From contig JABJOE010000007.1 in NCBI GenBank assembly GCA_018664485.1, forward strand, positions 68,353 to 132,352: a stretch of 64,000 nt of DNA, written 5' to 3'. Numbering within the stretch: the stretch's first letter is position 1; every line of letters begins with the position of its first letter. The position numbers were made by a program, and so were the translations under genes. Below are positions 1-64,000 of this stretch, piece after piece. The notes under the pieces were generated by a model. The model worked only from the letters and a program-made list of their open reading frames with translations, did no database searches and was not told the origin of the DNA. Origin of the DNA: Candidatus Uhrbacteria bacterium. GTDB taxonomy: Bacteria; Patescibacteriota; Patescibacteriia; UBA9934.

Positions 1-1350
1 ACCTGCAGGGTACTCATCCAAAAGTGAACGGTCTAAATCTCCGTACAGTACCAGGGCAAGTGACCGAGGAATTGGTGTCGCTGTCATTGAAAGCAAGTGA
101 GGGATTCCGTCAGCGTCTCCTTTTCTGTCTTTAAGCGCCTGCCGCTGCTTCACACCGAAGCGATGCTGCTCATCGACAACGATCAAACCAAGACGGTTAA
201 ACAACACATCTGCCGATAAAATAGCGTGAGTTCCAATCACAAGATCGATCTTCCCATTATGCAGAGCGTCCAGCATTTGAGATTTTGTAACCTCCTTCCC
301 TTTCACTCGACGTTTTGTCCGAGTAAATACGGCGATAGTTAAACGATCACCAAATAATTTTTCCAAAGTATTAACATGTTGTTCAGCTAAAATCTCAGTT
401 GGAGCCAGCAACGCTGACTGCCACCCATCTGCCGCAGCGTTAAGCGCCACGAGTGCCGCAACGACAGTCTTACCAGTTCCAACATCACCCTCAAGCAGGC
501 GGTTCATCGGCTCATCCTTCTCCATGTCCTGAATAATCGCCCACACAGACTTGCGCTGCGCATCCGTCAGTTCAAATGGCAAATCTTTAACTGCCTTCTT
601 TAATTTTGCATCACTGTATTTAATTGCAGGAGCAACCTGTCGTTTCAACTCGCGACGAGCCTTAGCGTGCAGTAGCTGGTGTAAGAAAAACTCATCAAAT
701 TTAAGTCGCTCCAAAGCCTCTTCCTGATCCTTCGTTGAATCTGGAAAGTGAATATCTGAAAGTGCTCGATCAAGATCAACAAGCTTGTGACGTTTTAAAA
801 TCTCTTTTGGAAGCCAGTCTTTGATCTCATCAATACTCTTCATTGCACTTTCAACCACCTGACGTCGTAGCTTCTGTGTGAGAGCACCTGCAAGTGAGTA
901 AATCGGAACGATCCTACCTGTGTGTTGTGTCACCTTACTGTCACCAACAACTTCATATGCAGGGTTTACAAGAGACAGTCCGTAACGGTCATCAATCTTT
1001 CCCGAAAGAGAAACCAAAGTTCCAGTACGAAGTGTTTTTGTGAGGAACCCTTGATGGAACCAAATAACTTTTATAGAACCTGTACCGTCCTCCACAATTG
1101 CTTCCGTCACAATCATTCTTCGGCTCTTTGCACTTTTCCTGTTAGCGATAGACCCTATACGTCCACGGATCGTTACCTTCTGCCCAGGTTTAAGCTCGGC
1201 TATAGGTGCTTTCTCGGACAAATCATCATAACGGAAAGGAAAATCAAACAAAGAATCGTATAGCGTGTTTACGCCCATGCGAGAAAAATCGCGAGCCTTT
1301 ACAGCGCCAACGCCTTTGATATATCTAATTTCTTTTCCTAAAGTAGACAT
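1..1350 (-). CDS. recG: ATP-dependent DNA helicase RecG. This is the N-terminal 450 aa, and the gene continues past the window start.
   Basis: Minus-strand translation from the ATG at 1350 gives MSTLGKEIRYIKGVGAVKARDF... The N-terminal wedge region, Walker A (DVGTGKT) and DEQHRFG helicase motif II are typical of RecG. The ORF is open to position 1. Confidence 0.85.
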   Translation of the reverse strand, partial: MSTLGKEIRYIKGVGAVKARDFSRMGVNTLYDSLFDFPFRYDDLSEKAPIAELKPGQKVTIRGRIGSIANRKSAKSRRMIVTEAIVEDGTGSIKVIWFHQGFLTKTLRTGTLVSLSGKIDDRYGLSLVNPAYEVVGDSKVTQHTGRIVPIYSLAGALTQKLRRQVVESAMKSIDEIKDWLPKEILKRHKLVDLDRALSDIHFPDSTKDQEEALERLKFDEFFLHQLLHAKARRELKRQVAPAIKYSDAKLKKAVKDLPFELTDAQRKSVWAIIQDMEKDEPMNRLLEGDVGTGKTVVAALVALNAAADGWQSALLAPTEILAEQHVNTLEKLFGDRLTIAVFTRTKRRVKGKEVTKSQMLDALHNGKIDLVIGTHAILSADVLFNRLGLIVVDEQHRFGVKQRQALKDRKGDADGIPHLLSMTATPIPRSLALVLYGDLDRSLLDEYPAG

Positions 1351-1483
1351 GATCCGGAAGTTTAACTCATTATCGAAAATAAATCAACCTCTTTCTTCTT
1401 TATAAGAAAAAACCAAAGGTTCATATCCGATTTGCTAAAAACAAACCACCCCTCATAACTCAACAACGTTGAATGATAAGGGG

Positions 1484-1560
1484 TGGTGCGCCTGACAGGA
1501 TTCGAACCTATGACTTCCAGCTCCGCAAGCTGACGCTCTATCCAACTGAGCTACAGGCGC
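1484..1560 (-). tRNA. tRNA-Arg (anticodon GCG)
   Basis: It is a 77-nt cloverleaf, GCGCCTGTAGCTCAGTTGGATAGAGCG-TCAGC-TTGCGGA-GCTGG...GGTTCGAATCC...CAGGCGCACCA. The acceptor stem is 7 bp, the T-loop is GTTCGAATC, and CCA is encoded. The anticodon loop TTGCGGA gives GCG. Confidence 0.8.
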
Positions 1561-1774
1561 ATTGTGATGCTCGCTAGCTATTTGACGATCTATCGTATCC
1601 GGTCTCCGCTCCTCAACAACGTACATATAGGTACGTTTTATTTCGGTGCTCAACCGTCAACGCTATATCATTCAAATATCTTCACTCGCTTTTCTTGGTT
1701 CATTCAAATATATGCACTCGATGTCTGGTGAGTATAGATATTTGAATGAAATGTCGCTTATCAGATAGCGAACA

Positions 1775-2317
1775 TCAAAGTTTATACAGTCTCTTCACCA
1801 TATCTGTCAAGGCCTCTTCCTCGCGAGAAAGGTTCTCAAAAGCATACGGTAACAAGCTATCACGCACAGCATTTGGATCCACATCCTCCAGCGGAACAAC
1901 AAGCAGTGGCTGCAATAAATTATTGAAATCTACATACAGTACCTTTACTTCTGGTGGCTCATAGATGATCGAGAAATCCTTGATCATATTAAAATCATAA
2001 TACTCTTCGCCTACAACGATTCCAGAATCTGTAATATGTACATCAATTCGGTCAGGGTGTCGCAAACCGTCAATTAGCATAATTACCCCCATCATCAAAA
2101 CAATAATGGCGAAAAGATAATTAGCTGTTACTACGGAATATACCAGAAGAGCAGCTCCAATAACCCCTGCGGCTATAAACCAATAAATAGAGCGTTCATG
2201 AGGAGGATACTCCCATGTCTGCCAGGAAACCTCGATGTGTCCGGCGTCGACAATATCATCGTCGAATACCTGTTCTTGCTCTTGTGATACATTCTCCATA
2301 TAGAGACAGTATAACAC
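1775..2317 (-). CDS. hypothetical membrane protein (180 aa)
   Basis: Complete ORF with hydrophobic helices (YWFIAAGVIGAALLVYSVVTANYLFAIIVLMMGVIMLI). No recognisable catalytic motif. Confidence 0.5.
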   Translation of the reverse strand: MLYCLYMENVSQEQEQVFDDDIVDAGHIEVSWQTWEYPPHERSIYWFIAAGVIGAALLVYSVVTANYLFAIIVLMMGVIMLIDGLRHPDRIDVHITDSGIVVGEEYYDFNMIKDFSIIYEPPEVKVLYVDFNNLLQPLLVVPLEDVDPNAVRDSLLPYAFENLSREEEALTDMVKRLYKL

Positions 2318-2423
2318 TCAGAACACGGCGTAGACTCGAACAATCCCCAATACAAGCAATTATATGTGACAGCCCTTGATCTTCTTGCCTTTCTGAGCTA
2401 TCCTGTTGACGCTTCTATACAAC

Positions 2424-2513
2424 GGTGGGGTGGCTGAGTGGTCGAAGGCGTTGGTCTTGAAAACCAAAGTATCTTCACGGGTACCGTGGGTTCGAATCCC
2501 ACCCCCACCGCCA
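2424..2513 (+). tRNA. tRNA-Ser (anticodon TGA)
   Basis: 90 nt, GGTGGGGTGGCTGAGTGGTCGAAGGCG-TTGGT-CTTGAAA-ACCAA-long variable arm-GTGGGTTCGAATCCCAC-CCCCACC-G-CCA. The long variable arm is typical of Ser. Confidence 0.85.
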
Positions 2514-2624
2514 GAAAAGATTTCGTCAATTTTGGTGTAATCTTTTCTGGCGGTTTCTGTCAAAGACAGATCCAACGAATATAGTTAGTAAAGTAGAGTA
2601 AAATCTGATTAAGAACAAAAATAC

Positions 2625-2714
<90 letters not shown>

Positions 2715-2777
2715 AAAGCACATCATGAAAATGTTGTGTTTTTGTATTCCAACAAAGTTGGTTCTGGATGTAATCCA

Positions 2778-2847
2778 GGAGGGAGGGATCCTGCCGAGCG
2801 GTTGAGCTTGCTCAAAAGAGCGAGGCAATATACCAACCTCTCCGCCA
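2778..2847 (+). pseudogene. degenerate tRNA-Ser-like remnant lacking a proper variable arm and T-arm
   Basis: GGAGGGAGGGATCCTGCCGAGCGGTTGAGCTTGCTCAAAAGAGCGAGG...CCAACCTCTCCGCCA resembles the D-arm, anticodon arm and 3' acceptor (CCTCTCCGCCA) of the adjacent tRNA-Ser(GCT), but it cannot fold into a full cloverleaf. Confidence 0.35.
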
Positions 2848-2881
2848 TAAAAACGCCAGACCTATTGGTCTGGCGTTTTTA
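2848..2881 (+). terminator. rho-independent terminator hairpin after the tRNA cluster
   Basis: AAAACGCCAGACCtattGGTCTGGCGTTTTT. There is a perfect 11-bp stem with flanking A and T tracts. Confidence 0.65.
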
Positions 2882-3004
2882 TATTGGACAGGAGTAGATG
2901 AAGAACCCTCACAGGTTCAGAGAGTCGAGTAAAGAGAGAGAAGTAGCAAAGTTTATTTTGATACTTCCGAACGAACGCAGCCTCCACCAGTGTCACAGAC
3001 ACTG

Positions 3005-3090
3005 GTGATCCCTCCCTCTCCGCCAAAAAGACAACACTGTACGTGTTGTCTTTTTTTATGCCAACGAAGTTGGTTCTGGATAACATCAAT
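3005..3090 (+). repeat. duplicated module made of the tRNA-Ser(GCT) 3'-end fragment, a terminator hairpin and a CCAACNAAGTTGGTTCTGGAT box
   Basis: The 18-bp ATCCCTCCCTCTCCGCCA is identical to the 3' end of tRNA-Ser(GCT) at 2697-2714. It is followed by AAAAGACAACACtgtacGTGTTGTCTTTTTTT and then ATGCCAACGAAGTTGGTTCTGGATAACATC. This architecture matches 2714-2777, where the box reads TATTCCAACAAAGTTGGTTCTGGATGTAATC. Confidence 0.6.
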
Positions 3091-3172
3091 GCAACCTACG
3101 GCCCTTTACAAAACACTAAATTTCTGACACACTAGTCGCCACAAACTTACATTAACTGGAGAGTGCAATACA

Positions 3173-3496
3173 GTGAAGAAACACATCCTCATCGTTGGGT
3201 ACGAAAATATCCGCTATTGTCTTGCAGACAAGTTGCGGGAAGATGGTCACCACATCAACATTGTCTACAGTGGAATGCATGCACTCGAATATGTACTCGA
3301 GAGTGAACCAGCTGTAATTATCTGCTGCAGAAACGACCCCCCGTTCCTGAGCGCCTCTGGCTTACGAGACGAGCTCCGCGACCACGGACTCTCAACGCCG
3401 ATGATCGTCCTGAACCAAAACCAAGAGTATGCCGTACATGCGCGCGAAACCGATCAAGCAATGTGTGCCTCGATCACCATTTTGCTTGCAGCGTAG
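3173..3496 (+). CDS. degenerate CheY-like receiver-domain protein (pseudo-receiver, 107 aa, GTG start)
   Basis: MKKHILIVGYENIRY...AVIICCRN...PMIVL has the alpha/beta receiver layout, but the acidic pocket (DD) and the phospho-acceptor Asp are replaced by GYE and C/R. Confidence 0.45.
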   Translation: MKKHILIVGYENIRYCLADKLREDGHHINIVYSGMHALEYVLESEPAVIICCRNDPPFLSASGLRDELRDHGLSTPMIVLNQNQEYAVHARETDQAMCASITILLAA

Positions 3497-3613
3497 ACTT
3501 GAGCCCATGCCGTAACGTCGGCGTGGGTTTCCATGTTTTCAACACACCCCACTACATTGACACTCTGACTTAATTCATGCATAATTGCGACGCCTGAAAA
3601 TCCTAGGAGGATT

Positions 3614-4033
3614 ATGACGCAAGCGCAAGTCAAAACATCTGAGGGAACTCCCTCACCTACCCAACCCCCACCACGCCATGTTCTAGTCGTTGACGATGAC
3701 GATGCCGTACGACGAATGCTCGTAGAATTTCTGTGCAGCCAGGGGTACCGTGTCACGGAAGCCCCTGATGGTGAACAAGCACTCGCAATCCTTCTGGAGC
3801 AACCTGGGCAATTCAACGTCGTCTTGTCCGACATACGAATGCCCGTTCTCTGCGGAGCTAGACTACTCACGCAAGTGCGCGAAACTCACTCCCTCACTAT
3901 CCCCTTCATCTTTCTCAGTGGAGGGTGCAGTGATGATCAACGCGATGCAATACAAGAACATCAGGCAACAATGCTTGAAAAACCTTGTAAACTCCGAGAC
4001 ATCGCGACTCACCTACAAGCGGTGGCAGCATAG
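3614..4033 (+). CDS. single-domain response regulator (CheY-like receiver)
   Basis: HVLVVDDDDAVRRMLVEFL...FNVVLSDIRMP...FIFLSGG matches the canonical receiver motifs (the DD pair, the phospho-acceptor D in LSDIRMP, and T/S with K-equivalent positions). An upstream AGGAGG gives a good Shine-Dalgarno sequence. Confidence 0.7.
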   Translation: MTQAQVKTSEGTPSPTQPPPRHVLVVDDDDAVRRMLVEFLCSQGYRVTEAPDGEQALAILLEQPGQFNVVLSDIRMPVLCGARLLTQVRETHSLTIPFIFLSGGCSDDQRDAIQEHQATMLEKPCKLRDIATHLQAVAA

Positions 4034-4084
4034 CCACCCCGTCGAACCCACTCCAGCCCTCGTGCTGCGGGTGGCGTTTTGCAT

Positions 4085-4708
4085 TTACCCTTTAGCTAAA
4101 GTGTAATACCAAACTCTACTGGCTCCTCCTTTATAAATTACCTTAGAGGCTGCGTACATCGTAGATCCCGTAGTCCAAACATCATCTATAAGTAAAACTT
4201 TTTCCTCTTTACGCTGGTTCCTGCTCATAAACGGAGAATCTTTTAAAGACCTTTTTCTTTGAATATTAGACTGCCTTGCCTGCGCCTTTGTATATTTCGC
4301 CCTCACTAAGATAGAACGCATTTCAAGATCCAATTTCACTGCCAGCCATTGCGCTATCTCTTTTGCCTGATCAAAACCTCTGCGATTCTTTTTCACTCTA
4401 TGCAGTGGAACATAGGTCACAACATCAATTCCGGCAGCACCTACAAATGACGACAAAACCGGAATCGCTATTTCCATTTTTTCTTTTAATAAATCCCAAG
4501 CGCTCCAGTCATACGAATACTTCCAAGCACACATCAACGACCGTGCTATCGGATCGGCATACAAAAACGAAAAAACGTGTCGTTTTCCAGACAGGTGAAT
4601 CGGAACATCTAACCAGTCAGAACGGCAATCACCACAAAGCAAACTACCTTCCACCCTACAACCTACGCAAAAGCGCGGGAAAACCGCGCGTACAAAAAAA
4701 GACCTCAT
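4085..4708 (-). CDS. comF: ComF family phosphoribosyltransferase-domain protein (competence protein F-like)
   Basis: It has an N-terminal 4-Cys zinc ribbon (CVGCRVEGSLLCGDCR) and a C-terminal PRTase motif (VLLIDDVWTTGSTM). The length is 207 aa. Confidence 0.75.
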   Translation of the reverse strand: MRSFFVRAVFPRFCVGCRVEGSLLCGDCRSDWLDVPIHLSGKRHVFSFLYADPIARSLMCAWKYSYDWSAWDLLKEKMEIAIPVLSSFVGAAGIDVVTYVPLHRVKKNRRGFDQAKEIAQWLAVKLDLEMRSILVRAKYTKAQARQSNIQRKRSLKDSPFMSRNQRKEEKVLLIDDVWTTGSTMYAASKVIYKGGASRVWYYTLAKG

Positions 4709-4786
4709 ACTCTCTCCAAAGTAAATGAATAATATTCTAAATGAAAATGTACAATGTTAAACACTGACCCCTAAAGCCGGAGCGGT

Positions 4787-5022
4787 CCAAATGTAAATTG
4801 AACGTTCTGATTTGAGGTAAATTTCGGTGCGCGGGTGATAAACGAGGAAACGTACTAATAGTACGTAGACGAAGTTTATCGGGCCCCAAAACAGAAAGTG
4901 TTCCAAGCTAAAGTTGAACGTTTGTATTTGTGATCAATTTCGGTGCGAGGGTGGCAGACGAGGAGACGTACAGATAGTACGGTGACGAAATCTGTCGGGT
5001 CCCACAAGCCGAAAGTGGTTCA
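4787..5022. repeat. two tandem copies of about 118 bp of a hairpin-rich element (candidate structured RNA) in the comF upstream intergenic region
   Basis: Unit A contains ...TTTCGGTGCGCGGGTGATAAACGAGGAAACGTACTAATAGTACGTAGACGAAGTTTATCGGGCCCC..., and unit B contains ...TTTCGGTGCGAGGGTGGCAGACGAGGAGACGTACAGATAGTACGGTGACGAAATCTGTCGGGTCCC... The paired segments GATAAAC/GTTTATC in A change to GCAGAC/ATCTGTC in B with compensating substitutions. An internal CGTAC-loop-GTACG hairpin is conserved. Confidence 0.5.
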
Positions 5023-5044
5023 AATACAAATGTTCAAGCGCGAA

Positions 5045-5599
5045 CTACTCTGCCCAGGTAAAGCTATCCACTAACCATGTATCCCCGCTTGCAATCATAG
5101 CAACCTCAATCTCCTGATAACGAGTCGTTGTGTTTGCCGGGCTATCAATTGACTCCGCTCGCTGTGTTGTAATCAATAAAGTTATAGATGAGTCAGAACT
5201 CGCTACCGTTTCAAATGTAAGCACGGTTGTAGAGACTCCATAATAACTCTCGCTGTCCTGGCCACGTGCACTCTCTGCAATTCCCAACAGACGATCCTGC
5301 AAAGAACTCGTTGCCAAAGCAGAAACTTCATCTATATTGTCATATCCGGATTCGCTCGAAAAACTACCAAAGCGTTCTACGAATACTCGAGCGATCGTCT
5401 CAGGCTGATCGGGTAAATCAGATGTATCAACCGTTTCAACTGGAGTGTCATCATCTTCCCCATCAATCACCTCAATATCATCGTCTTCCCGGATGTTCTC
5501 AATAATTGCCGGACGCATGAAGTACAAGAACAATAATATCCCCAATACTAGCAAAATTAGTACGGCGATAATTATTTCGATTTTATGTTTTCTTTCCAT
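5045..5599 (-). CDS. hypothetical acidic membrane-anchored protein (184 aa). It may be a VirB8-like bitopic component.
   Basis: It has an N-terminal TM helix (IIIAVLILLVLGILLFLYF) and an acidic extracytoplasmic domain. It is the last gene of the T4SS-like operon, immediately 3' of the VirB4-like gene. Confidence 0.5.
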   Translation of the reverse strand: MERKHKIEIIIAVLILLVLGILLFLYFMRPAIIENIREDDDIEVIDGEDDDTPVETVDTSDLPDQPETIARVFVERFGSFSSESGYDNIDEVSALATSSLQDRLLGIAESARGQDSESYYGVSTTVLTFETVASSDSSITLLITTQRAESIDSPANTTTRYQEIEVAMIASGDTWLVDSFTWAE

Positions 5600-5602
5600 A
5601 TT

Positions 5603-7525
5603 CTATTTATTTTCTTGCTTGCCACCGAATGAATCTTCAAACTCTTTGCGCGCTCGCTCGATCTCAAGAAGCTGTTCTGGATTCGTGGTAATAAGCTGAT
5701 CTTCTGTGTACGAAGCGACAACTTTCACAGCAGCATGTTTTGATCCTGCAAAGAATATCCCCTCTCCAACTGATGCCTCCAGCAGAAGGTAGCGCTCACT
5801 TTGAGTAAGGTTAAACGTTTTTGCCACGACATCAATTCCTGCTGGCGACTGCTTCATCAACATCTGCAGTGATGAGTTTGTAACAATCGCTTGCCCGTAC
5901 GCACTCTGCAAAAAGTCATTCACGTCCTGCGTGATCGTCGTTACTCCCAGGTAATATTTACGAGCACGTTTCACAAGAGCGAAAATAAACTTCGCAGAAT
6001 CCTCATGTTGCATGAGCCACCAAGCCTCATCAATCGTCAGCAAACGTTTTTTACGAACAGATCGCACAACATTCCAAATGTAGTTCACAATTGTATAGAT
6101 TGCCATCGGCCGTAGCTCATCTTCCAAATCACGCACAGAGAAAATAACTAACTGGTTATTCATCTGAACCGTTGTCGGCGAGTTCAACAAACCTGAGAAT
6201 GTACCTTCCGTATACTTTCGTAATCGATCTACCAAGTCCCCTGCACCATCCATTCCCTCCAGGATCTCCTGCAGGTCTTGCATGATTGGGTACTCTACGC
6301 CCTTAAGGGACGGAAGGTCCGGTGTAATATCTTTCTTTGCATATGCCTCCAAAATCGCACGATCGAGCGTAGAATCCTCGGCAGGCGTGAACCCTCGAGC
6401 ACCCTTTGAACCCATTGGCTGACCGATCATGATACGGAGTAGTCCCTTAATAGTAATAACAGCAGACCGCAAAATGTCTTCCACAGATGTACCCTCCCCG
6501 ATCGCTCGCGGCAAATCAAATGGGTTGATCTTACTTTCAGACGCAAGTGACACGTTCACGTAAGTACCACCCACAGCATCCGACAACGTGCGGTATTCCA
6601 TCTCCGGGTCAATAACAATGACATCTGACCCCATCATGAGTGAGCGCAGAATCTCCAATTTCACTGTATAACTTTTTCCAGCACCAGACGTCGCAAACAC
6701 AACAGCGTTAGCGTTCTGTAGTGAAAATCGATCAAATAGAATCAAGGAGTTATTGTGACGGTTGATACCATACAAAATCCCAGTGTCGCTCGTAAGATCT
6801 GATGAAATGAACGGGAATGACGACGCAATTGGCGACGTACTCATATTAAACGTAATCATCAGCTCATCATTTCCGATCGGAAGTGTAGAGTTAAACCCTT
6901 GCTCTGACTGATAAAATCCACGTTTCGTGTAAATAAGTTTTGAACCGAAAATTGACTCGATCTCATTACTTCGTCTATCTAGCTCTTCTTTATCGTCAGC
7001 GTAAATAGTAATGTAAAAAGCGAAGTGGAAGAAGTGCTCGATCCCCTGCGTTAGATCGTCTCGCAATTGCTCAACGTCCCGAAGAGCAGTTTCTTGAATA
7101 GGATCACGCGGTGCCCCCTTCTCATTATCAGAAATGATCTGAGCTTCCAAAATTCCAACCTTGTCCTTCAGCTGCTTCAAAATCGCTTCCGCTGGAATTG
7201 GATAGAAGAACATTCCAATGTCGATCGTTCCGTTATAGTTGATGATCGGTGACCCCCAACCGATGTTCACGTAACGAGGATATGTAACGATGAACAATGT
7301 TCTTACGAATTTTCCACCCAAACGTAGAAAGTCCGGATTGATCTGGAACGAAACCGGAGCAATCAAATCACGCACGGCGATTGTACCGCGGCGATAGATG
7401 CGCTCTTCTTCAAGAGTCTTTTTCTGATCGGCTGACGCCAACTGCTCTTGTGTCAGTTTCTTCGGACCTTCGTCCTGAGCCTTCTTTGGCTGATTTTTTT
7501 GAAATTGTTGTATGTCAATTGCCAT
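5603..7525 (-). CDS. virB4: VirB4/TrbE/CagE-family type IV secretion ATPase (640 aa)
   Basis: Walker A VVFATSGAGKSYTVK, Walker B LLTIDEAWWLM, and the N-proximal FIVTYPRYVNIGW motif are typical of Gram-positive VirB4 homologues. Confidence 0.8.
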   Translation of the reverse strand: MAIDIQQFQKNQPKKAQDEGPKKLTQEQLASADQKKTLEEERIYRRGTIAVRDLIAPVSFQINPDFLRLGGKFVRTLFIVTYPRYVNIGWGSPIINYNGTIDIGMFFYPIPAEAILKQLKDKVGILEAQIISDNEKGAPRDPIQETALRDVEQLRDDLTQGIEHFFHFAFYITIYADDKEELDRRSNEIESIFGSKLIYTKRGFYQSEQGFNSTLPIGNDELMITFNMSTSPIASSFPFISSDLTSDTGILYGINRHNNSLILFDRFSLQNANAVVFATSGAGKSYTVKLEILRSLMMGSDVIVIDPEMEYRTLSDAVGGTYVNVSLASESKINPFDLPRAIGEGTSVEDILRSAVITIKGLLRIMIGQPMGSKGARGFTPAEDSTLDRAILEAYAKKDITPDLPSLKGVEYPIMQDLQEILEGMDGAGDLVDRLRKYTEGTFSGLLNSPTTVQMNNQLVIFSVRDLEDELRPMAIYTIVNYIWNVVRSVRKKRLLTIDEAWWLMQHEDSAKFIFALVKRARKYYLGVTTITQDVNDFLQSAYGQAIVTNSSLQMLMKQSPAGIDVVAKTFNLTQSERYLLLEASVGEGIFFAGSKHAAVKVVASYTEDQLITTNPEQLLEIERARKEFEDSFGGKQENK

Positions 7526-7551
7526 ATAAGTACATCTCTACCAAAAAGACA

Positions 7552-8256
7552 TTAAAACCCTTCTTCAACTTGAAGTTCATTTAAATTGACCAGTCTCTGC
7601 GCATCGTAAATATCTGGGTTGTAAACAACGTAATACAACTCGATTAAGCTTTGTGTATCGAGAGCCTGACTCTTTAGACCCATACTCATAAGCCCACCCT
7701 GGATAATACTAACGCGCTGCATCAAATCATGTCGTCGCGTCTTGAACTTCTTCTCATTTAGCTTCACGATCGTAGCTGGCATGATCGCATCTGAAAGCTT
7801 AGACCAGAAGTTTCGCTTTTTGTCTGTAACTGGGTCATATGGAACAACAACGTAAAAGCGCTTCTGCATGATCTCTCCTAAATCTACCAGTTCGTTTACG
7901 AAACTCTTATAGTCACGGATTTGTGCCTTTAAAAGATCGTTATCGATTTCTGCCTCTCGCTTCTTAAGAGCGTCCATATACGCCTCAACATTCATCTTAC
8001 GAGACTGAATCACTACCTGAATTGGATAATCCAAACCATTTAAGAACTGCATGTAAGCTTGTACTGTCGCTTGCTGCTCTTCTTGGGACTTCAATGCAAA
8101 GTTAATACTTGCAACCATTATCACGGCGCGGAGAGTTCCATCCTTCAAAACAACTGTCCCCTCTCTAATTTCTGCAATATCTAAATATCGCTGGGTTGGT
8201 GGCCCAGGTTTCGCTTTGGCAAGCTTCTTTGATTGCATCTCTTGACTCTTTCCCAT
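7552..8256 (-). CDS. hypothetical 234-aa protein, possibly a separately encoded VirB4 N-terminal-like domain
   Basis: IREGTVVLKDGTLRAVIMVASINFALKSQEEQQ resembles the conserved start of the CagE/TrbE/VirB family. It lies 26 nt upstream of the VirB4-like ORF in a different frame. Confidence 0.5.
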   Translation of the reverse strand: MGKSQEMQSKKLAKAKPGPPTQRYLDIAEIREGTVVLKDGTLRAVIMVASINFALKSQEEQQATVQAYMQFLNGLDYPIQVVIQSRKMNVEAYMDALKKREAEIDNDLLKAQIRDYKSFVNELVDLGEIMQKRFYVVVPYDPVTDKKRNFWSKLSDAIMPATIVKLNEKKFKTRRHDLMQRVSIIQGGLMSMGLKSQALDTQSLIELYYVVYNPDIYDAQRLVNLNELQVEEGF

Positions 8257-8261
8257 AAATC

Positions 8262-8699
8262 TTATTCATCAGGGTGATAAACACCACCCGTATTAACTAC
8301 CAACGCAATATCTCCAAGACGTGACTTTTCAATCAGTCTTTTCTTTGGGATAACTGGCGCAGGCTGTTTTACAACTTTTTCTCGAAGTTGAGCTTTCAGC
8401 GTCCGCGTATCAACTGTCTTGTCCCAAACACGAAGCATCGGCTTACGGAAAGTCTGAATCATGTTTAGAGCAATGTAATGAACCGGTCGCCCGTTAACCT
8501 TCACGAAAGCAATGATGATTCCACCAGCAAGTACCGGAACACCCAAAGCTATAATAGCGATAATGCTGAGGAAAATTCTATAAATCAGAAATTCAGCTAA
8601 TACCGTTGCAAGTAAAATCAAAAATTGTCGCGCCGTAATAGGTCCGATAATCTTCGCCTCGGTATCTAAGAATTGTGGGACAACAAATTGCTCTGGCAT
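8262..8699 (-). CDS. VirB3/PrgI-like small membrane protein (145 aa)
   Basis: Two adjacent TM helices (ARQFLILLATVLAEFLIYRIFLSIIAIIALGVPVLAGGIIIAF) and a position immediately upstream of the VirB4-like genes match the Gram-positive T4SS gene order. Confidence 0.5.
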   Translation of the reverse strand: MPEQFVVPQFLDTEAKIIGPITARQFLILLATVLAEFLIYRIFLSIIAIIALGVPVLAGGIIIAFVKVNGRPVHYIALNMIQTFRKPMLRVWDKTVDTRTLKAQLREKVVKQPAPVIPKKRLIEKSRLGDIALVVNTGGVYHPDE

Positions 8700-8975
8700 C
8701 TTTAGAACTTATGCATTTGGACTATTATCGGCTTGCGGATCTTTTATTTCGCCCAACTTAATGGATAAAAGTATCCTGCGAAGCCGGACCAGGCTCTGCC
8801 TGGCGTTTTCTAGCCGACGTCCGCGCACCGAGACTACCCTCAAATGAATCAGTTCTAAACCTTACACCTATATTATAACATTAATACAAATGTCTCGTCT
8901 CGTACCAGGTTTATACATTTGTGGTCAGTTTAAGTGCGTGGGGAAAACCTAAATATTACAAAACCCAAAATCCAA

Positions 8976-10925
8976 CTAAAATTTCACCTGTGAGTTCAGT
9001 GTAACGATCGCCTTCAATTCAGCAGGGCTTAAAGTCTCCTCCCCTTGATTTCGCAATTTAGCCGCAACTTCTGCAACAGAACTACCACTATGCAACCCCT
9101 CCTGTACCATCGATAAGTACAGCTGATTAATCGGACTTGATCGCCACGCAGCGATACCTGCAATGCGCTCTTCGTAATCCGTTTCTTCAAGCAATGAAAG
9201 TGTGTCAGCGACTTTTCTTGCAGACCCGTCTGGATCCGATGCCAACCTACGGAAATCAGAAACCTTCATAGTCCCTAATTCTTCCACAGGACCAATAAGT
9301 GTTGGTATATATTTTACATCCGTTACTTTTTGACGCTCTTTTGGTGCCGCTTTCGGTGGAGCAGAGGCAGTACTCAGCTTAACTTTCGCTTTTGACGGGC
9401 GATCCTTAGCTCGTGCCTCTCGCTCAGATCCCACATCAACCTTTTCGTGTTGAGCGCTAAGCTCCTCGTCTTTTGTTCGTGCAGCACTCACTCGAGCGCC
9501 AGGAAGTACCGGTTTTATAGACTCTTTGGATGGACTCTTTGTCAGCGCCGCATACCGACGATCCATTATATTTCCACCAGCCTTCTTTGGAACTTGCCCA
9601 ACTTTCACAACCTGCTTAACTTTTTTGTGCGACAATTCCCACTCCTGCCTTATAAGAGCGAGTGATTTAATAGCAGTTTGAGCCGTCTTCCCGTCGAACC
9701 CGTGAAGCTCTTTTAACTGCTGGAACAAACGATCTGGCCCCAGTCTTCCCTTCATGACAGCTTCCGCATAAGAAGCAGCCTTTTTCTTCGTAAGTTTCTT
9801 GCCAGTTGCATGTTCGAGTAAAACACCAGCCGCTTTCTCAATTTCTTTTGAAATAGATTTTGCACTCACAACTGGAGTAGATTTTTCGAGCTTGCGCTTA
9901 TGCTCTTCGATCTCCTGCTTTTCTTTATGATCAATAAGTTCGCCAGCTATGACAGGGACTTCTTTTGTAAGTGCAGTCGTCGTTAAAATTGCCGGTGGGG
10001 CCGCTTTTGAAACAGCTACCTCAACGGATTTTTCAGATGTTACCCCAGGCTCTGGCTTCGGTTGCCGCTTTTTGTAGGTGATCTTTACTTCGGGTTTTTT
10101 CTTTTCGATTTTTGGTTCTTTTGGGACTTCTTGCACGATCGGCCTTGGTTCCGGCTTAGGTTCCGGCTTAGGTTCCGGCTTAGGTTCCAGCTTAGGTTCC
10201 AGCTTAGGTTCCGGTAATGATATTACCTCAGGCGTAACAGGCTTTTCCTCGATCTTTTTTCCACCATCTGCTTTGGTAGGTTCTGGCAAGTCAATAACAT
10301 CTTCTTTAGCGCTCATTTCACCTTTGTAATCTTCCGCAGCCGTAAGATCTAATGCATCTAACCAACCCAATACCTTCGTAATATGTACATCAGCTAATCC
10401 AAGACCACCAATATTCATCGGCCGTTTCATCAATGTTACTGTCGCATCTTTACTTCGCTCTTTGCTCAAATAACCCTTTGCAAGATATACAAAACGTTTC
10501 AATAAATGTTCCGGCAAATCTAGCCCGAGTTTATCAGCCTGTGCACGCAATAATGAAACAACAGTAACTGAGTCTTCTTTGAGTCTAATCGTAGAAAAAT
10601 CAGTCACCTTCCCTCCCCAAGCAATCAGTTGTTTTTCTACCCCACCAATATAATGATCGAGTTGCAACAACCTATGTCCTGCGAGCTGAATAGATATAGC
10701 CTTAGCGTCATCTTTTGACACCCCAAAAGCCTCCTTCACAAAATCCGGCATCTTATCAATCGCAAGATGTCCATCCATTACAGCATCTAATAAATCTAAA
10801 AACTCCTCTCCACGCCCCGCTGGGAGACTGTATTTTTCCTCAAGTGTATCGAGAACGTCGTAAATCTCAATGCCCATCAAGAATTTACGGATTTTGCTAA
10901 CAGATTTTAAATTCCGTTTTACCAT
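8976..10925 (-). CDS. hypothetical Lys/Pro-rich protein (649 aa) with a central (PEPK)n linker. It is a T4SS-cluster component of unknown role.
   Basis: A complete ORF with no TM helix. It contains the low-complexity PEPKLEPKLEPKPEPKPEPKPEPRP and a conserved-looking C-terminal globular region. Confidence 0.6.
   Translation of the reverse strand: MVKRNLKSVSKIRKFLMGIEIYDVLDTLEEKYSLPAGRGEEFLDLLDAVMDGHLAIDKMPDFVKEAFGVSKDDAKAISIQLAGHRLLQLDHYIGGVEKQLIAWGGKVTDFSTIRLKEDSVTVVSLLRAQADKLGLDLPEHLLKRFVYLAKGYLSKERSKDATVTLMKRPMNIGGLGLADVHITKVLGWLDALDLTAAEDYKGEMSAKEDVIDLPEPTKADGGKKIEEKPVTPEVISLPEPKLEPKLEPKPEPKPEPKPEPRPIVQEVPKEPKIEKKKPEVKITYKKRQPKPEPGVTSEKSVEVAVSKAAPPAILTTTALTKEVPVIAGELIDHKEKQEIEEHKRKLEKSTPVVSAKSISKEIEKAAGVLLEHATGKKLTKKKAASYAEAVMKGRLGPDRLFQQLKELHGFDGKTAQTAIKSLALIRQEWELSHKKVKQVVKVGQVPKKAGGNIMDRRYAALTKSPSKESIKPVLPGARVSAARTKDEELSAQHEKVDVGSEREARAKDRPSKAKVKLSTASAPPKAAPKERQKVTDVKYIPTLIGPVEELGTMKVSDFRRLASDPDGSARKVADTLSLLEETDYEERIAGIAAWRSSPINQLYLSMVQEGLHSGSSVAEVAAKLRNQGEETLSPAELKAIVTLNSQVKF
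10141..10212. repeat. 12-bp tandem microsatellite, (GGTTCCGGCTTA)x6 with C/A variants, encoding (PEPK)n
   Basis: ggttccggcttaggttccggcttaggttccggcttaggttccagcttaggttccagcttaggttccgg is seen directly in the sequence. Confidence 0.85.
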
Positions 10926-10947
10926 GTTAAATTAATTCTACAACGTA

Positions 10948-13929
10948 TTACGGCGTAGCAGTAGGTGGAGGTGTGTTGCGATGAAGTGCCCTGAATTGAT
11001 TAAGCTTTGTAGTAAGTTGTTTTGTAGCACCACCAGCAACCTCAGCCGCAGCATGCTCACGCTCAAGTGCATCAAGAGTTGCTTTTGCAGACTTGCGAAT
11101 ACGATCCTGTAACCCTGGATCCTTATCATCCCCCGCACGGTCATACAAATCAGACATATTCCGGGCAGTTGCAGACGTAGTTTTACTCGCAATAAGCTTC
11201 GTCAAATCCGTAGATCCTTGCGTGCTATCAATATTCGCTTGGAAATTAAAGGTTTGTGTTGGTTGCTGAACGATCATCTCCCTTACAGACTTCTTCTGAT
11301 CCTCACCCTGGAATCCACCTGAACCATTAACAAAATTATTTGCTGCCCCACCTGTGACATCAGCACTGAGATATGCTTTTTGATATTGGCGTCGCTCCTC
11401 AGCAGACAAGTCAGCGTTCTGACCACCTTTCTCCAATTCATCCATGATTTTATTATAAGCCGCCGGATTAGTAGCCTGCATACCCTCAAGGCCACCAAGG
11501 TCTGTTCCTGCCTTCATCATCGCCTTTGCCATCGATTGGATCTTCTTGTCATCCAGCTCACTAACTCCGGCAGTGTTATTGGTACTGAGATGATCAACTG
11601 TTAGATCGGAAATCTTCAACTTCTCGTTCTTAAGGGCCTGTGCAATACGTGAAGGATTCTCAATACCTGCACCGCCGCCTGTACCACGATATAGTTCATC
11701 AAACTTAGCGCCTTCACCACTCGCAGCATTCTTAACTTTAGTACCAACACCGCCTTTTCCGAGCGCGGCTTGATCAAGCGCACTCTCTCTAACAATATTA
11801 TTGTCTTTGTCACGAAATTCACGCATCGTCTTTGCAGATAACGCCTCCAACACATGCTCACTTTCCATATCCTCCTCACTGAGCATACTGATCTTAAAGT
11901 CGTCTCCCATCTCATTAAGGAACTCTGTGATGGCCTGAGTTTCATTACCTGCAGCGGCACCGGCTGCGACACCACGCAAGTTTCCTGCCTTCATCTTGTT
12001 AAGATCAGACTTCTTATCACCAAGCATCGCTTTACCGGAATCACTACCAGACCATTCGAGCACTCTACTCATCTGTTCATCATAAATTTCATTCTGTCGT
12101 TCTTTCATCCAGGCAGCCTTCTCCTTCTCATCAGCGAAATTATTATTCTTACCGGCTTCTGACTTTGCACGCTCTTCAGCAAGTCCCTTAAGCTCTTTAC
12201 GCTCCTTCCCATCTGTAGCTAAACGTGCGTAAGCACCCTCAACCTTATTACGATCTGAAGCTGCCTTTGGCATTTTCGGTCTACCATCCTCACCCATCTC
12301 AAGATCCATAACACTACCAACACGGTGTCGAGCTGTCATGCCGTCAAGTGATTCGCTTGCAGCGGCACGAGCCTCCGCCTGCATAGCATTACCCTTACCT
12401 TCAACCCATCCACCAGCTCCACGTGCAAGGTTTCCAGCTATACGACCAGAGAGACCTCCGCGTGCTTCCATCTCTCCACCAAATCCCTGTACAGCCTTTC
12501 CAAGATTGGAAAAAGTACCTTCACGTGATTCCAGTTGTCGAGCGCCCTCAATAGCAGCCATCTTTCCACCCTTAAGCGCCAAGCGCCCACCAGCCATACC
12601 GGCACGAGCGCCAAGTCGAGCGCCAGCCATACCACCACGTACACCGAGTCGGCCAGTCTTGTAAGCCAAAGACGCAGGCGCCTTAACAGCGTTCTTCACA
12701 AGAGACTTTCCAGTATTTTCGTTAATCATCTTTCCGGCAAAACCACCCATGCCTGATGCAGCGCTACTCGCAGCCTGGAAACCAGCCATAATCAAAACCA
12801 TGGCAAGGAACAAACTCAATAGCTCTTCAATCCGGAATACCTCCGCAAGCAACGATGGCACATCTTCCGTACCTTCAATTGGGAATCCTTCAGATGAAGC
12901 CAAAGACCCCTCGGCTGCGGCAGCAAGTGCAAGCCACAGAAAGAATGTCAAAATCGGCCCCAATGTGACGGCACCAATAAGCTTAGTCCACCACTCCCCC
13001 GCAGGTCCTCCGGCTCTAGGCACGATTTCTTTGATACCACTCAAAAAGAATGCCATTGGAGACATGATAAGTAGTACCCAGATTAGAACAATTCTATAAA
13101 TAAAGACGATCGCTAGCAAAACCAGCACTCCTAAAACAGCAATCATGAATACGAGCGTCGCATATGAGGTCGCAAGGTACCCAAGTCCTTCCATTGGCGC
13201 TCCTCCAGCTGAAAAGTTATTAATGGCGTCGATGTTATCGATGTTGTTTGCAAAGAATGACGTCAGCTGGAACATGTTGACGAAGTTCCCGGCAGCAATA
13301 TCACGCAAAGCGTTTACAAAGGTAAACATCACAACCTGCCCAACGTCGACGATGAGCAATGTAATAGTACGACTGAAGTTTACGGCAACGATCGCGATGA
13401 ACAACCTCGGAAGTTGCTGCTGCCAATTGGCAGATTTAGATCCAATAATCGTTTTAATCGCAATTACCAACAAAATGATAATCACGAACATGTTCACAAC
13501 GTCGCGAACCAAAGGCCAACCGATATCAACGATGTTACTGTCAGCGAATCCGTTGTAGCCCATGATCGGAATGACAACCATTCCCAAAATCAAAACAATC
13601 AGTTTTCCAATAGCGTAACCAATGACGTTTAAAATAAGTGCTGCGAACAGAAGGAGGATGTCGAGCATCGTTCCGATCTGTGAAAGCAACATCTCTCCAA
13701 AATCTTGCGCATGCGCCGGGTGTGCAGCTGCAAACACAAACATGGCAGCAAGAGTACCAACAGTAGAAAGTCGGTTCTTTTGAAGCCATCGTGTGCAACG
13801 CTTAAAGCCGGTGCGCAAGTAGTGCATATCTATACAAAGTATAACACAGCGATCTGTAGTCGCCGTTTTTATATTCACACTCGATATACTGCTGAAAACT
13901 AAGCGCAAAGATGAGGCGCACACGAGCAC
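10948..13929 (-). CDS. VirB6/TrbL-like polytopic membrane protein with a long C-terminal Gly/Ala/Lys-rich hydrophilic extension (up to 993 aa)
   Basis: There is a possible signal peptide ending AHPAHAQD and then at least six TM helices across about 400 aa. A 550-aa low-complexity tail follows. The gene sits between the M23 hydrolase and the VirB3/VirB4 genes. The ORF caller starts at a GTG at 13929, and MHYLRTG at about 13825 is a more plausible start. Confidence 0.6.
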   Translation of the reverse strand: MLVCASSLRLVFSSISSVNIKTATTDRCVILCIDMHYLRTGFKRCTRWLQKNRLSTVGTLAAMFVFAAAHPAHAQDFGEMLLSQIGTMLDILLLFAALILNVIGYAIGKLIVLILGMVVIPIMGYNGFADSNIVDIGWPLVRDVVNMFVIIILLVIAIKTIIGSKSANWQQQLPRLFIAIVAVNFSRTITLLIVDVGQVVMFTFVNALRDIAAGNFVNMFQLTSFFANNIDNIDAINNFSAGGAPMEGLGYLATSYATLVFMIAVLGVLVLLAIVFIYRIVLIWVLLIMSPMAFFLSGIKEIVPRAGGPAGEWWTKLIGAVTLGPILTFFLWLALAAAAEGSLASSEGFPIEGTEDVPSLLAEVFRIEELLSLFLAMVLIMAGFQAASSAASGMGGFAGKMINENTGKSLVKNAVKAPASLAYKTGRLGVRGGMAGARLGARAGMAGGRLALKGGKMAAIEGARQLESREGTFSNLGKAVQGFGGEMEARGGLSGRIAGNLARGAGGWVEGKGNAMQAEARAAASESLDGMTARHRVGSVMDLEMGEDGRPKMPKAASDRNKVEGAYARLATDGKERKELKGLAEERAKSEAGKNNNFADEKEKAAWMKERQNEIYDEQMSRVLEWSGSDSGKAMLGDKKSDLNKMKAGNLRGVAAGAAAGNETQAITEFLNEMGDDFKISMLSEEDMESEHVLEALSAKTMREFRDKDNNIVRESALDQAALGKGGVGTKVKNAASGEGAKFDELYRGTGGGAGIENPSRIAQALKNEKLKISDLTVDHLSTNNTAGVSELDDKKIQSMAKAMMKAGTDLGGLEGMQATNPAAYNKIMDELEKGGQNADLSAEERRQYQKAYLSADVTGGAANNFVNGSGGFQGEDQKKSVREMIVQQPTQTFNFQANIDSTQGSTDLTKLIASKTTSATARNMSDLYDRAGDDKDPGLQDRIRKSAKATLDALEREHAAAEVAGGATKQLTTKLNQFRALHRNTPPPTATP

Positions 13930-13949
13930 GCCCCATCACGTTTTAGCCT

Positions 13950-15764
13950 CTACTCCATCGACCTGCAATCGGTATGCGAGAGCGGTGACAATTCACCAGC
14001 CTGCACCTGAAAACACAGGGCGTGACTCATGTCCTGGTTTTCGTGACAGAGCTCAGAGCTGGTAGACGATGAAAGACAGTCCTGCCAGAACATCGCCCAC
14101 TCACTTTGCGTCCTCATGTTGATGCGATACCAACCCTCATCGAAAGCGTACCAGCCAATGTCGGTATCAGTATCGTACTCAACGAGATAACTCATGTCGT
14201 ACGACCATCCACCGCTCACTCCAACGCCGGTCACGGCAACATCAGCTCCATCTACTGAATTCGAGAACGTTTCACCAATTCGCAAGCCAAGCGCTGCGCC
14301 ATCCACGTAAATCCACGTCAGACCTTCTGCGAGATCATCGGGAATAACCGGCTCCTCCTGCTCATCATCTTGTGTGCCACCAGTGTCGCCTTCGTCTTCG
14401 GACGTGTCTCCCTCCCCCTCCTCGTCGTCTTGAATACCCCCGTCTGCTGAATAGGTTCCCTCAACCGTCGGACCACCACAGGTCATGATGTCGGCACTCG
14501 ACAGGCAATAACTTCCAGAAGCGCAGTCGCCCACCCTACTCATTACCGATCGGATCGAGCCATCGTCCACTTGCATGAGCTCGCGGTCGTACAGATCCAT
14601 CAGCAGATATGTTTCCCAGTCCAAGATAGGCATTGCGATGCCATCTGCGACGAAGTACACGTCCGACTCTCCGGCCTCGGTCACAATCGTTCCGTCTCGG
14701 AAAGGTGTGAAGCTATTTACTACCGGGTAGTGCTCGAGCATATTACTGTCGCCGCTCAGATCATCGTATGTACTCGCCGTAATACCCCAGCTCTTGAGCG
14801 TGGCCTGCCAAGTACTCGTACGAACTCGCTGTGCGTATCGATTTTCGTCATCACCAGCACCGACCAACAGCCAAACCTGGCCATCGTCGTAGAGCGCCCG
14901 GATCTCCGTCGCCGTCTCCAGCATCGTTCCTGTGTCAAAGCAGCTGAGCTCCCTCTCATCAACGATCACCAGATCATCAAAAGAGAAGTTGTAGCTCCAG
15001 AACACCTCCTCATCGAGAATTTCACGTGCTTTGCCACCCTCGATGAGGTAGACGTTCGAATCGCTTGGCGTCTTTACCAATGCCCCGTTTGGATGCCACT
15101 TGGACGTACTCAGTTGCGAATCATAGATATGCCCGTCGTAGAGTCCACAGACGAAGTCTGCGACCGGGATCGTGCGAACGACCGTATTTGACCGGTCATA
15201 AGCACGGATCGACAGACCATCAATGGACGTACCTAGCGAAGCGTTTACCCACGCATCTCCCTCATGGCGACCAATATGAACATGGTCGCCGGTTGCAGCA
15301 CCAGTAGCCCCTTCAAAGCCAAGAATCTGGCCGGAAGCAACTTCTTCACCGTGCTCAATGAGTACAGCACTCAAGTGCGCGAGCAGAATGTAAGTTCCGT
15401 CACCCAAATCAATGTTGATGTGTGTACCGAAGCCATCGGTGCTTTCGTGTACATATGCCGTGCCGCCGATTGGTGCGTAAAGCAAGTCGTCAGACACATT
15501 GGGCGTGTCGAAGTCCAAATCGAACTGCGTTGAGATGTATGCGTGCGAATAGCTTTCGCCCACACCCTGCACACACTGACTCGAGTAGCCCGAAGCGAAG
15601 GGCATATTGATGGTAATCGCATCGCGGCCACCTCCAACGCCGGGACTCACAGTCGACACATCATGATACGCGCCACATCCGCCATAGGACACAACGAACA
15701 TCACCAGCGCCGTCCCCCATGCAATCGCATTGAGAACCGCCAGAACCGTTTTGATAGTCGGCAT
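13950..15764 (-). CDS. secreted M23-family metallopeptidase (peptidoglycan hydrolase), 604 aa, with an acidic C-terminal tail
   Basis: An N-terminal hydrophobic segment (LAVLNAIAWGTALVMFVV) is followed by the M23 motif (FEGATGAATGDHVHIGRHEGD, i.e. HxH) and upstream H/D residues. The gene is the first of the T4SS-like operon and has a local GC of about 55-58%. Confidence 0.75.
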   Translation of the reverse strand: MPTIKTVLAVLNAIAWGTALVMFVVSYGGCGAYHDVSTVSPGVGGGRDAITINMPFASGYSSQCVQGVGESYSHAYISTQFDLDFDTPNVSDDLLYAPIGGTAYVHESTDGFGTHINIDLGDGTYILLAHLSAVLIEHGEEVASGQILGFEGATGAATGDHVHIGRHEGDAWVNASLGTSIDGLSIRAYDRSNTVVRTIPVADFVCGLYDGHIYDSQLSTSKWHPNGALVKTPSDSNVYLIEGGKAREILDEEVFWSYNFSFDDLVIVDERELSCFDTGTMLETATEIRALYDDGQVWLLVGAGDDENRYAQRVRTSTWQATLKSWGITASTYDDLSGDSNMLEHYPVVNSFTPFRDGTIVTEAGESDVYFVADGIAMPILDWETYLLMDLYDRELMQVDDGSIRSVMSRVGDCASGSYCLSSADIMTCGGPTVEGTYSADGGIQDDEEGEGDTSEDEGDTGGTQDDEQEEPVIPDDLAEGLTWIYVDGAALGLRIGETFSNSVDGADVAVTGVGVSGGWSYDMSYLVEYDTDTDIGWYAFDEGWYRINMRTQSEWAMFWQDCLSSSTSSELCHENQDMSHALCFQVQAGELSPLSHTDCRSME

Positions 15765-16423
15765 TCCGACTCCATTTGTAGAAGTACATGAGAAACGTAA
15801 TCGAAATGATCAACGGCCTCCCTTTTTGTAGGAGTCCCACAATTTGCGGGGGTAGAAAAAGTGAACGTTGAGTACTTCGATATATTGATTCGTGCGGGGC
15901 GGGCCGAAACCCACCCCAGAAGGACGAACACGAATCGTTGCGATCCTCACTCCCCATAAGGATCTATAGACTGTCACTCATCGATGACATATGTCAGGAT
16001 CTCGCGATGAGCGTTGTAACCGATGCGGTCTACACAATAACCAGGACGGCGTTTGATATGCGGCTAACAATTCTCTCTCCTCATGTTGCTACATACGTTT
16101 ACGGGCGGGCCAGTAAATTGCGTTTCGTTTTTGCAGAGGTTCCTACATCCATTTCCTCATGTACACAGACCATCTGCAATAGTTCTTTTAGTGTGTTCTG
16201 GCTGTTTGCTGTCAAAGTGATTTGGCAGCCTGTTTATTTTTGTAATGTTGAGCGCTACCGATGGTGTCATCGTTACTCGACAGCTCATGGGGACAACATT
16301 TTTGAGAAATAATCACGGCGCAAGATTTGAAATAGTTTTACAGAAACTTTTTATAAAAAAGCATCAATCCCCGCCCGAGAGTTCTCGGACGGGGTCATAC
16401 GCTTTAAATCTCACTCTACGCTA

Positions 16424-17226
16424 TCAGGGTTTGAGGTTGCTGAGGCATGCCGCCTTGCGAGCTTTTCTCGCTGCGTTTTCTTGTTCCTCTTCGTCGCGCC
16501 ATTCTCGGATAAGCTTCTCGATTCGCTCTTGGTCTGATCCGCCTTGAGCTTCGCGTACTCGGAGCTCTTCGATGTAGCTCGGCGTGAATTCCGGAGTAAA
16601 GGCGCCGCCCGGATATCTCGCACTACTATGTGCACCCGGGAATTCTTCAGAACACGGCGAGTAATCAGTGATGATCATTGCAGTCACATGCACAGGCTCT
16701 GCAAGCTCGCCCGTTCGAAGGCCGCATGGGTCACTTGGCATCATGCACTTGCGTGCAAGCATTTCCACCGAGCTACGCTCGTTGCCGGCGCTATCATAGT
16801 AGATCCAGCGATCCGGGTCATTGACCTTACCGTGAACCCAGAGAAGTCCAATCGCCATAGCTACAGCAACTACGCGAGACATCGCCTGGCCACGGCTCAC
16901 AACTACACGTCTCCATGGACGGTTCTTACTTCCCCATCCGGCTCGTTCGTATACAGCACCCTCCCACCAATTGACATCGAACAAGCCAGGCGCGATTACG
17001 GAGTCTGCCGAATCAGGATCTCCGGGTGCGTAGCGGGGATCGGTATCTGACGTACCGCTGCCTCCGCCGATTCCGAGTTCTTGTATGACCGCTCCGGCCA
17101 GTGAATCATCCTCACCTACGTCTTCGTAATCAGGCACCCTTACACGTGGAGCCCCCTCAGGCCTTGGTCGTGAAGCAGCTCTGCGCGACCGTCCTGTAAC
17201 CGTACCTCTTACTGGAAATCTACTCA
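16424..17226 (-). CDS. hypothetical protein (267 aa) with an Arg-rich N-terminus and a central TM helix. It lies in a GC-rich islet.
   Basis: An ATG at 17226 is preceded by GGAGAGGAGG. The ORF caller extended to 17278. The sequence includes RVVAVAMAIGLLWV. Confidence 0.5.
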
Positions 17227-17621
17227 TGAAGCCTCCTCTCCCCCGGCACACGATAAAATTTAAATAGTATTTCGTCAAAACAATTATGTAGTCTTGGTTG
17301 AGAGTTGGATATATTTGAAAATTTCTGTTTTAGTTGGCTAGATTTGGCGAAAAGTTATTCAGTAGTTATGCACAATCGTAAATATATGAATTAGGCCGAA
17401 ACTAGCAATAAACATGAGTTTTTGTGTAGTTTTTGAAAAATCGTTTAAACTTCGCCAATTTTGTTCATGGATGGTTGACAGATCCATTGACTTTTTGGCT
17501 AATCCATGCCATGCTATAGATAGTTTCAAGGAGTGCGTCTTGCATTTTCCTGATCCCGTTCTTTCTGAGTCCGTTAAATCGGACATGCTGTAGCTGCAAC
17601 CCCCACCCACAACTCGAGGTC

Positions 17622-18332
17622 ATGATGCGCTTCCTTAGCCTTCTCACTCTCGCTGTGGCCCTGGCGGGCTGCGGCAATTCCAACAACCCAGACGCCGACG
17701 ACGGAAATGTCGGAGGCACCGATACGGACACCACGCTCAACGGCACCGCGTACTTCACGCCTGGCGGCATCGGCATCACCGACAGCGACGGCAACGTCAA
17801 CGTCGAAAGCTGCACCTCCACGCTGTACGAAGATGACGAGACGCTCAACTACGGTCTGACCGGCGAGACTCTCGCCGTCCCTGTGGCGAGCAACGGCGAC
17901 ATCGACGTCACTGTGAAGCACGGAAGCCCCGAGCTCGTTGGCTGTGACGGTCAGTACCTCCACCCCAGTGGCGGTCAGGACTACATGGCCTTGGACACCG
18001 AGTCCACGCTCAACGACGGCGACACCGAAAACGGCGACAGCCCCATCGGCTTCACCTACTTCGAGTGGGATGGTCAGCTCGACTGCTCTTTCTCGGACGA
18101 CTTCGGCTGGGAAGACGACTGCGATGGCGTGAACGACGCCACCAACGATGCTGGTAAAACCTGTGTCGACAATCGCGGCAAGCTCTCGATCTGCAATGAC
18201 AAGATCGACTTCAGCACCGGTATGGTCAACGGCGACGGTGTTTTGACCGATGTCGAAGCGACTGAGGCTGGACTGACACTGACTTTCCAGAGCAACGGTG
18301 TGAACACTCACGTGAATTGCACGGTCCGCTAG
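17622..18332 (+). CDS. Asp/Gly/Thr-rich lipoprotein (236 aa)
   Basis: Signal peptide with a lipobox, MMRFLSLLTLAVALAGCGNS. The mature part is Asp-rich. GC is about 60%. A GC hairpin plus T-tail follows downstream. Confidence 0.6.
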   Translation: MMRFLSLLTLAVALAGCGNSNNPDADDGNVGGTDTDTTLNGTAYFTPGGIGITDSDGNVNVESCTSTLYEDDETLNYGLTGETLAVPVASNGDIDVTVKHGSPELVGCDGQYLHPSGGQDYMALDTESTLNDGDTENGDSPIGFTYFEWDGQLDCSFSDDFGWEDDCDGVNDATNDAGKTCVDNRGKLSICNDKIDFSTGMVNGDGVLTDVEATEAGLTLTFQSNGVNTHVNCTVR

Positions 18333-18353
18333 TTCGGCCAGCGATCACCTTGG

Positions 18354-18396
18354 CCCCCGACATCCACCCTGTGGTGTCGGGGGTTCTGTGCGTTTA
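18354..18396 (+). terminator. GC-hairpin terminator of the islet family
   Basis: CCCCCGACAtccaccctgtggTGTCGGGGG is followed by TTCTGTGCGTTT. The tail matches the GGGG-TTTCGTGCGTCT tails found at 37104, 37536 and 45418. Confidence 0.5.
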
Positions 18397-18526
18397 AAAA
18401 CAGTTAGAAAAGTTTTTTAGTAACTAGGTGACTAAGTCGTTGAGACGTAAAAAGAAAACACTGGTGTTAACCAGTGTTTTCTTGCTTAGTTACTCAATAG
18501 CTAAATTATTCAGCAGCCCTCCACCC

Positions 18527-21500
18527 CTACGGCGTAACGTAAATATAACCATCATAATACACCCATGGATCATAGCCCGTGGCACCGTCAGGATACCGTT
18601 CGAAGTTACAGGAATAATTACTTACCTGAGCTCCAGCTACACTCTCATCAAAACAACCTTCATCGTCATCACAGATTCCAGTACACCATCCCCAGTTATC
18701 ACGAACATGTACTTTCGGCTGATACACACATGAAATTTCATCATATGTACATGGACTTACCTCTAAGTCGTTTCGATCATTCTCCGTACAGGTTGGTAAA
18801 TCTTCTGGAGCCCAGCACCTATAAGTGTGGGAATAGTTGAATTCATTAGGATCGCAAGTGTTACTAGTCAATCCCCATGCAGTATCTAGATCACACTTAG
18901 ATAGGGTACTCGTGTCATCAGATCCATCATCTTCACCATCCTGCAGACCGCGGTGGTTTTTATAATAGTTAGCTGCATCATCTGATCCAGATGTATCTCC
19001 ATCACCCCAGTCCACAATGATTCTACGTATTGGCAATTGATTCTTGTCTGCTGCTGCAAAGAATTTTAATGTTGCTCGGTAATAACCTCCCTCAGCCTCT
19101 ATATCTCCTTCATTTGTACTGTTAACTGTTAGTGCATCATCCTCATCCTCGTGACAATATTTCGTTCCACAATCCTCAGTATCCACTGACCAGACAGTAG
19201 GCGCCGATCCATATGTCTCACGCACATCACTTCCTGCGTCGTCACCTATATAATCACTTAGTGTTGTACCAGAAGCTCCTAGCTCCGTATCTTCATCCGC
19301 ACCATCACAATCCCCGTCACATACCTCAACGTATGACCCTTCAATAGTGTCATAATCCCCTATTTCTTGCTCTGGACCCTCCCAGTACCAAACACCTTCA
19401 AAATTAGCAAAGATTGAATTCATGCGGGTAATAACGGTACTCACACTATCACTCGTATCCCAACCGATGCTTGAGAGATCAAATGCAGGACCATTCAACT
19501 GAACAGTAAAGTCTGCATACGATCTAGCACTTGGGTCATCAGAATCCGTACTGTACGTATAGTCACGAGCGCTACATTCGCTACCAGCACCCGTTGAAGG
19601 TACCAACTCATAACAATCTCCAGTTCCGGTACCAGCATCCTCACAACAAGCAGGAATACGTACTGGAGCTAATCCAACCGGCGTACCATCGTCATCGTCC
19701 AAATCTACAGGATCTATGGAGGCACCATAAGGACCAGGTGAACTTTCTAGATCGTAACCAAGAGTAGAGATAGTTGTATCATAATTCGTTGACCACAATC
19801 GATCAGTCCAAGCAGCATTCTCACCAGGTCCGTTAGAAGTTTTAATGATCACCGTACAAGCCGGATATTTAAGAGGGTTGAGATACGCTTGGTAAAAACC
19901 ATCCCCGCCATCTGTACAACTTGTATTGCTAGAACATCCGCTCTGATATCTTAGATTGTCATACGTATCATTATCTGTATCACGTGGAACTCCCGGAATA
20001 GCACAGCGCTTCGCCTCATCAGCTACCACGTCAAAATTACCATTTAATGCATACACCCTATTAGTATGCCCATCATAATTCGCACTCCTTGTGTCATACG
20101 AAGGACTTACACCGGCGCGGTCAATAATACTATCAATATCACATTCACCTCCCGTATCAATATCTTGCGATCCATACGGTACACATACATAAGGGCAATC
20201 GTTCGCTCCTCCATGGTCACACTGCTCAGCATAGTTACCACTTCCATCAAAACTTTTCTCACACTTACCCATAAGTGCGAAATACCCATCATTACAAACT
20301 GCATTATCATCACAGTTCAAGTAGTTCTCACTACTTCTACTTCTACAAACTTGATTACCGTGTGTTTCGGCACAAGAAATAGACTCTGTTGAATATCCAG
20401 ATACCGACTGAGTAAATCCATGTTGAGTAGAGTTACTTGTATAGAAGTCCATGTATAGCTGAGTGTACCCACAATAGTAAACCTCCTCGGTATACCCTGC
20501 CCCTGAATACTTCGCATACAAGTCAGTCGCACCAGATACCTGATCAACCGGGAACCATGTCACACACGCACCCAGAACTTCATCTCCATTAATGTTCATT
20601 CCTGTGTCGCGCTCCAAGCAATATCCTTCGAGTCCGAAGAAGTCCTGAGATCTCGTTATCTTGTCACAGTTTCCAATATGACCATCTGCTCCGTAAGATC
20701 CATCTGACACAAATGAATCATCATAGTATCGGCAGTCATCATCGTCCCCACATAGCGCTCCGGCAACCGGTGAATCGGAAGAACAAACACCATTAACATT
20801 TATATCGCCTAGATCTGTTTCGTACGCTACGAATTGATCTCCGGATGTTTGGGTACCGACTCGAACATATGAACATTCACATGTTTCACCCGGCGCACAG
20901 GTTTGCGCAGACGAGAACCCTGCCTTCCAAGATGACGGAAGCATTCCTCCATAATAGTTGTCTGTACCAATAGTTTCGCCGTCAGCCGCGATGTCATCCA
21001 ATGTTAGTTGCTCTTCGGTTGTTTCAAGATCTACTACAGTACCACCACTCGCTGTAGTAGTCGCTGTTGAATCATCAGTATGTGATCCATATCCAAGATA
21101 AGACCACTCTGTCACCACATCAATTGTAAACGGACTGTCAGCTTCTGGTTGCGCTCGGCAATATGCATCTTCCGTTACCTCTGAGTCGAATTGGTTTCCG
21201 TTCACCGCCAAGAAGCATGTTCCGCCATAACATGACCCTTCTTTCGCAGCAGCTGATCCGAAACATGTGGATTCTTCATCCTCGCATGTAAAACTAGTAT
21301 TACAATTACCTGTTTCATCCACACATGACCCGGCAAGACAAATATCAGTTCCACTACAGTCGTCATCTTCTTCGCATGTATCGGTTGACACTGTGTAACA
21401 GACTCCCGTAATACACGAATCGCCATCGATTTCACAGTCATCGCTTTCGGCACATGCAGATCCGGTGCTTTCACAATACCCAACGGTACAATCCTCTGAA

Positions 21501-24500
21501 TAATCTTCAGAACAGTTTCCGGCAGAGTATCCGATTTGGTAATCATTATCGCTTGTAAGTACACATCTTCCAGTATCCGTACTACCACCACTCTGACAGT
21601 ATGAGTCGTCTTCGCATGGTAGGCCGTGGTAAGTCTCCCATGGCAAATCATCTTCAGTATACTCATTACTCATGTCACAGAATCCTGCAGGTGGCGCTAC
21701 ATTCACCTGCGTTAAGTGCTGAATTGGGAAAATGTCTGGCACTGCATAACCTGAATACTCCTCTCCATACCAAGACACATCACGCGAAACATAGCGATCT
21801 GTATCAAACACGACAGCTGGATCGTTTGGATCCCACTCACTACACAATGAAGCGCTTGAGCTTCCGCCGTATTCTGTACACAAATCAATTCCGTCACAAA
21901 TAGTTCGATACTTTCCGGCATCTCCATCCCAAATAGTGTAGGAAGAAGAGCACGCAAGCCACTCAGAGCATGTACGGTCACGAGTAACCTTTAATACACG
22001 GTTTGAATCATTCTCAAGTCGATCGGGTTCAATAGCGATATTGACTTCATCTGTAAAACAGAATCCCGCGCTACTGTCGCCAGTATCTGTGTCATATGCA
22101 GGACAGTCTGAGTTATCGATACATGACCCACCGTACTCATATGCATCCGTAAAGTCTGGGTAGTCGGCTAAATCAAAGTCGGAATAAAGGAAACCTTTGT
22201 ACCAAGCACATCGTTGATCACACAAATCGATCTCGGTACCATCTGGCGTTACCATCAATGACGTAGCTTCCGAAGTACAGTCAATCGGATCAACAAGTGC
22301 GAATGCGCGATCACCATGCAATTCGTCAGCACGAGCGGACGAGATATACGTTGCAGATGAGTTGTAATCAGACGCCGTATCTCCAGCATCGTTAAACAGA
22401 GCACAACCAAGCTTTTGGCTGACCTGTCCATTACATTGCTGTGAAGACAATAGGTTCGTCTCATCAAGCGATGCGTTATCTATATAGTAGTAAGATTCAC
22501 CGTCTGTTGTTCCGTAAAATTCGTCATCATCGAAATCTAGGCGATCTTGGAATTCGGTACATGCTGAGTACTCAGGCTCACAAAGCCCTACCCAGCTATC
22601 AAATTCATCATCACCATTTCGCCAGATTCCACTTTCAGTTCCACCGACCAGGTATGTACCTGTGTCGACAGAACACTCTCCGTAACTTGTATTAGTAGTA
22701 GTATCGTAACAATCTGCGTCTGATGAACATGAAACTTCATCTGACCCATCAAGCTCTGCACAAACACCTGTTCCATAACAGAACTCGTTCGTACCATCTC
22801 GGAACCAACCGTCATACAACTCTCCATCAACCGTAATACTCGTCTTATATTCACAAGTATGTCCACCTGGGTTCTTGAAGTACCAAGTACCTTCAGATCC
22901 GGCATTCCATTCCTGACAGAACAATTCATCTTCTTCACAAAGAATGTCATCGTAACTATCTGGATCATTCATGAGGTATACAGTCTCCCAGCTATCTACA
23001 ACCGAAAGGTCTGCGCTAAACACCGGCTGTCCCAACTCCTCACAACCGTTATCTGCAGAGTTACATCGCACGGCATCTGTGACGATAGCGTAGATATCAC
23101 GATCAGCCTCAACTACCGTCGCATCTGGACCGTAATCTAGATGGAACATGTGAGCTTGTGTATCTAATAGATTCTCTGGAATGAACCAGTCTTCGAAATC
23201 GAACTCACAACTATCATCTCCGGCAATAATCGTACACAAAGCGGGAGATTCTTCATCGAATCCCTGACCGTCGTCGTCTATAAATAGATAACAACTTGTT
23301 CGCTCGTCACTCGTTGTAGGACTCTCCCAGTTTGTACCGTTACAATCCGAAGCCGATGAACATGCATCTCGTGATTCGCTACATAGCCCTGAATCACATG
23401 TCTCTACCTCATCAATATTGTTACACGTTGCATTGTATACAGTTATACCAGGCTCTTCTGACTCATTTGTCTGGTAGTACGCGTCACAACCAACCTTATC
23501 TTCATCACATAAAGTGCTGAAGGACTTCAAGTAAACAGTTTCAAAATCATGATCAGTGTACTCCTTACAACCAAGATGATATTGCGCAGACAATTCACCG
23601 TCTAGATTTTCATCACAAGATGCAGGAGTTACCCATGAATCTTTGATAACCGTAATATTGTCCTCCCCTTCTCGGAGAGTAACGTTGTCGATATAGAATG
23701 TTGATCCTGACGTTTCCGGCATGAATACCAACGATGTACCGTTTCCAAATTCTTCGTAGTCATCCTCGGTCATGTCGAGAGGTCCAACTGTATAGTGCTG
23801 CCAACCACTTTCAAGGTCGACATATGTTACCGCCTGACAATCGCTGTCGAGTGAACATGTAGTCGTACCGTCTGCAGAACACAAGCTGTCGCTACATACA
23901 GATCCGAATTCAGCCTCAAGTGCAATCGATGTTGAATCAAACTCCGTATCGAAACCAACGCTCAAGTCAGTAGTTCCCTTAGCCCAGAAGCTCAAGGTAT
24001 ACGTCTTTCCAGTAAAGAGCTGGTTATTCAACGTTCCACAGTAAGTATCTCCTTCGTCAACCGTACATTCACCTCCCAAGATGGATCCTGAGCTATCACA
24101 ACCTCCGTCAGTTGTACATTCAGCGGAACCGTATACATAAGTCCAAATATCCAAACCATCTGACCGGATTGAATGACCGTCTGTTGCGACTGATTCATTT
24201 GAAAGTAGTACGGATGTAGCGCTTGATGATTCCCAATCGGCAATCGTTCCACTTTCGAACAAATCCTTAAGTGCTACACGGCTATTTCCAGAGCTTCCAC
24301 CAGTATATTGGCGACAACCAGATTCTGTCTCCGAACACACAGTACTTTCTTCGCTATATCCAAAGTATCGGCATTCACCGTTGTCGTCATCGAAGAACCC
24401 ACCAGAACCATTACAGTTATCTTCTTGCTCGGAAGCGTCGTCGCCAACAATGTCAGTCTTTCGATACGCAACACAAGCGTTATTCACAGTTACAGTATCT

Positions 24501-27500
24501 GACCACTGACGGAAGTGAATTTCACCGTCAACATCGTAGAATTCTCGACAGTCTGGATTTTCAATAATATCAGCGTGAGAATCACAATCTTCAGTATCAG
24601 AATCTAGAGCACTGTCACCATCACTGTCATCGATACACTCTAAAGTCTCACCGTCAGTTGTTTCAGCCTGCCAAGTTGTACAAGGCGCAGCACCAGGGGC
24701 GTCATCTACTTCAGTGGAACCTGCATGCGTTATATCTGAATAACTATCCAAATCAGACTCTAGAAGCTCCCAAGTTCTCAACTGGTAACCTTCTTCATCT
24801 GATCCTTCCCATGTGTAGAAAGTAGCAGCACCATCGCTATCATCTGCCTGCTCTTCTGTGATACAAGCGCGCAAATATGTGTAATATTCTTTTCCTTCTG
24901 TAACTAAGTTTGTAAATTCGTCACAACCAACCGCATCTTCACTACATTGATCGGCGGTCTCTGGAATAAAGTAGATTGGGAACGCTCCGTCTGGCTCATA
25001 CAATGTCTCCTCCTGACGGAATGTGTCATACCCGGAACATTCTGACGGACATTCATCCAATTCAGTAACAACTGCTGTAACACCAGGATCTCCATTTGCC
25101 GGAGTGTAAAGCGTACAACCAGCTTCCTGCTCAGTACAAATTCCGGCATAGTCAGCACATTCGTCTGGATCACTCGCAGAACCGGTACATCCAAGGTAAG
25201 CCGGCGGCAAGATAACGGAATCAGTAGTGTAGTTACCTGTGTTGTATCCAGCATGATAAGACGATGCGTCTTCAGCCTGTTCTATTTGAACATCATCGAT
25301 CCAAACATCCGCACCTGAGAAACTTGTGATTGCGTAAATGTCTAAAGTTTTATCAGTAAGAATAGGTGTAGTGAACGTACACTCGAACCGTTCATATGAA
25401 GTTGAGTCTGGAATAGCGGTAGTATCTTCAATCAAAATTGATTCATACGTTGTACCGTCAGTATCAATGTCGGCAATACTACAGTCCCCTCTATAGCTCG
25501 TACCACTCAACTGAACCTGAGTACCATTTTCATCAGTAAGCCATACATACGCGTCAACACCGTTTGTATTCGCACTATCAGTCTGTGCTGCGTAGAAACT
25601 GAATGAATAGAACCTGCTTTGCTGAAGCGTTGTTCCATATTTGTAGAAACTACCAGAAGCACCTGGGCTAATTGCCGCATCTCCAGTACGTCCTACGTCG
25701 TTTTCTGTGTCATATGTGGCATCACTCAAAATCCATGTATCTGGCCACTCATCACTATTTGCATCCGTTTCAAAACCACCGTTTGTCATCATGTTAAGCC
25801 GAAGATCATCAGTACGTTCAATCACCTCTGAACATCCGCCAGAACCTTCGCTACATGTCTCAACATTAGCATTGAAGTAAATTCTATCCTTATAGACGTC
25901 TTCATCCTCATCTTCAGCCTCAACGCTAGGAATGGAAGGCCAGTCATATACATCTTCAGAATCAAGCTCCTTTACCGTCTCATACCAAGTACAACCCTGG
26001 TTATTAACGCTACAGTCTCCGTAATCTAAAGTATTTGTAAGGAAATCAACAGGAACATCGTCTACATCGGTAAACGACAAACAACTAGCGTACTGCTCAG
26101 GGCATTCATCCCCTCGGAAGCGCCAAATGTTTTTCTCACGTACACAATACCCATATCCACCAGTACAGTTTCCGTAAGCATCTTCTTGAACACAACTCTC
26201 AATATCAACACATTCTTCAGCGCGATCAGCTGTACCAGCACTCTTTAGAGTTTGTCCGTAAGCCAATGTTCGACACTGTGTATCTGGGAACTTCAATACC
26301 CAATCAGGATCGATAAGGTGACACCATGGGTGCTCATCATCCAATTCCCCATCGCTATTACACTGATGGAATCCATCCATGACCTCCTGAAGTGTAATCG
26401 GATCTGATTCAGAGTTTGCTGGTGATTCTACCGCTAGCTCCCAACCAGTTGAAATAACACGCGCGCGACGCATCTTTACTATATTGGAATGACAGAAACC
26501 GTAGGTGTAACATTTAGAATCTTGATCTCGAGCCGAATCTGCAGCCGAAATAAGTGGCCAGCCGCCATCGATGTAACCCTCTTCAACAGCCTCAATAAGT
26601 GTTAGCGGGGATCCGGCGTCAGCACGAGCAACGGCTGATGCAAACGACGTATCTATAGCACAGTTAAACAGCCCTGGTTGACTTCCGCGGAATGTAGCAG
26701 GACATGTTGAAAGTTCGGATAGTAATGAATAGTCCGTAATACTCAGAGGTCGGAAAGATAGAATATCCGAAAACTGCTCAGCAATTCGAGATGAATCGTA
26801 AGAAGAAGTTCCATCTGAATCAAACGGATCGTAATCAGAAGAATACTCAGGATAGCTTACCACCTCGTCAAAAAGACCTCCACGCCATCGACCCATTAAA
26901 GTCGTGATCAAAGTGTTTGTGAATATCGAAGCAGCACTTGATCCAATTCCAATAAGTGCCTCTGAGTTACTAAGCAACCCTATCGATATATCAGTTGGTA
27001 GAGTTTTTGCTGCGAACAATGATTGATACAGATCCGAAGACACAAATGACTGCGGCGTCAGTCGCGCTCCAGTAATCGGATCTACAACAGGCTTAAACCC
27101 ATCTGCTTCAGTATTTTCTTCAGCGCCAACAGTCGCCTCTTCAGCCGCTTGCTCAGTTGAAGTCATCAGGATTTCAAGTCCAGCTCCGATTTCGCTCACA
27201 CTTGGATCAAACCCTTCTGAAATAACGGAAAGAATCGCTACCGTCTTCTCCTCTGCTGTAATTTCTGAATCAAGAGAAAGTGTTGCAAGATAACCTTCGA
27301 AGTTTTTAGAAACCTCTGGAAAGTCACTCTCAGGAACTGCTGACTGTTGAGTTGATCTCAAACCAAGACGCATCGCCTGCAAGATATCTTCGTCATCCGT
27401 AAGATAGACTCCAAAATCCGGAAGAATACCACCGCTTGTAATATTATCAGGCACAATCCCATTAACTAGCTCGGCAACCACACCAGCCGCCAGATTGTCC

Positions 27501-27823
27501 ATGTAATCCTGCGTTGGTAGAGAGTTGTAGAGTGGGGCACCAGCATTTCCACCAGTTCCAACCCAAAGCGCTGACTCATAGGCAAACTTATTTGCCATGT
27601 AGCTAAGCAAGTTCAAAAGCGCCGCTGTAAGTGCCGCAATAAGCGCCTGCTTAATCACTGCCTTAACATTATCAACGATAACCTTTGCAGCATCACTTGC
27701 CACAACGTCTGGAGACAACGCATATACCGGCTTTGGAATACCGGCTACAAGTACAAAATTGAAAATCAGCGCTACAAGTATGAAGGCTGAACCAAGTCTA
27801 GATTTAAATCCTTTAGGAATCAT
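18527..27823 (-). CDS. giant secreted or cell-surface protein (3098 aa). It is Cys/Asp/Thr/Gly-rich with an N-terminal signal anchor and at least two CBM4/9-like carbohydrate-binding-type domains.
   Basis: A single uninterrupted 9297-bp ORF starts MIPKGFKSRLGSAFILVALIFNFVLVAGIPKPVYA. It has hundreds of Cys in short spacings (C-x-C and C-x3-C). Two segments match the CBM_4_9 pattern: NGGFE...W...RFYSFSFYAAQ...VWIDDVQIE and LFESGTIADWE...TYTLSFWAKG...FYIDNVTL. Only short antisense ORFs overlap it. Confidence 0.8.
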   Translation of the reverse strand: MIPKGFKSRLGSAFILVALIFNFVLVAGIPKPVYALSPDVVASDAAKVIVDNVKAVIKQALIAALTAALLNLLSYMANKFAYESALWVGTGGNAGAPLYNSLPTQDYMDNLAAGVVAELVNGIVPDNITSGGILPDFGVYLTDDEDILQAMRLGLRSTQQSAVPESDFPEVSKNFEGYLATLSLDSEITAEEKTVAILSVISEGFDPSVSEIGAGLEILMTSTEQAAEEATVGAEENTEADGFKPVVDPITGARLTPQSFVSSDLYQSLFAAKTLPTDISIGLLSNSEALIGIGSSAASIFTNTLITTLMGRWRGGLFDEVVSYPEYSSDYDPFDSDGTSSYDSSRIAEQFSDILSFRPLSITDYSLLSELSTCPATFRGSQPGLFNCAIDTSFASAVARADAGSPLTLIEAVEEGYIDGGWPLISAADSARDQDSKCYTYGFCHSNIVKMRRARVISTGWELAVESPANSESDPITLQEVMDGFHQCNSDGELDDEHPWCHLIDPDWVLKFPDTQCRTLAYGQTLKSAGTADRAEECVDIESCVQEDAYGNCTGGYGYCVREKNIWRFRGDECPEQYASCLSFTDVDDVPVDFLTNTLDYGDCSVNNQGCTWYETVKELDSEDVYDWPSIPSVEAEDEDEDVYKDRIYFNANVETCSEGSGGCSEVIERTDDLRLNMMTNGGFETDANSDEWPDTWILSDATYDTENDVGRTGDAAISPGASGSFYKYGTTLQQSRFYSFSFYAAQTDSANTNGVDAYVWLTDENGTQVQLSGTSYRGDCSIADIDTDGTTYESILIEDTTAIPDSTSYERFECTFTTPILTDKTLDIYAITSFSGADVWIDDVQIEQAEDASSYHAGYNTGNYTTDSVILPPAYLGCTGSASDPDECADYAGICTEQEAGCTLYTPANGDPGVTAVVTELDECPSECSGYDTFRQEETLYEPDGAFPIYFIPETADQCSEDAVGCDEFTNLVTEGKEYYTYLRACITEEQADDSDGAATFYTWEGSDEEGYQLRTWELLESDLDSYSDITHAGSTEVDDAPGAAPCTTWQAETTDGETLECIDDSDGDSALDSDTEDCDSHADIIENPDCREFYDVDGEIHFRQWSDTVTVNNACVAYRKTDIVGDDASEQEDNCNGSGGFFDDDNGECRYFGYSEESTVCSETESGCRQYTGGSSGNSRVALKDLFESGTIADWESSSATSVLLSNESVATDGHSIRSDGLDIWTYVYGSAECTTDGGCDSSGSILGGECTVDEGDTYCGTLNNQLFTGKTYTLSFWAKGTTDLSVGFDTEFDSTSIALEAEFGSVCSDSLCSADGTTTCSLDSDCQAVTYVDLESGWQHYTVGPLDMTEDDYEEFGNGTSLVFMPETSGSTFYIDNVTLREGEDNITVIKDSWVTPASCDENLDGELSAQYHLGCKEYTDHDFETVYLKSFSTLCDEDKVGCDAYYQTNESEEPGITVYNATCNNIDEVETCDSGLCSESRDACSSASDCNGTNWESPTTSDERTSCYLFIDDDGQGFDEESPALCTIIAGDDSCEFDFEDWFIPENLLDTQAHMFHLDYGPDATVVEADRDIYAIVTDAVRCNSADNGCEELGQPVFSADLSVVDSWETVYLMNDPDSYDDILCEEDELFCQEWNAGSEGTWYFKNPGGHTCEYKTSITVDGELYDGWFRDGTNEFCYGTGVCAELDGSDEVSCSSDADCYDTTTNTSYGECSVDTGTYLVGGTESGIWRNGDDEFDSWVGLCEPEYSACTEFQDRLDFDDDEFYGTTDGESYYYIDNASLDETNLLSSQQCNGQVSQKLGCALFNDAGDTASDYNSSATYISSARADELHGDRAFALVDPIDCTSEATSLMVTPDGTEIDLCDQRCAWYKGFLYSDFDLADYPDFTDAYEYGGSCIDNSDCPAYDTDTGDSSAGFCFTDEVNIAIEPDRLENDSNRVLKVTRDRTCSEWLACSSSYTIWDGDAGKYRTICDGIDLCTEYGGSSSASLCSEWDPNDPAVVFDTDRYVSRDVSWYGEEYSGYAVPDIFPIQHLTQVNVAPPAGFCDMSNEYTEDDLPWETYHGLPCEDDSYCQSGGSTDTGRCVLTSDNDYQIGYSAGNCSEDYSEDCTVGYCESTGSACAESDDCEIDGDSCITGVCYTVSTDTCEEDDDCSGTDICLAGSCVDETGNCNTSFTCEDEESTCFGSAAAKEGSCYGGTCFLAVNGNQFDSEVTEDAYCRAQPEADSPFTIDVVTEWSYLGYGSHTDDSTATTTASGGTVVDLETTEEQLTLDDIAADGETIGTDNYYGGMLPSSWKAGFSSAQTCAPGETCECSYVRVGTQTSGDQFVAYETDLGDINVNGVCSSDSPVAGALCGDDDDCRYYDDSFVSDGSYGADGHIGNCDKITRSQDFFGLEGYCLERDTGMNINGDEVLGACVTWFPVDQVSGATDLYAKYSGAGYTEEVYYCGYTQLYMDFYTSNSTQHGFTQSVSGYSTESISCAETHGNQVCRSRSSENYLNCDDNAVCNDGYFALMGKCEKSFDGSGNYAEQCDHGGANDCPYVCVPYGSQDIDTGGECDIDSIIDRAGVSPSYDTRSANYDGHTNRVYALNGNFDVVADEAKRCAIPGVPRDTDNDTYDNLRYQSGCSSNTSCTDGGDGFYQAYLNPLKYPACTVIIKTSNGPGENAAWTDRLWSTNYDTTISTLGYDLESSPGPYGASIDPVDLDDDDGTPVGLAPVRIPACCEDAGTGTGDCYELVPSTGAGSECSARDYTYSTDSDDPSARSYADFTVQLNGPAFDLSSIGWDTSDSVSTVITRMNSIFANFEGVWYWEGPEQEIGDYDTIEGSYVEVCDGDCDGADEDTELGASGTTLSDYIGDDAGSDVRETYGSAPTVWSVDTEDCGTKYCHEDEDDALTVNSTNEGDIEAEGGYYRATLKFFAAADKNQLPIRRIIVDWGDGDTSGSDDAANYYKNHRGLQDGEDDGSDDTSTLSKCDLDTAWGLTSNTCDPNEFNYSHTYRCWAPEDLPTCTENDRNDLEVSPCTYDEISCVYQPKVHVRDNWGWCTGICDDDEGCFDESVAGAQVSNYSCNFERYPDGATGYDPWVYYDGYIYVTP

Positions 27824-27845
27824 GTGATAATCGTAAGAAAAGTAC

Positions 27846-28538
27846 TTATTCTGCTTCGGCTATATCAATAGTTTCTTCAACAATAGCGTCAATCTCTCCG
27901 GATTCTTCCAAGTCGCCCAATACGGAATCATACAATGACTGCAAATCTTCATCAGAAATTTCAGAAAGCTGTTCTTCAGTTGCTCCAGCTTCTATCAAGA
28001 GACCGCGGATGTCATCAGGACCGAAATCTTTCAAAGCATCCGTTATGTCCTCCACCGCTTGTCCGTCTGTAGAGATAGAATCTAGATATGCAGACAAAGC
28101 TTCATTTTCAAGTCCAACTATCGAGTACTCATCTTCGCAGCGTCCACCCGCAGCACATGTCGGATCGGTACCTGCTTGAAGTTCTGTAAAATCGTTATCG
28201 CCGTCGCCATCTGTGTCAGCCAAGTACATGCTCGTTCCAAAGATGTAGAGCTCATCGTAGTCAGAAAGTAAATCACCGTCTGTATCTGATACTCTCTGGT
28301 CGGCGATCTCCTCTTCCCGTGCTTGATCTGAAGTTACAAACCGCTCACCCTCGTACTGAATATTAAAAGGATCAGACAGATGGTCGAAAAGATAAACAAC
28401 TCCCAAGATAATAGCGAGGAAGCCGCTTGCTACAACCAGAAAAAATCCAGCCCGTTGCTCACGTGTGAACGAAGGCTTTGTTTTTCTAATCTTTACGCGA
28501 TTGTCATGCACTTCAGGCATGCGACGAGCGATGCTCAA
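27846..28538 (-). CDS. membrane-anchored acidic protein (230 aa) with tandem DxDxDG-type (dockerin or thrombospondin-type-3-like) Ca-binding motifs
   Basis: TM helix GFFLVVASGFLAIILGVVYLF, with the motifs DTDGDLLSDYDE and DTDGDGDNDFTE. The gene is 22 bp upstream of, and co-oriented with, the giant gene. Confidence 0.55.
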   Translation of the reverse strand: MSIARRMPEVHDNRVKIRKTKPSFTREQRAGFFLVVASGFLAIILGVVYLFDHLSDPFNIQYEGERFVTSDQAREEEIADQRVSDTDGDLLSDYDELYIFGTSMYLADTDGDGDNDFTELQAGTDPTCAAGGRCEDEYSIVGLENEALSAYLDSISTDGQAVEDITDALKDFGPDDIRGLLIEAGATEEQLSEISDEDLQSLYDSVLGDLEESGEIDAIVEETIDIAEAE

Positions 28539-28559
28539 AAATAATTCTGCTCGCTCAAA

Positions 28560-29318
28560 TTATAACACAAAGTTCGATAACTCGACCCAATCGTCCACGG
28601 ACATATCTTGGGCACGAATATCCTCTCGAAGGTTAAGCTTGCTCAAAGCCTCCTTTACATCTTTAGAACTAGCTATTTTTGCTGCGTTTATATTTTTATG
28701 AAGCTGCTTTCTACGTGATCCAAAGCCAGCAGAGGCGAGAGCTATGACGCGCTCAGGGTCTTCCACGCGAGGATCGACGTCAATACGGATAACGCTCGAC
28801 ATAACATTAGGTGGCGGCTGGAATGAACCCGGTTTTACATTCATAACACGTGTCGGCGTGCCATAAAGTTGGATCGCGACAGACAACACGCTCATATCAG
28901 TTCCAGGTTTTGCCATCATCCTATCCCCCACTTCCTTCTGCACCATCACAACAACTCTCGTAGGACGTACAGTCGTGTTAAGAGCGTTCATAATGATAGC
29001 GTTTGCAGCATTGTATGGAAGGTTTCCAATCAATGTCCAAGGACCATCACCGACATGCTCTTTAAAATCCACCTGAGTTGCGTCGGCAAGTACAACGTTA
29101 GCTTTCGGAAATCGCTCATGCAGATCATCTATAAGGTCTTTGTCTGCTTCAACTAAAACAAGTCCATCCTGCGGAAGTTGCACTGTAAGCGCACCACGAC
29201 CTGGACCGACTTCAACGACAGTGTCACTATTGCCAATCTCAGCTGCAGCAACAATCTTCGCTACAAGCGATTCATCTTTTAAAAAATGTTGTCCGAAAGA
29301 CTTTTTAGCACCCTGCAT
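28560..29318 (-). CDS. rsmA: 16S rRNA (adenine1518/1519-N6)-dimethyltransferase RsmA/KsgA
   Basis: MQGAKKSFGQHFLKD...VVEVGPGRGALT...GNLPYN are classic KsgA motifs. Confidence 0.85.
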   Translation of the reverse strand: MQGAKKSFGQHFLKDESLVAKIVAAAEIGNSDTVVEVGPGRGALTVQLPQDGLVLVEADKDLIDDLHERFPKANVVLADATQVDFKEHVGDGPWTLIGNLPYNAANAIIMNALNTTVRPTRVVVMVQKEVGDRMMAKPGTDMSVLSVAIQLYGTPTRVMNVKPGSFQPPPNVMSSVIRIDVDPRVEDPERVIALASAGFGSRRKQLHKNINAAKIASSKDVKEALSKLNLREDIRAQDMSVDDWVELSNFVL

Positions 29319-29319
29319 A

Positions 29320-29898
29320 TTATAATTCGATACTTCCCTGACGGATTATCTCAACGCCCTCCCCCGTTATCTTTACTATAGTAGACGCCGGATTACGTGT
29401 AAGTACGCCTGCATCGATATAAACATCCGCACCTAAACTGTCTTCGATCTGAGCACTGTCGTATATTGCCGGTTCTCCGAATTTATTGGCACTTGTTGCA
29501 ACTATAGGCCGTCCAAGTCCTGCAGCTATTGATGCGGCAACCGGATTTGAAGAAACACGGGCAGTCTGAGTTCCATCCTGCGTACACATCTGAGCTACTT
29601 GCGACCCTTCCGCTACCTCACCCACAATATTAAGTGGTCCCGGCCAGTGATCGCTCATCATTTTACGCATCTGATCAGTTACAACTAAGTACCTCTCAGC
29701 TGAATCTACATCTGGCAGCAATATAGGTGAACCCATATCTTCCGGGCGATTCTTTAATTCGTACACACGTTTAACCGCATCCGCATTCGTAGCATCACAA
29801 CCAATTCCATATGATGTCTCTGTCGGAAAAATCAAAATACCTCCTTCGTTTAAAAGAGATACTGCTTCTTCTACTTGATCTGGACCGAGTCGTTTCAT
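29320..29898 (-). CDS. tsaC: L-threonylcarbamoyladenylate synthase (TsaC/YrdC/Sua5 family)
   Basis: The YrdC-domain signature GGILIFPTETSYGIGCDATN, with a length of 192 aa. Confidence 0.8.
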   Translation of the reverse strand: MKRLGPDQVEEAVSLLNEGGILIFPTETSYGIGCDATNADAVKRVYELKNRPEDMGSPILLPDVDSAERYLVVTDQMRKMMSDHWPGPLNIVGEVAEGSQVAQMCTQDGTQTARVSSNPVAASIAAGLGRPIVATSANKFGEPAIYDSAQIEDSLGADVYIDAGVLTRNPASTIVKITGEGVEIIRQGSIEL

Positions 29899-29899
29899 A

Positions 29900-30853
29900 T
29901 CAACTTTCTAAATCTCGGAACCACTTATACGTTTTCGCCAAACCTTCTTCAAAAGTTGTCATCGGCTCCCAGCCAAGAATATCCTTTGCACTATTTGGAG
30001 CTAGAACGCTGTGTTGCACTTCACCGGTACGAAAGGGAGCAAAATTTGGCTCCTGTTTTTTACCATGTACATCCTGAACCATATTCCACAACTCCAGAAC
30101 TGATACTTCCCTTCCGGTTGAAACATTCACCGCAGCACTCACGTCGCTTTCAAGAGCACGTACAAAAGCATCCACCGCATCGTGAACGAAAAGATAATCA
30201 CGAGTCATCGATCCATCTCCAAAAATAGTAACGGGATCACCGGACAAAATTTTATCTAGAAAGATCGGCACAACACCCCCCTCTCCACCGGAAAGCTGCT
30301 GGCGTGGTCCGTAAATATTTGCAAAACGAAGTGACACACCTTGCATTCCGTGAGCTTTGCTATATAGCTCAAGATAATGCTCCATAGCCTGCTTCCCGAT
30401 GCCATAGGGAGAGATTGGCTGTGCGTTCATGATCTCAGGAGTTGGATGAATGCCGTGGTCTCCATAGATTGCACCACCACTGGATGAAAAAACAATCTTA
30501 TTACATCCATGACGTCTCGCCATATCAAGAAGCGCGATAGCGTCAACAATATTTGTCTGAGCATCGGCAACTGGATCCTCTATAGATTTTGTAACACTGA
30601 TCTGTGCTGCAAGATGGCACACTGCATCAGGCTTTTCCTTTTTAAAAACCGCTTCCATCGCTGCCTCATCTGCAAACCCTACTTTATGAGTAGTGGCTGC
30701 AGCATTTGGAAAGCGTCTCTTTTCTCGCTTATGATGATCAATAACAATAACCTCGTGGCCGTCATCAATTAGACGATCAACTAAGTGAGATCCAATGAAT
30801 CCCGCCCCACCAGTAACGAGGACCTTCATAGCTACAAATTTTCTCGATACCAA
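29900..30853 (-). CDS. NAD-dependent epimerase/dehydratase (GalE/RfbB-like extended SDR)
   Basis: MKVLVTGGAGFIGSHLV (Rossmann GxxGxxG) plus the Y-x3-K motif YGIGKQAMEHY. The probable start is the internal ATG at about 30829, which avoids overlap with the next gene. Confidence 0.7.
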   Translation of the reverse strand: MVSRKFVAMKVLVTGGAGFIGSHLVDRLIDDGHEVIVIDHHKREKRRFPNAAATTHKVGFADEAAMEAVFKKEKPDAVCHLAAQISVTKSIEDPVADAQTNIVDAIALLDMARRHGCNKIVFSSSGGAIYGDHGIHPTPEIMNAQPISPYGIGKQAMEHYLELYSKAHGMQGVSLRFANIYGPRQQLSGGEGGVVPIFLDKILSGDPVTIFGDGSMTRDYLFVHDAVDAFVRALESDVSAAVNVSTGREVSVLELWNMVQDVHGKKQEPNFAPFRTGEVQHSVLAPNSAKDILGWEPMTTFEEGLAKTYKWFRDLES

Positions 30854-31764
30854 GCAACTGTATTTGCGACTCCCTCAGAAAGCGGAACAGCCGGAGCCCA
30901 CCCGAGAACCTCTTTTGCTTTTGCATTCTTTAAAGCGACACGTTTGAGCATATCCTGCACCTCTTCGTTTGTGTCCGGGAAAGACTGTACTCCAACCTCG
31001 GCACGCACGAGCTCGAACAGCTCCTGAGTAGTTGTCTCAATGCCAGTACCAATATTTAAAACTCCTACGTAATCAGAGTCAGCTGCCGCAAGCAACGCTT
31101 CGATAACATCGTCGACATAAATATAGTCACGCGTAGTTTTTCCATCATTATTAATGAAAGGTGTTTCTCCCTGTAATAGCTTTGCTGTAAAAATTCCAAT
31201 CGCTCCAGATTCAGCGCTACTATCTTGGCGAGGCCCGTAAACATTCCCTAAACGCAATGCAGTGAACGGCACACCGTGAACCTCTTTATAGAAATGTAGG
31301 TACCTCTCTCCTGTTAACTTCGATACAGCGTATGGAGTTGTCGGTGATGGCACCATGCTTTCGGAGATTGGCAACTGAGACTGCGCACCATATGTAACAC
31401 CGGTAGAAGTGAAAATGATTTTTCCGTTACCGTGGCCACGCATCCCTTCAAAAATATTCAATGATCCCAAGATATTGTCTTGAGCATTTTGCACCGGATT
31501 CTCGACTGACTCACGATCAAAGATATGTGCCGCCAAATGAAACACAACATCAGGCTTTTCTTTTTTGAAAATAGCAACAACATCCGAATCACGAATATCA
31601 ATCTTTTTGTAAACAGCTTTTTTGTTTTTGATCTTCCGCGGTGGCCTCACCTTATCGATAACAACAACGCGCTTGGCCTGCTCGACCAATCGATCAACGA
31701 GATGCGATCCGATAAAACCAGATCCGCCTGTAACGATTACTGTTCCATATTTCATAACGTGCAT
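30832..31764 (-). CDS. NAD-dependent epimerase/dehydratase, a second paralogue
   Basis: TVIVTGGSGFIGSHLVDRL...YAVSKLTGERY, the extended SDR family. Confidence 0.7.
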   Translation of the reverse strand: MHVMKYGTVIVTGGSGFIGSHLVDRLVEQAKRVVVIDKVRPPRKIKNKKAVYKKIDIRDSDVVAIFKKEKPDVVFHLAAHIFDRESVENPVQNAQDNILGSLNIFEGMRGHGNGKIIFTSTGVTYGAQSQLPISESMVPSPTTPYAVSKLTGERYLHFYKEVHGVPFTALRLGNVYGPRQDSSAESGAIGIFTAKLLQGETPFINNDGKTTRDYIYVDDVIEALLAAADSDYVGVLNIGTGIETTTQELFELVRAEVGVQSFPDTNEEVQDMLKRVALKNAKAKEVLGWAPAVPLSEGVANTVAWYRENL

Positions 31765-31782
31765 AATCTACCAAAATTAGCG

Positions 31783-32901
31783 TTATTTTTCAACCCTTTG
31801 AGCCTCAAGCTGATGACGGAGATATGCCTCTAAAAATGCGTCTAATTCACCTCCCAAAACAGCGTCAACGTTCTGCGTCTCCTCCCCCGTTCGATGATCC
31901 TTCACCATCTTGTAGGGATGTAGTACGTAACTCCGAATTTGGTTACCCCACTCAGGCGCTTTATGACCACCCTTGAGGTCTGCGATATGCTCTGCACGCT
32001 CATCGAGCATTCTTTGAAATAGCCTGGACTTTAGCACGCGCATGGCCGTTTCTTTATTCTGACGCTGAGATCTTTCATTCTGACAGCTCGCCACAAAGCC
32101 TGTTGGAATATGTGTGATTCGAATTGCCGAGTATGTGGTGTTTACAGACTGACCACCTTTTCCAGATGACAAAAATGTATCTATGCGAAGGTCCTTCTGA
32201 TCGATCTCTATCTCTTTCCCTGTCAGATCATCAAGCTCTGGGATAACCTCGACTAAAGCGAACGCCGTGTGACGCATTTTCTCCGCATCAAACGGTGAGA
32301 TACGAACCAAACGATGAACACCTGCCTCTGCCTTTAGATACCCGTACGCAAAACGTCCTCGGACCGCAAACATTACACGCTTATACCCAGCTTCTTCGCC
32401 ACGCGACTCCTCCAAAACTTCCAAAGTCCACCCTCGAGCTTCAACGAGTCGCGCGTACATACGAAATATCATTGCAGCCCAGTCCATAGCATCCGTACCT
32501 CCGGCTCCAGCATGGATCGACATGATCACATTACTTACGTCCATCTTGTCTGAGAGCAATGTTTGCAATTCCATCTTTTGGTAACGATCGCTCAACGCCG
32601 CGACCTGCTCATCTACCTCTTTTAAAACTGATGCGTTTTTTTCCTCGTTCGCCAGTGCGTGTAAATCTTGGGTGTCTATTATATTTTTCCGTATTACATC
32701 CCATTGCTCATACTGCCCTTTGAGATCTGCAGACTTTTGTGAGACTTCACGAGCATTATCCTGATCATTCCAAAAATCCTGCTGACCCATCATTACTTCT
32801 ATCTCTTTTATTTGATCTGCAACATCGTCCAACTTCAACAACTCCCAGGCGCCATTAACCTTGGATAACAGTTCATCGAGTTGTGATGCAATTGAGCTCA
32901 T
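31783..32901 (-). CDS. prfB: peptide chain release factor 2, one continuous ORF with no programmed +1 frameshift
   Basis: The SPF tripeptide (RISPFDAE) specifies RF2. The GGQ motif is present (SGKGGQSVNTT). The 372-aa reading frame is uninterrupted. Confidence 0.85.
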   Translation of the reverse strand: MSSIASQLDELLSKVNGAWELLKLDDVADQIKEIEVMMGQQDFWNDQDNAREVSQKSADLKGQYEQWDVIRKNIIDTQDLHALANEEKNASVLKEVDEQVAALSDRYQKMELQTLLSDKMDVSNVIMSIHAGAGGTDAMDWAAMIFRMYARLVEARGWTLEVLEESRGEEAGYKRVMFAVRGRFAYGYLKAEAGVHRLVRISPFDAEKMRHTAFALVEVIPELDDLTGKEIEIDQKDLRIDTFLSSGKGGQSVNTTYSAIRITHIPTGFVASCQNERSQRQNKETAMRVLKSRLFQRMLDERAEHIADLKGGHKAPEWGNQIRSYVLHPYKMVKDHRTGEETQNVDAVLGGELDAFLEAYLRHQLEAQRVEK

Positions 32902-32998
32902 GCACTTATAATTTTAATTCTCTTTGAAACGAAAAACAAGCTTTGTTAAGCCTGCTTTTCGGAAGTTGCTACAGACATACCGCAACAACTCCCACTAA

Positions 32999-33331
32999 TC
33001 AGATTTTCAACTTTTTTGCGTAGCTTCCCAAAAGTGGCATCACCCATTTCTTTCCGCCAAGTGCGTTTATAAATCCCATGATAGCCATAACTACCACGAA
33101 TAAATACATCGCGATGTTCGCAAGCCATCCAATAATTGGAATAAATACGAAAATAGTTGCAATGATCATCACTGCTACCTCTGCGATAAATAGTACAAGC
33201 CCCTGCTTTGCATGGAACTGAACATACGGAGAGTTCTTTGAAAGTAGCAATGGAACAAAGCAGAGCACAAACACGTAAGAAAGCGCTGCCATTACGTTAT
33301 TATCTTTTTGTTCTTGCGTTGGTTGAGCCAT
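32999..33331 (-). CDS. small integral membrane protein (DUF4870-like, 110 aa)
   Basis: Two or three TM helices and a FHAKQGLVLFI motif. Confidence 0.5.
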   Translation of the reverse strand: MAQPTQEQKDNNVMAALSYVFVLCFVPLLLSKNSPYVQFHAKQGLVLFIAEVAVMIIATIFVFIPIIGWLANIAMYLFVVVMAIMGFINALGGKKWVMPLLGSYAKKLKI

Positions 33332-33489
33332 AAAATAATTGAATTTAGTAGCTTGTAGTTAGTGGTTGAGGTAGAGCGACTTAGCAACTTAACTACTAAG
33401 TGACTCAATTGACTTGAGTATAGCCTATAGCTAAGCGACGGTAAACAGAAAAGAGCTCGATATAACGAACCCTTTTCGCTTTAATTAGA

Positions 33490-33786
33490 TCAGTTGCCTG
33501 AAGATATCTTTTTAATGTTCTTGCTATCAATCTTTTCAATCACTTCACCGGTCATCTTTGCCAATGCCGACATACCCTTTTGTGTCATGAAGATTCTCGA
33601 CACCAAAGTCTGCTCAATAGAACCGTCTCTGCGTGGCATCTTTGTGAAAAACTCTATAGCAAAATTATCACCATTGAACTGAACTGAAAACGTATCTGCA
33701 AAACGTCCACGAAGCTCATCATCATTACGATTGATAATCAACTTCTTCTTTGGAGACGGTTGCGACATAAACTCACTTGGCTTCAT
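33490..33786 (-). CDS. hypothetical protein (98 aa)
   Basis: A complete ORF between the membrane protein gene and groEL with no recognisable motifs. Confidence 0.4.
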   Translation of the reverse strand: MKPSEFMSQPSPKKKLIINRNDDELRGRFADTFSVQFNGDNFAIEFFTKMPRRDGSIEQTLVSRIFMTQKGMSALAKMTGEVIEKIDSKNIKKISSGN

Positions 33787-33815
33787 ATACGAATGTTATT
33801 ACAGAAATCCTTAAA

Positions 33816-35468
<1,653 letters not shown>

Positions 35469-35650
35469 TTATATATTCAAGTAAACAAGACTCGCCAGAT
35501 CGTAAGGTTGTGATATCTTCTGAGATCATGTTCCAGGTAATGCAGCCGAGATTTGTGATAGTCGAGGAGGCATAGCAGCGCTACGCAGACGAGACTAGAG
35601 CACATCGCAGGCGCATGAATGGATCATGAGGCCAGTAGAATATTACAGCC

Positions 35651-35944
35651 TTACGATCCTACTATTGCGATTACGTCTTCCGCTTTAATAACTAGAAACT
35701 TCTCGCCGTTGATTTCAAACTCGTCTGGTGAGTACTTTTTAAATAAAACCTTCTGCCCAGGTTTAAATTCCATTTCCATTCGCTTGCCACTCTCAAGCAT
35801 TTTTCCTGGTCCAACTGACAGAACCTCTGCCTGCTCTGGTCGATCTTTGTCTACGGTATCAGGAATAATAATCCCGGATGCTGTCGTGGTCTCCTTGTCC
35901 ATCGGCTTAAGCACGATGTGGTCTGAAACAGGTTTTAGGTTCAT
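35651..35944 (-). CDS. groS: co-chaperonin GroES
   Basis: MNLKPVSDHIVLKP...GIIIPDT...GEKFLVIKAEDVIAIV. Length 97 aa. Confidence 0.9.
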   Translation of the reverse strand: MNLKPVSDHIVLKPMDKETTTASGIIIPDTVDKDRPEQAEVLSVGPGKMLESGKRMEMEFKPGQKVLFKKYSPDEFEINGEKFLVIKAEDVIAIVGS

Positions 35945-35994
35945 AGAGAAAGGTTATTTATTCATTTCTTGTATCGCGGATAACCCTAACAAAA

Positions 35995-36021
35995 TTAGCA
36001 CTCTCATGCAAACTCTGCTAA
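35995..36021. promoter_or_regulatory. CIRCE-like inverted repeat (putative HrcA operator) upstream of groES
   Basis: TTAGCACTC-tcatgcaaa-CTCTGCTAA has a perfect left arm and a right arm matching 6 of 9 positions of GAGTGCTAA. It sits about 50-75 nt upstream of the groES start. Confidence 0.5.
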
Positions 36022-36089
36022 TTGCCTGCCTTTTGGGGTTGACATAGCGCCGTTTTCTTGGTAGTCTCCCCTGTCTAACGACCAGGACA

Positions 36090-36464
36090 ATGACGTTCTG
36101 CCACATCCTTGGAGACACCGTGGATACTCACAGAATGATCAGTAACGTCACGCCGCTGTTCAGGTCACAAGACTCGCTCCGCGCGTCAAACCGACGCGCG
36201 GGACCAAGCATCATGTTCAGCTACAATGATTACGATGGGGGAACACATTTAGAGCGTGGAGAAAGCAGCCCCCTCATCTCCTACGACGCCACCCGCAACA
36301 ACGCGATGATCACGATGGAAGTTTCGATCACTCAACAGAGGTCCGGTACCCTGGCTCTGATTGAGTACATGGATATTCAGGGCTTTGAACTCGTGACCCT
36401 GTGTCCGACCCCTGAACGTAACCTCATCAGCATCTTTGCTGTCTTTCGCAAGAAGGCCGTCTGA
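36090..36464 (+). CDS. hypothetical small protein in a GC-rich cassette. The coding strand is uncertain.
   Basis: A 124-aa ORF that partly overlaps antisense ORF 36249-36653. GC is about 58%. No motif was found. Confidence 0.25.
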   Translation: MTFCHILGDTVDTHRMISNVTPLFRSQDSLRASNRRAGPSIMFSYNDYDGGTHLERGESSPLISYDATRNNAMITMEVSITQQRSGTLALIEYMDIQGFELVTLCPTPERNLISIFAVFRKKAV

Positions 36465-36662
36465 GCGCATCCGGACACCGTTGCATATACGCAGCGTGCT
36501 CGTCTCTGGGTGCGCTGTTGTTATTTGTTTGATATTTTTTTCTTGGATATTTGGTTTTTTTCGCATATTTAAGCTTCCTATGGTTGACATTATTGCCGTT
36601 TTGCTACATGGTTGGAGCGTCTTGGACTTCCATGACCTCGCAACAACAGACACGGATAGCCC

Positions 36663-37052
36663 ATGCGCGAACCCTCAACAGAACATTCAGGCGGAGTCGG
36701 CGCTGCCGGACAGCAAAGCCCGCCACCGCAAGTCTTCCCACGATTCCTCTACTACCGCCTTCCACCTGAGATGACCGAACTCGCTGCAAAAACGGTCACG
36801 ACCCTTCGAAACGTGTTCGGCGGGATCCCTCATGCGGACCTTGAGCTCCATCCGAGCAACAGCGCTGCCAGCGGTCTGAGCCCTGGGATCTGCGAGATCA
36901 GCCCGGTCTTCGTCATCTTGCGCGTACGGAATGCCGCCAAGAAACCCGACGATATTTCGATCAATGGCCTTCGGTGCGCCCTGGTCCAAACCGGACGCGA
37001 GGGTATGCCTGGCACAGACGTCACGGTCTTCCCCGAAGAACTCACACACTAG
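36663..37052 (+). CDS. hypothetical small protein in a GC-rich cassette
   Basis: A 129-aa ORF that is mirrored by antisense ORF 36687-37067. The plus strand is favoured because a terminator hairpin follows on that strand at 37077. Confidence 0.3.
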   Translation: MREPSTEHSGGVGAAGQQSPPPQVFPRFLYYRLPPEMTELAAKTVTTLRNVFGGIPHADLELHPSNSAASGLSPGICEISPVFVILRVRNAAKKPDDISINGLRCALVQTGREGMPGTDVTVFPEELTH

Positions 37053-37076
37053 GGCTACGGCCCACACAACGTCTCA

Positions 37077-37110
37077 ACCCCGCGCCGATCTAATCGGTGC
37101 GGGGTTTCGT
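37077..37110 (+). terminator. GC-hairpin terminator, copy 1 of a near-identical pair
   Basis: CCCCGCGCCGATctaATCGGTGCGGGG followed by TTTCGTGC. Confidence 0.55.
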
Positions 37111-37141
37111 GCATTGACAAAGTGGCCGCTTTCTGGCATAC

Positions 37142-37492
37142 TTGCGCTCGTCTAGAAATCTAGAATCAACCCGAACTCCGAGAGTGCTCATGTATCAATT
37201 CCCCAATTTCCGCTTCGGACAGCAGTTGCTGTGCGGACTTTACAAGGCAGCCCGCCGAGTCAATCTCAAAGGAGGCATGGACCTCGGCGCAGCAACCTTC
37301 AAAATGCTAGGAGCGATGATCGCCGACAGCAACATCGGTGAAGAACTCATCTTCGACATGCTCTCGAAGCACATCGACGAAGCAGGTTCACAGAATTGGG
37401 CCACACTCTCTGCAACGCTTCTCAAACACCGCGGCCTCAACCAGACCTGGCAGAATGCCGGTCCACCAACACCATGTCCCGTCCACGTATAG
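37142..37492 (+). CDS. hypothetical small protein (about 101 aa if the start is the ATG at 37189)
   Basis: An ORF with a plausible start MYQFPNFRFGQQ..., followed by terminator copy 2. Confidence 0.35.
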   Translation: MRSSRNLESTRTPRVLMYQFPNFRFGQQLLCGLYKAARRVNLKGGMDLGAATFKMLGAMIADSNIGEELIFDMLSKHIDEAGSQNWATLSATLLKHRGLNQTWQNAGPPTPCPVHV

Positions 37493-37511
37493 GCACTATC
37501 GCCATCTCAAT

Positions 37512-37544
37512 CCCGCGCCGACTGATCGGTGCGGGGTTTCGTGC
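37512..37544 (+). terminator. GC-hairpin terminator, copy 2
   Basis: CCCGCGCCGActgATCGGTGCGGGG followed by TTTCGTGCGTCT. It is about 90% identical to copy 1. Confidence 0.55.
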
Positions 37545-37555
37545 GTCTGGCGTTA

Positions 37556-38809
37556 CTAGCCCTGTGAATTTATACGTGTAACGACTGCAGCACTTAATGC
37601 GACGAGTGCAATCCCGGGCCACAGAGTCCAAAGATAGTGATCAAACAAACTAATTATAAAAAGTGGAGTAAGTCCGATGCATAAAAGCCATATGCGATGA
37701 CGATGAATGCGTAGCACCGACACAAGTCCACCAAAAACAAAAACCAAACTTACAATTCCGAGTTCTCCCACCATCAACGCCCAAACATTATGTACCGGTT
37801 GATACTCCCACCACTCATTCCCTGGATTAATTTCTGCAATCGCCAAAGTATAGTTATTCAAACCGACTCCTAAAAGTGGCCGCTCAAAAATCAGTTCACC
37901 AAAAGTTTCATACTGTTCAACTCGCTCAGTTATAGATCGCGACTCAACAAGATTATCAAACGAAAACCGACTAGCGATAAGAGGACTTAAAAGAACAATC
38001 ACGATAATTATTATTGCAGTTGCCAAACGAGCCCCGCGATCAAGAGCAAGCCACGCCCGCAATCCATGCACCTTCGCAGTAAGCGATCTAGCTACAATCA
38101 AAAACAGTGCGAGCGCAAAACCTATCCATGCAGAGCGAGAGAACGTAATAACCAATCCAACGAACAATAATAGTCCCAACGGAATTAGCAATCTTCGAAT
38201 ATTCTGTGCAGCGCCTTTATAAAGCCACAGTACCCCGAGGAGCCCCATCGCTAAATATCCACCAAATATATTCGGATGAGGGAGGGATCCATACGCTCGG
38301 AGCATCCTCTCGCCGCCGACAACCAACACAGCATCTCCTAACGCCTGCGCATCACGCGTAGCCATACCAAGTAGAGTAGATGCTCCTGACCCTCCGCCTA
38401 CAACCTGCCACAATCCAATCAACGTCGGGATGATAAGCCCCAAAACAAATCCCCACACTATATTCCGCGCCGATACACGATCATCAAAAGCTAGTACAAA
38501 AATAGAAATAGCAGCGACCAAGTGAACGATATGCGCAAAAACCAAATCATCATTAATCGCCCATAAGCTACTAATAACACCAAGCGCCACGAGAAGTAGT
38601 GCTAAGCGGACCGGTCCTGTAGCACGACTAGTTTTTTGTTTGTACATCAAAAAGAGGCCGGCTATTGCTAGGACCTCAATAACATACAAACTCATCACGC
38701 CCAGCTGGAACGCCTCACCAGCAATCAACTCCTGACCATAAATCCACCGCGTTTGCCACGGCAGTAAAAAAGCAATCACCGGTAGAAAATAGGCTCTTAA
38801 TCTTTGCAT
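37556..38809 (-). CDS. O-antigen ligase/polymerase-like (Wzy_C-type) polytopic membrane protein
   Basis: About 10 TM helices and a large periplasmic-type loop. It is 417 aa and lies in a gene neighbourhood with a flippase-like protein. Confidence 0.5.
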   Translation of the reverse strand: MQRLRAYFLPVIAFLLPWQTRWIYGQELIAGEAFQLGVMSLYVIEVLAIAGLFLMYKQKTSRATGPVRLALLLVALGVISSLWAINDDLVFAHIVHLVAAISIFVLAFDDRVSARNIVWGFVLGLIIPTLIGLWQVVGGGSGASTLLGMATRDAQALGDAVLVVGGERMLRAYGSLPHPNIFGGYLAMGLLGVLWLYKGAAQNIRRLLIPLGLLLFVGLVITFSRSAWIGFALALFLIVARSLTAKVHGLRAWLALDRGARLATAIIIIVIVLLSPLIASRFSFDNLVESRSITERVEQYETFGELIFERPLLGVGLNNYTLAIAEINPGNEWWEYQPVHNVWALMVGELGIVSLVFVFGGLVSVLRIHRHRIWLLCIGLTPLFIISLFDHYLWTLWPGIALVALSAAVVTRINSQG

Positions 38810-39702
38810 ACCTGCATCTGAGCATTAAATGCTTGCGCGATTTCTTCTCTCCGATCTGTCCGATGGAATTTTAACATCCGATTATTAATAACTACTCTCG
38901 AATCAGTGTTCGCTGCATCACGCAGGTCCTGTGGAAGACGACCCTCCTGTATCCGTCTTGCAAATGACTCAGACAATCCTGGTAACCGTGCCTTAACATT
39001 GCGTCGTCGATAACGGAATGATCGTACTGGCGGCTTAGCATTTGGAAGCTTTGCAAAAGCCCATGAATTTTCATCGAAAAATCTATCCCACAATTCCCGC
39101 TCACCTAGAACTGGTGTGAGAGTTGCAATCCAAAAAGCAAAATATGGGTCATCAGTCTTTTGAAGGGAAAACAAATCCATCGCGTCCTCACTTACAAAAA
39201 AACTCAAATCAATTGGGTGATGATCAGTCTCCCCTGGCCGTTGCTTGAGCGCCATAAGTGGTGCCACACTCAACAGTCTTGTAGACCACACGGCACCTTG
39301 GTCGGTAATCACAAACAAATCAATATCACTTTGTGAACGCGTAAAATGAAACGGCATCGAATTACACAACGCTACCCCACGCACACCCGGAACGCGTCGC
39401 AAAAAAGTGAGTACGCGCGCAAGCTTACGTTCCTTCTCTATAGCGTCAAGATAACGCACATGCCGCTCCACTGTCTGAGTCTCCGCATCTTGCTTGGACC
39501 CAATCGAGTACATTCCGTTTATACTACTCACCCGCTCATTGAGCCACTTGGAATTATCGAGCGTATCTTCGATCTGATTAAACGAAATATTGGTTTCGGG
39601 TTCAAACTGCCACTTCCATATCTCAAAAGCAGTTAACGGATAGCCAAAATAAGAAAAATAAGCCAATGGCTTGTAAACCTCTGTTTCGATCATCGTAGGC
39701 AT
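38797..39702 (-). CDS. hypothetical protein with a possible minimal nucleotidyltransferase fold
   Basis: GVALCNSMPFHFTRSQSDIDLFVIT resembles the Pol-beta-type NTase core (hG[GS]...DhDhhh) with a degenerate GS. Confidence 0.4.
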   Translation of the reverse strand: MPTMIETEVYKPLAYFSYFGYPLTAFEIWKWQFEPETNISFNQIEDTLDNSKWLNERVSSINGMYSIGSKQDAETQTVERHVRYLDAIEKERKLARVLTFLRRVPGVRGVALCNSMPFHFTRSQSDIDLFVITDQGAVWSTRLLSVAPLMALKQRPGETDHHPIDLSFFVSEDAMDLFSLQKTDDPYFAFWIATLTPVLGERELWDRFFDENSWAFAKLPNAKPPVRSFRYRRRNVKARLPGLSESFARRIQEGRLPQDLRDAANTDSRVVINNRMLKFHRTDRREEIAQAFNAQMQVCKD

Positions 39703-39711
39703 ACTTCGATC

Positions 39712-40839
39712 TTACCGCTTCTTCTTCTTTCCGACCAGAAGTTCACGTAGCCAACCCCCTCCTTGGCGAACGGCATGGATAGAACCGATTGTAATAAAAA
39801 TGGAATCACGCAGACGGATGATGAGCGCGAAAGCGACAGCTGCAAGTGGCACTCCCAACACACCGAATACAGTTGCAAACCCTCCTTCAAATACACCAAC
39901 GCCCGCAGGTACCGGAAGTAGTAGTGCAATGCCCGGGAGCGTAGCTATCAAAAATGCTTGAGCAAAAGATAAAGTAATACCAAAGAAAAACGCGATGTAA
40001 AACGCCTCAACTACGCGAAATGCGATAACGACAAACGCCAGAAGGCTGACTCCCAAAAGCAATCGACTCCGACCCTTCACAAATGTATGCATCATCTGTT
40101 CCGTTTCAATAAACCAACTAGTCAGACCATCTAATCGCTTCACACGATCAATCCGCGTCGTGCGAACAAGCTTCTTTACAATGTACGATCCTTTAGCAAG
40201 AGCGATTAAAATTGAAAATAGCGCCACCAAAGCCAGAGCGAGTCCAACACCTATCCATATAAGTGAACCGTCACCGTCAACGCCTGTTACAATCGCGAGG
40301 ATAACGCCGGCAACAATAAACGTAATGTACGCGATCATCTCAATGGTGATGTCCAAGGCAACGGCACTCGTAGCCTTCTTTGCCGGAACCCCATCACTCA
40401 TCAGCATTCCAATTCGTACCGGTTCCCCGCCGACTTGTGCAGCTGGAGTAAGGTAGCTAACCGCAAACCCAGCCATTCGATGTAGATATACTCTACCAAG
40501 CGATAGCCGTTCTTTTTTTGGAATATGCGCGTTAACAATAAGTTGCCAACGCCAGCTATATAAAACAAAATTAAACAAAGATAGTGCTACAAAACCAACG
40601 AAAGGCCATGGTCCGAATTCGATGAGAGAGTCGGCAATAGATTCCCATCCCTCTTTATAAATCAAATATCCAAGAACTCCCGCTCCAAGTAGCAATGACC
40701 CTACAAAAATAACTCCCTTAACAATACGTCGCTTCATATAGAAGTATTGTAACTCGGGAACGCTTTGTGTTCCAGATCTTATTAAGTACCCAGAACCAAA
40801 TAGGAAAGAACAAACCCCGCACGCGGCAAGGTTTGCCAA
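39712..40839 (-). CDS. flippase-like/UPF0104 (lysyl-phosphatidylglycerol-synthase TM-region family) membrane protein
   Basis: A multi-TM protein. The conserved N-terminal region MKRRIVKGVIFVGSLLLGAGVLGYLIY...RWQLIV is typical of this family. The start is probably MKRR at about 40737. Confidence 0.55.
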   Translation of the reverse strand: MANLAACGVCSFLFGSGYLIRSGTQSVPELQYFYMKRRIVKGVIFVGSLLLGAGVLGYLIYKEGWESIADSLIEFGPWPFVGFVALSLFNFVLYSWRWQLIVNAHIPKKERLSLGRVYLHRMAGFAVSYLTPAAQVGGEPVRIGMLMSDGVPAKKATSAVALDITIEMIAYITFIVAGVILAIVTGVDGDGSLIWIGVGLALALVALFSILIALAKGSYIVKKLVRTTRIDRVKRLDGLTSWFIETEQMMHTFVKGRSRLLLGVSLLAFVVIAFRVVEAFYIAFFFGITLSFAQAFLIATLPGIALLLPVPAGVGVFEGGFATVFGVLGVPLAAVAFALIIRLRDSIFITIGSIHAVRQGGGWLRELLVGKKKKR

Positions 40840-40857
40840 TGCGGGGTCGAGAGCTGC
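40806..40857 (-). terminator. terminator hairpin, copy 1 of two perfectly identical 52-bp copies
   Basis: On the minus strand the sequence reads GCAGCTCTCGACCCCGCAttggcaaaccttgccgcgTGCGGGGTTTGTTCTT. It lies immediately 3' of the 40858-41628 gene. Confidence 0.6.
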
Positions 40858-41628
40858 CTACTTCGACAGGTCAAACTCATCATCTACGGTTCCGCCGCGC
40901 CCTTTGTACGCCTCGGGACTAAGTGGTATTCGCGTCATTACCGTTGGTGAGTTTGTCTGAATCCAGACATCAAGTTCCCTGTCCCCGAATCGAATTGCGA
41001 ACACGACCCGATGGCCATGATTACAAAGACCGGGAAGTCTACCCAGCCCGATCGCGTTTTCAGCAAGCTGTGTCCCACGTGAACGGTACGGTATTCCGGT
41101 GTCAGGAGCGTTTCGCACAGTGAACATCGCCGGACGCTGTCCTTCTTCGGTATGCTCCACGACCATGCCGTTAGGCTTAATCCTGAACGGCTCTCTAGAT
41201 GCGATTATGACAATGACCCAGCCATCATCTGTATCGCCCTTTCCAGATACCCAAGCCACTTTTTGTGCAAGGGCCCAATGAGTCAGTGTCGAGAGAAAGT
41301 TCAGCTCCGCGACTACGTAGCTATAGAGAGCTTCTTTGTCACTCGTCATCTCCCTCAAGGATCGATGCGCATCCTCCAGCAACTGTCTCGTTTCGGAGGC
41401 GTCATATAGAGAGGGCATCTCTATTCTTTTTCCCTCCAGCCGATACCTCAGCAAAGCAACAGCAAGCCTCACGGCTGCAAGTACTACTACCGAAGAGGCA
41501 ATAGTGATCACCGCGGTTGGCATATACGCCACTATGACAGCTAGTTCATCAGTCACGGGACCTCCAATTGAACTTGAGTTTAGATGAAAGGAACGTTGCA
41601 ATCTAGCACAGAAGAGTGTCCGCGTCAA
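40858..41628 (-). CDS. hypothetical membrane-anchored protein (up to 256 aa) in a GC-rich islet
   Basis: An ORF with an N-terminal TM helix (MPTAVITIASSVVVLAAVRLAVALL). It is flanked by identical 52-bp hairpins. Confidence 0.45.
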   Translation of the reverse strand: MTRTLFCARLQRSFHLNSSSIGGPVTDELAVIVAYMPTAVITIASSVVVLAAVRLAVALLRYRLEGKRIEMPSLYDASETRQLLEDAHRSLREMTSDKEALYSYVVAELNFLSTLTHWALAQKVAWVSGKGDTDDGWVIVIIASREPFRIKPNGMVVEHTEEGQRPAMFTVRNAPDTGIPYRSRGTQLAENAIGLGRLPGLCNHGHRVVFAIRFGDRELDVWIQTNSPTVMTRIPLSPEAYKGRGGTVDDEFDLSK

Positions 41629-41642
41629 CTATATAAGCCTAA

Positions 41643-41694
41643 AAAGAACAAACCCCGCACGCGGCAAGGTTTGCCAATGCGGGGTCGAGAGCTG
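41643..41694 (-). terminator. terminator hairpin, copy 2, identical to 40806-40857
   Basis: The same 52-bp sequence lies immediately 3' of the 41701-42315 gene. Confidence 0.6.
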
Positions 41695-41700
41695 CGCGAC

Positions 41701-42315
41701 TCAAGCGTAGAAGCTGAGCCACTTTTGGTAGAAGTGGGGCGGGTAGCTGGCGTTGATCTCGTAGCCCTTAGACACCCAATCTGCTTCGGTACCGTAATAG
41801 GTGTGTGTGAACACGCCAGGACTGGTCGCGAGAGCCAGGAAAGTGCAGGCTCCTTTGCCAAGCCAAGTCGAGATGGCAATTCTGTGCTCAGTATGCCCAT
41901 CTCCACGCACGACCTTGCGTGATTGAGCGAAGCCATAGAAGTCTACGGTGTCAGCCCAGTCACCCAGACCAATCCACGTGAAGAACGGAACCAGAAGTCG
42001 GAAACCCAGCTTCACGGCGAAAGGCTCGCTGTGAGTGAAAATAAGGACACCCATCACCGGACGTGAGAAGCCATCTTCATTTTCATACCCCTTCCAAATG
42101 ATTGACATGGCCTGATCACCGAACGCCAAGAGCATGTCCCGATCGATCGCGAACTTCTTGAACATCTCCCGAATCAGGAACAAGCTGAGCCCGACGAAAA
42201 TGCCGAGCAAAATTGCGAGCGTGAGAATCACCGGATTGGTGAAGTCCATGTTTCCTCCAGTGGAAATCGTGTTAAAAGGACGCGAAAATATAACACAAAA
42301 ACACCCTTTTGTCAA
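41701..42315 (-). CDS. hypothetical membrane-anchored protein (about 183 aa from MDFTNPV)
   Basis: An ORF with an N-terminal TM helix (VILTLAILLGIFVGLSLFLI). GC-rich. Confidence 0.45.
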   Translation of the reverse strand: MTKGCFCVIFSRPFNTISTGGNMDFTNPVILTLAILLGIFVGLSLFLIREMFKKFAIDRDMLLAFGDQAMSIIWKGYENEDGFSRPVMGVLIFTHSEPFAVKLGFRLLVPFFTWIGLGDWADTVDFYGFAQSRKVVRGDGHTEHRIAISTWLGKGACTFLALATSPGVFTHTYYGTEADWVSKGYEINASYPPHFYQKWLSFYA

Positions 42316-42351
42316 TGGAAAAGGGTGTTTTATTCTTACTTTAAGCCTTTT

Positions 42352-43083
42352 CTAGTCCTGCTTTTCTTCCGGCTTGCTCGGAAGGAAGATGCTATACAGA
42401 ATCAGCGTTAGGAACGTTGTAGCGAGCCAGTAAAGCATCACTCCACCTGGCATCGATGTAACACCGATAACCAGTGTCATACCAGGAATAAAGTAGAGCA
42501 TCATCTTGTTCATGTTCGCCATCATGTTCTCATCCTTAGCACCCTCTTTCTTGGCGACTTCCTTAATTGGCTTTCGTGCCATCGTTCGCTTCACCTGGAA
42601 GTACTGTGCAATCGCAGCGAGTACGGCAAGCGTAATGGACACCTCTGCCAAATCAATTCCCAAGAACATCGACTGAATCTCTCCTGGGTTTGAAACGAAA
42701 CTATATAGAAGTTCTGGATCAATCTCACGAACACCATCTCGCAACGCTCGATACAACGCCCAGAAAATCGGCAATTGAATGATTAGCGGCAAACAAGATG
42801 CCATCGGATTCACGTTGTTATCCTTGTACACCTCCATCAACTTCTCTGCCATCTTCTCACGATCATCTTTGTACGTCTTGCGAATCTCCGCGATCTTCGG
42901 CTGGATCTCTTGCATCGCACGCTGCGACTTAAGCATCTTGAACGTGAATGGAAACAAGATACCCTTGATCAGTAACGTAACTAGAATGATTGCAATTCCA
43001 ATCCCTCCAAACGGCATCACATCGTATAAAAAGATGAGAAGGTTATAGATCGGATGGTAAAAAACTACTTGAAAGATTCCCAT
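42352..43083 (-). CDS. yidC: membrane protein insertase YidC (short Gram-positive/CPR type, 243 aa)
   Basis: ...LIKGILFPFTFKMLKSQRAMQEIQPKIAEIRKTYKDD...MASCLPLIIQLPIFWALY is the conserved YidC/Oxa1 core. Confidence 0.8.
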   Translation of the reverse strand: MGIFQVVFYHPIYNLLIFLYDVMPFGGIGIAIILVTLLIKGILFPFTFKMLKSQRAMQEIQPKIAEIRKTYKDDREKMAEKLMEVYKDNNVNPMASCLPLIIQLPIFWALYRALRDGVREIDPELLYSFVSNPGEIQSMFLGIDLAEVSITLAVLAAIAQYFQVKRTMARKPIKEVAKKEGAKDENMMANMNKMMLYFIPGMTLVIGVTSMPGGVMLYWLATTFLTLILYSIFLPSKPEEKQD

Positions 43084-43085
43084 AA

Positions 43086-44546
43086 TTATTCTGCAGATTC
43101 TTCAGCTGCCTCTTCGGCTTTATCTTCAGATACCTCCGTAGGCTCTTCCACCGCTACTTCTTCTGCAGGAGCTTCTGCCGGAGTTTCTTCCTCAGCCTCC
43201 GCTACAGGAGCCGCATCCTCAACTTTTTCCGCTGCGTCCTCTGTAACTTCCGGTGCAGCAGTCGCCTCTGGAGCAACCTCACCTTCCGCTACTTCAGGTT
43301 TCGCTTCCTCCCCTTCAGTTGTCTCAGCGTCGTCTCCTTCAGACTTTGGCTGAGGATTTGCACCTTCTGGATTTGCTACATCGCGTACGTTTAACTTCCA
43401 ATCAGACAACTGTGCTGCCAAACGAACGTTCTGCCCACCCCGACCAATAGCCAGTGAGAGCTGATCATTCTCAACCAAAACTGTCGCTGTCTTATCTTCT
43501 TCATTCATATCAACGCTCGCAACCTTAGCTGGTGAAAGTGAGTTGATGATATATGTCTCAGGATCTTCGCTCCATTCGATAACATCGATCTTCTCGCCAC
43601 CGAGCTCATTGATGATCGTTTGAATACGAATACCACGCTGTCCGATACAAGCACCGATCGGATCGATACTTGAGTCCTCTGTCCAAACAGCAATCTTTGT
43701 TCGAGACCCAGCTTCACGGGAAATTCCCTTGATGAACACTGTCTCTTCAGCAATTTCTGGAACTTCTAAATCAAATAGGGCTCGCACCAACTCCACACTC
43801 GAACGTGAGAGCAAAATCTGCGGACCACGGGGCCCTAGTGATACTTCGCGTACGTAAACCTTCACGCGATCACCTGAGTTGTACCGTTCAGACCGAACCT
43901 GATCTGCTGGCAAGATAACTCCAGTTGTTCGTCCAATGTCGACGAGCACAACACGTCCTTCGCGGCGCTGAACTGTTCCGATCAACACCTCACCCTCCTG
44001 TTCTTTGTACTCATTAAATACGATCTCACGTTCCGCTTCTCGAAGCTTCTGTGTGATCACCTGTTTTGCAGTCATGGCAGCCATACGTCCGAACTCTCCC
44101 GGGATTGGTAGGTCCATTCGTAATACATCTCCGACCTGGGATCCAAATTTCAAAACCTTGGCATCTGACACCATGATCTGAGTCTTTGGATTAAACGCCG
44201 CCTTCTTACCTTCTTCTACGACAACTTCTTCTTCGTCCCGTCTCTTGGTTCCCGGCTTTCGCCCCTTAATCTCTTCCTCGGCGGCAGCGGCAGCCTTGGC
44301 AGCCTGATCCTGCTTCATAGCTTCAAGCTCTTCTGCAGTAATATCTGCAACGACCTCCTTGATGTCGCAGGCAGTCATCTCGCCAGTCTCTGTATTAAAT
44401 TCAACTTCAATATTCTGTTGCTTGTTACCGTAATCTTTACGATAAGCAGCAGCTAGCGCGGTTTCGATAGTTTCCATTACCGCTTCATATGATAATCCTT
44501 TCTCCTCACAAATGTGCTTGATGGCTTGTTCGATCTCACTGGCCAT
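43086..44546 (-). CDS. nusA: transcription termination/antitermination factor NusA with an acidic C-terminal extension
   Basis: It has the N-terminal NusA domain, an S1 domain and two KH motifs (IGACIGQRGIRIQ and LAIGRGGQNVRLA), plus an approximately 110-aa Glu/Ala-rich tail. Confidence 0.9.
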   Translation of the reverse strand: MASEIEQAIKHICEEKGLSYEAVMETIETALAAAYRKDYGNKQQNIEVEFNTETGEMTACDIKEVVADITAEELEAMKQDQAAKAAAAAEEEIKGRKPGTKRRDEEEVVVEEGKKAAFNPKTQIMVSDAKVLKFGSQVGDVLRMDLPIPGEFGRMAAMTAKQVITQKLREAEREIVFNEYKEQEGEVLIGTVQRREGRVVLVDIGRTTGVILPADQVRSERYNSGDRVKVYVREVSLGPRGPQILLSRSSVELVRALFDLEVPEIAEETVFIKGISREAGSRTKIAVWTEDSSIDPIGACIGQRGIRIQTIINELGGEKIDVIEWSEDPETYIINSLSPAKVASVDMNEEDKTATVLVENDQLSLAIGRGGQNVRLAAQLSDWKLNVRDVANPEGANPQPKSEGDDAETTEGEEAKPEVAEGEVAPEATAAPEVTEDAAEKVEDAAPVAEAEEETPAEAPAEEVAVEEPTEVSEDKAEEAAEESAE

Positions 44547-44848
44547 ATTTGTCTATATTCAATTGTATTAAATTGTCTGCGTACAGTCGGACTGTCAGTT
44601 ATTACTCCAAATCTTGTGCAAGAAATAATACTACCAAACGATCCTTTGAAAAAAACCCGGCCAACAGCCGAGCTTCCAGTACACAGAGAAGATATCACGC
44701 TATCCTCGCCGCGTCAATCCCATGCCCCCAGATTATGTAGTTGATGCCAGCATGCCGTAAACAGCAACGATCCTTGACAATAAGCTTTATTTAGGTTAGA
44801 TTTCCATGCCTTTGCATCCGCAGAGGAGAAACACCTACGGGAGCAGAA

Positions 44849-45376
44849 GTGGGAGCTCGACCCAAACAATCTCGACGTCCGAGTATTCGGGCCTACGTCG
44901 ACGAAACAAAACTGGATCTACATCTCGTTGATCCACATCACGGCAGTTGGAGAGACGATACAACGTTCAAGCATACCAACGGCAGTCCTGTGACTGTCAG
45001 AGTCATCCTTGACGGTGAATTCTTCTACCTGTCTTCCAGGCAAGACTTCGGGCCACATGGGCGACAGGAGCCTGAAGGGTTCGACAAGATCATCATGTAC
45101 GTGTCGCTACGGCAGGAGTACAACAACCCGGAAATCATCGACCGCTTGCCGGAGGGCCTCTTTGAGGGTGATGATGGCCGTGGTGGTGGCTTGACCATCG
45201 AAGTCCGCAAGCACCTCAACGGAAGGCACAACCCGAAAAACAAAGCTGTTCTCACGATCCGTGGGCGAAGCGGAAACCATGTGAGAGCCATCTCACGCGC
45301 ACTCATTCACGATTGCGCGAGCATCGACGAACTGCTCCAACGAGAGCAACAGCGAGTGAAGCAGCAGGCGCGATAA
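44849..45376 (+). CDS. hypothetical protein (175 aa) in a GC-rich islet
   Basis: A complete ORF with GC about 57%. It is followed by the hairpin CCCCGTCC...GGGCGGGG plus TTTGCACGTCT at 45387-45425. Confidence 0.4.
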   Translation: MGARPKQSRRPSIRAYVDETKLDLHLVDPHHGSWRDDTTFKHTNGSPVTVRVILDGEFFYLSSRQDFGPHGRQEPEGFDKIIMYVSLRQEYNNPEIIDRLPEGLFEGDDGRGGGLTIEVRKHLNGRHNPKNKAVLTIRGRSGNHVRAISRALIHDCASIDELLQREQQRVKQQAR

Positions 45377-45427
45377 GCGCATACTACCCCGTCCAGGACA
45401 TTGCGTTCTTGGGCGGGGTTTGCACGT

Positions 45428-45781
45428 CTAGCCACCTACCCCAATCAAATGTCGGATCTCTTGCGGGTCAGTGGTTATGGCTATCACATCAATACGCATC
45501 GATGTGTATTTTATTTTCTTCTTTCGCAAGTACATCTCACCTACCGCTGCAATCTTTTCGAGCTTTGCTTTCGTCACAGACTCCTCCGGTGTACCGAAAT
45601 CATCACTACTACGCGCCTTCACTTCAACGAAAACGATCTCATCACCATCACGGGCAATAAGATCGATTTCACCAAACCTAGTTTGGTACTGTTGTTCTAA
45701 AATATCATAACCAAGTCCCTTTAAAAAACGTTCCGCCTGACGCTCGGCACTATTTCCAAACAGTCGCCGGGCATTAACCAT
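45428..45781 (-). CDS. yraN: YraN/UPF0102 family endonuclease
   Basis: AERQAERFLKGLGYDILEQQYQTRFGEIDLIARDGDEIVFVEVKAR is a textbook UPF0102 motif. Confidence 0.75.
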   Translation of the reverse strand: MVNARRLFGNSAERQAERFLKGLGYDILEQQYQTRFGEIDLIARDGDEIVFVEVKARSSDDFGTPEESVTKAKLEKIAAVGEMYLRKKKIKYTSMRIDVIAITTDPQEIRHLIGVGG

Positions 45782-45782
45782 A

Positions 45783-46202
45783 TTATCGTCGTTTCTTAAC
45801 TGGAATGTATTTATTTGAGTCCTTCTTTGCAGCGCCCGCCTTCCGAAGCTGCGGAATCGTCACCTTAACGTAACGAATAATCCACCAAGCCCACACAATG
45901 CAGATGAGCAACCAAACCAAGAACCAGAATCGAGCTCCGAAAAGGTAGATCTCCTCAAACGTGAAGAAGAACCAGAACATTCCAAGTATCCCCATAGTCA
46001 AAAAGAGATAACCAAGATGTCGATACGCTTTAACCATGAGATAGTCCTCATTTCGGTTGCGAGCAAAAATTCTGCTCACTGACCCCAAGATGATGAGTAT
46101 AGCGAAAAGGAGGAATAGTCCCTGCTCAAAAAATGGACTTAGGCCGATTGGTTGCAGTCGAAACCAGAACCCTGCTTCTAATATAGGAGATAAATCAATC
46201 AT
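45783..46202 (-). CDS. hypothetical integral membrane protein (139 aa)
   Basis: Four predicted TM helices, and Trp-rich. Confidence 0.45.
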   Translation of the reverse strand: MIDLSPILEAGFWFRLQPIGLSPFFEQGLFLLFAILIILGSVSRIFARNRNEDYLMVKAYRHLGYLFLTMGILGMFWFFFTFEEIYLFGARFWFLVWLLICIVWAWWIIRYVKVTIPQLRKAGAAKKDSNKYIPVKKRR

Positions 46203-46253
46203 ACGAGCCGCATCGTAGACATTAAAATAAGTATCGTCAACTCAAGATCACTT

Positions 46254-46796
46254 TTATGGCCGAAGTAGCATCCCCCAAGAAAATTCACCTGACTGTACAT
46301 CGCGCTCTTTTGCAAAGCCTTCTTTCATTAACAATGCCTCTGCCTGCATAGAGTCGAGACGCTTTTCAACTGGAGGTGCTGCCGGATACTTTGTATTTCG
46401 ACGCCAATCTACCACGAACAACTTTCCATCTTCTTTTAATACACGCCGAATCTCGCCTAAGGTAGTTGCCATGTTTTCGACGCACCAAAGATTGTTTACA
46501 AAGAGTACAAAGTCGAGTGAGTGGTCCTTAATTTTTACTGCCCCGGGGATTTCGAAATCCGCCCAAAGCGTTTCCATGTTCAATATTCCAAATAACTTTC
46601 GCCTGCCATCAATCATTCCCAGAACGTCTTTCACAACATCAACGGCATAGACCATGCCTTCCTTGCCGATGATCACGGAAGATGGAAAAACAAAATGACC
46701 TGAACGACCAGCTCCAAAATCCGCAACGCGCATACCCTCCCCTACACCTGCTTCAAGCAGAAGACGTTTCGCATCGATAAGTGATGCACTGCTCAT
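46254..46796 (-). CDS. class I SAM-dependent methyltransferase
   Basis: Motif I VADFGAGRSG and a post-I acidic residue, with a Rossmann-fold layout. Length 180 aa. Confidence 0.6.
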   Translation of the reverse strand: MSSASLIDAKRLLLEAGVGEGMRVADFGAGRSGHFVFPSSVIIGKEGMVYAVDVVKDVLGMIDGRRKLFGILNMETLWADFEIPGAVKIKDHSLDFVLFVNNLWCVENMATTLGEIRRVLKEDGKLFVVDWRRNTKYPAAPPVEKRLDSMQAEALLMKEGFAKERDVQSGEFSWGMLLRP

Positions 46797-46797
46797 A

Positions 46798-47043
46798 TTA
46801 TACGAGGCTTCCTAATAAGAATTCCAAAAGATTGTCCAAGAAGTTCGTCATAACAATGATACCCAGTAGCGCCATGCCTACTCCGAGTAGCTTATAAAAA
46901 AGACGAGTACCTCCGCCGCCAAATACTTTTTCCGCAAATGGCACGCTTCCTAGAATCCGCAAATACCATTGCGTCTTGAATGTCAAAGATATTCCCACTA
47001 AAACAATTAAAATTCCGATAACAATTCGCCAAAACGTTTCCAT
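46798..47043 (-). CDS. small membrane protein (81 aa)
   Basis: Two TM helices. The stop of the upstream gene overlaps this gene's start (translational coupling). Confidence 0.4.
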   Translation of the reverse strand: METFWRIVIGILIVLVGISLTFKTQWYLRILGSVPFAEKVFGGGGTRLFYKLLGVGMALLGIIVMTNFLDNLLEFLLGSLV

Positions 47044-47111
47044 ACAAATGAGTCATTTTTAATAGTACGATTATACCACGTAGGGGTTGACAAAACCTAC
47101 TTTTTGCACTA

Positions 47112-47906
47112 GTGTCTGTTGAGAATCTACACTCGAGGAACCCAATGATTCTGTCACTCCTTCTTTTTACCATCATGCCATCCCATGCAACTGATGTCGA
47201 CTTCCACCGCGTACCTGCGAACACCAAGAGCCTCGCACGCGAGCTCTTTGCGGACGCCTCGCCTGAAGTGGTCGGCCCACGAGATTTCGCTCTCATGGAC
47301 CCAGTCCAAGTGCAGACTACAAACTGGCAGTCACACGACTGGACCGAGTACAACCAGGCCGCTACCGCATACTGTGATCGTGTCGATAGCCGCCACGATC
47401 TGGCGACGCCTCTGGCATTCTACGGCTGGGCAAACCGCGTATCAGCCAACACGCTAGAGCACATCGGCGTTGGGAGCGTCCAGCAGATGTCCATGAACGC
47501 CATGATGCGCCGAGCGATCGACACGGGATTGGATAGCAGCCGATTCGACAAAATGGACTTTCAGTTCGATGCGTCAATCGACACCTTCCATCACATGTCG
47601 GAGGAATTCCAAGACGCATCGGCTCGAAATGATCCACACCCTATTGCCGCCATGGGAATGGACGACGTGCCTGTGGTTACCGGCCGCGAACAGCTCGAGC
47701 TGCGCAAAATGTGCCTCGGCGCCTACACCGGTGCGCAGACCGCGCTAGTCATGTCGAGTGCCACGCTCACGCAAGAACTCGCCGACTTGAACGGTGCCTT
47801 GGAGCGTGACGGCTACTTCAACCCCAAGATGCGCACCATCGATGATGATCTCATGGATATGCTTGAGAGCCTTCCGGCCCTCGAGCCCCTGGGGTCACGC
47901 CCCTAG
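47112..47906 (+). CDS. hypothetical secreted protein in a GC-rich islet (about 253 aa from MILSLLLF)
   Basis: The signal peptide MILSLLLFTIMPSHA is followed by a hydrophilic domain. GC is about 58%. A GC hairpin follows at 47934-47964. Confidence 0.5.
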   Translation: MSVENLHSRNPMILSLLLFTIMPSHATDVDFHRVPANTKSLARELFADASPEVVGPRDFALMDPVQVQTTNWQSHDWTEYNQAATAYCDRVDSRHDLATPLAFYGWANRVSANTLEHIGVGSVQQMSMNAMMRRAIDTGLDSSRFDKMDFQFDASIDTFHHMSEEFQDASARNDPHPIAAMGMDDVPVVTGREQLELRKMCLGAYTGAQTALVMSSATLTQELADLNGALERDGYFNPKMRTIDDDLMDMLESLPALEPLGSRP

Positions 47907-48228
47907 ACAGTCGGTACTCCGGCATGTCACGAACCCGCTACCTCAATCGAGGCGGCGGGTTCATTGCATCTAAAACTTTTATGTAATGTAGGGCTCTCAA
48001 GTCAAGTAATTAATTTACACAAACATAAAAACCACCTTGCGGCGATCCTATTCTCACAAATCAAAACACACTAGATTTGAGATAGTTTCGATGCCTACCT
48101 GCCGGCAGGCAGGAACGGGTGACAGACAATGAAACGCCAGGCGAAGCCTGGTCCGGCTCCGCCGGATACTTACATATATAAATAGAGTTCTATGTATAAA
48201 AAAGACCGACTTTTCAGTCAGTCTTTTT

Positions 48229-48305
48229 TGGTGGGCGCAAAGGGACTCGAACCCCTGACCCTCTCGGTGTAAACGAGATGCTCTAGCCAGCTGAGCTATG
48301 CGCCC
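48229..48305 (-). tRNA. tRNA-Val (anticodon TAC)
   Basis: GGGCGCATAGCTCAGCTGGCTAGAGCATCTCG-TTTACAC-CGAGAGGGTCAGGGGTTCGAGTCCCTTTGCGCCCACCA. An AAAAAGACCGACTtttcAGTCAGTCTTTTTT hairpin lies 3' of it. Confidence 0.85.
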
Positions 48306-48463
48306 TTCTACCGCTCGCTTGGAATTTGGCAACCTATCATCCAAATATCTTCGCTCGCTTATGTAATGACCTATCTGCAGAGGTATTACACTCCTATCTC
48401 AATACCACGGATATGATACAACATCATGAGTATTGGAACAAAAGTGTAACCCTATGTAGTCAG

Positions 48464-48550
48464 TGGTGCGAACGAGAGGACTCGAACCTCCATGGGATTG
48501 CTCCCACCAGCCCCTCAAGCTGACGCGTCTACCAATTCCGCCACGTTCGC
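48464..48550 (-). tRNA. tRNA-Leu (anticodon GAG)
   Basis: GCGAACGTGGCGGAATTGGTAGACGCG-TCAGC-TTGAGGG-GCTGG-long variable arm-GAGGTTCGAGTCCTC-TCGTTCGC-ACCA. Confidence 0.85.
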
Positions 48551-48755
48551 AATTTGCGACAAAATAGTACCGATTATCACATTTTCTGTCAACTTTAGAC
48601 TCGCCCCAGATAACGAATTAAGTCAGAACTGTGGCTATTAGTAGGAACTACATAAAAGCTGTTCCAAACAGCTTAATAATGCTCGAAACCCCGCCTGACC
48701 AGAGGTCAAACGGGGTCTTCCATGTGAGCGAGTAGCTCACTGGGCAGTGGTGGAC

Positions 48756-49466
48756 TCAATGGCCATCAGCGATGCCGTCCATCCTTGTATCACACGGGAG
48801 GATTCCGCATGGATCTACATTTACTCCATCACGCCATGCGGTGACATGCAAATGAGAACCTAAACTTGAGCCTGAGTTGCCGATCTCTCCTATCTCCTGG
48901 CCCCTGCTAACACGCTGGCCAGCTTGAACCATGAATTCAGGATATCTCTTGGGTGAGGAGCACTCTCTGGGGTCATACATGTGACCATAGAGCAGCGTTT
49001 CGCCACCTTCATAACACCTGACTTTGACAGAGCAGCCATACCCATTCTTCCAACCGGCCAGAACCACGACTCCCGAACACGAAGAGCGGATTGAATCTCC
49101 CATATCTCCATCGATATCCAGACCCAGGTGTCTGTAGTTCTTGCGTAGTGACGCAATGATATCCACGCGACTTTCCCAATTGCGTCGGTTGCCCCAATGA
49201 GAGATGATGCGGTGACCATCCACTGGCCACACGTACGGCTCTTCACGCTCAATGCGCTCGAGGTACGCCGTGATGTGTGATTCGCGCCACTTCCTTTCAA
49301 AGGACCCGGGGTCACCAAGTGTCGCCTGCTGCCAACCCTCAAGGCTAGACAGACGCGGCACTTCATCCACGGCTTTTTGACCGGACTGATCCGTGAACCA
49401 AGGTTCACTCTGTACGTTGCCGCCCGCCAAAAACAGGAAGGCAAACAACAATGCGTAAATGCGCAC
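48756..49466 (-). CDS. secreted M23-family peptidase, a second copy (236 aa)
   Basis: Signal peptide MRIYALLFAFLFLAGG, the HxGxD motif HLGLDIDGD and the HxH motif GSHLHVTAW. GC is about 56%. Confidence 0.7.
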   Translation of the reverse strand: MRIYALLFAFLFLAGGNVQSEPWFTDQSGQKAVDEVPRLSSLEGWQQATLGDPGSFERKWRESHITAYLERIEREEPYVWPVDGHRIISHWGNRRNWESRVDIIASLRKNYRHLGLDIDGDMGDSIRSSCSGVVVLAGWKNGYGCSVKVRCYEGGETLLYGHMYDPRECSSPKRYPEFMVQAGQRVSRGQEIGEIGNSGSSLGSHLHVTAWRDGVNVDPCGILPCDTRMDGIADGH

Positions 49467-49549
49467 GTTACCCTCCTGAGGTTGTGCAGGTGCTAGTATT
49501 AGCGGTTATTCGCCCTACCAGCAAGCTACATTAATACAATACACTACTT

Positions 49550-50128
49550 TTGTCAACGATTCATACTTATGTGCTAAAATGCCTGCGTATGGGATTAATT
49601 GAGGTTATTTGCGGAGGAATGTTCTCGGGTAAAACCGAAGAATTACTACGACGGATGAAGCGAGCTCGAATCGCTCGTTTGCAGGTAGTTTTATTTAAAC
49701 CTGAAGTAGATACTCGCTATGATGTGTCGAAAGTCGTCTCACATAGCAAACTTGCAAGCGACGCCATTCCTGTAGCTAACGCCTCTCAAATACTTAAGTT
49801 TACAGACGATAGAACAGAGGTCGTAGGGATAGATGAAGCGCAGTTTTTCGGCGAAGATCTTTCCGATGTATGCAATGAGCTTGCCGATAAGGGAATGCGC
49901 GTTATCGTCGCCGGGCTTGATATGGATTTTGCCGGTAGACCATTTGGACCAATCCCCCATCTACTTGCTACAGCAGAGAAAGTCAGCAAACTTCGAGCGA
50001 TATGTACGAAGTGTGGTGATGAAGCATGCCGAAGTCAGCGACTAACAAACGAAAAAGACGTCGTTGCACTTGGTGCCGATGACGCCTATGAAGCCCGCTG
50101 CCGAAAATGCTTCACTCTGCTCGTTTAA
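49550..50128 (+). CDS. tdk: thymidine kinase
   Basis: GLIEVICGGMFSGKTEELLRR (P-loop), VVGIDEAQFF, and a C-terminal CxxC...CxxC zinc ribbon. The likely start is MGLIEV at about 49589. Confidence 0.85.
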   Translation: MSTIHTYVLKCLRMGLIEVICGGMFSGKTEELLRRMKRARIARLQVVLFKPEVDTRYDVSKVVSHSKLASDAIPVANASQILKFTDDRTEVVGIDEAQFFGEDLSDVCNELADKGMRVIVAGLDMDFAGRPFGPIPHLLATAEKVSKLRAICTKCGDEACRSQRLTNEKDVVALGADDAYEARCRKCFTLLV

Positions 50129-50871
50129 AACTTCCGAGCGCGACCAGTTATAACTCTAACTTGCCGCGGTAAACTTTCAAAAATAAATTCATTTCCCTCA
50201 AACGCCTCCCCGTCTGCTGCACCTGCAACATTTGTAGCGCTCCGAATTACAGCTCGCTTAACTGGCACCACCGTGGTGGCAATTTTTTTCGCTCCAAACC
50301 AAGAACGTTGCGGAACACGAACAACAACTTCCAAACGACCATCTGTAGGATCGGCTGCACGAACGTCATCTTCTGGCATAGCCAAATTCCGAACTACGAT
50401 CTCGCAGGCGCGGAAAGGAGAAATCGTAAAATCACGATCACACTCAATTTCTACCTTGCTAACATTTTGCATCACAACGGTATGCAGAAAACGACGGCTG
50501 TTAACCATTCCTAAATCCAGCTCTTGTAAAATTCTAGCCGATAACACATCACACGATTCAACACCTCCGGGCATTCCAATTAAGTCGGCAATCACATTAT
50601 TGTCTTTCCCAAACGGAATCATCCCGACAACAACATCGCGATCGGCAACTGCATCGATAACTTTACGCAGCGTTAAATCATTTCCAATAGCTACAATCGT
50701 TTTAGCACCCTTTCGAATCTCGTCCCGGATCAATTCCTTTGGATCACGAAAAAGCGCAAGACGAGCAATCTTGCCGGCAATCCCAAGGTCTGTAAGTCGA
50801 GTCTCTATAGCAGACAACTCCCGCTCAAACTTTGGGTCCTGAACAAATTCATCGTATACGTAATAGTACAT
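50125..50871 (-). CDS. DAGK-catalytic-domain lipid kinase family protein (YegS/BmrU-like, related to NAD kinase)
   Basis: TIVAIGNDLTLRKVIDAV...VVGMIPFGKDNNV resembles a GGDGT-type kinase motif, here degenerate. Confidence 0.5.
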   Translation of the reverse strand: MYYYVYDEFVQDPKFERELSAIETRLTDLGIAGKIARLALFRDPKELIRDEIRKGAKTIVAIGNDLTLRKVIDAVADRDVVVGMIPFGKDNNVIADLIGMPGGVESCDVLSARILQELDLGMVNSRRFLHTVVMQNVSKVEIECDRDFTISPFRACEIVVRNLAMPEDDVRAADPTDGRLEVVVRVPQRSWFGAKKIATTVVPVKRAVIRSATNVAGAADGEAFEGNEFIFESLPRQVRVITGRARKF

Positions 50872-50916
50872 GACAGAATCAAAACCGTTTACCGCTAACT
50901 ACAGGCGATCTGTAAG

Positions 50917-51291
50917 CTATTCTTTATCGTCGCTACTCTCCACCTTTGGCATCTTGACCTCTCGGCCATCCATTGTGATTTTTCCATTTACAAGTGCCCC
51001 TGCCTGTACTGATAAAACATCGGCAGTCACGTCGCCAATCATCTTTGCAGATGAAAGTAGCTCAAGACGCCCAGCTACCTGGATATTTCCTCGTACTTCA
51101 CCACCGACGACGGCATTCTGTGCCACAACATCAGCATGAATCTTAGACTCATCCCCAACCCGCAAGTCGCCAGCTATCTGAACGTTTCCAGCAACCTCTC
51201 CTTCAATAAGTACTGCCCCCTGACTTTTAAAGTCCCCCTCTACTCGCACACCACGTGCGATGATTGTTTCTTCCGCAGTTGATTTAGCCAT
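50917..51291 (-). CDS. bactofilin family cytoskeletal protein
   Basis: Repetitive beta-helical G-x-V/I motifs (VEGDFKSQGAVLIEGEVAGNVQIAGDLRVGDESKIHADVV...). Length 124 aa. Confidence 0.75.
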   Translation of the reverse strand: MAKSTAEETIIARGVRVEGDFKSQGAVLIEGEVAGNVQIAGDLRVGDESKIHADVVAQNAVVGGEVRGNIQVAGRLELLSSAKMIGDVTADVLSVQAGALVNGKITMDGREVKMPKVESSDDKE

Positions 51292-51373
51292 AAGAACGTT
51301 GTTAATTTATTGAACATCCATATTTCAGATCAGTTCAGCTTCAAGTGAAATAACCAAAATACGAATGTCCAAA

Positions 51374-53170
51374 TTACATTTCTTTTAATACATCGATTCC
51401 GAGCAGATCCATCGCTAACGTCAACACATGTGCCACGGCCTGTGCCATACCAACACGTGTTGCCATCCCATCAAGATCATCACCAATAATCTGCACTTGA
51501 TGATAGTACTCAGAAAATAGTTTTGCAGTTTCAAAAGCCCATGCAGCAACCGGTGCCACATTATAACTTGAAGCAGCGCGAGCAACTACATCTGGATACT
51601 CCGAGAGTCGTCTGATCAACTGCTGCTCCAAAGGATGATTCAACAGATCTATATTGATCTCTCCCTTAGATGACGCCTTTTCCTGTACACGCATGATTCG
51701 AGCAATAGTGTAGAGGATATACGGACCAGTAAAGCCATCAAAAGACATCGCTTCTTTGATATCAAAAGTGATAATCGATTGAGGATCCTGTCGAAGCATC
51801 ATGAACGTCATCGCAGCATGCTGCAAAACGGCAGCCGTCTGTACAACCTGCTTATCAGACCAATCTTCATGTCGAGCACGAGTCTCACCCTCCAAATACT
51901 CTCGCATGTGATCACGCAAATATGCGTAAGTCACGATATTTCCCTTTCGTGAAGACATCGTACCCTCCGGCAAATTCACCATGTCATACGAAAGATGCGT
52001 GAGCTGTTTTTTAAATCCGAGACGCTTCAATGTAGCGAACAATTGCTGGAAATAAAATGACTGACGAACATCTACAACATATAGATACCTATCAGCGTCA
52101 TACTTTTCGTCCTTTTTAAACGCGAGAGGAAGATCCTTCGTGGCATACAAAGATGACCCATCAGATTTTAGTACAAGGAACACACTGAGATCCTCAGCCT
52201 CCAAGTCTACAACGGTAGCACCCTGACTTTTGGTCGCAATTCCGTCGGTCAACATCTTCTGCACCAACTTCTTTCCAGGTTCTTCAACTTCGCTTTCAAA
52301 ATACCAAACATCTGGCTCAACATTGAGCTCTTTGAAAATTTCACGGAAAGCGTCCATGCTCCACTCTCGAGTTTCTTGCCACTTTGAATGCCATGGTTCT
52401 TCCTGTGCCTCAAGATGACGTTGAACCTGAGCAATTTCTTCTTTCGCTTCTTCATGTTCCTCCGCGTACGTCGTAGCCTCCGTGTAAATCTCTCCTAACT
52501 TCTTAGCGCGGTCCTCCTTTGCAAACTCTTCATCCTTATGAAACTTATCCAATCCCCAAAGAGCCTTCGCAACATGGGCTCCAATGTCTCCGATGTATGC
52601 TGCAAAAACAACTTCATACCCACTAGCTTTCAAAACTCTCTGAACCGCAACCGGGTAAACTGCGTTTCGAATATGACCAACGTGGAATTCTTTGTGCGTA
52701 TTAGGCTGCGCTCCCTCGATTAAAACCTTCACCCCCTCACCCACCGTACCGTTTCCATATTTCTCTCCCATCTCTGCCACCTCTCCCAAAACCGCTTTCG
52801 TAAACGTAATATCATTTAAAACAAAGTTGACGTAAGGCCCAGTAGCCACCGTTTTTTCAATCAAATCTGTTGGACCAATCTTTGCCGCAAGTTCACGGGC
52901 GATCTCAACAGGATTAGCCTTCTGCTTTTTTGCCAAAACAAAACACGGGAAAGCAATATCTCCCATGGCCGGGTTTGGAGGAAGCTCAAGGTCATCAATT
53001 CCAATATCGACCCCCTTCCCAATAGCTTTCTTAAGAGACGCTAGTGCCTCCTGTTTTGCATTATGAAAAGCGTACATATGATAAGTAGAATACATTACAA
53101 AAATAACTATCGACCTCTGTTGATCTATTTTGACTGCAACCCTGTACATGTTCGTCATCATAGATTCCAC
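51374..53170 (-). CDS. argS: arginine--tRNA ligase
   Basis: HIGH-type motif FHVGHIRNAV and a C-terminal DALK-type anticodon-binding domain. The true start is probably the internal Met at about 53077. Confidence 0.85.
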   Translation of the reverse strand: MESMMTNMYRVAVKIDQQRSIVIFVMYSTYHMYAFHNAKQEALASLKKAIGKGVDIGIDDLELPPNPAMGDIAFPCFVLAKKQKANPVEIARELAAKIGPTDLIEKTVATGPYVNFVLNDITFTKAVLGEVAEMGEKYGNGTVGEGVKVLIEGAQPNTHKEFHVGHIRNAVYPVAVQRVLKASGYEVVFAAYIGDIGAHVAKALWGLDKFHKDEEFAKEDRAKKLGEIYTEATTYAEEHEEAKEEIAQVQRHLEAQEEPWHSKWQETREWSMDAFREIFKELNVEPDVWYFESEVEEPGKKLVQKMLTDGIATKSQGATVVDLEAEDLSVFLVLKSDGSSLYATKDLPLAFKKDEKYDADRYLYVVDVRQSFYFQQLFATLKRLGFKKQLTHLSYDMVNLPEGTMSSRKGNIVTYAYLRDHMREYLEGETRARHEDWSDKQVVQTAAVLQHAAMTFMMLRQDPQSIITFDIKEAMSFDGFTGPYILYTIARIMRVQEKASSKGEINIDLLNHPLEQQLIRRLSEYPDVVARAASSYNVAPVAAWAFETAKLFSEYYHQVQIIGDDLDGMATRVGMAQAVAHVLTLAMDLLGIDVLKEM

Positions 53171-53245
53171 TATGACTCCTTACATGGCCAGAATTTCGTC
53201 CAAAATATCTTCAAAATAGCTACGATCTTATTTCTGCAATGTATC

Positions 53246-54478
53246 CTAGCGCTTATTTACTAAGCGCACAAAGTGTCTCTTCCCGCGCTGTAGAACAACG
53301 CCGTCTTTTGCGCCTACGATATTCATATCGATACCAGTTACAACAACTCCATCGATCTTTACGGCCTTCTGCTCAATCATTCGACGTGCTTCAGATTTGG
53401 ACTTAGTAAGCCCACTCTCAACTAATACGTCAACGATATTCTTCTCTGAACTTAGCACAAACTCTTCCATTTCGTCAGGCATCTTCCCTTTTTGGAATAT
53501 ATTAGCGAAATGAGCAGCAGCTGCATCGGCAGCAGAAGCATCGTATAGCTGAGCTACAACCATGTGTGCTAATTCCGCTTTTACGTCGCGAGGATTCACG
53601 CCCTGCTCCATTGCAATTCGTTTTCCATCGATCTCTTCCATCGACATGTCAGTTACCAATTCAAAGTATGGCAGAATCATGGAATCATTCATCGCCATCA
53701 ACTTCCCGTACATATCTTCAGGTACATCGCTCAAAGCAATAAACCCACCTTCAGACTTGCTCATCTTCTTACCCTCATCGTTTGTAAGAAGTTTTAATGT
53801 AAGTACAATCTTTTCCTTACCGGCCATAGACTTCATCAATGTTCGACCGGCAAGCATGTTAAACGTCTGATCAGATCCACCGATCTCAACGTCAACGTCC
53901 ATCGCAACAGAGTCATACCCCTGCATAAGCGGGTACATGAACTCATGCATGTAAATCGGCTTCCCGTCCTTAAGGCGATTCGCAAACATATCACGCTCAC
54001 TCATCTGCTGCACCGTAAAGTGTGATGCCAGTTCCACAACATCAGCAAATGACATCTTTGAAAGCCACTTATCGTTGAATTTTATTTTGACCGCATTACG
54101 TCCTGTGAATTTCAAAATCTTCGATGCCTGCTTTTTGTATGTAGCGGCATTTTCAAGAACCTGTTTCTTTGTAAGCTGAGACCGAGTAGCAGACTTATCT
54201 GTAGGGTCTCCAATCATTCCAGTGAAAGATCCAATTAACCAAATCACTTCATGCCCCATGTCCTGAAACTCCTTCAACTTTTTAAGCTGAAGAGCATGTC
54301 CGATATGTAAAAACGGAGCTGTCGGATCAAACCCAACATAAATACGCAAACGCTCACCCTTCTTAAGGCGCGCTTCGAGCATCTCACGCTTTGGGTAGAC
54401 TGTGTCCACTCCACGTGTAAGTAAATGTTCGATTTTCTCAGGGTTTATATCAGTAGCCATATTAACGTAAACTTTCAA
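53246..54478 (-). CDS. tyrS: tyrosine--tRNA ligase
   Basis: FLHIGHALQLKKL...LIGSFTGMIGDP, KMSKSEGG, and a C-terminal S4 domain. Confidence 0.9.
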   Translation of the reverse strand: MKVYVNMATDINPEKIEHLLTRGVDTVYPKREMLEARLKKGERLRIYVGFDPTAPFLHIGHALQLKKLKEFQDMGHEVIWLIGSFTGMIGDPTDKSATRSQLTKKQVLENAATYKKQASKILKFTGRNAVKIKFNDKWLSKMSFADVVELASHFTVQQMSERDMFANRLKDGKPIYMHEFMYPLMQGYDSVAMDVDVEIGGSDQTFNMLAGRTLMKSMAGKEKIVLTLKLLTNDEGKKMSKSEGGFIALSDVPEDMYGKLMAMNDSMILPYFELVTDMSMEEIDGKRIAMEQGVNPRDVKAELAHMVVAQLYDASAADAAAAHFANIFQKGKMPDEMEEFVLSSEKNIVDVLVESGLTKSKSEARRMIEQKAVKIDGVVVTGIDMNIVGAKDGVVLQRGKRHFVRLVNKR

Positions 54479-57137
54479 GCTCCTCTAATAAGATTTTTAC
54501 ACGTTCTTGCGTTTCCTCCAACTGTTGCTTGGTTTGTGTGATGACTTCCGGCGGCGCTCCAGCTACAAAACCTTTGTTTGAAAGCTTCCCTTCCAGACGT
54601 TTTGCATGTGTTTGAGCCTCATTAAGCTCACCTTCCATACGCTTAGTCTCAGCTGCTACATCAATCAAATCTGCAATCGGCACATATAGTCGTATCGAAC
54701 CTGCCATGACAGATATTGCACCCTCAGGCTTCTTGGCGTCATTATCGAATGTTAGTTCTCCAAGTTTTGCGAAGTTTGTAATGATAGACCCTTGATCTTT
54801 AAGGTCTGTTGCACCGACGACAATCACATCCAATGGCTTCGAGTACGCAATCTTATACGTAGCGCGTACATTTCGAAGAGCAGACACAACCTCGCGCAGA
54901 CGATCAAACAATGCTACGTCCATCTTGGCACCTGACTCCCGAGGCCAGCTAGCTACCATCAACATTCCCGCATCAAACTGCTTGTACAACTCTTCAGTTA
55001 CAAACGGCATGTACGGATGCCACATCTTTAATATGTTTTCCAATACGTAAAGTAGAATATCTTTCGTTGACTGATCATCCTGAACTTTCGCGATCTCCAC
55101 ATACCAGTCAGCAAATTCATTCCAAGTGAAATCTCGGAGCAACTCACCTAACAGTGAGAACTCGTGCCGCTCGTAATGGCCAGTTGCACGCACGATCACA
55201 TCATCTAGTCGTGACAGAATCCATCGGTCTGCCAATGTCTTAGGTTCAGGCGCAGTTGCGACAGATCGAACATCACCGACGGTCATAAAGACGAATCGTG
55301 AAATATTCCAAAGCTTGTTTGTGAAATTTCTATAGCTCGCAATCTTCTCTTCTGAAAGTCGTGAGTCATTACCAGGCGTTGCACCAATCAAAAGTGAAAG
55401 TCGCGTTGCGTCAGCCCCGTACTTTGAAATCATGTCGAGCGGGTTGATAATATTTCCAAGTGACTTGGACATCTTGCGACCTTTTTCATCTCGAACCAGC
55501 CCGTGCAAGTACACCGTCTCAAACGGAACCTCACCAAGGTGATAAGTAGACATCAAAATCATTCGCGCAACCCAGAAAAACAAAATGTCATATCCGGTCT
55601 CCAAAACCTGAGTCGGATGATAGGCGCGCAAATCTGACGCACCTTCATTTGGCCAATCAAGTGTTGCGAATGTCCAAAGGCCAGTGCAGAACCAAGTATC
55701 GAGTGTGTCAGAATCCTGCTCCCATCCATCACCTTCCGGTAATTCACCTACCGACAACTCCTCACCCTTGTACCAAACAGGAATGCGGTGACCGAACCAA
55801 ATCTGTCGTGAAATATTCCAGTCGCGCAAGTTATCAATCCAATGGAAATACGTCTTTACAAATCGTTCTGGCAAAATATCGATCTGTTTTGCGCGAACTA
55901 CATGCTGCATCAAAGACTTGAGCGTAACCGTCTGCCCATCTGAAAGACCTTCGATCGGATGTTCCTTAGACTGCTTGTACGCAAACTCTTTGTTCACATC
56001 AATGAACCACTGAGTCTTTGGTAGAGGTTCGACAATATCTTTAAAACGATCAGAAGTTCCTACATTTTGAACAACGTCCTCCTCACCGCTTACCAACTCC
56101 TGCTCGGAAAGCCAGGCGATCAATTTCTTCTTTGCTTCTTTAGTTGTAAGACCCGCATATTCTGATCCAGCCTCTTGTGTCATCAACCCGTCTTCACCGA
56201 TCACTTGCTTGATACCAATATCGTTCCCCAAAGCCTTCTGCTTCTGGTACATCTCAAAGTCAATCGGAGAGTGTGCCGTCGTTACACCAAGTGCACCGGT
56301 TCCAAACGTATCATCAACATGCTCATCTCCAAAAACCTTCAGAGTAAGCGTGTGACCCTCTTGTCCAAAATTCTCAACTACAAATTCCTTGCCAATATAT
56401 TCCTTCCAACGACCTTCTGGATGAACGGCAATGGCGGTGTCCCCAAGTTTAGTTTCAGGACGCGTTGTCGCAATTGCGATCGGTACGTCCTTACTATATT
56501 GAAAAGTATAAAGTTTTGCTGATCGGTCAACGTAAACCAACTCGTCGTCGCTACATGTAGACTGCCCTTTTACAGACCAGTTGATTACTCGATAGCCACG
56601 ATATATCAGCCCATCTTCGTACATGCGTTTGAAAGCCGTACTCACAGACTTCTGTCGCTGATCATCTAAGGTATAAGCTTCACGGTCCCAATCAAGCGAT
56701 GCCCCCATCTTCTTTGTTTGGTTGATGATAGTATCGTGGCTCTCTTTTGCAAATTTATTTACGCGCTTCAAAAATTCCTCACGGCCAAGTTCTTCTTTAG
56801 GCTTCTCCATCCCCTCATCCTCTATAAGCATTTTTTCAACCTTGCTCTCTGTTGCAACGGCTGCCGAGTCTGTACCCGGAACCCAAAGTGCCTTCTTGCC
56901 CGCCATTCGAGCGAAACGAATCATCGCATCTTGAATAGCTAACATCACGGCATGACCCATGTGGAGCGTTCCCGTTACGTTTGGTGGTGGAAGTGAAATC
57001 GTAAAAGATTCTGTACGATTCTCAAAATCAGGGAGATTCTCTGGCGCAAAATACCCGCTATCCATCCAAGCAGCGTAAATATCATCCTCAACGCCGTTTG
57101 AATCGTAGGTTTTTGGCAGTGAAAGAGGGTCATTCAT
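54462..57137 (-). CDS. valS: valine--tRNA ligase
   Basis: PPPNVTGTLHMGHAV, KMSKSLGN, and a C-terminal coiled-coil. Length 891 aa. Confidence 0.9.
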   Translation of the reverse strand: MNDPLSLPKTYDSNGVEDDIYAAWMDSGYFAPENLPDFENRTESFTISLPPPNVTGTLHMGHAVMLAIQDAMIRFARMAGKKALWVPGTDSAAVATESKVEKMLIEDEGMEKPKEELGREEFLKRVNKFAKESHDTIINQTKKMGASLDWDREAYTLDDQRQKSVSTAFKRMYEDGLIYRGYRVINWSVKGQSTCSDDELVYVDRSAKLYTFQYSKDVPIAIATTRPETKLGDTAIAVHPEGRWKEYIGKEFVVENFGQEGHTLTLKVFGDEHVDDTFGTGALGVTTAHSPIDFEMYQKQKALGNDIGIKQVIGEDGLMTQEAGSEYAGLTTKEAKKKLIAWLSEQELVSGEEDVVQNVGTSDRFKDIVEPLPKTQWFIDVNKEFAYKQSKEHPIEGLSDGQTVTLKSLMQHVVRAKQIDILPERFVKTYFHWIDNLRDWNISRQIWFGHRIPVWYKGEELSVGELPEGDGWEQDSDTLDTWFCTGLWTFATLDWPNEGASDLRAYHPTQVLETGYDILFFWVARMILMSTYHLGEVPFETVYLHGLVRDEKGRKMSKSLGNIINPLDMISKYGADATRLSLLIGATPGNDSRLSEEKIASYRNFTNKLWNISRFVFMTVGDVRSVATAPEPKTLADRWILSRLDDVIVRATGHYERHEFSLLGELLRDFTWNEFADWYVEIAKVQDDQSTKDILLYVLENILKMWHPYMPFVTEELYKQFDAGMLMVASWPRESGAKMDVALFDRLREVVSALRNVRATYKIAYSKPLDVIVVGATDLKDQGSIITNFAKLGELTFDNDAKKPEGAISVMAGSIRLYVPIADLIDVAAETKRMEGELNEAQTHAKRLEGKLSNKGFVAGAPPEVITQTKQQLEETQERVKILLEELESLR

Positions 57138-57485
57138 ACGGAGGCAGTCTAGCCTAAAAACAGGGGAAAATCAAAGTATTTCCTCACTTATACGTGCAAA
57201 CAAGCGCTCACAGCCTATAATAAGGAGAAAATGTCGCATCGAGCCTTTAAAAATAGCTTTGTTTGCAGGGCGGTCCAACATTGACACCTTCTATGTGCTG
57301 CTGTAAGCTACTTTCTTCCCCATGCTAAGGACAGAGTCACCCAGTTGGCGCCCTTTTGGCTCACGAGAGCCTGTCGACTAGTCTACGTACAATTAGTACG
57401 TTTCCGGCGGCGACATCCCGTTTACCAAAATTGCATCCATCTGAGAGATTCTGTATGAGAGATTTTTCCAAAAATTAACCTTCGC

Positions 57486-58634
57486 ATGGCATATTCCACG
57501 CACGAACAATTTCTAACAATGCTCGAGAGGTCCAAGCGGCCGCTTATTCTTGTGGGTGCGAATGCTAACGTTGATGATTTTTCAAGCGCGTTTGGTGTTG
57601 CTTCTTTGCTATCTAAACTTGCAAAGCCTGTAGAGATCGTGACAAGTGGAGGGACGGCGCCAAAGGCAATCTCTTTTTTGAAGGCTCCAGCTGCAATCCG
57701 TGGTGACATTCAGAACATTGCAAAGCTCACCCTCAAGGTAAAGCTCGATCGCGCAGCACTTGATGAACTTTCCTACCACAAAGATGACGACGCACAGGAG
57801 CTTCACATCCACCTCCTTCCAAAGCAAGGCCACTGGAAGCCTGAGGACATTACAATCGAAACCCAAAGCTATAAATATGACCTACTGATTTGTATCGGTG
57901 GATCAGATTTAGAGCAGTTTGGAGAGATTTATAATAGCTACCAGGACTTTTTCTTTAAGACTCCCATAATCAACATCGACCACAGTGGGAAAAACGAACA
58001 TTATGGTCAAGCTAACGTCGTCGACATGAGCGCCGTTGCTTGTGCCGAAGTTTGCTACGACCTTTTCCGACAAATCGACGAAACTTTGATAGATGAAGAG
58101 GTTGCTACCTACTTTTTAACCGGAATGATCCACAAGACACGCAGTTTTAGATCTGAAAACATAACCCCTAAAACACTGAAGGTTGCCGGCGACCTTATTG
58201 CTCGCGGAGCACGACGAGATGAGATCGTGGCGCGCCTTTATAAGACCCGATCTGTCGAAACGCTTCGACTATGGGGACGTGCACTTGCTCGACTGAAGTC
58301 TGATCCAAAAGCAAAAATGGTTTGGACGCTTTTGACACGCCAAGATTTTACAAACGCCGGAACTGACGAGACAGCTTTGGAAAATATTGTAGAAGAATTG
58401 CTAATGAGCGCCCCTGACGCCAACGTAGCTGCTATTTTCTATGAGCATCCTGATAAAATGATTTGCGTTAAGCTCCACGCGCGCCGACCGCATGACGCCC
58501 TCCACCTTGGAGCGCCGTTTCGTGCTGCGGGCACACGTGAAGAAGCTCTACTTCGATTACGTGAAAACGACATCGTGAAGGCTGAGAAAAAAGTCATCAC
58601 ACACATCAAAGACCAACTCACCACCCACGCCTAG
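57486..58634 (+). CDS. DHH/DHHA1-like phosphoesterase (NrnA-like) with degenerate catalytic motifs
   Basis: The domain order and spacing resemble NrnA (VGANANVDDF..., DLLICIGGSD, IDHSGKNEH). The canonical DHH and GGGH motifs are altered. Confidence 0.4.
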   Translation: MAYSTHEQFLTMLERSKRPLILVGANANVDDFSSAFGVASLLSKLAKPVEIVTSGGTAPKAISFLKAPAAIRGDIQNIAKLTLKVKLDRAALDELSYHKDDDAQELHIHLLPKQGHWKPEDITIETQSYKYDLLICIGGSDLEQFGEIYNSYQDFFFKTPIINIDHSGKNEHYGQANVVDMSAVACAEVCYDLFRQIDETLIDEEVATYFLTGMIHKTRSFRSENITPKTLKVAGDLIARGARRDEIVARLYKTRSVETLRLWGRALARLKSDPKAKMVWTLLTRQDFTNAGTDETALENIVEELLMSAPDANVAAIFYEHPDKMICVKLHARRPHDALHLGAPFRAAGTREEALLRLRENDIVKAEKKVITHIKDQLTTHA

Positions 58635-58640
58635 GAGCGT

Positions 58641-58991
58641 TTGATGCAAGATATACTCGATAGGGCCCGCGCGGCCGTCGAATTCCTGAGAGACCCTCAA
58701 CAGAGCTGGATTCAGGGATGCGAACGTGCCGCTAATCTTATGGAATCTACGCTAAATGAGGAGAACATTGGGATCCTATCCGATCAACAAGGAGTGCTTA
58801 AAAGAAGGGGCATGCGACAAGAAGATGAATATTTCCACGTTGATACACTGATCAACCTGCGTACTATCATGATGTACATGTTGCATCAAATAGCCATTTG
58901 CGGCGAAACGAAACGACTCCGTTGGCGCAACGTAGCCTTCATCATCGAAGATGGCGCCCTCCGCGCCGAGCAACTCACTACCCAAGAATAA
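58641..58991 (+). CDS. small hypothetical protein, tandem paralogue A (116 aa)
   Basis: It shares its N-terminal (AVEFLRDPQQSWIQGCERAA) and C-terminal (RLRWRNVAFIIEDGALRAEQL) regions with the next ORF. Confidence 0.45.
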   Translation: MMQDILDRARAAVEFLRDPQQSWIQGCERAANLMESTLNEENIGILSDQQGVLKRRGMRQEDEYFHVDTLINLRTIMMYMLHQIAICGETKRLRWRNVAFIIEDGALRAEQLTTQE

Positions 58992-59000
58992 GGGGGCCAA

Positions 59001-59342
59001 ATGGCCGAGATACATGTCAGAACTCGAAGAGCGATCGCATTCTTGGAGGACCCTACAAACAGATGGATCCCGGAGTGTGAGGAAGCTGCAAGATTCCTCA
59101 CACTAGCCCTGACCAGGCCTTCGGTTGAACCTCTTGAAGGCCATCAAATGTTCCTTGTTAGTGTCATTGGAAGACCGGAGAATGGGCGAGCACACGTTGA
59201 GCACAGCATCCGTCTGAATGCGGTCATCTTGTACATGGAAGTCCAACGAGCAATTCACGGCGTAACAAAACGTCTTACCTGGCGCAACGTAGCCTTCATC
59301 ATCGAAGATGGCGCCCTCCGTGCTGAGCCACTCCCTGCATGA
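59001..59342 (+). CDS. small hypothetical protein, tandem paralogue B (113 aa)
   Basis: AIAFLEDPTNRWIPECEEAA...RLTWRNVAFIIEDGALRAEPL. The 3' 45 nt are nearly identical to paralogue A. Confidence 0.45.
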   Translation: MAEIHVRTRRAIAFLEDPTNRWIPECEEAARFLTLALTRPSVEPLEGHQMFLVSVIGRPENGRAHVEHSIRLNAVILYMEVQRAIHGVTKRLTWRNVAFIIEDGALRAEPLPA

Positions 59343-59471
59343 TCCTCAACGGGCCATGCAACAGAACCTACACCCCGCAGCCCTTGTGCCGCGGGGTGTC
59401 GTTGCACCAAACAATACTTCTACGAACAGTTATCGTCCTTATTTTGATGCGGCGCATGATATACTTGCGTC

Positions 59472-60929
59472 ATGATTTCAGGAGGTCTAGCACAATATGC
59501 CAACCGATCAATAACACCGTCGTCTCGCGTTGCTATTTTTGTTGAATCCGAGCCACGGCTAACCTGGACCTCCCTACTTGCAGACGCACATCCTGAAGCA
59601 GAGATCTATCTAGTTGGTGGAACTGTTCGCGATGTACTTCTAGGCCACACACCCGCAGACATTGACCTCGTTATTCGAAACCTCGAACCCGAAATACTAG
59701 AACGTTTTCTTGCACGCCAAGGTGCGGTGAGTTTTGTTGGAAAAAGATTTGGAACATTCAAATTTACTCCACATGGATGCCGATCAAAGCAACCTCTCGA
59801 CATCGCGATGCCACGAACAGAAACAATTTCCAATAAACACAAAAGCGGCCGCCGTGATTTAAAAATAAATTCAGACCATCTCATCAGTATCGATGAAGAC
59901 CTCTCCCGCCGAGACTTCACCATCAACGCGATCGCATACAACCTGCAAAATGAAGAAATTTCAGACCCGTTCTTTGGACTTCGTGATTTGGACAGCGGGA
60001 TCATACGTTGCGTACTTAATCCTCAAGAACGTTTCTTTGAAGATGCAACTCGAATTCTCCGCGGCCTACGATTTGCAAGCCAACTCGGATTCGCGATCGA
60101 TGGAGAGACCTGGGAAGCTATACAGATGAACCTTTCCCTTCTGAATAACACCTCAATGACAGATGAAGGGACTCACGTATATTCAGTGTCTCGCGAGCTA
60201 ATCGGAAAAGAATTCCTACTCGGATTCCTTGCTCACCCTACCCACACGTTAGACCTATGGCTCAAGTCTGGTGCTCTCAAGCAACATCTGCCGAGTGTAT
60301 TTATTTTAAGTGAGACTGTAGAGCCTGACGGTGAAACGGCACTTGAAAAAACAAAACAGGTTCTACATATTTTGCATAAACGAGATCTCCTTACGACCCA
60401 CCATATGCAGGCCCCGTCTTCCCGTGTGTTGGTAGCAGCACTTGGACTGTTTTTAGAAGATGCACCGACGCAGCTACACAGCGTTTGTAAAAAAATGCGG
60501 TTCCATCAATTCTCTGTAAATGATCGAGCTCACGTTGATTGTGGGAGCCTTTCGTGGATTTTGCAGCATCTGCATGATTTGGAAACAATTGATCCAGCGA
60601 GCATGCGGCCGAGTGCATTTGAACGTCTCTTCTGTACAGAGCGCGGACAAGACCTCTTACTACTCATCCATGCACGTCATCTAATGAGTGGTCGACACAG
60701 TATCGGTCGAGAACGACTACTGCAGACGATGCGTATATCAAACAATATCTATCACGGAGGTAAACCCAAGCCACTAATCGGAGGATCTGACCTCAAGATG
60801 CTAGGTCTTGAACCTGGGCCAATGTTCCGAGACTTACTAGACGTCGCCCGCGATGCGCAGCTTACCGGACACGCATCTAGCAAAGAAGAAGCTATCTTCT
60901 GTATTAAAACTCATCTTGAGCAACGGTAA
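59472..60929 (+). CDS. cca: tRNA nucleotidyltransferase (CCA-adding) / poly(A) polymerase family protein
   Basis: Head-domain motif IYLVGGTVRDVLLGHTPADIDLV and the RRDFTINA motif. Confidence 0.75.
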   Translation: MISGGLAQYANRSITPSSRVAIFVESEPRLTWTSLLADAHPEAEIYLVGGTVRDVLLGHTPADIDLVIRNLEPEILERFLARQGAVSFVGKRFGTFKFTPHGCRSKQPLDIAMPRTETISNKHKSGRRDLKINSDHLISIDEDLSRRDFTINAIAYNLQNEEISDPFFGLRDLDSGIIRCVLNPQERFFEDATRILRGLRFASQLGFAIDGETWEAIQMNLSLLNNTSMTDEGTHVYSVSRELIGKEFLLGFLAHPTHTLDLWLKSGALKQHLPSVFILSETVEPDGETALEKTKQVLHILHKRDLLTTHHMQAPSSRVLVAALGLFLEDAPTQLHSVCKKMRFHQFSVNDRAHVDCGSLSWILQHLHDLETIDPASMRPSAFERLFCTERGQDLLLLIHARHLMSGRHSIGRERLLQTMRISNNIYHGGKPKPLIGGSDLKMLGLEPGPMFRDLLDVARDAQLTGHASSKEEAIFCIKTHLEQR

Positions 60930-60996
60930 CCGGTCAGCCTTGTTGACCAAACTGTCCGTGCAATATACGATGCGCGCGCACTTAAATAAGGTATGG

Positions 60997-61073
60997 GGGC
61001 GTATAGCTCAGCTGGTTAGAGTGTCACATTGACATTGTGAAGGTCAGAGGTTCGAGTCCTCTTACGCCCACCA
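60997..61073 (+). tRNA. tRNA-Val (anticodon GAC)
   Basis: GGGCGTATAGCTCAGCTGGTTAGAGTG-TCACA-TTGACAT-TGTGA-AGGTCAGAGGTTCGAGTCCTCTTACGCCCACCA. Confidence 0.85.
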
Positions 61074-61261
61074 CAAAACACACTAGGTTTGGCTATTTTC
61101 GACTCACGGGTCCCGACAGACTTCGTCTACGTACCAATCAGTACGTCTCCTTGTCTGCCACCCGTTCATCGAAACTATCTCAAACCTAGTGTGTTTGTAT
61201 TTACACTGGAATCAATCAAAAGATTGATCTTTTTTTATGCTGAATTTATTGAAGTGATCAA

Positions 61262-61729
61262 TCACTCGCCAACAACTGGCTGCGCTACCTCCGGGATCCC
61301 TTGAGAAACTGGAGTCACAACACCCGGCAACGGACTTGCATCTGGAGCGCGTTCATCAACCCATGATTGATTGCGAGAACGTGAAATAAATAACAAAAAT
61401 GCTCCGAGAATTATCAGGACAGCAAAACCAATTAAAGCAGAAAATGTAATTGGCAAAACCCCACAAGAAATTACAGCAGCGAGCGATGAAAAATATCCAT
61501 CCGACTCACGCAAGCACTGACCGATTGCCCTGCCTCCAAGATTCGTTCCAAAGATAACGGCAGTAACAGCTACAGCTACACTCGCGAGCGTAAATAAACA
61601 ACTAAACTGTGCCTTGCGAACCTTACTTGAACGGAATAACGTGATGATCGCAAAAAAAACACCTCCAGCCAACCAGTAAAGGAAGAAGAGGATAATTGAT
61701 AGCTCAATGACATGCGGGCCAATAGTCAT
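61262..61729 (-). CDS. hypothetical integral membrane protein (155 aa)
   Basis: Four TM helices. Confidence 0.45.
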   Translation of the reverse strand: MTIGPHVIELSIILFFLYWLAGGVFFAIITLFRSSKVRKAQFSCLFTLASVAVAVTAVIFGTNLGGRAIGQCLRESDGYFSSLAAVISCGVLPITFSALIGFAVLIILGAFLLFISRSRNQSWVDERAPDASPLPGVVTPVSQGIPEVAQPVVGE

Positions 61730-61735
61730 ACAAAT

Positions 61736-61969
61736 TTATGAAAGCGCGTTGAAGGCAAACATCGTAATGAGTAATGTTCCAAGCGTTGCCGTAAGTAGCG
61801 CGAAAGCCAAGCCCTTCTTATCTGAGTCACCATTCTTGAATCCTGATATTCCAAAATACAGAGTGAGGAATGCAAGAAGTGCCGTTACGTAAAACATAGT
61901 ATTTTGAAGAGCTAATTTTGAGGAAACGAGATCGGACTCATAGAACGTAGCTATTTTGTTTCGATACAA
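61736..61969 (-). CDS. small membrane protein (77 aa)
   Basis: Two TM helices. It is adjacent to, and co-oriented with, the previous gene. Confidence 0.35.
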   Translation of the reverse strand: MYRNKIATFYESDLVSSKLALQNTMFYVTALLAFLTLYFGISGFKNGDSDKKGLAFALLTATLGTLLITMFAFNALS

Positions 61970-62135
61970 GGCTAACGAGGACTAAATTACCCGTCTCTCT
62001 TGGCTGCTATCGCCATAAAGGTTGGCCTGCCATTCGTAGCTCTAGCAAGAGTTACACTATTGCCATTTAAGTAGAAGAAGCTATGGGGGGACATTCTTCG
62101 CTCCGACAATCTATAATAATTGCCAGGGCGAAGAA

Positions 62136-62214
62136 TGGTGGGTCCGGATGGACTTGAACCATCGACCACGGAGGTATAAGCTCCGCGCTCTAACCAGCTG
62201 AGCTACGGACCCAC
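62136..62214 (-). tRNA. tRNA-Ile (anticodon TAT, read from the DNA)
   Basis: GTGGGTCCGTAGCTCAGCTGGTTAGAGCG-CGGAG-CTTATAC-CTCCG-TGGTCGATGGTTCAAGTCCATC-CGGACCCACCA. The stem is 5 bp, U33 is followed by TAT, and A is at position 37. Confidence 0.75.
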
Positions 62215-62636
62215 AAATTCAGGCCAAAATGTCCATCTGCGTTGTTACCACTCTGCTCCTCAACGTCGTACAGGAAGTACGTCTTTTTGCGGTGCTCGTG
62301 GCGCCTAGCAGCTGAACATTTTTTCACTGAATTTCCAATCGCGTCATTGCACAAAAACTTCATCAGATCTGGATAATTATTATATATACTTCTACGCTCC
62401 TCGCCATCACACTAAAACTACACCTTATCTGGAAAATATTATACAACAGCTCCCCTATCCTATTGTTTTGCGAATAAAAACGCAATATATCAACCTACAA
62501 CGATAGCCTCTACCATAAGCACAGACCTATCCGGTCAATGTACAGGCGCCCATATAAGATCGCGAACCTTAGCGCATTGACTCGATGACGTCAAGATGCA
62601 ATAGTAGGGACGAAACATGATCAATATCGGAAATTT

Positions 62637-63545
62637 ATGAAAACATTTACATCGGATCAACCAGAACCAGAGCGACTTGATAAACTCGCAACAACAGAAC
62701 TTGGGATCACTCGATCGCAAGTGCAAAAACTTATCAAGGCAGAAAAGATCCTCGTTGACGATAAGCCTGCCAACGCGCGAACCATGATCGATTCTTCAAT
62801 GGTCATGAGTTATGACCCAACGATCCTGGATGCAGTTGAAAAAGTCGGTGAAATGCCAGTCTTTGAAATTCTTTTTGAAAACGAAGAAATGGTCACCATC
62901 AACAAGCCTGCAGGAGTCCTCGTGCACGAGGCTGAAACTTCAACGGAGTTCACCCTTGTTGACGCGCTTCTATGTAAGTGGCCTGAAATAGCTACAGTAG
63001 GAGACGACGCAAAACGCGCAGGTCTCGTTCATCGACTAGACAAACATGCATCAGGAATAATGGTCGTTGCAAAAACTCAGGAAGCTTTTGACCATTTGAA
63101 AACTCAGTTTAAAGATCGTCTTGTAAAAAAGAACTACACTGTTTTAGTTCACGAGAAGCTATCACAAGAGAGTGGCACGATCGACTTCCCTATATCTCGA
63201 TCAAAAACATCAGGACGAATGGCGGCACGATCAAAGGTCGACGACGGGAAAAAAGCGGTCACTCATTACGACACAATAAAAGCTTACCCTCACCACACTT
63301 TACTTGATGTAAACATCGAAACAGGACGTACCCACCAAATCCGTGTTCACTTTTTTGCCATGGATCATCCGGTTGTTGGAGACACCCTATATCGACAGCG
63401 TGGGGTAAAGCCTATGGACATCGGTCGACTATTCTTGCACGCGCGCAAGCTTAGAATCACCATTCCAAACGGTGAAGAAAAGACATTCGAAGCGCCAATT
63501 CCAAAAGAACTTGAAGACGTGCTAGATACAATCCCGAAACTGTAA
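62637..63545 (+). CDS. rluD: RluA-family 23S rRNA pseudouridine synthase (RluD-like)
   Basis: An N-terminal S4-like domain and the catalytic HRLDKHASGIMVVAKT motif. Confidence 0.8.
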   Translation: MKTFTSDQPEPERLDKLATTELGITRSQVQKLIKAEKILVDDKPANARTMIDSSMVMSYDPTILDAVEKVGEMPVFEILFENEEMVTINKPAGVLVHEAETSTEFTLVDALLCKWPEIATVGDDAKRAGLVHRLDKHASGIMVVAKTQEAFDHLKTQFKDRLVKKNYTVLVHEKLSQESGTIDFPISRSKTSGRMAARSKVDDGKKAVTHYDTIKAYPHHTLLDVNIETGRTHQIRVHFFAMDHPVVGDTLYRQRGVKPMDIGRLFLHARKLRITIPNGEEKTFEAPIPKELEDVLDTIPKL

Positions 63546-63547
63546 AT

Positions 63548-64000
63548 ATGACTTTCGATGAAGCTCTCGCAAAACTAAAGAACGCCTCCCCGCTACGCAT
63601 CACGGTAAGTGGAGACATTGGATCTGGAAAATCAACATTTACAAAGCGCTTAGCTGCAGAACTTGATATACCCCGCACTTACGTCGGACAGATGATGCGA
63701 GATGAAGCGGCGGCACGCGGTCTTTCACTCGATGATTTCAATAAGCTTTTAAATGAAGACGACGAAGTTGATCGACGTCTCGACGAACTTCAACGTGAGA
63801 AGTCAGTAGACATAGAGCGCGGTGTGTTTGAAGGAAGAACATCCTGGCACTTTGTTGTTGACCCTAAAATAACTGTATTTCTGTCCGTAGACCCAGATGC
63901 AGCAGCGAATCGTATCTGGAAGGATGACAATGCAAATCGAGATGCATACGAATCCGTCGACGACCTCATAAAGGCCAATGTGGAACGCAAAGCTTCCGAG
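63548..64000 (+). CDS. P-loop kinase, cytidylate-kinase-like. It is partial and continues past the window end.
   Basis: MTFDEALAKL...ITVSGDIGSGKSTFTKRLAAEL (Walker A). The ORF is open to position 64000. Confidence 0.5.
   Translation, partial: MTFDEALAKLKNASPLRITVSGDIGSGKSTFTKRLAAELDIPRTYVGQMMRDEAAARGLSLDDFNKLLNEDDEVDRRLDELQREKSVDIERGVFEGRTSWHFVVDPKITVFLSVDPDAAANRIWKDDNANRDAYESVDDLIKANVERKASE

Follow-up and report, generated by a model that had tools for sequence, protein, structure and literature searches.

What are the two adjacent, hairpin-rich units that lie between the last gene of a T4SS cluster and comF in a Candidatus Uhrbacteria genome? The stretch of DNA that we analysed, called the window below, is 64 kb long, and an earlier note made from its letters alone described the units as a tandem pair of elements with compensatory base changes, a candidate structured RNA upstream of comF, with tandem riboswitches among the precedents. 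We arrive at a different answer. With somewhat better than even confidence, we read the units, here called A and B, as two adjacent copies of a dispersed palindromic intergenic repeat of Candidatus Uhrbacteria, about 125 nt long and REPIN/ERIC-like. The repeat would spread slowly. Copies appear to have been gained and lost at different junctions in different lineages and to pile up side by side, giving arrays such as A/B, and the hairpin is evidently kept by compensatory change as the sequence drifts.

The tandem pair

The pair itself is real: Tandem Repeats Finder reports a single array at 4794-5017 (period 116, 1.9 copies, 80% matches). The core TTTCGGTGCG(C/A)GGGTG has exact matches at 4822 and 4938, the hairpin CGTAC-N5-GTACG is present in both units, and the stem GATAAAC/GTTTATC of unit A becomes GGCAGAC/ATCTGTC in unit B, all in keeping with what the earlier note had described. 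Two of its figures had to be revised. Identity between the units, put at about 70%, is 77-80%, and the proposed phasing of 118 bp cuts through the elements, whose borders, as defined by covariance models and read on the minus strand, are those given in Table 1. With these borders the pair reaches 15 nt past position 5022, where the described interval ended.

Relative to B, unit A is without about 14 nt of the 5' outer arm, and its MFE is only -28 kcal/mol; to judge from this sequence comparison, A is a damaged copy. Unit B has MFE values of -39 kcal/mol (z-score -5.4) on the minus strand and -52.4 kcal/mol (z-score -7.7) on the plus strand. A terminator scan of 4000-5700 found no Rho-independent terminator inside A or B. 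The suggested Rfam scan returned no matching family, either at E <= 10 over 4000-6000, or over the whole window, or at E <= 5 over positions 18200-19950 of the related locus L035, which carries an array of its own (L numbers denote loci of related Uhrbacteria).

Table 1. Copies of the repeat and neighbouring features in the window (R1 and R2, bit scores from two covariance models; L end, the 5' end of a copy)
Feature	Position	Strand	Score or basis	Remarks
Copy F	1568..1691	+	R1 32.4 bits, R2 34.7 bits	7 nt upstream of tRNA-Arg(GCG) (1484-1560, minus strand)
comF (ComFC-like)	4085..4708	-	phosphoribosyltransferase domain PF00156; weak PF18912	N-terminal zinc ribbon
Sigma-70-like site TTAACA-18-AATATT	4731..4760	-	consensus scan alone	between copy A and comF start; not evidence of function
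Copy A	4796..4911	-	R1 103.5 bits (model positions 10-126 only), R2 51.6 bits (15-111)	head-to-tail, 7 nt downstream of B
Copy B	4912..5037	-	R1 128.9 bits (E 2e-28), R2 91.4 bits	full-length 124-126-nt rod hairpin; L end 7 nt past stop codon of 184-aa gene
184-aa gene, last of T4SS cluster	5045..5599	-	ORF list, synteny in relatives	
VirB4/TraC-like	5603..7525		ORF list, Pfam	upstream of 184-aa gene
TraC-like	7552..8256		ORF list, Pfam	upstream of 184-aa gene
PrgI	8262..8699		ORF list, Pfam	upstream of 184-aa gene
Copy E	8703..8859	+	R1 38.7 bits (E 1e-6), R2 35.7-51 bits	L end 3 nt from PrgI start codon; antisense to T4SS operon
Probable decayed fragment beside E	8895..8945		weak nhmmer match 8916-8942 (E 0.08)	ACAAATGT...GGTACGAGACGAGAC...ACATTTGT
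Truncated remnant related to C	48058..48140	-	weak nhmmer match	outer arm with 2/17 differences from C; about 90 nt downstream of tRNA-Val(TAC)
Copy H, weak candidate	53105..53231	+	R2 26.3 bits (E 0.001), R1 24.5 bits	between two minus-strand genes
Copy D	57331..57456	+	R1 109.2 bits, R2 68 bits	divergent spacer between ValRS gene (54462..57137, -) and gene 57486..58634 (+) (Pfam)
Copy C	61074..61200	+	R1 133.7 bits, R2 100.2 bits	begins directly after CCA end of tRNA-Val(GAC), 60997-61073
Shortened copy, 97-103 nt	62225..62327	+	R2 30.4 bits (E 1e-4)	12 nt upstream of tRNA-Ile(TAT) (62136-62212, -)

Further copies in the window

The earlier note had called for a search for further copies, and they were found both in the window and in relatives. 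With nhmmer and two covariance models from the pair, at least 9-10 copies or remnants can be located in the window, all of them intergenic and in both orientations, at a density of about one copy per 6-7 kb. E-values for the further window copies are 1e-5 to 1e-29.

The copies are preserved to different degrees. On its two strands, copy C has MFE values of -52.6 and -62.9 kcal/mol (z-scores -9 and -10). Copy E conserves the outer stem and the helices P1 and P2 (described below), and a 78-nt insert replaces its inner stems; the fragment next to it is probably a decayed piece of another copy. The shortened copy upstream of tRNA-Ile is 71% identical to copy F. The truncated remnant at 48058 shares 75% identity with C across 74 nt; a GC-rich palindrome, CCTACCTGCCGGCAGGCAGG, breaks into it at 48094-48113.

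Hairpin structure and covariation

Each copy is predicted to form one long rod on either strand, as single-stranded DNA or as RNA. The rod consists of an outer stem (about 17 bp, variable), P1 (TTTCGG/CCGAAA type), P2, which is GC-rich, P3, which varies, and a conserved tip, CGTAC-loop-GTACG, its helices parted by small asymmetric loops. The folding that the earlier note had asked for gives MFE values of -40 to -75 kcal/mol and z-scores of -4.5 to -10 on both strands. Copies are 50-77% identical to each other and nearly constant in length (121-131 nt). The ends are the most variable part, with only a weak terminal consensus, (T/G)A(G/A)AAC, and the centre (tip hairpin and P1/P2) is conserved. 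Stems amount to about 55 bp and no consistent T run follows the copies, which sets them apart from intrinsic terminators. Resemblances to K-turns and to hairpin-ribozyme loops, judged by eye, did not fit.

In a MAFFT-only alignment of 15 copies the inner helices were lost, and model-based alignments were used for the results that follow. Over 33 modelled pairs in 29 copies, 87.9% of the cells are canonical, against 59.8% in shuffles (maximum 63%) and 31-41% in slid registers, and 32 of the 33 pairs have changed on both sides. For the four window copies the corresponding values are 13 of 33 pairs changed on both sides and 90.8% canonical cells against 80.2%; of 500 shuffles, none attained the observed values. 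The units thus form a conserved secondary structure, and their further homologues covary strongly; the earlier note had named a lack of covarying homologues as one result that would speak against it, and the opposite was found. Dispersed palindromic repeats covary too, however, so that covariation in a tandem pair is insufficient to call a cis-regulator.

The strands of the hairpin bear on another reading, improbable in our judgement, in which A and B are paralogues within a family of independently transcribed, trans-acting small RNA genes. Many copies with a conserved structure, and conserved sequence at the tip and in P1/P2, would suit such a family, which would be new, given that Rfam has no match. 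The ‘anti’ strand (the plus strand of A/B) also folds better in 29 of 30 copies, with twice as many G-U pairs in the MFE structures, and its internal loops are purine-rich. But shuffled controls of the ‘anti’ strand fold better as well; the advantage is partly one of base composition, shrinks once this is controlled, and is absent from the 33 modelled core pairs. In these helices, 25 cells are G-U and 28 are A-C, equal frequencies that point to no single functional RNA strand. Small RNA genes are further opposed by the surroundings: no promoter or terminator is conserved in the flanks, the one promoter-like and one terminator-like minus-strand site in the scan of 4000-5700 both lie in the comF upstream region outside the units, and copies sit flush between genes with no room for signals of their own. 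The variable outer arms match nothing in the window but other copies, a result on which a role of the outer stems as guides was also rejected.

Pairing might also be kept by something other than selection. Template switching in inverted repeats is an established mutation mechanism that yields apparent compensatory changes, and A and B could stem from a palindrome duplicated locally and neutrally in tandem, with its pairing maintained by hairpin-templated repair (quasi-palindrome correction). In line with this, the units are each other's closest relatives in the window (77%, against about 70% to copy C), and the G-U and A-C counts are symmetric. Left unexplained are some 35 homologues located at other sites and in other genomes, and the asymmetric internal loops are conserved, not corrected into perfect palindromes. 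We consider a neutral duplication highly improbable, although hairpin-templated repair may contribute to the upkeep of pairing.

The comF junction in relatives

Sampling relatives over about 1.5 Mb around one conserved locus, we found about 25 further copies, spread over 16 of some 87 loci of related Uhrbacteria and placed at gene junctions that are not orthologous. At the orthologous junction between the 184-aa gene and comF, the A/B pair is absent in 9 of 9 relatives examined (L001, L008, L011, L092-L096 and L098), including those with 88-92% VirB4 identity. The two genes are 336 nt apart in the window. In relatives they either overlap or are at most 106 nt apart: L094, L095 and L098 range from overlap to 10 nt, L092 and L093 have a spacing of 6 nt, L096 of 28 nt and L008 of 43 nt, and the 106-nt spacers of L001 and L011 contain an unrelated hairpin. 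In relatives comF appears to be translationally coupled to the T4SS operon, and the copies here separate it from that operon.

Other junctions of the same operon have been reshaped by copies as well. The window has them at the 649-aa/PrgI and 184-aa/comF junctions, L001 at the PrgI/TraC-like junction and L011 at the TraC-like/VirB4 junction; in L098 a copy follows the RecG gene. The earlier note had pointed out that tandem layouts are known from some riboswitches and sRNA families, but arrays also occur in L035 (four copies within 1.4 kb, 18412-19802) and L098 (two copies about 100 nt apart, 16258-16613); clustering is a property of the family and no sign of cooperative ligand sensing. A metagenome scan with the 184-aa protein yielded no strain-level presence/absence polymorphism, its only matches being the same sequence again (L091, 100% identical) and two distant loci. 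A phage origin was considered separately and rejected, one of 15 pattern matches on viral contigs being a true copy.

These comparisons contradict a reading as a tandem riboswitch or cis-regulatory leader of comF. The pair does lie upstream of comF on the same strand, and both tandem architecture and covariation are present. Yet the pair is missing from this site in the nine relatives, the element occurs beside unrelated genes and tRNAs at many intergenic sites and in both orientations, and no Rfam family matches it. Within the locus, unit A is truncated, a sigma-70-like site lies downstream of the pair, between A and comF, and the units fold into a plain rod that lacks a multi-helix junction. 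Conserved position, fixed sense orientation and a described aptamer family, by which cis-regulatory leaders are recognized, are all lacking. We find a leader of comF barely credible, and this false lead can be set aside.

Placement at tRNA genes and gene ends

Many copies are flush with tRNA genes or with stop or start codons, and they have a fixed polarity, with the L end toward the gene. This end faces the tRNA in 18 of 19 tRNA-adjacent copies. In 14 cases the copy is 0-12 nt from the tRNA 5' end, and the strand that folds better runs in the same direction as the tRNA; some copies lie 0-10 nt past stop codons. The site of copy F, upstream of tRNA-Arg, can be followed through the relatives: the homologous site is occupied in L001, L021, L023, L024, L029, L032, L035, L037 and L046; it is filled in several clades, empty in others and reversed once (L041). 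Where the copy is absent, tRNA-Arg comes 10-25 nt after the upstream gene and is probably co-transcribed with it; the element, when present, would therefore lie inside that transcript. Copies at this site in L024, L032 and L035 have similar outer stems and differing yet paired inner stems, which suggests compensatory change in place.

The short distances to tRNA 5' ends and stop codons, the probable co-transcription at tRNA-Arg and the signs of compensatory change in place speak for a structured RNA module that serves the host. In operon transcripts or tRNA precursors it would act as a processing or stability signal, and RNA-level selection would keep the family, which would be more than a tolerated mobile repeat. 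Such a module could be a barrier to RNase III or exonucleases or, upstream of a tRNA, a site for RNase P release flush with the tRNA 5' end, and the near-constant length of the copies is also consistent with it. On the other side, site occupancy is patchy even among close relatives and the L041 copy is reversed; orientation within operons is mixed (about 11 to 6); the core helices have as many A-C as G-U cells; and unit A and other copies are decaying. On balance we think it unlikely that a host-function RNA module accounts for the family.

Mobility of the repeat

Several observations weigh against a mobile repeat, the reading that we prefer. No consistent target-site duplication surrounds the 29 copies (TA...TA occurs in about five, as part of the palindrome), and their flanks contain no conserved motif or target 5' of the left end. 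There are no sequence-conserved terminal inverted repeats; the outer arms pair within a copy and differ between copies. In comparisons of empty with filled sites the flanks are too diverged to fix insertion points or duplications, and gain and loss are read only from fairly divergent genomes. The copies compared include no near-identical ones (the best pair is 77% identical) and thus give no sign of recent transposition.

The window and the related loci contain no transposase or autonomous partner linked to the element, and the window has no Y1 transposase gene. Y1-transposase (RAYT-like) genes do occur in L005, L011 and L028; they are flanked by palindromes of their own, 23-29 nt long and unlike the element, and a link with these genes finds no support in their flanks. 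Also to be weighed against a mobile repeat are the long-term conservation of structure, the near-constant length and the fixed polarity at tRNA genes, which would equally suit a functional RNA module, and the better folding of the A/B plus strand, itself partly an effect of composition.

A bolder description, which we hold tentatively, as a minority view, goes beyond selfish DNA: the family may be a class of structure-constrained hairpin element of CPR bacteria that had gone unrecognized, of nearly fixed length (about 125 nt) and set flush with tRNA genes and gene ends in a fixed polarity. One version of it is an RNA module for ‘punctuation’, stability or processing that RNase P or RNase III would release from polycistronic mRNA-tRNA transcripts; the other is a new single-strand hairpin transposon that targets stem structures, such as tRNA acceptor stems, and not a target sequence.

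Returning to a dispersed mobile repeat as the favoured account, the copies would be made via a single-stranded hairpin intermediate by an enzyme acting in trans, for which HUH/Y1-type transposases are the obvious class to consider. By inserting, B and A would have split comF from the T4SS operon, which comF adjoins or overlaps in relatives. In the transcript of the operon, the A/B hairpins might then serve as a 3' stabilizer, a barrier or a processing site right after the last T4SS gene, and comF would be read through A/B or from the new promoter-like site listed in Table 1. No ligand sensing by A/B would be involved.

Comparison with known systems

A literature search on repeat elements in Candidatus Uhrbacteria, CPR bacteria and Patescibacteria found nothing relevant. 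The result is a repeat family outside Rfam in Candidatus Uhrbacteria, whose reduced, dense CPR genomes are among those where repeats are thought to be scarce. Its placement at tRNA borders with fixed polarity makes RNA processing versus structure-directed insertion a tractable question in uncultured organisms.

Among regulatory elements, tandem riboswitches such as the glycine riboswitch resemble the pair in having two structured units side by side, upstream of a gene. They differ in that the units here come from a dispersed family and have no conserved position, fixed orientation, Rfam match or junction-type aptamer fold.

Several families of short repeats offer closer parallels. Correia/NEMIS elements of Neisseria and other MITEs are short, non-autonomous hairpin repeats that are transcribed along with their neighbours and may function as RNase III targets, as terminators or as promoters; the present copies are likewise short hairpin repeats between genes. 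MITEs have sequence-conserved terminal inverted repeats and a target duplication (TA for Correia), whereas here there is just the weak terminal consensus and no consistent duplication, so that these marks of a classical, DDE-transposase-dependent MITE are wanting. The tetra- or pentanucleotide target 5' of the left end that characterizes IS200/IS605-derived PATEs is likewise absent from the 29 copies. Rickettsia palindromic elements (RPE) are ancient and divergent (about 50-70% identity), 100-150 nt long and conserved in predicted structure, with some beside RNA genes. In divergence, conserved structure and proximity of some copies to RNA genes, the present family resembles them; RPE are often inserted in frame within protein-coding genes, whereas all copies here are intergenic.

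Enterobacteria have ERIC/IRU elements and the Bacillus cereus group has bcr1, both of them imperfect palindromes with a length of about 127-155 bp. They lie in transcribed intergenic regions in both orientations, keep an RNA hairpin through compensatory substitutions and are patchy among related genomes. The likeness to the present repeat, palindromic, about 125 nt long, intergenic in both orientations, patchy and changing in a compensatory manner, is evident. Both families have a much higher copy-to-copy identity, however, and bcr1 has a defined target duplication; to our knowledge, neither has been reported flush with tRNA genes in a fixed polarity. The lower identity, the flush, fixed-polarity placement at tRNAs and the CPR taxon distinguish the family described here.

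REPINs are REP doublets mobilized by RAYT transposases, for example in Pseudomonas fluorescens SBW25 (PMC3116915, PMC3337134); they form hairpins, are extragenic and often occur in tandem arrays, in which even non-identical spacers still form hairpins (PMC3337134). The present family shares the extragenic copies, the long single-strand hairpin and the tandem or clustered arrays, a hairpin kept with no two copies identical, long persistence in a lineage, the lack of a known target duplication, and HUH/Y1 transposase genes in related genomes. It differs in that those Y1 genes are flanked by other palindromes and that the copies are much more divergent. The architecture is also reversed: REPINs conserve two terminal REP palindromes around a free centre, whereas here the termini vary and the centre is conserved.

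The tandem pair and its dispersed relatives

The repeat upstream of comF was described in the earlier note as a tandem pair of 118-bp units at 4787-5022. Tandem Repeats Finder does report a head-to-tail array at 4794-5017 (period 116, 1.9 copies, 80% matches), but the 118-bp phasing cuts across the real units, B and A. The sequence features claimed for the pair are all present: the core TTTCGGTGCG(C/A)GGGTG occurs exactly twice (4822 and 4938), CGTAC-N5-GTACG is found in each unit, and the GATAAAC/GTTTATC stem of one unit corresponds to GGCAGAC/ATCTGTC in the other. No Rfam family matches the pair region, even at permissive thresholds. At 77% identity, A and B resemble each other more than any other two copies in the window do. 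About 14 nt of the 5' outer arm are gone from A, and its predicted fold is poor (-28 vs -39 kcal/mol for B); A is a damaged copy.

A profile of the two units, the query for a first search of the window, matches 61096-61184 (E 7e-16) and 57353-57434 (E 5e-5), with a weak match at about 8805-8856. Four of the window copies served to build a covariance model (R1; 33 base pairs, single rod), which with filters off yields copies A-F and weaker candidates, and a second model trained solely on copies from relatives (R2) recovers that set and adds two more. The further homologues that the earlier note proposed to look for are thus dispersed through the window, all of them intergenic and in both orientations. 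Both units of the pair belong to a family of intergenic repeats that form hairpins and are dispersed in Uhrbacteria.

Copies of the element and associated features in the window
Feature	Position	Strand	Remarks
Unit A	4796-4911	minus	R1 104 bits, first model positions absent
Unit B	4912-5037	minus	R1 129 bits
Copy C	61074-61200		R1 134 bits
Copy D	57331-57456		R1 109 bits
Copy E	8703-8859		R1
Copy F	1568-1691		R1
Further copy	62225-62327		R2
Further copy	53105-53231		R2
Truncated copy	48058-48140		kin of C
Fragment	~8895-8945
comF	4085..4708		ComFC-like protein; downstream flank of A/B
184-aa gene	5045..5599	minus	last of PrgI/TraC-like/VirB4 T4SS cluster; upstream flank of A/B
Promoter-like site	4731-4760		upstream of comF
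Giant-protein gene	18527..27823	minus	one ORF, 3098 aa

The truncated copy is split by a short GC-rich palindrome, CCTACCTGCCGGCAGGCAGG / CCTGCCTGCCGGCAGGCAGG (48094-48113), which recurs upstream of tRNA-Arg in three related loci (L057, L063 and L090) and may represent a second, REP-like family of short repeats. A 3263-nt JGI metagenome contig (L091, Ga0233429_1025234) matches window 2684-5946 at 100% identity; that sample therefore contained the same population, with both A and B.

Structure and its conservation

Every copy forms one rod of 121-131 nt, with MFE values of -40 to -75 kcal/mol and fold z-scores of -4.5 to -10 on either strand, with RNA or DNA parameters; copy-to-copy identity is 50-77%. 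Conserved sequence is central (the tip hairpin, helices P1 and P2 and small asymmetric loops), and the outer stem is variable among copies, with nearly perfect pairing. The hairpin structure is maintained through compensatory change, as had been proposed from A and B. In an alignment of 29 non-redundant copies, which was fitted to the model and is hence biased towards structure, 87.9% of cells in the 33 pairs are canonical vs 59.8% in shuffles (maximum 63%); slid registers give 31-41%, and 32 of the 33 pairs have changes on both sides. When four of the window copies are aligned independently with MAFFT, 90.8% is paired vs 80.2% after shuffling, and 13 pairs are changed on both sides; no shuffle out of 500 attains these values. 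A pure neutral duplication of the pair cannot explain the other copies, though hairpin-templated repair may still help the arms stay complementary.

Placement beside tRNAs and gene ends

Copy C starts immediately 3' of tRNA-Val CCA; two other copies are upstream of tRNAs, F at 7 nt from tRNA-Arg(GCG) and the 62225 copy at 12 nt from tRNA-Ile. In related loci, copies are found 0-12 nt upstream of tRNA-Arg(GCG) (L021, L023, L024, L029, L032, L035, L037 and L046, with a short version in L001), upstream of tRNA-Ser (L032, L035, L037) and downstream of tRNA-Arg (L035, L022). The 5' end of the model (L end) faces the tRNA in 18 of 19 tRNA-adjacent copies; the exception, in L041, is reversed. Mapped on a VirB4 neighbour-joining tree, the tRNA-Arg upstream site is filled in a clade of seven (with one absence), in L037 and L046, in the window and L001 and, reversed, in L041; many others, among them L011, L008 and L005, lack a copy there. 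Either the site is a hot spot into which copies have inserted repeatedly, or the copy there is old and has been lost several times. L024, L032 and L035 have outer-stem sequence in common and inner stems that differ with pairing kept, which suggests compensatory change in place.

Between protein genes, the L end is usually 0-10 nt from a stop codon, sometimes from a start codon, and the opposite end is mostly at a greater distance from the gene. The flanks of the copies contain neither a target duplication nor a flanking motif. L035 has a four-copy cluster around tRNA-Ser and tRNA-Arg (18412-19802). Copy C is followed by a canonical terminator-like hairpin and T run (61218-61240; AAAAGATCAATC-TTTT-GATTGATC-TTTTTTT), so tRNA-Val, copy C and the terminator may form one transcription unit.

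The comF junction

Spacing between the 184-aa gene or its homologue and comF
Locus	VirB4 identity	Spacing	Remarks
L094, L095	91%	overlap or <=10 nt
L098	88%	overlap
L092, L093		6 nt	184-aa protein 47% identical
L096	88%	28 nt
L008	86%	43 nt
L001, L011	89%, 92%	106 nt	unrelated hairpin inside
Window		336 nt

Neither R1 nor R2 finds a copy at the comF-upstream site in those tabulated relatives that were scanned. Instead, copies occur at the PrgI/TraC-like junction and after the LeuRS gene in L001, at the TraC-like/VirB4 junction in L011, and, as two copies about 100 nt apart, after the RecG gene in L098 (16258-16613); the window itself has one at the 649-aa gene/PrgI junction of the same operon. 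This excludes a conserved cis-regulator of comF. The structured RNA suggested upstream of comF thus retains its conserved structure and loses its role as a comF-specific regulator, and a comF riboswitch is effectively excluded. Positions of the family vary among related genomes, and the simplest reading is gain and loss at differing junctions of the operon or nearby. The 106-nt spacer (L011 12583-12688, L001 12479-12584) folds into a separate hairpin, about 85 nt long (GTTGTTGCG...CGCAAC), common to both loci and unrelated to the element.

The neighbouring VirB4-like ATPase has homologues carrying the annotation Candidatus Uhrbacteria, Parcubacteria or Patescibacteria. In the relatives compared (L092, L094, L098), the last T4SS gene and comF overlap or abut, a gene order that suggests translational coupling; with the two genes 336 nt apart here (4708-5045), comF expression must be rewired in this lineage. 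The first of the two hairpins starts 7 nt past the T4SS stop codon. Locally, the hairpins would set comF apart from the last T4SS gene and, on the operon transcript, would serve as a 3' barrier or a site of processing, and comF could be driven by the promoter-like site.

Strand preference

The strand complementary to the model orientation (plus at A/B) gives the more stable fold in 29 of 30 copies (mean MFE -55.0 vs -45.2 kcal/mol), with G-U pairs doubled in its MFE structures. This preference is weakened by three observations: G-U and A-C are equal in the modelled 33 pairs (25 and 28), shuffled versions of the complementary strand fold better too, and the difference comes from internal loops in which one strand is rich in purines. 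The equal counts argue against one single functional RNA strand, and copies inside operons are of mixed orientation (about 11 to 6). A family of small RNA genes acting in trans is the less likely reading; a host function at the RNA level, with the element as a module for processing or stability above all at tRNA 5' ends, is plausible and compatible with mobility.

Spread of the element and comparison with known repeats

We infer that the element spreads slowly via a single-stranded hairpin intermediate, with an enzyme acting in trans, and that it tends to land or persist beside tRNAs, gene ends and existing copies, which would produce tandem pairs such as A/B. Y1 (IS200/RAYT-like) transposase genes are present in L005 (318-899), L011 (891-1481) and L028 (1044-1571), each with its own 23-29-nt palindrome on either side, such as AATACGCCACC-N-GGTGGCGTATT in L011. 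Since these palindromes do not resemble the element and the 64-kb window contains no Y1 gene, mobilization by a Y1 transposase is offered by analogy with REPINs, as a hypothesis only.

Two tip patterns give 15 matches in viral contigs; a single one, L106 7-121, is a true copy, and a phage origin is not indicated. That contig (IMGVR_UViG_2888060440_000003) has a partial second copy at ~135-180, both at the edge of the predicted viral contig; this may mark the border of a prophage, or the contig may be misclassified CPR DNA.

Our search of the literature on repeats in CPR/Patescibacteria returned nothing relevant. The Y1 genes with their own flanking palindromes in CPR loci form the classic REP-RAYT arrangement. 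REPINs are described as extragenic doublets that form hairpins and are often arrayed in tandem; their spacers are not identical but still form hairpins (PMC3337134; PMC3116915). The element is a palindromic intergenic repeat, an already known kind; it is unusual in having a conserved centre with variable ends, a length that hardly varies and one fixed polarity where it sits flush against tRNAs, features that make genome-wide and transcriptomic study worthwhile.

Follow-up and report, generated by a model that had tools for sequence, protein, structure and literature searches.

A chromosomal type IV secretion locus of ABY1-typical arrangement in a Candidatus Uhrbacteria genome

Patescibacteria, a lineage estimated to make up about a quarter of bacterial diversity (PMC7427843), carry a type IV secretion system (T4SS) that is near-universal among them and essential for epibiotic growth in one genetically tractable member, Southlakia epibionticum, whose T4SS is reported to lack a recognisable coupling protein and relaxase (PMC10633639, PMC12857230). 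The VirB4 proteins of the lineage form a monophyletic clade nested in MPF_FATA, with TrsD as the most abundant VirB4 partner and PrgI as a common one (PMC12102498). According to the same study, among 3,035 Patescibacteria genomes just 103 had a relaxase, whereas 2,918 had VirD4-like genes, mostly far from virB4, and VirB2-like pilin genes near virB4 are frequent, not universal. T4SS loci of the class ABY1 include comF, recG and radA, and it is in this class, with few exceptions, that VirB8 can be recognised (PMC12102498).

The locus described here lies in a window of 64 kb (the whole stretch of DNA that was analysed) from Candidatus Uhrbacteria and is very probably a chromosomal T4SS of this clade, derived from monoderm MPF_FATA machinery, arranged as is typical of ABY1 and serving a housekeeping, non-conjugative role. 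Its nearest relatives and family scores suggest the placement in the Patescibacteria clade. With the systems of that clade (Quiñonero-Coronel et al. 2025, Microb Genom, PMC12102498) it shares a chromosomal location, a VirB4 of MPF_FATA affinity, a separate TrsD-like gene adjoining virB4, a PrgI/VirB3 protein, a polytopic VirB6 candidate, a peptidase other than VirB1 as the wall hydrolase, and the lack of a nearby relaxase or coupling protein (T4CP). The comF and recG neighbours and a detectable VirB8 are shared specifically with the ABY1 reports. By comparison with the S. epibionticum locus (SEML1_0006-0019; Wang et al. 2023, Cell, PMC10633639), in which a VirB2-like pilin array is essential, no such array was seen near the operon here, whereas a VirB8-like protein, not found structurally in Southlakia, was confirmed by structure. 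A soluble 649-aa protein encoded in the operon is named in neither PMC12102498 nor PMC10633639. Given its match to these two studies, the system is already known: the locus is an ordinary, textbook ABY1 member of a family published between 2023 and 2025, and no new kind of system. What the present analysis adds is modest: the structural confirmation of VirB8, evidence for the operon linkage of comF, and a view of how broad the family of the 649-aa protein is. The genes are arranged as follows.

13950..15764, minus strand: M23 metallopeptidase, 604 aa (Pfam Peptidase_M23, 6.7e-13)
10948..13929, minus strand: candidate extended VirB6-like polytopic membrane protein, 993 aa from a GTG start (TM prediction, position)
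8976..10925, minus strand: soluble Lys/Pro/Glu-rich protein, 649 aa, 13% Lys
8262..8699, minus strand: PrgI-family (VirB3-like) protein, 145 aa (Pfam PrgI, two TM segments)
7552..8256, minus strand: TrsD-like protein, 234 aa, equivalent to the N-terminal domain of full-length VirB4 in a gene of its own
5603..7525, minus strand: VirB4 ATPase, 640 aa, with the middle and C-terminal P-loop domains and Walker A and B
5045..5599, minus strand: VirB8-like bitopic protein, 184 aa, with an N-terminal TM helix, acidic linker and NTF2-like domain
4085..4708, minus strand: comF, a ComFC-type phosphoribosyltransferase-like competence protein (TIGR00201 comF, 8.9e-23)

The seven co-oriented, tightly spaced minus-strand genes that the first-pass annotation had proposed at 5045-15764 were all recovered. 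Their intergenic gaps measure 3-26 nt, the one exception being the 276 nt that separate prgI from the gene for the 649-aa protein. Searching with VirB4 identified relatives in 557 species genomes, of which the 80 best matches (69-92% identity; nearly all Patescibacteria, Uhrbacteria or Falkowbacteria MAGs, where a plausible taxon was named) provided the loci for comparison. The order M23, VirB6-like, 649-aa protein, PrgI, TrsD, VirB4, VirB8-like, comF was kept in these 80 closest species genomes. Relatives also retain the complete arrangement together with comF and recG, and synteny survives where proteins share no more than about 25% identity. In comparison with the closest relative, dN was 0.06-0.44 with dS saturated, and dN/dS, where computable, was 0.02-0.2, indicating purifying selection. 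Synteny in 80 related loci and the dN/dS values together establish that the seven genes are real and not chance ORFs. The same conservation data effectively refute the idea that the locus is a decaying, functionless remnant of an integrated conjugative element. The absence of mobility genes and the spread of virB4 over two ORFs, which could resemble a disruption, would fit such a remnant; however, the split into TrsD and VirB4 is conserved in 79 of the 80 loci with all genes intact, dN/dS is far below 1 with dS saturated, and gene order holds at protein identities as low as roughly 25%, so that we regard this reading as vanishingly improbable.

For the VirB4 pair and PrgI, the first-pass calls all held up in profile searches. 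The 640-aa protein scored 348.8 bits with NCBIfam conju_CD1110 (cut-off 325), covering profile positions 165-730, and matched Pfam P-loop_TraG at 1e-25; Walker A (SGAGKS) and Walker B (LLTIDE) motifs are readable in its sequence. It aligned with residues 231-772 of PrgJ from pCF10 at 23% identity (E 2e-36), and the family models that fit it best are of the monoderm CD1110 and Mbov_0397 types. The 234-aa protein, previously described as resembling the VirB4 N-domain, matched NCBIfam VirB4_plasma (2e-10, profile positions 98-234) and TrsD (7.7e-5), as well as positions 11-165 of conju_CD1110, and aligned with PrgJ residues 45-93; its gene was detected in 79 of 80 loci. The two-TM, VirB3-like protein of 145 aa exceeded the gathering score of Pfam PrgI (3.2e-8; 34.4 bits against a cut-off of 27), and its gene, close to the VirB4 genes in the window, was detected in 77 of 80 loci.

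The gene order had earlier been likened to Tn916/pCW3 modules. The match is to pCF10 of Enterococcus faecalis, the MPF_FATA prototype, and not to Tn916, with the hydrolase at the front. Both pCF10 Prg/Pcf and the present locus have the core order VirB6 (PrgH), VirB3 (PrgI), VirB4 (PrgJ) and, further on, a VirB8-like protein (PrgL). By contrast, pCF10 has a T4CP (PcfC), a relaxase (PcfG) and the adhesins PrgB and PrgC, whereas this locus is without T4CP, relaxase or adhesin; the pCF10 hydrolase is the SLT/CHAP protein PrgK, encoded after VirB4, whereas here an M23 peptidase stands first; and pCF10 is a plasmid, whereas here the locus is fixed in the chromosome and its VirB4 is split.

This kinship bears on whether the genes might be the mating-pair-formation module of a conjugative system, with a T4CP and an unrecognised relaxase elsewhere in the genome. 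Every recognisable component is homologous to monoderm conjugation proteins, and the distant VirD4-like genes carried by most Patescibacteria (PMC12102498) could supply the T4CP. However, no Pfam or NCBIfam match to a relaxase, T4CP or integrase was obtained among the scanned ORFs of the 64 kb, which comprised all listed ORFs of at least 200 aa, save one overlapping antisense ORF, and 16 shorter ones. Using tblastn with PcfC, TrwB, PcfG, TrwC and the Tn916 integrase, we found nothing in the window or in the 80 related loci (±10 kb), and no oriT-like feature was present in the 64 kb or within ±10 kb of the 80 relatives. The only repeats found were a 116-nt tandem repeat and the PEPK codons, with no oriT or att repeats linked to the MPF genes. 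Scanned ORFs around the operon were core genes or had no assignment; the flanks hold recG and comF, as the first-pass annotation had read them, together with ksgA, RF1, groEL, nusA, yidC and aaRS genes. Its further statements, that VirD4, relaxase, oriT-like repeat and integrase are missing from the 64 kb, and that this is a non-conjugative, Gram-positive-type (MPF_FATA-like) chromosomal T4SS of a CPR bacterium, likewise hold: VirB4, VirB3/PrgI, the VirB4 N-domain protein, M23 and VirB8 were confirmed, and markers of a complete flanking ICE were absent within the 64 kb. The scarcity of relaxases across the lineage (PMC12102498), the conserved, fixed chromosomal position and the non-essentiality of the distant T4CP in Southlakia (PMC12102498) also speak against a conjugative module, which we consider very unlikely. 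Many species keep this locus at a fixed place in their core chromosome, and neither relaxase, T4CP nor integrase is found close to it; we conclude that it is not a conjugative element. A search for VirB2-like pilins found no small two-TM ORF within about 3 kb of the operon, which counts against the main assignment, although divergent pilins could escape such a search.

The 184-aa acidic bitopic protein, tentatively suggested at first as a VirB8, has the NTF2-like VirB8 fold, as established by computational structure analysis. Its profile matches PrgL of pCF10, and a VirB8-like subunit was found at every ABY1-type locus checked; the subunit is structurally clear, although mostly missed by sequence searches. 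In 73 of 80 loci, comF is the gene downstream of the VirB8-like one, with a median gap of -10 nt in relatives (64 of 72 gaps were at most 103 nt), and in the window it is separated from that gene by 336 nt of spacer that contains a tandem repeat. In most relatives, comF directly adjoins the final T4SS gene or overlaps with it; it is operon-linked to the system, beyond being a mere core neighbour.

This linkage is the main reason to consider a T4SS that takes up or handles DNA or other nucleic acid together with ComF, as an analogue of ComB or Ced, and does not translocate proteins or effectors. In line with such a role, recG is also close by, comF, recG and radA are co-localised in ABY1 (PMC12102498), and ComFC handles ssDNA in transformation (PMC9005727). 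Helicobacter pylori ComB and archaeal Ced are, like the present locus, T4SSs without relaxase or T4CP that are tied genomically or functionally to competence proteins (here ComF). They differ in that ComB is a diderm system of the VirB2-B10 type and Ced consists of CedA/A1/A2 with CedB, and no specific affinity to either was found, the CedB model matching partially at 42 bits against a cut-off of 700 and CedD at 17 against 600. Moreover, deletion of comEC in Southlakia abolishes competence and not viability while the T4SS is essential (PMC12857230), so DNA uptake does not explain why the T4SS is essential. Competence in Patescibacteria is attributed to type IV pili and ComEC, and adjacency inside one lineage may be inherited synteny. 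We find a nucleic-acid uptake system unlikely.

The components at the front of the operon would contribute part of the translocon and the wall hydrolase. The M23 gene is the first in the conserved order, and its domain (aa ~70-175) was matched in 20 of 20 orthologues, with the HxH histidines (H161, H163) and C30 invariant; Cys30 sits in a hydrophobic, lipoprotein-like N-terminal anchor, and some 430 aa of the protein form a Cys-rich region. Of the earlier description as a secreted M23 hydrolase, the peptidase assignment stands, whereas secretion is not established and the protein looks like a membrane-anchored lipoprotein. It likely serves the system as its cell-wall hydrolase and would then be analogous to VirB1 in function without being its homologue.

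For the adjoining polytopic protein, an ATG at 13827, giving 959 aa, is the probable true start. The protein has a signal peptide ending ...PAHA|QD, with the PAxA site conserved in orthologues, six to eight TM helices predicted between aa 45 and 400, and a hydrophilic, Ala/Gly/Glu/Lys-rich tail of about 560 aa that is poorly conserved; orthologues share a median identity of 32% with the TM domain of the window protein and of 11% with its tail. No TrbL/VirB6 profile matched the window protein. Among its orthologues, Pfam TrbL matched sporadically and weakly (2 of 40; 5.8e-4), as did an NCBIfam CD3337/EF1877 mobilome membrane protein model (1 of 40; 9.8e-4). An hhalign comparison with the TrwI family was not significant (E 0.34), and the AF2 model (pLDDT 51) was of too low confidence to use. 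We therefore treat the protein as a candidate extended VirB6, by architecture, gene position and the sporadic orthologue matches, with homology that is statistically unsupported. The VirB6/TrbL-like protein with a cytoplasmic tail proposed at first is accordingly upheld as to its polytopic nature and long tail, and not as to tail location or TrbL/VirB6 homology.

Because no ABY1 organism is in culture, function is extrapolated from Saccharimonadia. In the assembly that we infer for a housekeeping Patescibacteria-clade T4SS, the split VirB4 (TrsD-like N-domain plus 640-aa ATPase) would dock at the membrane through PrgI/VirB3 and power a translocon in which the polytopic, extended VirB6-like protein is joined by a bitopic scaffold, the VirB8-like protein, while the M23 lipoprotein peptidase would cut peptidoglycan locally, allowing the apparatus to span the wall. 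The soluble 649-aa protein may be a lineage-specific cytoplasmic accessory subunit. As for substrate and transport direction, the whole would act as a host-interaction or macromolecule-transfer machine, like the T4SS essential for the epibiotic growth of Saccharibacteria. A bolder proposal, which we hold to be decidedly doubtful, is that the ABY1 T4SS and ComF form a single operon that imports or exports nucleic acid where the cell meets its host, with the 649-aa family as a lineage-specific cytoplasmic substrate-handling subunit in place of the missing coupling protein.

The 649-aa protein itself is a conserved accessory gene product of Patescibacteria T4SSs. In 76 of 80 loci its gene is flanked by the VirB6-like gene and prgI; the remaining four loci are truncated. 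No TM segment or signal peptide was predicted, and neither Pfam nor PDB sequences gave a match. The Lys/Pro-rich character noted at first is borne out by the Lys content and by a linker of PEPK tandem repeats, encoded by 12-nt repeats at 10128-10223. At the C-terminus, the protein has a conserved domain of some 115 aa, with matches to 2,034 clusters (50% identity). This very large, unannotated family, at its fixed operon position, is well suited to structural and interaction studies.

Seven long ORFs, all on the minus strand, fill positions 5045–15764, as the first-pass annotation had proposed, and adjacent ORFs lie 3–26 nt apart except where 276 nt separate the 649-aa gene from the PrgI gene. 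Most of the component labels were upheld by family searches.

Genes of the operon in order, and their surroundings
5045–15764, minus strand, seven genes:
M23 peptidase domain protein, 604 aa, identified by family search
VirB6-like polytopic protein, 993-aa ORF
649-aa protein
PrgI-family (VirB3-like) protein, 145 aa, two transmembrane (TM) segments
TrsD-like protein, 234 aa, matching the TrsD model and the start of VirB4 models (first ~165–235 positions)
VirB4 ATPase, 640 aa, matching the NCBIfam CD1110 family (monoderm VirB4-like conjugal transfer ATPase) with 348.8 bits over profile positions 165–730, and Pfam P-loop_TraG at 1e-25
VirB8-like protein, 184 aa
4085–4708, minus strand: comF
Flanking genes: partial recG (DEQHRFG motif), tRNAs, response-regulator receiver, comF, ksgA, sua5, two epimerases, RF1, groEL, nusA, yidC, three aminoacyl-tRNA synthetases and others

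The ATPase score exceeds the curated NCBIfam cut-off for the CD1110 family (325 bits), and the labels given to the 234-aa protein (VirB4 N-domain-like) and the 145-aa protein (VirB3-like with two TM segments) likewise hold. In pairwise comparisons with PrgJ of the reference conjugation system pCF10, the 640-aa protein aligns to residues 231–772 (23% identity, E = 2e-36) and the 234-aa protein to residues 45–93. Because the two match different parts of VirB4 and PrgJ, VirB4 is encoded here as two polypeptides. The M23 hydrolase was also correctly named: the domain is found in the window protein and in 20 out of 20 orthologues, in which the HxH histidines and an N-terminal cysteine are invariant, the latter suggesting a lipoprotein. 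Promoter and terminator scans performed no better than on shuffled sequence.

Scanning one genome per species with the window VirB4 returned 557 relatives, the best 80 of which were analysed as loci. In these 80, VirB4 identity was 69–92%, and the genomes were Candidatus Uhrbacteria, Falkowbacteria and other Patescibacteria MAGs, lineages placed in class ABY1 by GTDB; some taxonomic labels are evidently wrong. Many of the closest relatives (L001, the closest of all, L002, L010 and others) are titled 'uncultured Gammaproteobacteria bacterium' or 'Candidatus Kapaibacterium', and carry the same Patescibacteria-type operon with VirB4 78–92% identical; these titles appear to give the MAGs a wrong taxonomy. 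The order M23, VirB6-like, 649-aa, PrgI, TrsD, VirB4, VirB8-like, comF is conserved in the best 80 loci, with recG farther along, and profile searches recovered the VirB8-like, VirB6-like and 649-aa genes in every one of these loci of sufficient DNA extent. Between the window and its nearest relative, dS was saturated, dN was 0.06–0.44 and dN/dS, where computable, was 0.02–0.2. All operon genes are under purifying selection. These conservation data rule out the reading of the cluster as the remnant of a decaying integrative and conjugative element (ICE).

The 649-aa protein is predicted to have neither a TM segment nor a signal peptide. Lys makes up 13% of it, tandem repeats of 12 nt encode its PEPK linker, and its C-terminal domain of ~115 aa is well conserved. 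Of the clusters (50% identity) in a library of 1.84 billion proteins, 2,034 matched this domain, 1,415 of them with E ≤ 1e-10. Its position was C-terminal throughout the 150 best matches, which with few exceptions were 200–835 aa long. Searches with 40 close orthologues and 66 more diverse members gave no meaningful match in Pfam or among PDB sequences. The protein thus belongs to a large family that carries no annotation and whose gene keeps the same place within the operon. A possible helix-hairpin-helix-like 'GGLGL' motif seen by eye was dropped: its spacing departs from the HhH consensus, and HHH models gave no match.

The polytopic protein with a long tail was described accurately in outline. 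The likeliest start of its 993-aa ORF is the ATG at 13827, which yields 959 aa and a signal peptide whose cleavage site, PAHA|QD, is kept in orthologues. Six to eight hydrophobic helices are followed by a ~560-aa tail rich in Ala, Gly, Glu and Lys; median identity to the window protein is 32% in the moderately conserved TM domain versus 11% in the tail. The protein shares the architecture of 'extended VirB6' (PMC12857230), and its gene is placed as prgH is relative to prgI in pCF10. In sequence searches, homology to VirB6 did not emerge, and the protein is a candidate member of that family. The 993-aa protein had no Pfam or NCBIfam match, and among 40 orthologues only two matched TrbL (5.8e-4) and one the CD3337/EF1877 mobilome membrane protein (9.8e-4). 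With the TM domain, tblastn found no match in 72,556 plasmids, and a word-indexed homologue search returned only nine close relatives, none with Pfam labels. Against pCF10 ORFs, the best hit of the TM-domain orthologue profile was a Tn916 Orf15-like membrane protein (E = 0.34); against ORFs of R388, a second reference system, it was the TrwL pilin (E = 0.0024), which was rejected as signal-peptide similarity only. Comparisons by hhalign with single PrgH, TrwI and Orf15 sequences and a 121-sequence TrwI-family alignment were not significant, and an AlphaFold2 model of the TM domain (10-sequence alignment, mean pLDDT 51) was judged unusable for a fold search. This outcome is consistent with the published picture, in which most Patescibacteria genomes lack a recognisable VirB6 near virB4 and extreme divergence is invoked (PMC12102498).

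The scanned ORFs of the window either have core functions or lack a family match, and the core-gene neighbourhood noted earlier, including comF and recG, was confirmed. The reported lack of VirD4, relaxase and integrase also stood: an HMM scan of these ORFs revealed no relaxase, coupling protein or integrase, and tblastn with PcfC, TrwB, PcfG, TrwC and the Tn916 integrase found none. In a survey of 3,035 Patescibacteria genomes by Quiñonero-Coronel et al. (2025), relaxases occurred in only 103, and VirD4-like genes were mostly distant from virB4 (PMC12102498). Conjugation, served by such a distant coupling protein and a relaxase that escapes recognition, is a reading to which we give very little credence.

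The same survey placed 2,425 VirB4 proteins in a monophyletic clade nested in the monoderm T4SS class MPF_FATA, with TrsD as the commonest partner, PrgI/VirB3 and VirB6 often adjacent, non-VirB1 peptidases as the probable wall hydrolases, VirB8 homologues nearly confined to ABY1, and comF, recG and radA common at ABY1 loci (PMC12102498). Southlakia epibionticum requires its T4SS, in which neither a coupling protein nor a relaxase is recognisable, for epibiotic growth (Wang et al. 2023; PMC10633639). The window locus agrees with the published systems feature for feature and is a member of this already known kind. The first-pass interpretation is supported. Value remains in the question of what so widespread a machine carries and in our three small additions, namely the structure of VirB8, the coupling of comF and the breadth of the 649-aa family. 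Most likely the system is a housekeeping envelope-spanning translocon for a host-dependent lifestyle. A split VirB4 motor would sit on a membrane platform of the PrgI, VirB6-like and VirB8-like proteins, the M23 lipoprotein would open the wall, and a soluble accessory protein would act on the cytoplasmic side.

In the relatives, the median distance from the VirB8-like stop codon to the comF start is −10 nt if each comF ORF is taken at its full possible length, and 64 of 72 gaps measure ≤103 nt. Judged by this spacing, comF behaves as an eighth gene of the operon in ABY1. Because of this linkage, nucleic-acid uptake or transfer coupled to ComF becomes plausible for ABY1. The Southlakia ΔcomEC mutant, which lost competence and kept viability (2025 FEMS review; PMC12857230), counts against that role, which we consider unlikely. 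In the window, 336 nt separate the VirB8-like gene from comF, a spacer filled by a tandem 116-nt direct repeat (4768–4999) whose two copies are 73% identical. The 276-nt spacer between the 649-aa gene and prgI holds a related core of 25 nt in opposite orientation (8821–8845). Since the corresponding L001 spacers are shorter (~110 and 18 nt), a small repeat element seems to have been inserted in both. The 116-nt repeat had no Rfam match, and its folding was unremarkable (z = −1.6). Matches to the motif TCGGTGCGVGG at 37094 and 37526 were rejected as further copies. These sites (37094–37104 and 37526–37536) are GC-rich hairpins with a common stem, CCCGCGCCGA...TCGGTGCGGGG, then TTTCGTGC, among short ORFs without family match upstream of a Wzy_C gene; they are probably terminators, unrelated to the repeat although an 11-mer is common to both.

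Upstream of the operon, a giant 3,098-aa ORF (18527–27823, minus strand) has an N-terminal signal/TM segment, a body rich in Cys, Asp, Ser and Gly, and a weak CBM_4_9 match (8e-5) as its sole family match; the product is probably a very large surface protein. As a homologue lies upstream in only 5 of the 80 loci, an adhesin forming a conserved part of the T4SS was rejected. Directly upstream of its start, adjoining ksgA, an ORF at 27846–28538 (minus strand) encodes an acidic protein of 230 aa that has a single TM segment and a calcium-binding repeat of the bacterial TSP3 type. GC content rises to 0.51–0.53 at 14000–18000, versus ~0.44–0.46 in the flanks, a region spanning the M23 gene and two further ORFs. 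An unannotated 284-aa ORF at 16424–17278 is weakly conserved in L001, and a lipoprotein-like ORF at 17622–18332 (plus strand) has an LAGC lipobox and an Asp/Gly/Thr-rich body. Far from the operon, a second, stand-alone M23 peptidase (48756–49466, minus strand; 236 aa; Pfam 1.2e-19) adjoins tRNA-Leu and tRNA-Val genes.

Follow-up and report, generated by a model that had tools for sequence, protein, structure and literature searches.

A giant gene and its surroundings on an Uhrbacteria contig

The stretch of DNA analysed here, a 64,000-nucleotide window from a Candidatus Uhrbacteria bacterium, carries on its reverse strand, at positions 18527..27823, a gene for an acidic, apparently secreted protein of 3098 residues that starts with ATG and encodes 144 Cys. 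The protein is identical to NCBI HON52_03220, from a Candidatus Uhrbacteria bacterium contig of 986 kb. At 9.3 kb the open reading frame (ORF) is the largest in the window and occupies 14.5% of it. A preliminary description had put the share at about 15% and had called the product a secreted, Cys-rich giant, rich also in Asp, Thr, Gly, and Tyr and overlapped in antisense by short ORFs only. These points hold. Asp makes up 11.8% of the residues, Ser 9.7%, Gly 8.8%, Thr 8.8%, Tyr 5.6%, and Cys 4.65%, while Lys and Arg together contribute only 4.3%. No ORF overlapping the gene exceeds 154 codons in the other frames of the same strand or 108 codons in antisense. The gene is intact, with an open frame and no tandem or long direct repeats in its DNA.

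Directly upstream on the same strand lies a gene for a small membrane protein of 224 residues (27846..28520), which ends 22 nt before the ATG of the giant. The listed ORF, 27846..28538, begins instead at a TTG, a less likely start than the ATG at 28520. On the other side, 43-77 nt past the stop codon of the giant, a strong hairpin with a stem of about 14 bp and a short U run after it (18450..18484, reverse strand) lies within a 198-nt region that folds at -66.9 kcal/mol (z -4.3). It is likely the intrinsic terminator of a transcription unit made up of the partner and the giant. Beyond it, a variable, GC-rich spacer of 2.8 kb (15765..18526) separates the giant from a cluster of type IV secretion system (T4SS) genes. 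The spacer contains a lipoprotein ORF with an LAGC lipobox, convergent to the giant (17622-18332, forward strand), and a second ORF on the reverse strand (16424-17278). Neither has a homolog in 85 related loci or in 80 loci of a second clade described below, and other genomes hold different cargo in the same slot. The GC-rich islet was therefore rejected as a part of the system. Because of the terminator and of the variable island with its convergent gene, the giant and the T4SS genes are presumably not co-transcribed in this genome.

A large family with a fixed Cys framework

The giant is a member of a large and undescribed family. A search for orthologs in related genomes, suggested in the preliminary description, found 1,262 representatives of clusters formed at 50% identity, nearly all 2,500-3,700 residues long and in the same register, and at least 576 matching stretches in the genomes of GTDB species. 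Homologs of about 3000 residues, 48 in number and 33-62% identical to the giant, cover 81-100% of its length, most of them 99-100%, and in a full-length alignment about 50 full-length homologs are collinear with it. In each locus examined the gene is single-copy. Phage origin was considered and rejected, as the giant has no PHROG matches and no relatives in IMG/VR.

In the family alignment, 121 of the 144 Cys are conserved at a level of at least 90%. Judged from the sequences, this Cys framework probably supports roughly 60-70 disulfides. The bulk of the protein had been taken for repeated disulfide-rich modules, a view that must be abandoned, since the sequence is not built of repeats and its Cys occupy constant, conserved places. 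Self-BLAST returned the self-match alone, and no repeat family among the Pfam and NCBIfam profiles matched the giant. Profile-profile comparison with hhalign, over tiles of 200 residues, matched two domains resembling carbohydrate-binding modules (CBMs) to each other (probability 92.6), matched the segments that follow them (residues 836-906 and 1372-1449, probability 79), and found one 22-residue motif, with no further internal repeat. Tandem arrays of the RTX/Bap-like, EGF, or Myxococcus Cys-repeat kind were found neither as DNA repeats nor by hhalign nor by profiles. The evolutionary rate of the giant is about as low as those of KsgA and Sua5 and similar to that of T4SS membrane proteins, which fits a part of a machine better than a variable adhesin.

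Signal peptide and termini

The first 35 residues of the giant (MIPKGFKSRLGS-AFILVALIFNFVLVAG-IPKPVYA|L; 27719..27823, reverse strand) show, by inspection, the n-, h-, and c-regions of a type I Sec signal peptide: a KxxKxR start, a hydrophobic core of 16 residues, and a VYA|L site. In the same place most of about 50 homologs have an AxA|Q cleavage site, and the giant N-terminus contains no lipobox. What had been described as a signal anchor thus looks like a classical, cleavable Sec signal peptide. Residues 55-75 were considered as a second transmembrane (TM) segment and rejected, as their median hydrophobicity across homologs is 1.4 and falls lower in distant relatives, and a structural model places them inside a long helix. 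At the other end, the giant (...DPWVYYDGYIYVTP) and every homolog are without LPXTG or a hydrophobic tail. No membrane or wall anchor was found in the giant beyond the signal peptide, and it would therefore need some partner structure to hold it in place.

Domain organization of the giant

AlphaFold2 (AF2) models, some of them run on an alignment of 25 sequences, cover the protein up to about residue 1440, about half of its length, and 15 of the 38 aligned family members were scanned against Pfam. The mature protein appears to begin with a Cys-free domain, residues 36-330 (26834..27718; this and all following domains are on the reverse strand), preceding the first Cys of the protein, which comes only after residue 370. 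The domain is predicted to be all-alpha with long helices (pLDDT 50-70) and is conserved even in P0053, a relative only 25% identical. Its model has no significant structural match in the PDB. Among its best neighbors are the alpha-pore-forming toxins XaxB, ClyA, and AhlB, but at E-values of 0.6 or worse and probabilities below 0.1, for a model with pLDDT of 50-65, and the likeness was set aside as noise.

The most conserved part of the protein is a Cys-rich core at residues 371-664 (25832..26713), with a mean identity of about 63%. Its invariant positions include R452, W461, E462, D505, P506, W508, R534, D540, and many Cys. AF2 is confident within it for residues 385-510 only, and no fold match was found for the core.

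Two CBM4/9-like beta-sandwiches follow, at residues 665-870 (25214..25831) and 1180-1386 (23666..24286; YTLSFWAKG ... FYIDNVTL). These two segments had been picked out in the preliminary description by their resemblance to CBM_4_9. The giant itself scores 23.4 bits against Pfam model PF02018 (CBM_4_9), below the gathering cut-off of 25.9, while 14 of 15 orthologs match the model at E-values of 0.05 or better, the best being 2.5e-8. Searched against the PDB, the family profile finds 1gui, a CBM4 structure, with an E-value of 1.3e-3, and both domains are modeled with the beta-sandwich (jelly-roll) fold that is expected of such modules, at about 130-200 residues. We regard the CBM folds as shown, and the likeness to CBM4, CBM9, CBM16, CBM22, and CBM61 lies in the PF02018 and 1gui profile matches. 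The modules of the giant sit in a Cys-rich protein in which no catalytic domain was detected. Their structural neighbors include domains of iota toxin Ib, RBD1 of Clostridium difficile CDT, Vip3/Vip4, and Cry toxins, and also protein-binding domains such as the ephrin-receptor LBD. The domains may bind glycans.

Between the two sandwiches lies a conserved Cys-rich region, residues 871-1179 (24287..25213), confidently modeled at residues 980-1160. After the second comes the central Cys-rich region, residues 1387-2250 (21074..23665), non-repetitive and with a stretch rich in CxxGxC and DxDC at residues 2100-2250. Residues 2251-2900 (19124..21073) are the most variable and indel-rich part, with 20-40% identity and gaps of up to 37%. 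The protein ends in a conserved C-terminal domain, residues 2901-3098 (18527..19123; IVDWGDG ... VHVRDNWGWCTG ... DPWVYYDGxIxVxP), free of LPXTG and TM segments. Its WGDG motif suggested a PKD-like domain, which was rejected for want of profile support: PKD was not found at an E-value of 0.05 or better in 15 orthologs scanned against Pfam, nor in the PDB profile search. A precomputed match to PF22352 occurs in the distant relative P0053 only.

A conserved membrane partner with TSP3 repeats

The protein encoded upstream had been described as a TM protein with calcium-binding repeats, 22 bp away, and closer analysis bears this out. It has a basic N-terminus, a single TM helix at residues 26-44, two TSP3-type repeats at residues 79-119, a Cx5C loop, and a conserved acidic motif in a C-terminal helix. 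It passes the cut-off of Pfam model TSP3_bac (PF18884) with 25.3 bits against 25. In five partners 28-43% identical to that of the window, the Asp, Gly, and Glu of the DxDxDGxxDxxE motif are invariant in both repeats, and the TM helix and the Cx5C loop are likewise conserved. The partner is predicted to bind Ca2+. It is conserved as a neighbor as well: among the evaluable loci of two clades, all 74 in one and 58 of 60 in the other have it immediately upstream of the giant (132 of 134 in all). It weakly matches the repeat region of the Myxococcus cohesion protein MtsD, but its 18 bits fall far short of the MtsD equivalog cut-off of 800. It is a single-pass membrane protein of 224 residues with two repeats only.

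The T4SS cluster and the conserved neighborhood

The T4SS-related genes beyond the spacer are all on the strand of the giant. The first encodes a peptidoglycan peptidase of 604 residues, suited to a VirB1-type role (13950..15764; Peptidase_M23, E-value 6.7e-13). It is followed by an extended VirB6-like membrane protein of 993 residues, with 6-7 TM helices and a hydrophilic tail of about 600 residues (10948..13929), whose gene is 33% identical to that of the second clade and whose orthologs weakly match PF19590 (TrbL_3). Next come a 649-residue protein with a middle part rich in Pro and acidic residues (8976..10925), the VirB3-like protein PrgI (8262..8699; PF12666, 34.4 bits against a cut-off of 27), and a TrsD/TraC-like protein resembling the N-terminus of VirB4 (7552..8256). 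This last has sub-threshold matches only but is 52% identical to its second-clade counterpart, and its orthologs at loci L004 and L005 carry a match to the TraC-like family PF26593. The VirB4 ATPase (5603..7525; P-loop_TraG, E-value 1e-25) is 67% identical to the second-clade VirB4. A bitopic protein of 184 residues, a candidate VirB8-type component by inference only, closes the cluster (5045..5599). With VirB4, PrgI/VirB3, a TrsD-like protein, a VirB6-like protein, and a hydrolase on one strand, the set is that of an MPF-FATA-like T4SS. No relaxase was seen in the window, and no cluster ORF tested there matched the T4SS_pilin profile. A DsbA gene beside the cluster was considered as a general feature and rejected, as it occurs at L004 and L005 and is absent from the window and other loci.

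The adjacency of the pair to the T4SS across a GC-rich islet, pointed out in the preliminary description, is conserved in two deep clades. In the Uhrbacteria clade, T4SS genes lie downstream of the giant on the same strand and within 10 kb, behind the variable island, in 29 of 35 loci; the other six have no T4SS gene within 10 kb. An M23 peptidase gene follows the giant in 29 of the 35. The second clade has giants of about 2,700 residues, 26% identical to the query, and partly different upstream genes. There, in 44 of 46 loci, the pair is followed directly, and on the same strand, by T4SS genes orthologous to those of the window. Between the giant and the start of the VirB6-like gene lie 0.65-3.7 kb that hold a gene of about 200 codons, and at L088 and L005 the gap from the giant to the next gene is 7-45 nt. 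This conservation in two clades makes a part in host attachment more credible. It is not proof of function, because both clades also keep ksgA, a gene for an rRNA methyltransferase, upstream of the pair at almost every evaluable locus.

A proposed role in host contact

[quoted passage not shown] Sec export would yield an extracellular protein of some 3,060 mature residues. It would be stapled by some 60-70 disulfides, and bound Ca2+, as its extreme acidity suggests, would add to its rigidity. The non-repetitive Cys framework would carry the two CBM4/9-type sandwiches as receptor-binding domains, along with the Cys-free helical N-terminal domain, the fast-evolving distal third, and the conserved C-terminal domain. 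The giant would be produced together with its small N-in membrane partner, whose ectodomain carries the two TSP3 repeats, and the partner, ectodomains of T4SS membrane proteins, or both would hold the anchorless giant at the cell surface. The pair would then be the host-contact module of an MPF-FATA-like, relaxase-less T4SS in this lineage of Patescibacteria, with the CBM-like domains binding host surface glycans and setting the T4SS channel against the host envelope, a role parallel to that of adhesins such as PrgB in Gram-positive conjugation or of VirB2/VirB5 pili elsewhere. Surface localization, host attachment, retention by the partner, and functional coupling to the T4SS are all parts of this proposal that we infer from the features above, and the episymbiotic lifestyle of the organism is assumed from its lineage. 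A more specific version, in which the giant and its TSP3 partner form an extracellular arm of the T4SS that tethers the channel to host glycans and is perhaps a part of the conduit, is possible but doubtful.

Several observations weigh against the proposal: the terminator and the 2.8-kb island in the window, the six of 35 loci with no T4SS nearby, an N-terminal model of low confidence with no structural match, and the half of the protein, roughly, that lies outside the models. Pfam, NCBIfam, and PDB profile searches found no domain tying the giant to known T4SS components. It may be, although we hold this only tentatively, that the giant and its partner are a general surface adhesin or structural protein of the envelope, independent of the T4SS and next to it merely as part of a conservative chromosomal backbone. 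The genes ksgA, sua5, those for an epimerase and RF-1, are about as faithful upstream as the T4SS is downstream, the giant has its own terminator in the window with the variable island before the T4SS, and Cys-rich or giant surface proteins of other CPR bacteria have been described with no stated link to a T4SS (PMC4736985, PMC8080830). Against this, the order of pair and T4SS persists in 44 of 46 loci of a clade whose giants are only 26% identical and whose upstream genes partly differ, and a protein in which no wall or membrane anchor can be recognized needs a partner structure.

The toxin domains among the neighbors of the CBM-like sandwiches, those of iota Ib, CDT, Vip3/Vip4, and Cry being receptor-binding, together with the pore-forming toxins among the non-significant neighbors of the N-terminal domain, raise the improbable alternative that the giant is a host-directed toxin or membrane-breaching factor, its CBM-like domains receptor-binding, as in binary and Vip toxins, and its helical N-terminus inserting into the host membrane to give access to the cytoplasm. 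The N-terminal matches do not count as evidence, the CBM fold is a generic one, profile searches detected no catalytic or pore-forming family, and single-copy, slow, collinear evolution over 3,000 residues is unusual for toxins.

Nor do we give much weight to the idea that the giant serves nutrient scavenging, as an extracellular scaffold or enzyme that binds polysaccharides and whose CBMs would direct an unrecognized catalytic domain to a polymer. CBM4, CBM9, CBM16, and CBM22 are typically attached to glycoside hydrolases, and the invariant Arg, Glu, and Asp of the core at residues 371-664 could be catalytic, but neither the giant, nor 15 orthologs scanned against Pfam, nor the PDB profile search yielded a match to any family of glycoside hydrolases, lyases, or peptidases, and CAZymes do not typically have such a size, a conserved partner, and a T4SS neighborhood. 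Finally, that the gene is an assembly artefact, a collapsed repeat, or a pseudogene, a fair question for a metagenome-assembled genome, has a negligible chance and is already refuted as far as sequence comparison reaches, since DNA repeats are absent, the frame is uninterrupted, no support for the idea was found, and many independent assemblies give collinear homologs, most of them end to end.

Comparison with known systems

Among the closest parallels to the host-contact module proposed here are PrgB, the aggregation substance, and related surface adhesins of Gram-positive conjugative T4SS loci (MPF-FATA) such as pCF10. Both they and the giant are large, Sec-exported surface proteins, as far as the giant is concerned by prediction, encoded beside a monoderm-type T4SS with PrgI/VirB3, VirB4, a VirB6-like protein, and a cell-wall hydrolase, and contact with a target cell would be common to both. 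However, no kinship in sequence or domains was found, be it to the PrgB adhesin or to Ig-like domains, the Pfam and NCBIfam matches of the giant being to CBM and a spike-fibre-like domain only. The giant is about 2.5 times larger, has no LPXTG, and has 144 Cys where PrgB has next to none. It also has a TSP3 membrane partner dedicated to it, and its neighboring T4SS is chromosomal. No PrgB-like adhesin or homolog was detected in Patescibacteria (PMC12102498).

Within the CPR, the Cys-rich proteins of Peribacteria (PMC4736985) and the giant proteins of Vampirococcus (PMC8080830) resemble the giant in having a signal peptide, very large size, a high Cys content, a presumed attachment role, and no functional annotation. 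Those sets are multi-gene and strain-variable, with integrin, FG-GAP, PKD, WD40, or similar domains (PMC4736985, PMC8080830). Going by these descriptions, the giant family is set apart by its collinearity, fixed Cys framework, two CBM-like domains, partner, and T4SS. The VirB2-like pilins and VirB5 tips of Saccharibacteria (PMC10633639, PMC12857230) are, like the giant as we picture it, extracellular, T4SS-linked, candidates for essentiality, encoded at or in the cluster, and thought to reach the host, but they are small polymerizing subunits, in contrast to a single polypeptide of 3,098 residues. That the giant replaces a pilus would be speculation.

For the epibiotic growth of a cultivated Patescibacterium few systems have proved essential, and the T4SS is one of them; its function and extracellular parts are described as unknown, and a 2025 survey could find no adhesin for it (PMC12102498, PMC12857230, PMC11665869). 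In a cultivated Saccharibacterium it is reported as essential, relaxase-less, of unknown function, and with no adhesin identified (PMC12102498, PMC12857230, PMC10633639); essential polysaccharide-binding envelope proteins have been reported in the same organism (PMC10633639). If the extracellular-arm version is right, the giant would represent a previously unrecognized class of T4SS surface structure, with one polypeptide of about 3,000 residues in the place of pili or adhesins, and would be the first candidate for how a CPR T4SS reaches the host. Candidates for testing include host-contact densities in cryo-ET, the two CBM-like domains on glycans, and interactions of the partner with the N-terminal domain. 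Even with no link to the T4SS, a non-repetitive protein, with about 64 predicted conserved disulfides and mostly unrecognized folds, marks a notable gap in structural annotation. Genomes of the tiny Uhrbacteria type, here with a contig of 986 kb, each spend about 9 kb on this one gene.

Gene order around the giant protein

The window is a stretch of ordinary CPR chromosome, with genes for GroEL, RF-1, tRNA synthetases, NusA, YidC, and others. Its largest open reading frame, as the preliminary description claimed, is 18527..27823 on the minus strand, with 3,098 codons and an ATG start; only short reading frames, all of 154 aa or less, overlap it. The gene directly upstream ends 22 nt before that ATG, the spacing originally given. 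Its start was listed as a TTG at 28538, and the ATG at 28520 is likelier, for a product of 224 aa. The description of this partner as a transmembrane protein with thrombospondin-like repeats is supported; it passes the Pfam model TSP3_bac (25.3 bits against a cut-off of 25). Five partners, from loci whose giant proteins are 26-100% identical, share a short basic N-terminus, a single transmembrane helix, two DxDxDGxxDxxE repeats, a Cx5C loop, and the C-terminal motif IRxxLIQxGxDxxxLxxISDEEL.

The reported type IV secretion system (T4SS) cluster does adjoin this pair across a GC-rich islet; the genes are of the monoderm type and lie downstream on the strand of the giant gene. In order, all on the minus strand, they encode an M23 peptidase (13950-15764), an extended VirB6-like polytopic protein of 993 aa with six or seven transmembrane helices and a long hydrophilic tail (10948-13929), a 649-aa protein (8976-10925), PrgI/VirB3 (8262-8699), a TrsD/TraC-like protein (7552-8256), VirB4 (5603-7525), and a bitopic 184-aa protein (5045-5599).

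The 2.8-kb spacer between the giant and M23 genes (15765-18526) has a GC content of 56-62%, against about 45% otherwise. It contains a plus-strand lipoprotein reading frame (17622-18332) convergent to the giant gene, with the lipobox MMRFLSLLTLAVALAGC, eight Cys residues, and a composition rich in Asp, Thr, Gly, and Asn. A 245-aa antisense frame (17574-18311) covers it almost fully, and an Arg-rich 284-aa frame lies on the minus strand at 16424-17278. Homologs of the lipoprotein and of the Arg-rich frame were found in none of 85 related loci or 80 loci of a second clade, in which giant proteins of about 2,700 aa are about 26% identical to that of the window. In a related locus, L001, the same slot is filled by 9 kb of nucleotide-metabolism genes (Ham1, QueC, NDK, and thymidylate-synthase-like). 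The spacer must therefore be viewed as a variable island outside the system, and its slot has the look of a hot spot for insertions.

Two hairpins lie in the 195 nt that separate the giant gene from the convergent lipoprotein gene, neither of which a consensus terminator scan picked up. One begins 43 nt and ends 77 nt past the giant's stop codon (18450-18484), a strong 14-bp stem followed by a short U run, which indicates that partner and giant form their own transcription unit in this genome. The second, at 18355-18384 and closer to the lipoprotein gene, is also strong, with the GC-rich stem CCCCCGACA...TGTCGGGGG.

Conservation of the linkage

T4SS linkage was scored within 10-kb flanks of the giant gene. 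Among Uhrbacteria-type loci, whose giants are roughly 30-65% identical to that of the window, the partner lies directly upstream in all 74 evaluable cases, and T4SS genes occur no more than 10 kb downstream in 29 of the 35 loci having at least 9 kb of flank, across spacers of 1.8-9.4 kb. The second clade, sampled as 80 metagenome loci, has the partner next to the giant in 58 of 60 evaluable cases and same-strand T4SS genes following in 44 of 46. There the VirB6-like gene begins 0.65-3.7 kb past the giant, the sole intervening gene encodes about 200 aa, and the gap from giant to next gene is 7-45 nt in individual loci. Identities between T4SS proteins of the window and their second-clade orthologs are 67% for VirB4, 52% for the TraC-like protein, 43% for PrgI, and 33% for the VirB6-like protein.

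A surface adhesin or structural protein working independently of the T4SS is a less likely reading, which three observations favor. In nearly every evaluable locus of the two clades, ksgA is the next gene upstream of the partner, so gene order in these genomes can keep unrelated genes together; in addition, the giant has its own terminator in the window, and an island separates it from the T4SS genes. In our view the giant is a strong candidate, for one part of the CPR, to be a host-contact component associated with the T4SS.

Architecture of the giant protein

The composition of the giant agrees with the preliminary description: Asp 11.8%, Ser 9.7%, Gly 8.8%, Thr 8.8%, Tyr 5.6%, and Cys 4.65% (144 residues). 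Because Lys and Arg together make up only 4.3%, the protein is extremely acidic. Its N-terminus, first taken for a signal anchor, reads instead as a classical cleavable Sec signal peptide: a basic n-region leads into a 16-residue hydrophobic core, followed by a predicted VYA|L site; some 50 homologs have the matching layout, mostly with A-x-A|Q. Residues 55-75 are moderately hydrophobic across the family, are not so in distant relatives, and fall within a long helix of the AlphaFold2 (AF2) model. The C-terminal end, DPWVYYDGxIxVxP, is conserved and contains neither an LPXTG motif nor a transmembrane segment, so that the mature protein has no recognizable anchor of its own.

In a 38-sequence alignment, 121 of the 144 Cys residues are conserved at 90% or better, while the first 370 residues of the window's protein have no Cys at all. 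The repeated disulfide-rich modules originally proposed were not recovered: profile-profile comparison of 200-aa tiles found a single internal duplication, aa ~680-870 against ~1210-1400 (probability 92.6), extending to the following segments (aa 836-906 against 1372-1449, probability 79), plus one recurring 22-aa motif. Judged from sequence, the giant is a non-repetitive protein with a fixed Cys framework. Conservation peaks at aa 400-600 and 900-1000 (about 63%), falls to its minimum in the indel-rich stretch aa 2200-2900 (20-40%), and recovers in the final 200 residues.

Among the Cys residues that are not conserved are those of two lineage-specific insertions with four Cys apiece, CSDSLCSADGTTTCSLDSDC (23837-23896, aa 1310-1329) and CDSGLCSESRDACSSASDC (23342-23398, aa 1476-1494). 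Both are missing from nearly all orthologs, one lies within the second of the carbohydrate-binding-type domains treated below, and they resemble small disulfide knots grafted onto the framework. A Cys pair kept by most orthologs in the N-terminal domain, elsewhere free of Cys (consensus FNxCxP ... PEPxCDF), has been lost from the window's protein (aa ~135-170, about 27300-27430).

Predicted folds

Two segments, aa 665-870 (CBM1) and 1180-1386 (CBM2), had been likened to CBM_4_9 carbohydrate-binding modules. The window's protein scores 23.4 bits against Pfam model PF02018, below the 25.9 cut-off; the model matches 14 of 15 orthologs (best E-value 2.5e-8), and a whole-family profile matches PDB entry 1gui, the CBM4 of laminarinase 16A (E-value 1.3e-3). 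For aa 331-1440, AF2 gave a model with a mean pLDDT of 63, rising to 80-90 across both candidate domains, and Foldseek aligns it to CBM61, CBM16, CBM4, CBM22, and CBM27 (probability 1.0, TM-score 0.5-0.7). Confidence in the Cys-rich stretches that were modeled is low. The likeness is thereby borne out, and the CBM fold confirmed at the level of predicted structure.

Structural matches of this fold also include receptor- or protein-binding domains of toxins, phage fibers, and ephrin receptors, and CBM1 weakly resembles, at a score below threshold, a GTA head-spike fiber domain. A host-directed toxin or pore former is improbable, the one thing pointing to it being generic fold neighbors. Highly improbable, too, is a scaffold for glycan-scavenging enzymes: binding-type domains might suggest one, but no catalytic family was detected. 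Searches with Pfam, NCBIfam, and PHROG matched no other family in the giant.

Confidence is low in the AF2 model of aa 1-680 (pLDDT 57), which has an all-helical domain predicted at aa 38-315 and a small confident domain at aa 385-510; neither had a significant neighbor in a PDB fold search. The top matches, long-helix proteins with alpha-pore-forming toxins among them, had E-values of 0.6 or more and were taken as noise. A PKD-like C-terminal domain found no profile support among 15 orthologs or in a PDB profile search.

Evolutionary rate and a proposed mechanism

As a proxy for rate we took tblastn identities to the proteins of the window in up to 61 loci, with medians of 56% for RF-1, 44% for KsgA, 42% for Sua5, 36.6% for the giant, 35.6% for the partner, and 33% for the VirB6-like protein. 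Purifying selection acts over the giant's whole length, and the protein evolves at about the pace of housekeeping enzymes and T4SS membrane proteins, a tempo seen more typically in machine parts than in fast-varying adhesins. The exception is aa 2250-2900, a candidate specificity region.

The mechanism we consider most likely, at roughly even odds, would begin with Sec export, for which the signal is evident, and presumed cleavage of the signal peptide. Conserved Cys residues, mostly even Cys counts among homologs, and extreme acidity suggest oxidative folding into a rigid framework of some 60-70 disulfides, probably binding Ca as well. Since the giant lacks its own anchor, it may be kept at the surface by the TSP3 ectodomain of the partner, by T4SS ectodomains, or by both, with the conserved helical N-terminal domain, which has no Cys, as the probable point of attachment. 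Both CBM-type domains, together with the variable distal third, would bind host surface structures, and this binding would bring the T4SS, which is MPF-FATA-like and relaxase-less, into position against the envelope of the host.

Gene integrity, family size, and known systems

At the DNA level, neither tandem nor long direct repeats occur in the giant gene. NCBI protein HON52_03220, from a 986-kb contig of Candidatus Uhrbacteria bacterium, is identical to its product, and 48 homologs of about 3,000 aa (33-62% identity) span 81-100% of it, mostly 99-100%. These results rule out both a collapsed repeat and a pseudogene, the earlier worry, and an assembly artifact has a negligible chance.

Searching 1.84 billion cluster representatives by phmmer with aa 331-1440 found 1,262 proteins at E-values up to 1e-3, including 1,079 at 1e-30 or below; nearly all are 2,500-3,700 aa long, with the match beginning near residue 320-380. 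GTDB species genomes contain at least 576 stretches encoding a relative. The best 80 of these stretches belong to Candidatus Uhrbacteria and to Patescibacteria or Parcubacteria group records. IMG/VR viral contigs yielded no relatives. Many GTDB species-representative records whose locus is clearly Patescibacterial (L007, L010, L012, L013, L020, L023, and others), some of them among the best 80, bear the title "MAG TPA_asm: uncultured Gammaproteobacteria bacterium", which appears to be a mis-title.

Gram-positive conjugation systems encode adhesins such as PrgB with their T4SS. In contrast to PrgB, the giant has no LPXTG motif, and the two show no homology. Large Cys-rich extracellular proteins of Peribacteria (PMC4736985) and giant surface proteins of Vampirococcus (PMC8080830) make the general category a known one. 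A survey of Patescibacteria T4SS (PMC12102498) detected no adhesin and does not mention this family, and reviews describe the function of these systems as unknown. We found neither the family nor its T4SS linkage in the literature searched, whose incomplete coverage leaves room for an earlier description elsewhere; it appears to be an undescribed family of very large, collinear proteins.

Accessory genes near the cluster

Just past the T4SS cluster, at 4085-4708, is a ComF-like gene, whose product joins a phosphoribosyltransferase to a double zinc ribbon. In the second-clade loci L004 and L005, genes for RadA and DsbA come after the cluster. This agrees with class ABY1 loci, for which competence and recombination genes next to the T4SS are reported (PMC12102498), and it hints that the role of this T4SS is related to DNA. 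The DsbA-family thiol-disulfide oxidoreductase genes (L004 4364-5140, L005 26802-27545), with no counterpart found in the window or the other loci searched, would fit a need to oxidize some 130 Cys residues. The M23 gene at 13950-15764, absent from second-clade T4SS clusters, is elevated in GC content relative to its neighbors (52-57%), and its product combines 11 Cys residues with a highly acidic stretch of Asp, Glu, and Gly. Elsewhere, at 48756-49466, the window has another and smaller gene for an M23 peptidase (236 aa), beside tRNA and thymidine kinase genes.

Follow-up and report, generated by a model that had tools for sequence, protein, structure and literature searches.

Two divergent CBM_4_9-type modules at conserved positions in a giant, predicted exported protein of Candidatus Uhrbacteria

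What does the giant hypothetical protein encoded in this region do, and what can be learned from the two CBM-like segments that it contains? The window, the whole 64,000-nucleotide stretch of DNA analyzed here, comes from an uncultured CPR bacterium, Candidatus Uhrbacteria bacterium (GCA_018664485.1, contig JABJOE010000007.1, positions 68,353 to 132,352, forward strand). We know of no cultured member of the Uhrbacteria, and, to our knowledge, partner recognition and envelope building in CPR bacteria are for the most part poorly understood. The giant open reading frame (ORF) lies on the minus strand (18527..27823), encodes 3,098 amino acids, and is identical to GenBank HON52_03220, which is annotated as a "hypothetical protein." Its product is very acidic (599 aspartate and glutamate residues versus 132 lysine and arginine residues) and rich in cysteine, with 144 residues that are mostly conserved among orthologs and probably form disulfide bonds. 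The sole strongly hydrophobic stretch of the protein is found at the N terminus, where a basic stretch precedes a hydrophobic segment (aa 1 to 36, ending in PVYA/LS; 27716..27823, minus strand); hydropathy windows exceeded 1.6 only at aa 7 to 36, while aa 55 to 74 were borderline. We infer that this N terminus is a Sec signal peptide or a signal anchor and that the protein is exported, that is, secreted or anchored. The hydrophobic leader and the conservation of nearly all cysteines are consistent with an extracellular protein.

The first-pass annotation had placed two CBM4/9-like beta-sandwich modules within the span 23670 to 25800. Every motif string that it quoted was found within the giant ORF, and its segment coordinates were correct to a few bases. 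Besides the modules, the span covers approximately 330 intervening residues (aa 849 to 1181), which are not CBM-like. The AlphaFold folded unit of module 1 (segment 1) covers aa 676 to 848 (173 residues; 25280..25798, minus strand) and that of module 2 (segment 2) covers aa 1182 to 1386 (205 residues; 23666..24280, minus strand). All of the following strings are read on the minus strand. Module 1 carries MMTNGGFETD near its start (25763-25792, aa 678 to 687), RFYSFSFYAAQ in its center (aa 737 to 747), and ADVWIDDVQIEQ at its end (25277-25312, aa 838 to 849), and its motifs can be summarized as NGGFE...PDTW, RFYSFSFYAAQ, and VWIDDVQIEQ. Module 2 carries LFESGTIADWE near its start (24230-24262, aa 1188 to 1198), TGKTYTLSFWAKG in its middle (aa 1271 to 1283), and TFYIDNVTLREGE at its end (23663-23701, aa 1375 to 1387); its motifs are LFESG...W, SNESxAxDGHS, GKTYTLSFWAKG, and FYIDNVTLREGE. 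Conserved aromatic residues are W697, Y739, and Y744 in module 1 and Y1275, F1279, and W1341 in module 2.

Searches with PF02018 (CBM_4_9) matched both segments, as the earlier proposal had anticipated, with scores that narrowly missed the gathering score of 25.9 bits: 24.7 bits for segment 1 (E value, 3.3e-5), 17.9 bits for segment 2 (E value, 4.1e-3), and 23.4 bits when the whole giant protein was used as the query. PF02018 was the sole Pfam family reported for either segment, even at a reporting limit of an E value of 10 or less. Nearly all orthologous segments were matched by the same family: at an E value of 0.01 or less, 33 of the 39 orthologs of segment 1 (best, 1.3e-9) and 39 of the 41 orthologs of segment 2 (best, 6.4e-7) were recovered. 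All 16 full-length orthologs tested also matched PF02018. Single segments compared with PDB sequences using phmmer gave nothing meaningful, while profiles built from the orthologs matched CBM4-2 (1gui), CBM16-1 (2zew and relatives), and CBM22 (4xup). We also searched the profile of segment 1, and of this segment only, against 1.84 billion representative proteins. This search reached multi-CBM proteins with E values of 1e-17 to 1e-31, several of which score 60 to 140 bits on PF02018, and some of the proteins reached bear GH42 (for example, P0172), CBM9, or type IX secretion sorting domains.

The label "CBM4/9" holds as a statement about the PF02018 superfamily, to which the segments and their orthologs connect, and not about a single CAZy family. 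The "9" in the Pfam name does not make these modules CBM9: neither the whole protein nor the two segments returned the CBM9_1 model (PF06452) at a limit of an E value of 10 or less, with HMMER filters dropping most matches above approximately 0.1. Profile matches were scattered across CBM4, CBM16, and CBM22, with E values of 1e-5 to 5e-2. The NCBIfam model NF048003 (GTA_spike_fiber) scored 24.1 bits on segment 1 (E value, 4.4e-5) and 13.2 bits on segment 2, below its cutoff of 36 bits, and matched 8 of the 16 full-length orthologs at an E value of 0.01 or less (best, 2.8e-11). We read these matches as a related CBM-like sandwich rather than as membership in that family.

AlphaFold models of the two segments were all-beta and confident (pLDDT, 89.6, and pTM, 0.86, for segment 1; pLDDT, 88.1, and pTM, 0.84, for segment 2), bearing out the fold that had been predicted from the motifs. 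The top Foldseek matches of both modules among solved structures were CBM61, CBM16, CBM4, CBM22, and a porphyran-binding CBM, with E values of 5e-6 to 1e-4 and target-normalized TM-scores of 0.5 to 0.7; the matches to CBM61, CBM16, CBM22, and CBM4 had a probability of 1.00 and ranked less than one order of magnitude apart. Searches against viral models returned "CBM-cenC" modules of phage tail fibers and receptor-binding proteins. In line with these findings, both modules are almost certainly CBM_4_9-type folds, i.e., beta-jelly-roll or beta-sandwich domains of the galactose-binding-domain-like type. Domains that have this fold or resemble it are known in nonglycan roles as well: the Foldseek relatives included the toxin domains of Cry1Ac and Vip3Aa, the K1 to K3 adhesin domains of gingipain, Stig cyclases, and the receptor-binding domains of the iota and CDTb binary toxins.

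Position, spacing, and presence of both modules are kept across the lineage. Exactly one copy of each module was found in all 48 orthologs, and in 77 of the 77 species genomes with enough sequence for testing both modules, the two were present approximately 1,500 nucleotides (approximately 500 residues) apart. Those relatives whose source record gives a lineage name belong to Candidatus Uhrbacteria or the Patescibacteria group. Module 1 forms the most variable island, with 39% mean column identity, inside a conserved core in which the blocks on either side (aa 351 to 675 and aa 849 to 1181) average 57%. Its loop at approximately aa 786 to 805 is hypervariable and rich in indels, while, among 16 orthologs, C781 is conserved in 90% or more and C815 is invariant. 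This pattern of variability is consistent with module 1 being a specificity-bearing part of the protein. Module 2 contains a four-cysteine excursion (24038..24118, minus strand) that was modeled at high confidence; its cysteines (C1236, C1242, C1253, and C1262) are invariant in 16 diverse orthologs, and the excursion did not show up in the stretches over which the examined PDB modules were aligned. A second, lineage-specific insertion of approximately 25 residues with four cysteines (aa ~1308 to 1333; 23834..23902, minus strand) sits in a loop of module 2, has low pLDDT values, and corresponds to a gap in approximately 90% or more of the aligned orthologous segments. It holds a C-x3-SDC motif, further copies of which occur in other parts of the giant protein.

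The giant gene is a conserved chromosomal gene with housekeeping genes on its flanks and strict synteny, and one locus was found per genome record. Apart from the resemblance of the modules themselves, we saw no phage-like features at this locus. One locus per record, strict synteny, and conservation over the full length are traits closer to those of a core structural component than to those of a typical host adhesin, which evolves fast. Twenty-two nucleotides from the giant gene lies a gene on the same strand (27846..28538, minus strand) for a 230-amino-acid protein that combines a single hydrophobic helix with acidic thrombospondin-type-3 calcium-binding repeats (PF18884). The three orthologous loci examined all have this neighbor immediately upstream of the giant gene, and on that basis it may be a partner or membrane anchor of the giant protein.

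Pfam, NCBIfam, and PDB profile searches of the giant protein and 16 full-length orthologs revealed no carbohydrate-active catalytic domain and no other known domain besides the PF02018 type, and the same searches left approximately 88% of the giant protein without detectable homology. The two modules are its sole recognizable parts. In their classical setting, CBM_4_9 modules are attached to glycoside hydrolases; since no catalytic domain was detected, this usual enzyme context is absent here. Association with a catalytic domain is not obligatory for CBM-type modules, since such modules also occur in lectin-like and phage receptor-binding settings.

The suggestion that the modules mark the glycan-recognition part of the giant protein is a reasonable one because of their membership in the CBM fold family, and on this basis we lean toward their binding glycans. 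The overall explanation that we favor as probable is that they are anciently diverged CBM_4_9 modules acting as lectin-like attachment modules of a surface protein. The segments are real PF02018 beta-jelly-roll modules held at fixed positions in an acidic, cysteine-rich, predicted secreted protein, and according to this proposal they would act as noncatalytic, lectin-like binding modules. They would fasten the surface protein to polysaccharide, either that of a partner or host cell or that of the bacterium's own envelope, and the variable surface loops may tune binding specificity. Predicted-adhesin surface proteins were essential in the one CPR bacterium that has been surveyed genome-wide (PMC11665869).

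An artifact of chance or composition in a long, low-complexity acidic protein could be suspected from the single-sequence Pfam scores below the curated cutoff and from the uninformative phmmer searches. It is ruled out by the orthologous segments that match PF02018 on their own, the strong profile links to true members (E values down to 1e-31), the confident AlphaFold beta-sandwiches with Foldseek probabilities of 1.00, and the retained position of the modules in all 77 genomes, and we give it next to no credence. A more serious but still rather unlikely alternative is that the CBM fold was kept while sugars are not bound, the modules acting instead as rigid spacers, in protein-protein interactions, or in assisting folding within a large envelope-associated assembly. 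The toxin, gingipain, and cyclase domains among the Foldseek neighbors represent such protein-binding or nonlectin uses, no enzyme domain was detected, and the gene behaves as a syntenic core gene for which each genome record yielded one locus. A precedent is the CBM16-like prodomain of PL18 alginate lyases, which binds its own catalytic domain and for which carbohydrate binding is without report (PMC5651945). Against a nonbinding role, the nearest relatives at the sequence level are the characterized sugar binders CBM4-2, CBM16-1, and CBM22, and the nearest above-threshold relatives belong to proteins that bear a GH42 or CBM9 domain. Phage receptor-binding proteins with a CBM-cenC-type module, moreover, are generally taken to target cell surface polysaccharides.

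It is improbable, in our view, that the modules instead target glycans on behalf of an unrecognized catalytic domain, for example, a new cell wall or polysaccharide hydrolase attacking the host envelope, which would make the protein an enzyme and not an adhesin. The common pairing of CBM_4_9 with glycoside hydrolases, exemplified by the GH42 protein P0172, speaks for such a domain, and the large share of the protein without detectable homology, including the conserved blocks at aa 351 to 675 and aa 849 to 1181, could hide a new enzyme fold; a catalytic family, however, went undetected in the Pfam, NCBIfam, and PDB profile searches. Returning to lectin-like attachment, a bolder version, which we regard as speculative and on the whole doubtful, is that the giant protein is a lineage-defining Uhrbacteria surface organelle by which the bacteria attach to partner cells or probe them, with the modules reading partner glycans. 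The hypervariable loops (aa ~786 to 805 and ~1296 to 1335) would then set partner specificity, the remaining 88% of the protein, with its 144 mostly conserved cysteines, might hold novel folds or a novel activity that attacks envelopes, and the upstream membrane protein with thrombospondin-type-3 repeats would anchor the giant protein.

At the level of the domain, the finding is routine, in that two divergent CBM_4_9-type sandwiches are added to a very large known superfamily. It is the context that gives it value: nothing else in this "hypothetical" protein of approximately 3,000 residues can be interpreted, and the same arrangement occurs in 77 testable genomes. The modules are small (approximately 170 to 205 residues) and can be expressed alone, which makes them a practical starting point for experiments on what the lineage's largest surface protein binds.

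Among characterized systems, the best profile match of both modules was CBM4-2 of the Thermotoga maritima laminarinase Lam16A (1gui, family CBM4), with E values of 7.9e-4 (module 1) and 6.6e-5 (module 2) that are marginal and come from partial alignments of the query profiles. The start, middle, and end signatures of CBM family 4/9 that had first drawn attention to the segments match 1gui positions in the ortholog profiles: the 1gui motifs NNGTFDE...PDEW, GKTYTISFKAKAD, and IYFDDV align in register with the motifs of both modules, comprising an N-terminal N-x-x-F-[DE]...PDxW, a central G-K-T-Y-T-[IL]-S-F-x-A-K strand, and a C-terminal [FW]-x-D-D-V strand. The cores are similar in size, but CBM4-2 has 155 residues compared with the 173 and 205 found here, with extra loops, and the conserved four-cysteine excursion of module 2 distinguishes it from CBM4-2. 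Unlike the giant protein, in which the searches revealed no enzyme domain, CBM4-2 belongs to a GH16 enzyme. CBM16-1 of Caldanaerobius polysaccharolyticus ManA (2zew, 2zex, 2zey, 3oea, and 3oeb) was the second-best profile match of module 1 (E value, 1.4e-3) and was among the top Foldseek matches of both modules (target-normalized TM-scores, 0.64 to 0.66; probability, 1.00), with 13 to 19% identity in the structural alignments. A tryptophan of CBM16-1 that we take to stack against the ligand falls on a nonaromatic position of module 1 in a low-scoring HMM alignment that is too weak to interpret.

The xylan-binding CBM22 modules of Paenibacillus barcinonensis Xyn10C (4xup, 4xun, and 4xuo) and Clostridium thermocellum Xyn10B (1dyo and 1h6x) dominate the top Foldseek matches of module 2 (E value, 7.6e-5; identity, 10 to 14%), and 4xup was also a weak profile match to this module (E value, 0.05). 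These CBM22 modules are joined to GH10 xylanases, again unlike the giant protein with its lack of a detected enzyme domain. The top Foldseek matches, CBM61 of T. maritima for module 1 (2xom; E value, 4.7e-6) and the porphyran-binding CBM for module 2 (8xmz; E value, 4.6e-5; target-normalized TM-score, 0.70), resemble the modules in fold only, as no significant sequence relationship was found for either; 8xmz gave an E value of 1 with the profile of module 1. The CBM-cenC modules of phage tail fibers and receptor-binding proteins matched the viral-model searches with E values of 1.7e-7 to 1e-5. While the gene for the giant protein is chromosomal with housekeeping flanks, unlike the phage or GTA context of CBM-cenC and NF048003 proteins, the phage receptor-binding proteins and the GTA head-spike fiber domain share with it a nonenzymatic context, which in their case is cell surface recognition, as proposed here.

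The giant protein is encoded by a 9,297-nt open reading frame (ORF) on the minus strand (window 18527-27823; 3,098 aa), and the identical database entry is titled 'hypothetical protein HON52_03220 [Candidatus Uhrbacteria bacterium]'. The first-pass annotation had proposed that this protein carries two beta-sandwich modules resembling carbohydrate-binding module (CBM) families 4/9, and every sequence string it quoted was found in the ORF. Segment 1 extends from MMTNGGFETD (aa 678) to ADVWIDDVQIEQ (aa 849; window 25277-25792, minus strand), and segment 2 extends from LFESGTIADWE (aa 1188) to TFYIDNVTLREGE (aa 1387; window 23663-24262, minus strand). The approximately 330 residues separating the two segments are not CBM-like.

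PF02018 (CBM_4_9) was the sole Pfam family reported for the whole giant protein and for either segment at a limit of E ≤ 10. Both segments matched, although their scores of 24.7 bits (E 3.3e-5, segment 1) and 17.9 bits (E 4.1e-3, segment 2) fall narrowly under the curated cutoff of 25.9 bits. For the same sequences, NCBIfam returned the related gene transfer agent (GTA) head-spike fibre domain alone, likewise under its cutoff, and a PHROGs search gave one weak tail-fibre match, to segment 2 (E 0.015). When each single segment was compared with PDB sequences by phmmer, no meaningful match was obtained.

A whole-protein search yielded 53 relatives, of which 48 were full-length-type orthologs (approximately 2,600 to 3,300 aa, 33 to 62% identity), and most orthologs bear a precomputed PF02018 match. 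The segments were excised from the orthologs and aligned, giving 39 segment 1 and 41 segment 2 sequences. Scanned singly, PF02018 matched 33 of the 39 (best E 1.3e-9) and 39 of the 41 (best E 6.4e-7), respectively. Only profiles built from the orthologs, not the single segments, reached CBMs among PDB sequences: the segment 1 profile matched Thermotoga maritima CBM4-2 (1gui, E 7.9e-4) as well as the ManA module CBM16-1 (2zew and relatives, E approximately 1.5e-3). The segment 2 profile matched 1gui (E 6.6e-5), with a weak further match to the CBM22 tandem 4xup. In these profile alignments, the three motifs named in the first-pass annotation lay in register with the corresponding CBM4-2 strands. 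Against 1.84 billion representative proteins, the segment 1 profile matched 2,024 proteins at E ≤ 1e-3. Those outside the giant-protein family include multi-copy CBM proteins, several of which reach 60 to 140 bits on PF02018, and some matched CBM proteins bear GH42, CBM9 or type IX secretion sorting domains. Because of these links to strong PF02018 scorers, together with the ortholog matches, homology of the segments to the PF02018 superfamily is secure from sequence comparison, the deep transitive test covering segment 1.

We then modeled both segments with AlphaFold2, using the ortholog alignments. Both models were confident and all-beta, with a pLDDT of 89.6 and a pTM of 0.86 for segment 1 and a pLDDT of 88.1 and a pTM of 0.84 for segment 2, and the nearest structures to these beta-sandwiches were CBMs. 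The top Foldseek matches in the PDB were CBM61 (2xom, E 4.7e-6), CBM16, CBM4, and CBM22 for segment 1 and a porphyran-binding CBM (8xmz, E 4.6e-5), CBM22, CBM16, and CBM61 for segment 2, with a Foldseek probability of 1.00 and target-normalised TM-scores of approximately 0.5 to 0.7. Both segments almost certainly have a CBM_4_9-type fold, and by transitive homology and fold they belong to the PF02018 superfamily. Thus, neither an absence of HMM matches nor a fold other than a jelly roll was found, and a chance resemblance to CBM_4_9 is effectively refuted. Since the matches spread evenly over CBM4, CBM16, CBM22, and CBM61, the segments cannot be assigned to any one of these CAZy families, and a CBM9 identity was rejected because PF06452 (CBM9_1) does not match. 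At the domain level, the two segments add ordinary members to a known superfamily.

The two modules are only distant relatives of one another. When their profiles were compared with hhalign, only the central YTLSF[YW]AK strand aligned (probability 67%), indicating that they are not recent duplicates, and an origin by tandem duplication was dropped; segment 2 was detected weakly by the segment 1 profile. Extra cryptic copies were found neither in the giant protein and its 53 homologs nor in a six-frame translation of the window. In module 1, two cysteines are conserved across 16 orthologs, C815 without exception and C781 in at least 90%, and a loop at approximately aa 786 to 805 is hypervariable and indel-rich. 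Module 1 is the most variable island of the conserved core, with a mean column identity of 39% versus 57% in the block on either side; the value for module 2 lies in between (approximately 50%, insertion excluded). Module 2 contains a confidently modeled excursion with four cysteines (C1236, C1242, C1253, and C1262) that are invariant in the 16 orthologs. In this genome it also carries an insertion of approximately 25 residues with four cysteines (approximately aa 1308 to 1333), which was modeled with low confidence and is missing from approximately 90% of the aligned orthologous segments. A C-x3-SDC copy sits within this lineage-specific insertion, and the motif C-x3-[SD]-[DY]-C occurs seven times in the giant ORF, at aa 1323, 1488, 1901, 2070, 2124, 2150, and 2358 (CSLDSDC, CSSASDC, CIDNSDC, CEDDSYC, CAESDDC, CEEDDDC, and CGDDDDC). 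One possibility is a small disulfide or calcium-binding knot spreading inside the protein.

Exactly one copy of each module was present at the same positions in all 48 orthologs. When one genome per species was scanned, 112 relatives of segment 2 emerged, and the records among them that carry a lineage name were titled Candidatus Uhrbacteria or Patescibacteria group. Both modules lay approximately 1,500 nt apart in 77 of the 80 loci kept; in the other three, the contigs stop too early to show both. Many records with the giant gene are titled 'uncultured Gammaproteobacteria bacterium' (loci L004, L005, L010, L012, and others). They stem from third-party co-assembly projects, and their segment 2 is 30 to 66% identical to that of the Uhrbacteria- or Patescibacteria group-titled records; these titles appear to be placeholders or taxonomically wrong. 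Five remoter relatives from the whole-protein search (P0049 to P0053; 2,487 to 3,713 aa) are 26 to 27% identical over 31 to 47% of the query. A segment-2-like module is kept in P0049 to P0052 and a segment-1-like module in P0053, and the core ortholog group may therefore be part of a broader superfamily of giant proteins. No description of the giant protein family was found in the literature searched.

The remainder of the giant protein offered few landmarks. PF02018 was the only Pfam family present in all 16 orthologs scanned, and 1gui was the only match of a whole-length profile against the PDB. Pfam and NCBIfam scans of the 16 orthologs and the whole-length PDB search recognized no domains besides CBM_4_9 and GTA_spike_fiber (NF048003), so approximately 88% of the protein is uninterpretable with the methods used. 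A word-indexed protein search with aa 351 to 675 returned ortholog fragments only, and one with the segment 2 alignment gave no match despite the existing orthologs, which we attribute to the word index. Near the C terminus, a highly conserved block (...KNQLPIRRIIVDWGDGD...NYYKNHRG...; aa 2935 to 2943, window 18995-19021) contains a WGDG motif resembling that of PKD-type beta-sandwich domains; Pfam PKD gave no match in this block. We interpret a single strongly hydrophobic segment at the N terminus (aa 7 to 36, ...VYA|LS) as a signal peptide or anchor. The protein contains 599 acidic versus 132 basic residues and 144 cysteines, nearly all of which are kept across orthologs, a composition that may fit an exported, disulfide-rich protein, possibly one that also binds calcium. 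Based on the hydrophobic leader and the composition, we infer that the giant protein is probably exported.

Upstream of the giant gene, synteny is strict and comprises, in this order up to the giant gene, genes for GroES/GroEL, a release factor, sugar epimerases or dehydratases, Sua5, KsgA, and a thrombospondin-type-3 repeat protein of approximately 213 to 250 aa with one membrane helix. The immediate neighbor (window 27846-28538, minus strand; 230 aa), separated from the giant gene by 22 nt, combines a single hydrophobic helix with acidic, calcium-binding repeats of the thrombospondin type 3 (PF18884, 25.3 bits). In each of the three orthologous loci examined, an equivalent protein of 213 to 247 aa directly precedes the giant gene. 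This repeat protein is a possible partner or anchor.

Downstream lies a Gram-positive-type, type IV secretion-like cluster (window 5603-15764, minus strand) that encodes an M23 peptidase (13950-15764, minus), a VirB4/TraG-type P-loop ATPase (5603-7525, minus), a 234-aa ORF, and two proteins without a Pfam match (993 aa and 649 aa). A PrgI-family protein belongs to the equivalent series at locus L002, which is from a related Uhrbacteria genome. Related genomes also have the cluster near the giant gene, across approximately 3 to 9 kb of variable genes. We did not adopt a functional link because this distance varies, the intervening genes are unrelated, and in related loci the next gene lies on the opposite strand. 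The G+C content of window 14000-18400 is 51 to 53%, versus 44 to 46% in its surroundings. A search past the end of the giant gene revealed no terminator-like site. Just downstream of this gene, within the G+C-richer stretch, two long ORFs overlap on opposite strands (17574-18311, minus; 17622-18332, plus), followed by a second such pair (16424-17278, minus; 16544-17050, plus). None of these ORFs matched Pfam, and tblastn of 17574-18332 revealed no similarity to the related locus L001. Given that in related loci the giant gene is followed by one on the opposite strand, the plus-strand ORF of the first pair may be the real one. Elsewhere in the window, ARAGORN predicted a tRNA-Ile with anticodon TAT (UAU) at 62136-62212 on the minus strand; such tRNAs are uncommon in bacteria, where AUA is usually decoded by a lysidine-modified CAU tRNA.

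We lean, with modest confidence, toward the view that the modules bind glycans. They would then act as lectin-like anchors attaching a large surface protein to polysaccharide, which would belong either to a partner cell or to the bacterium's own envelope. Their closest sequence relatives are characterized sugar binders, and we count the position of module 1 as a variable island within a conserved scaffold in favor of this view. Transfer of the CBM16-1 ligand residues by HMM alignment was unreliable and was abandoned. That the modules instead serve as structural or protein-binding sandwiches seems rather unlikely, but the fold is shared with known non-glycan uses: the Foldseek lists for both segments also hold Cry/Vip toxin domains, gingipain adhesin domains, Stig cyclases, and binary-toxin receptor-binding domains, and for some CBM16-like domains no sugar binding has been reported (PMC5651945). 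Moreover, the core-like conservation of the giant gene fits a structural role as well as an adhesin. No catalytic partner domain was detected in the giant protein, which also speaks for the structural alternative, and it is quite improbable that the modules serve as targeting modules for an unrecognized enzyme domain elsewhere in it.

The interest of the two modules is moderate and lies in their context, as nothing else offers a handle on this lineage-wide, otherwise opaque, giant putative surface protein of an uncultured CPR class. We count two further points in favor of a lectin-like role. In the one CPR bacterium with a genome-wide survey, predicted adhesins of the cell surface proved essential (PMC11665869). 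In phage, receptor-binding proteins use the same module, and in a Foldseek comparison with viral models, segment 1 resembled CBM-cenC-type modules of phage tail fibres and receptor-binding proteins.
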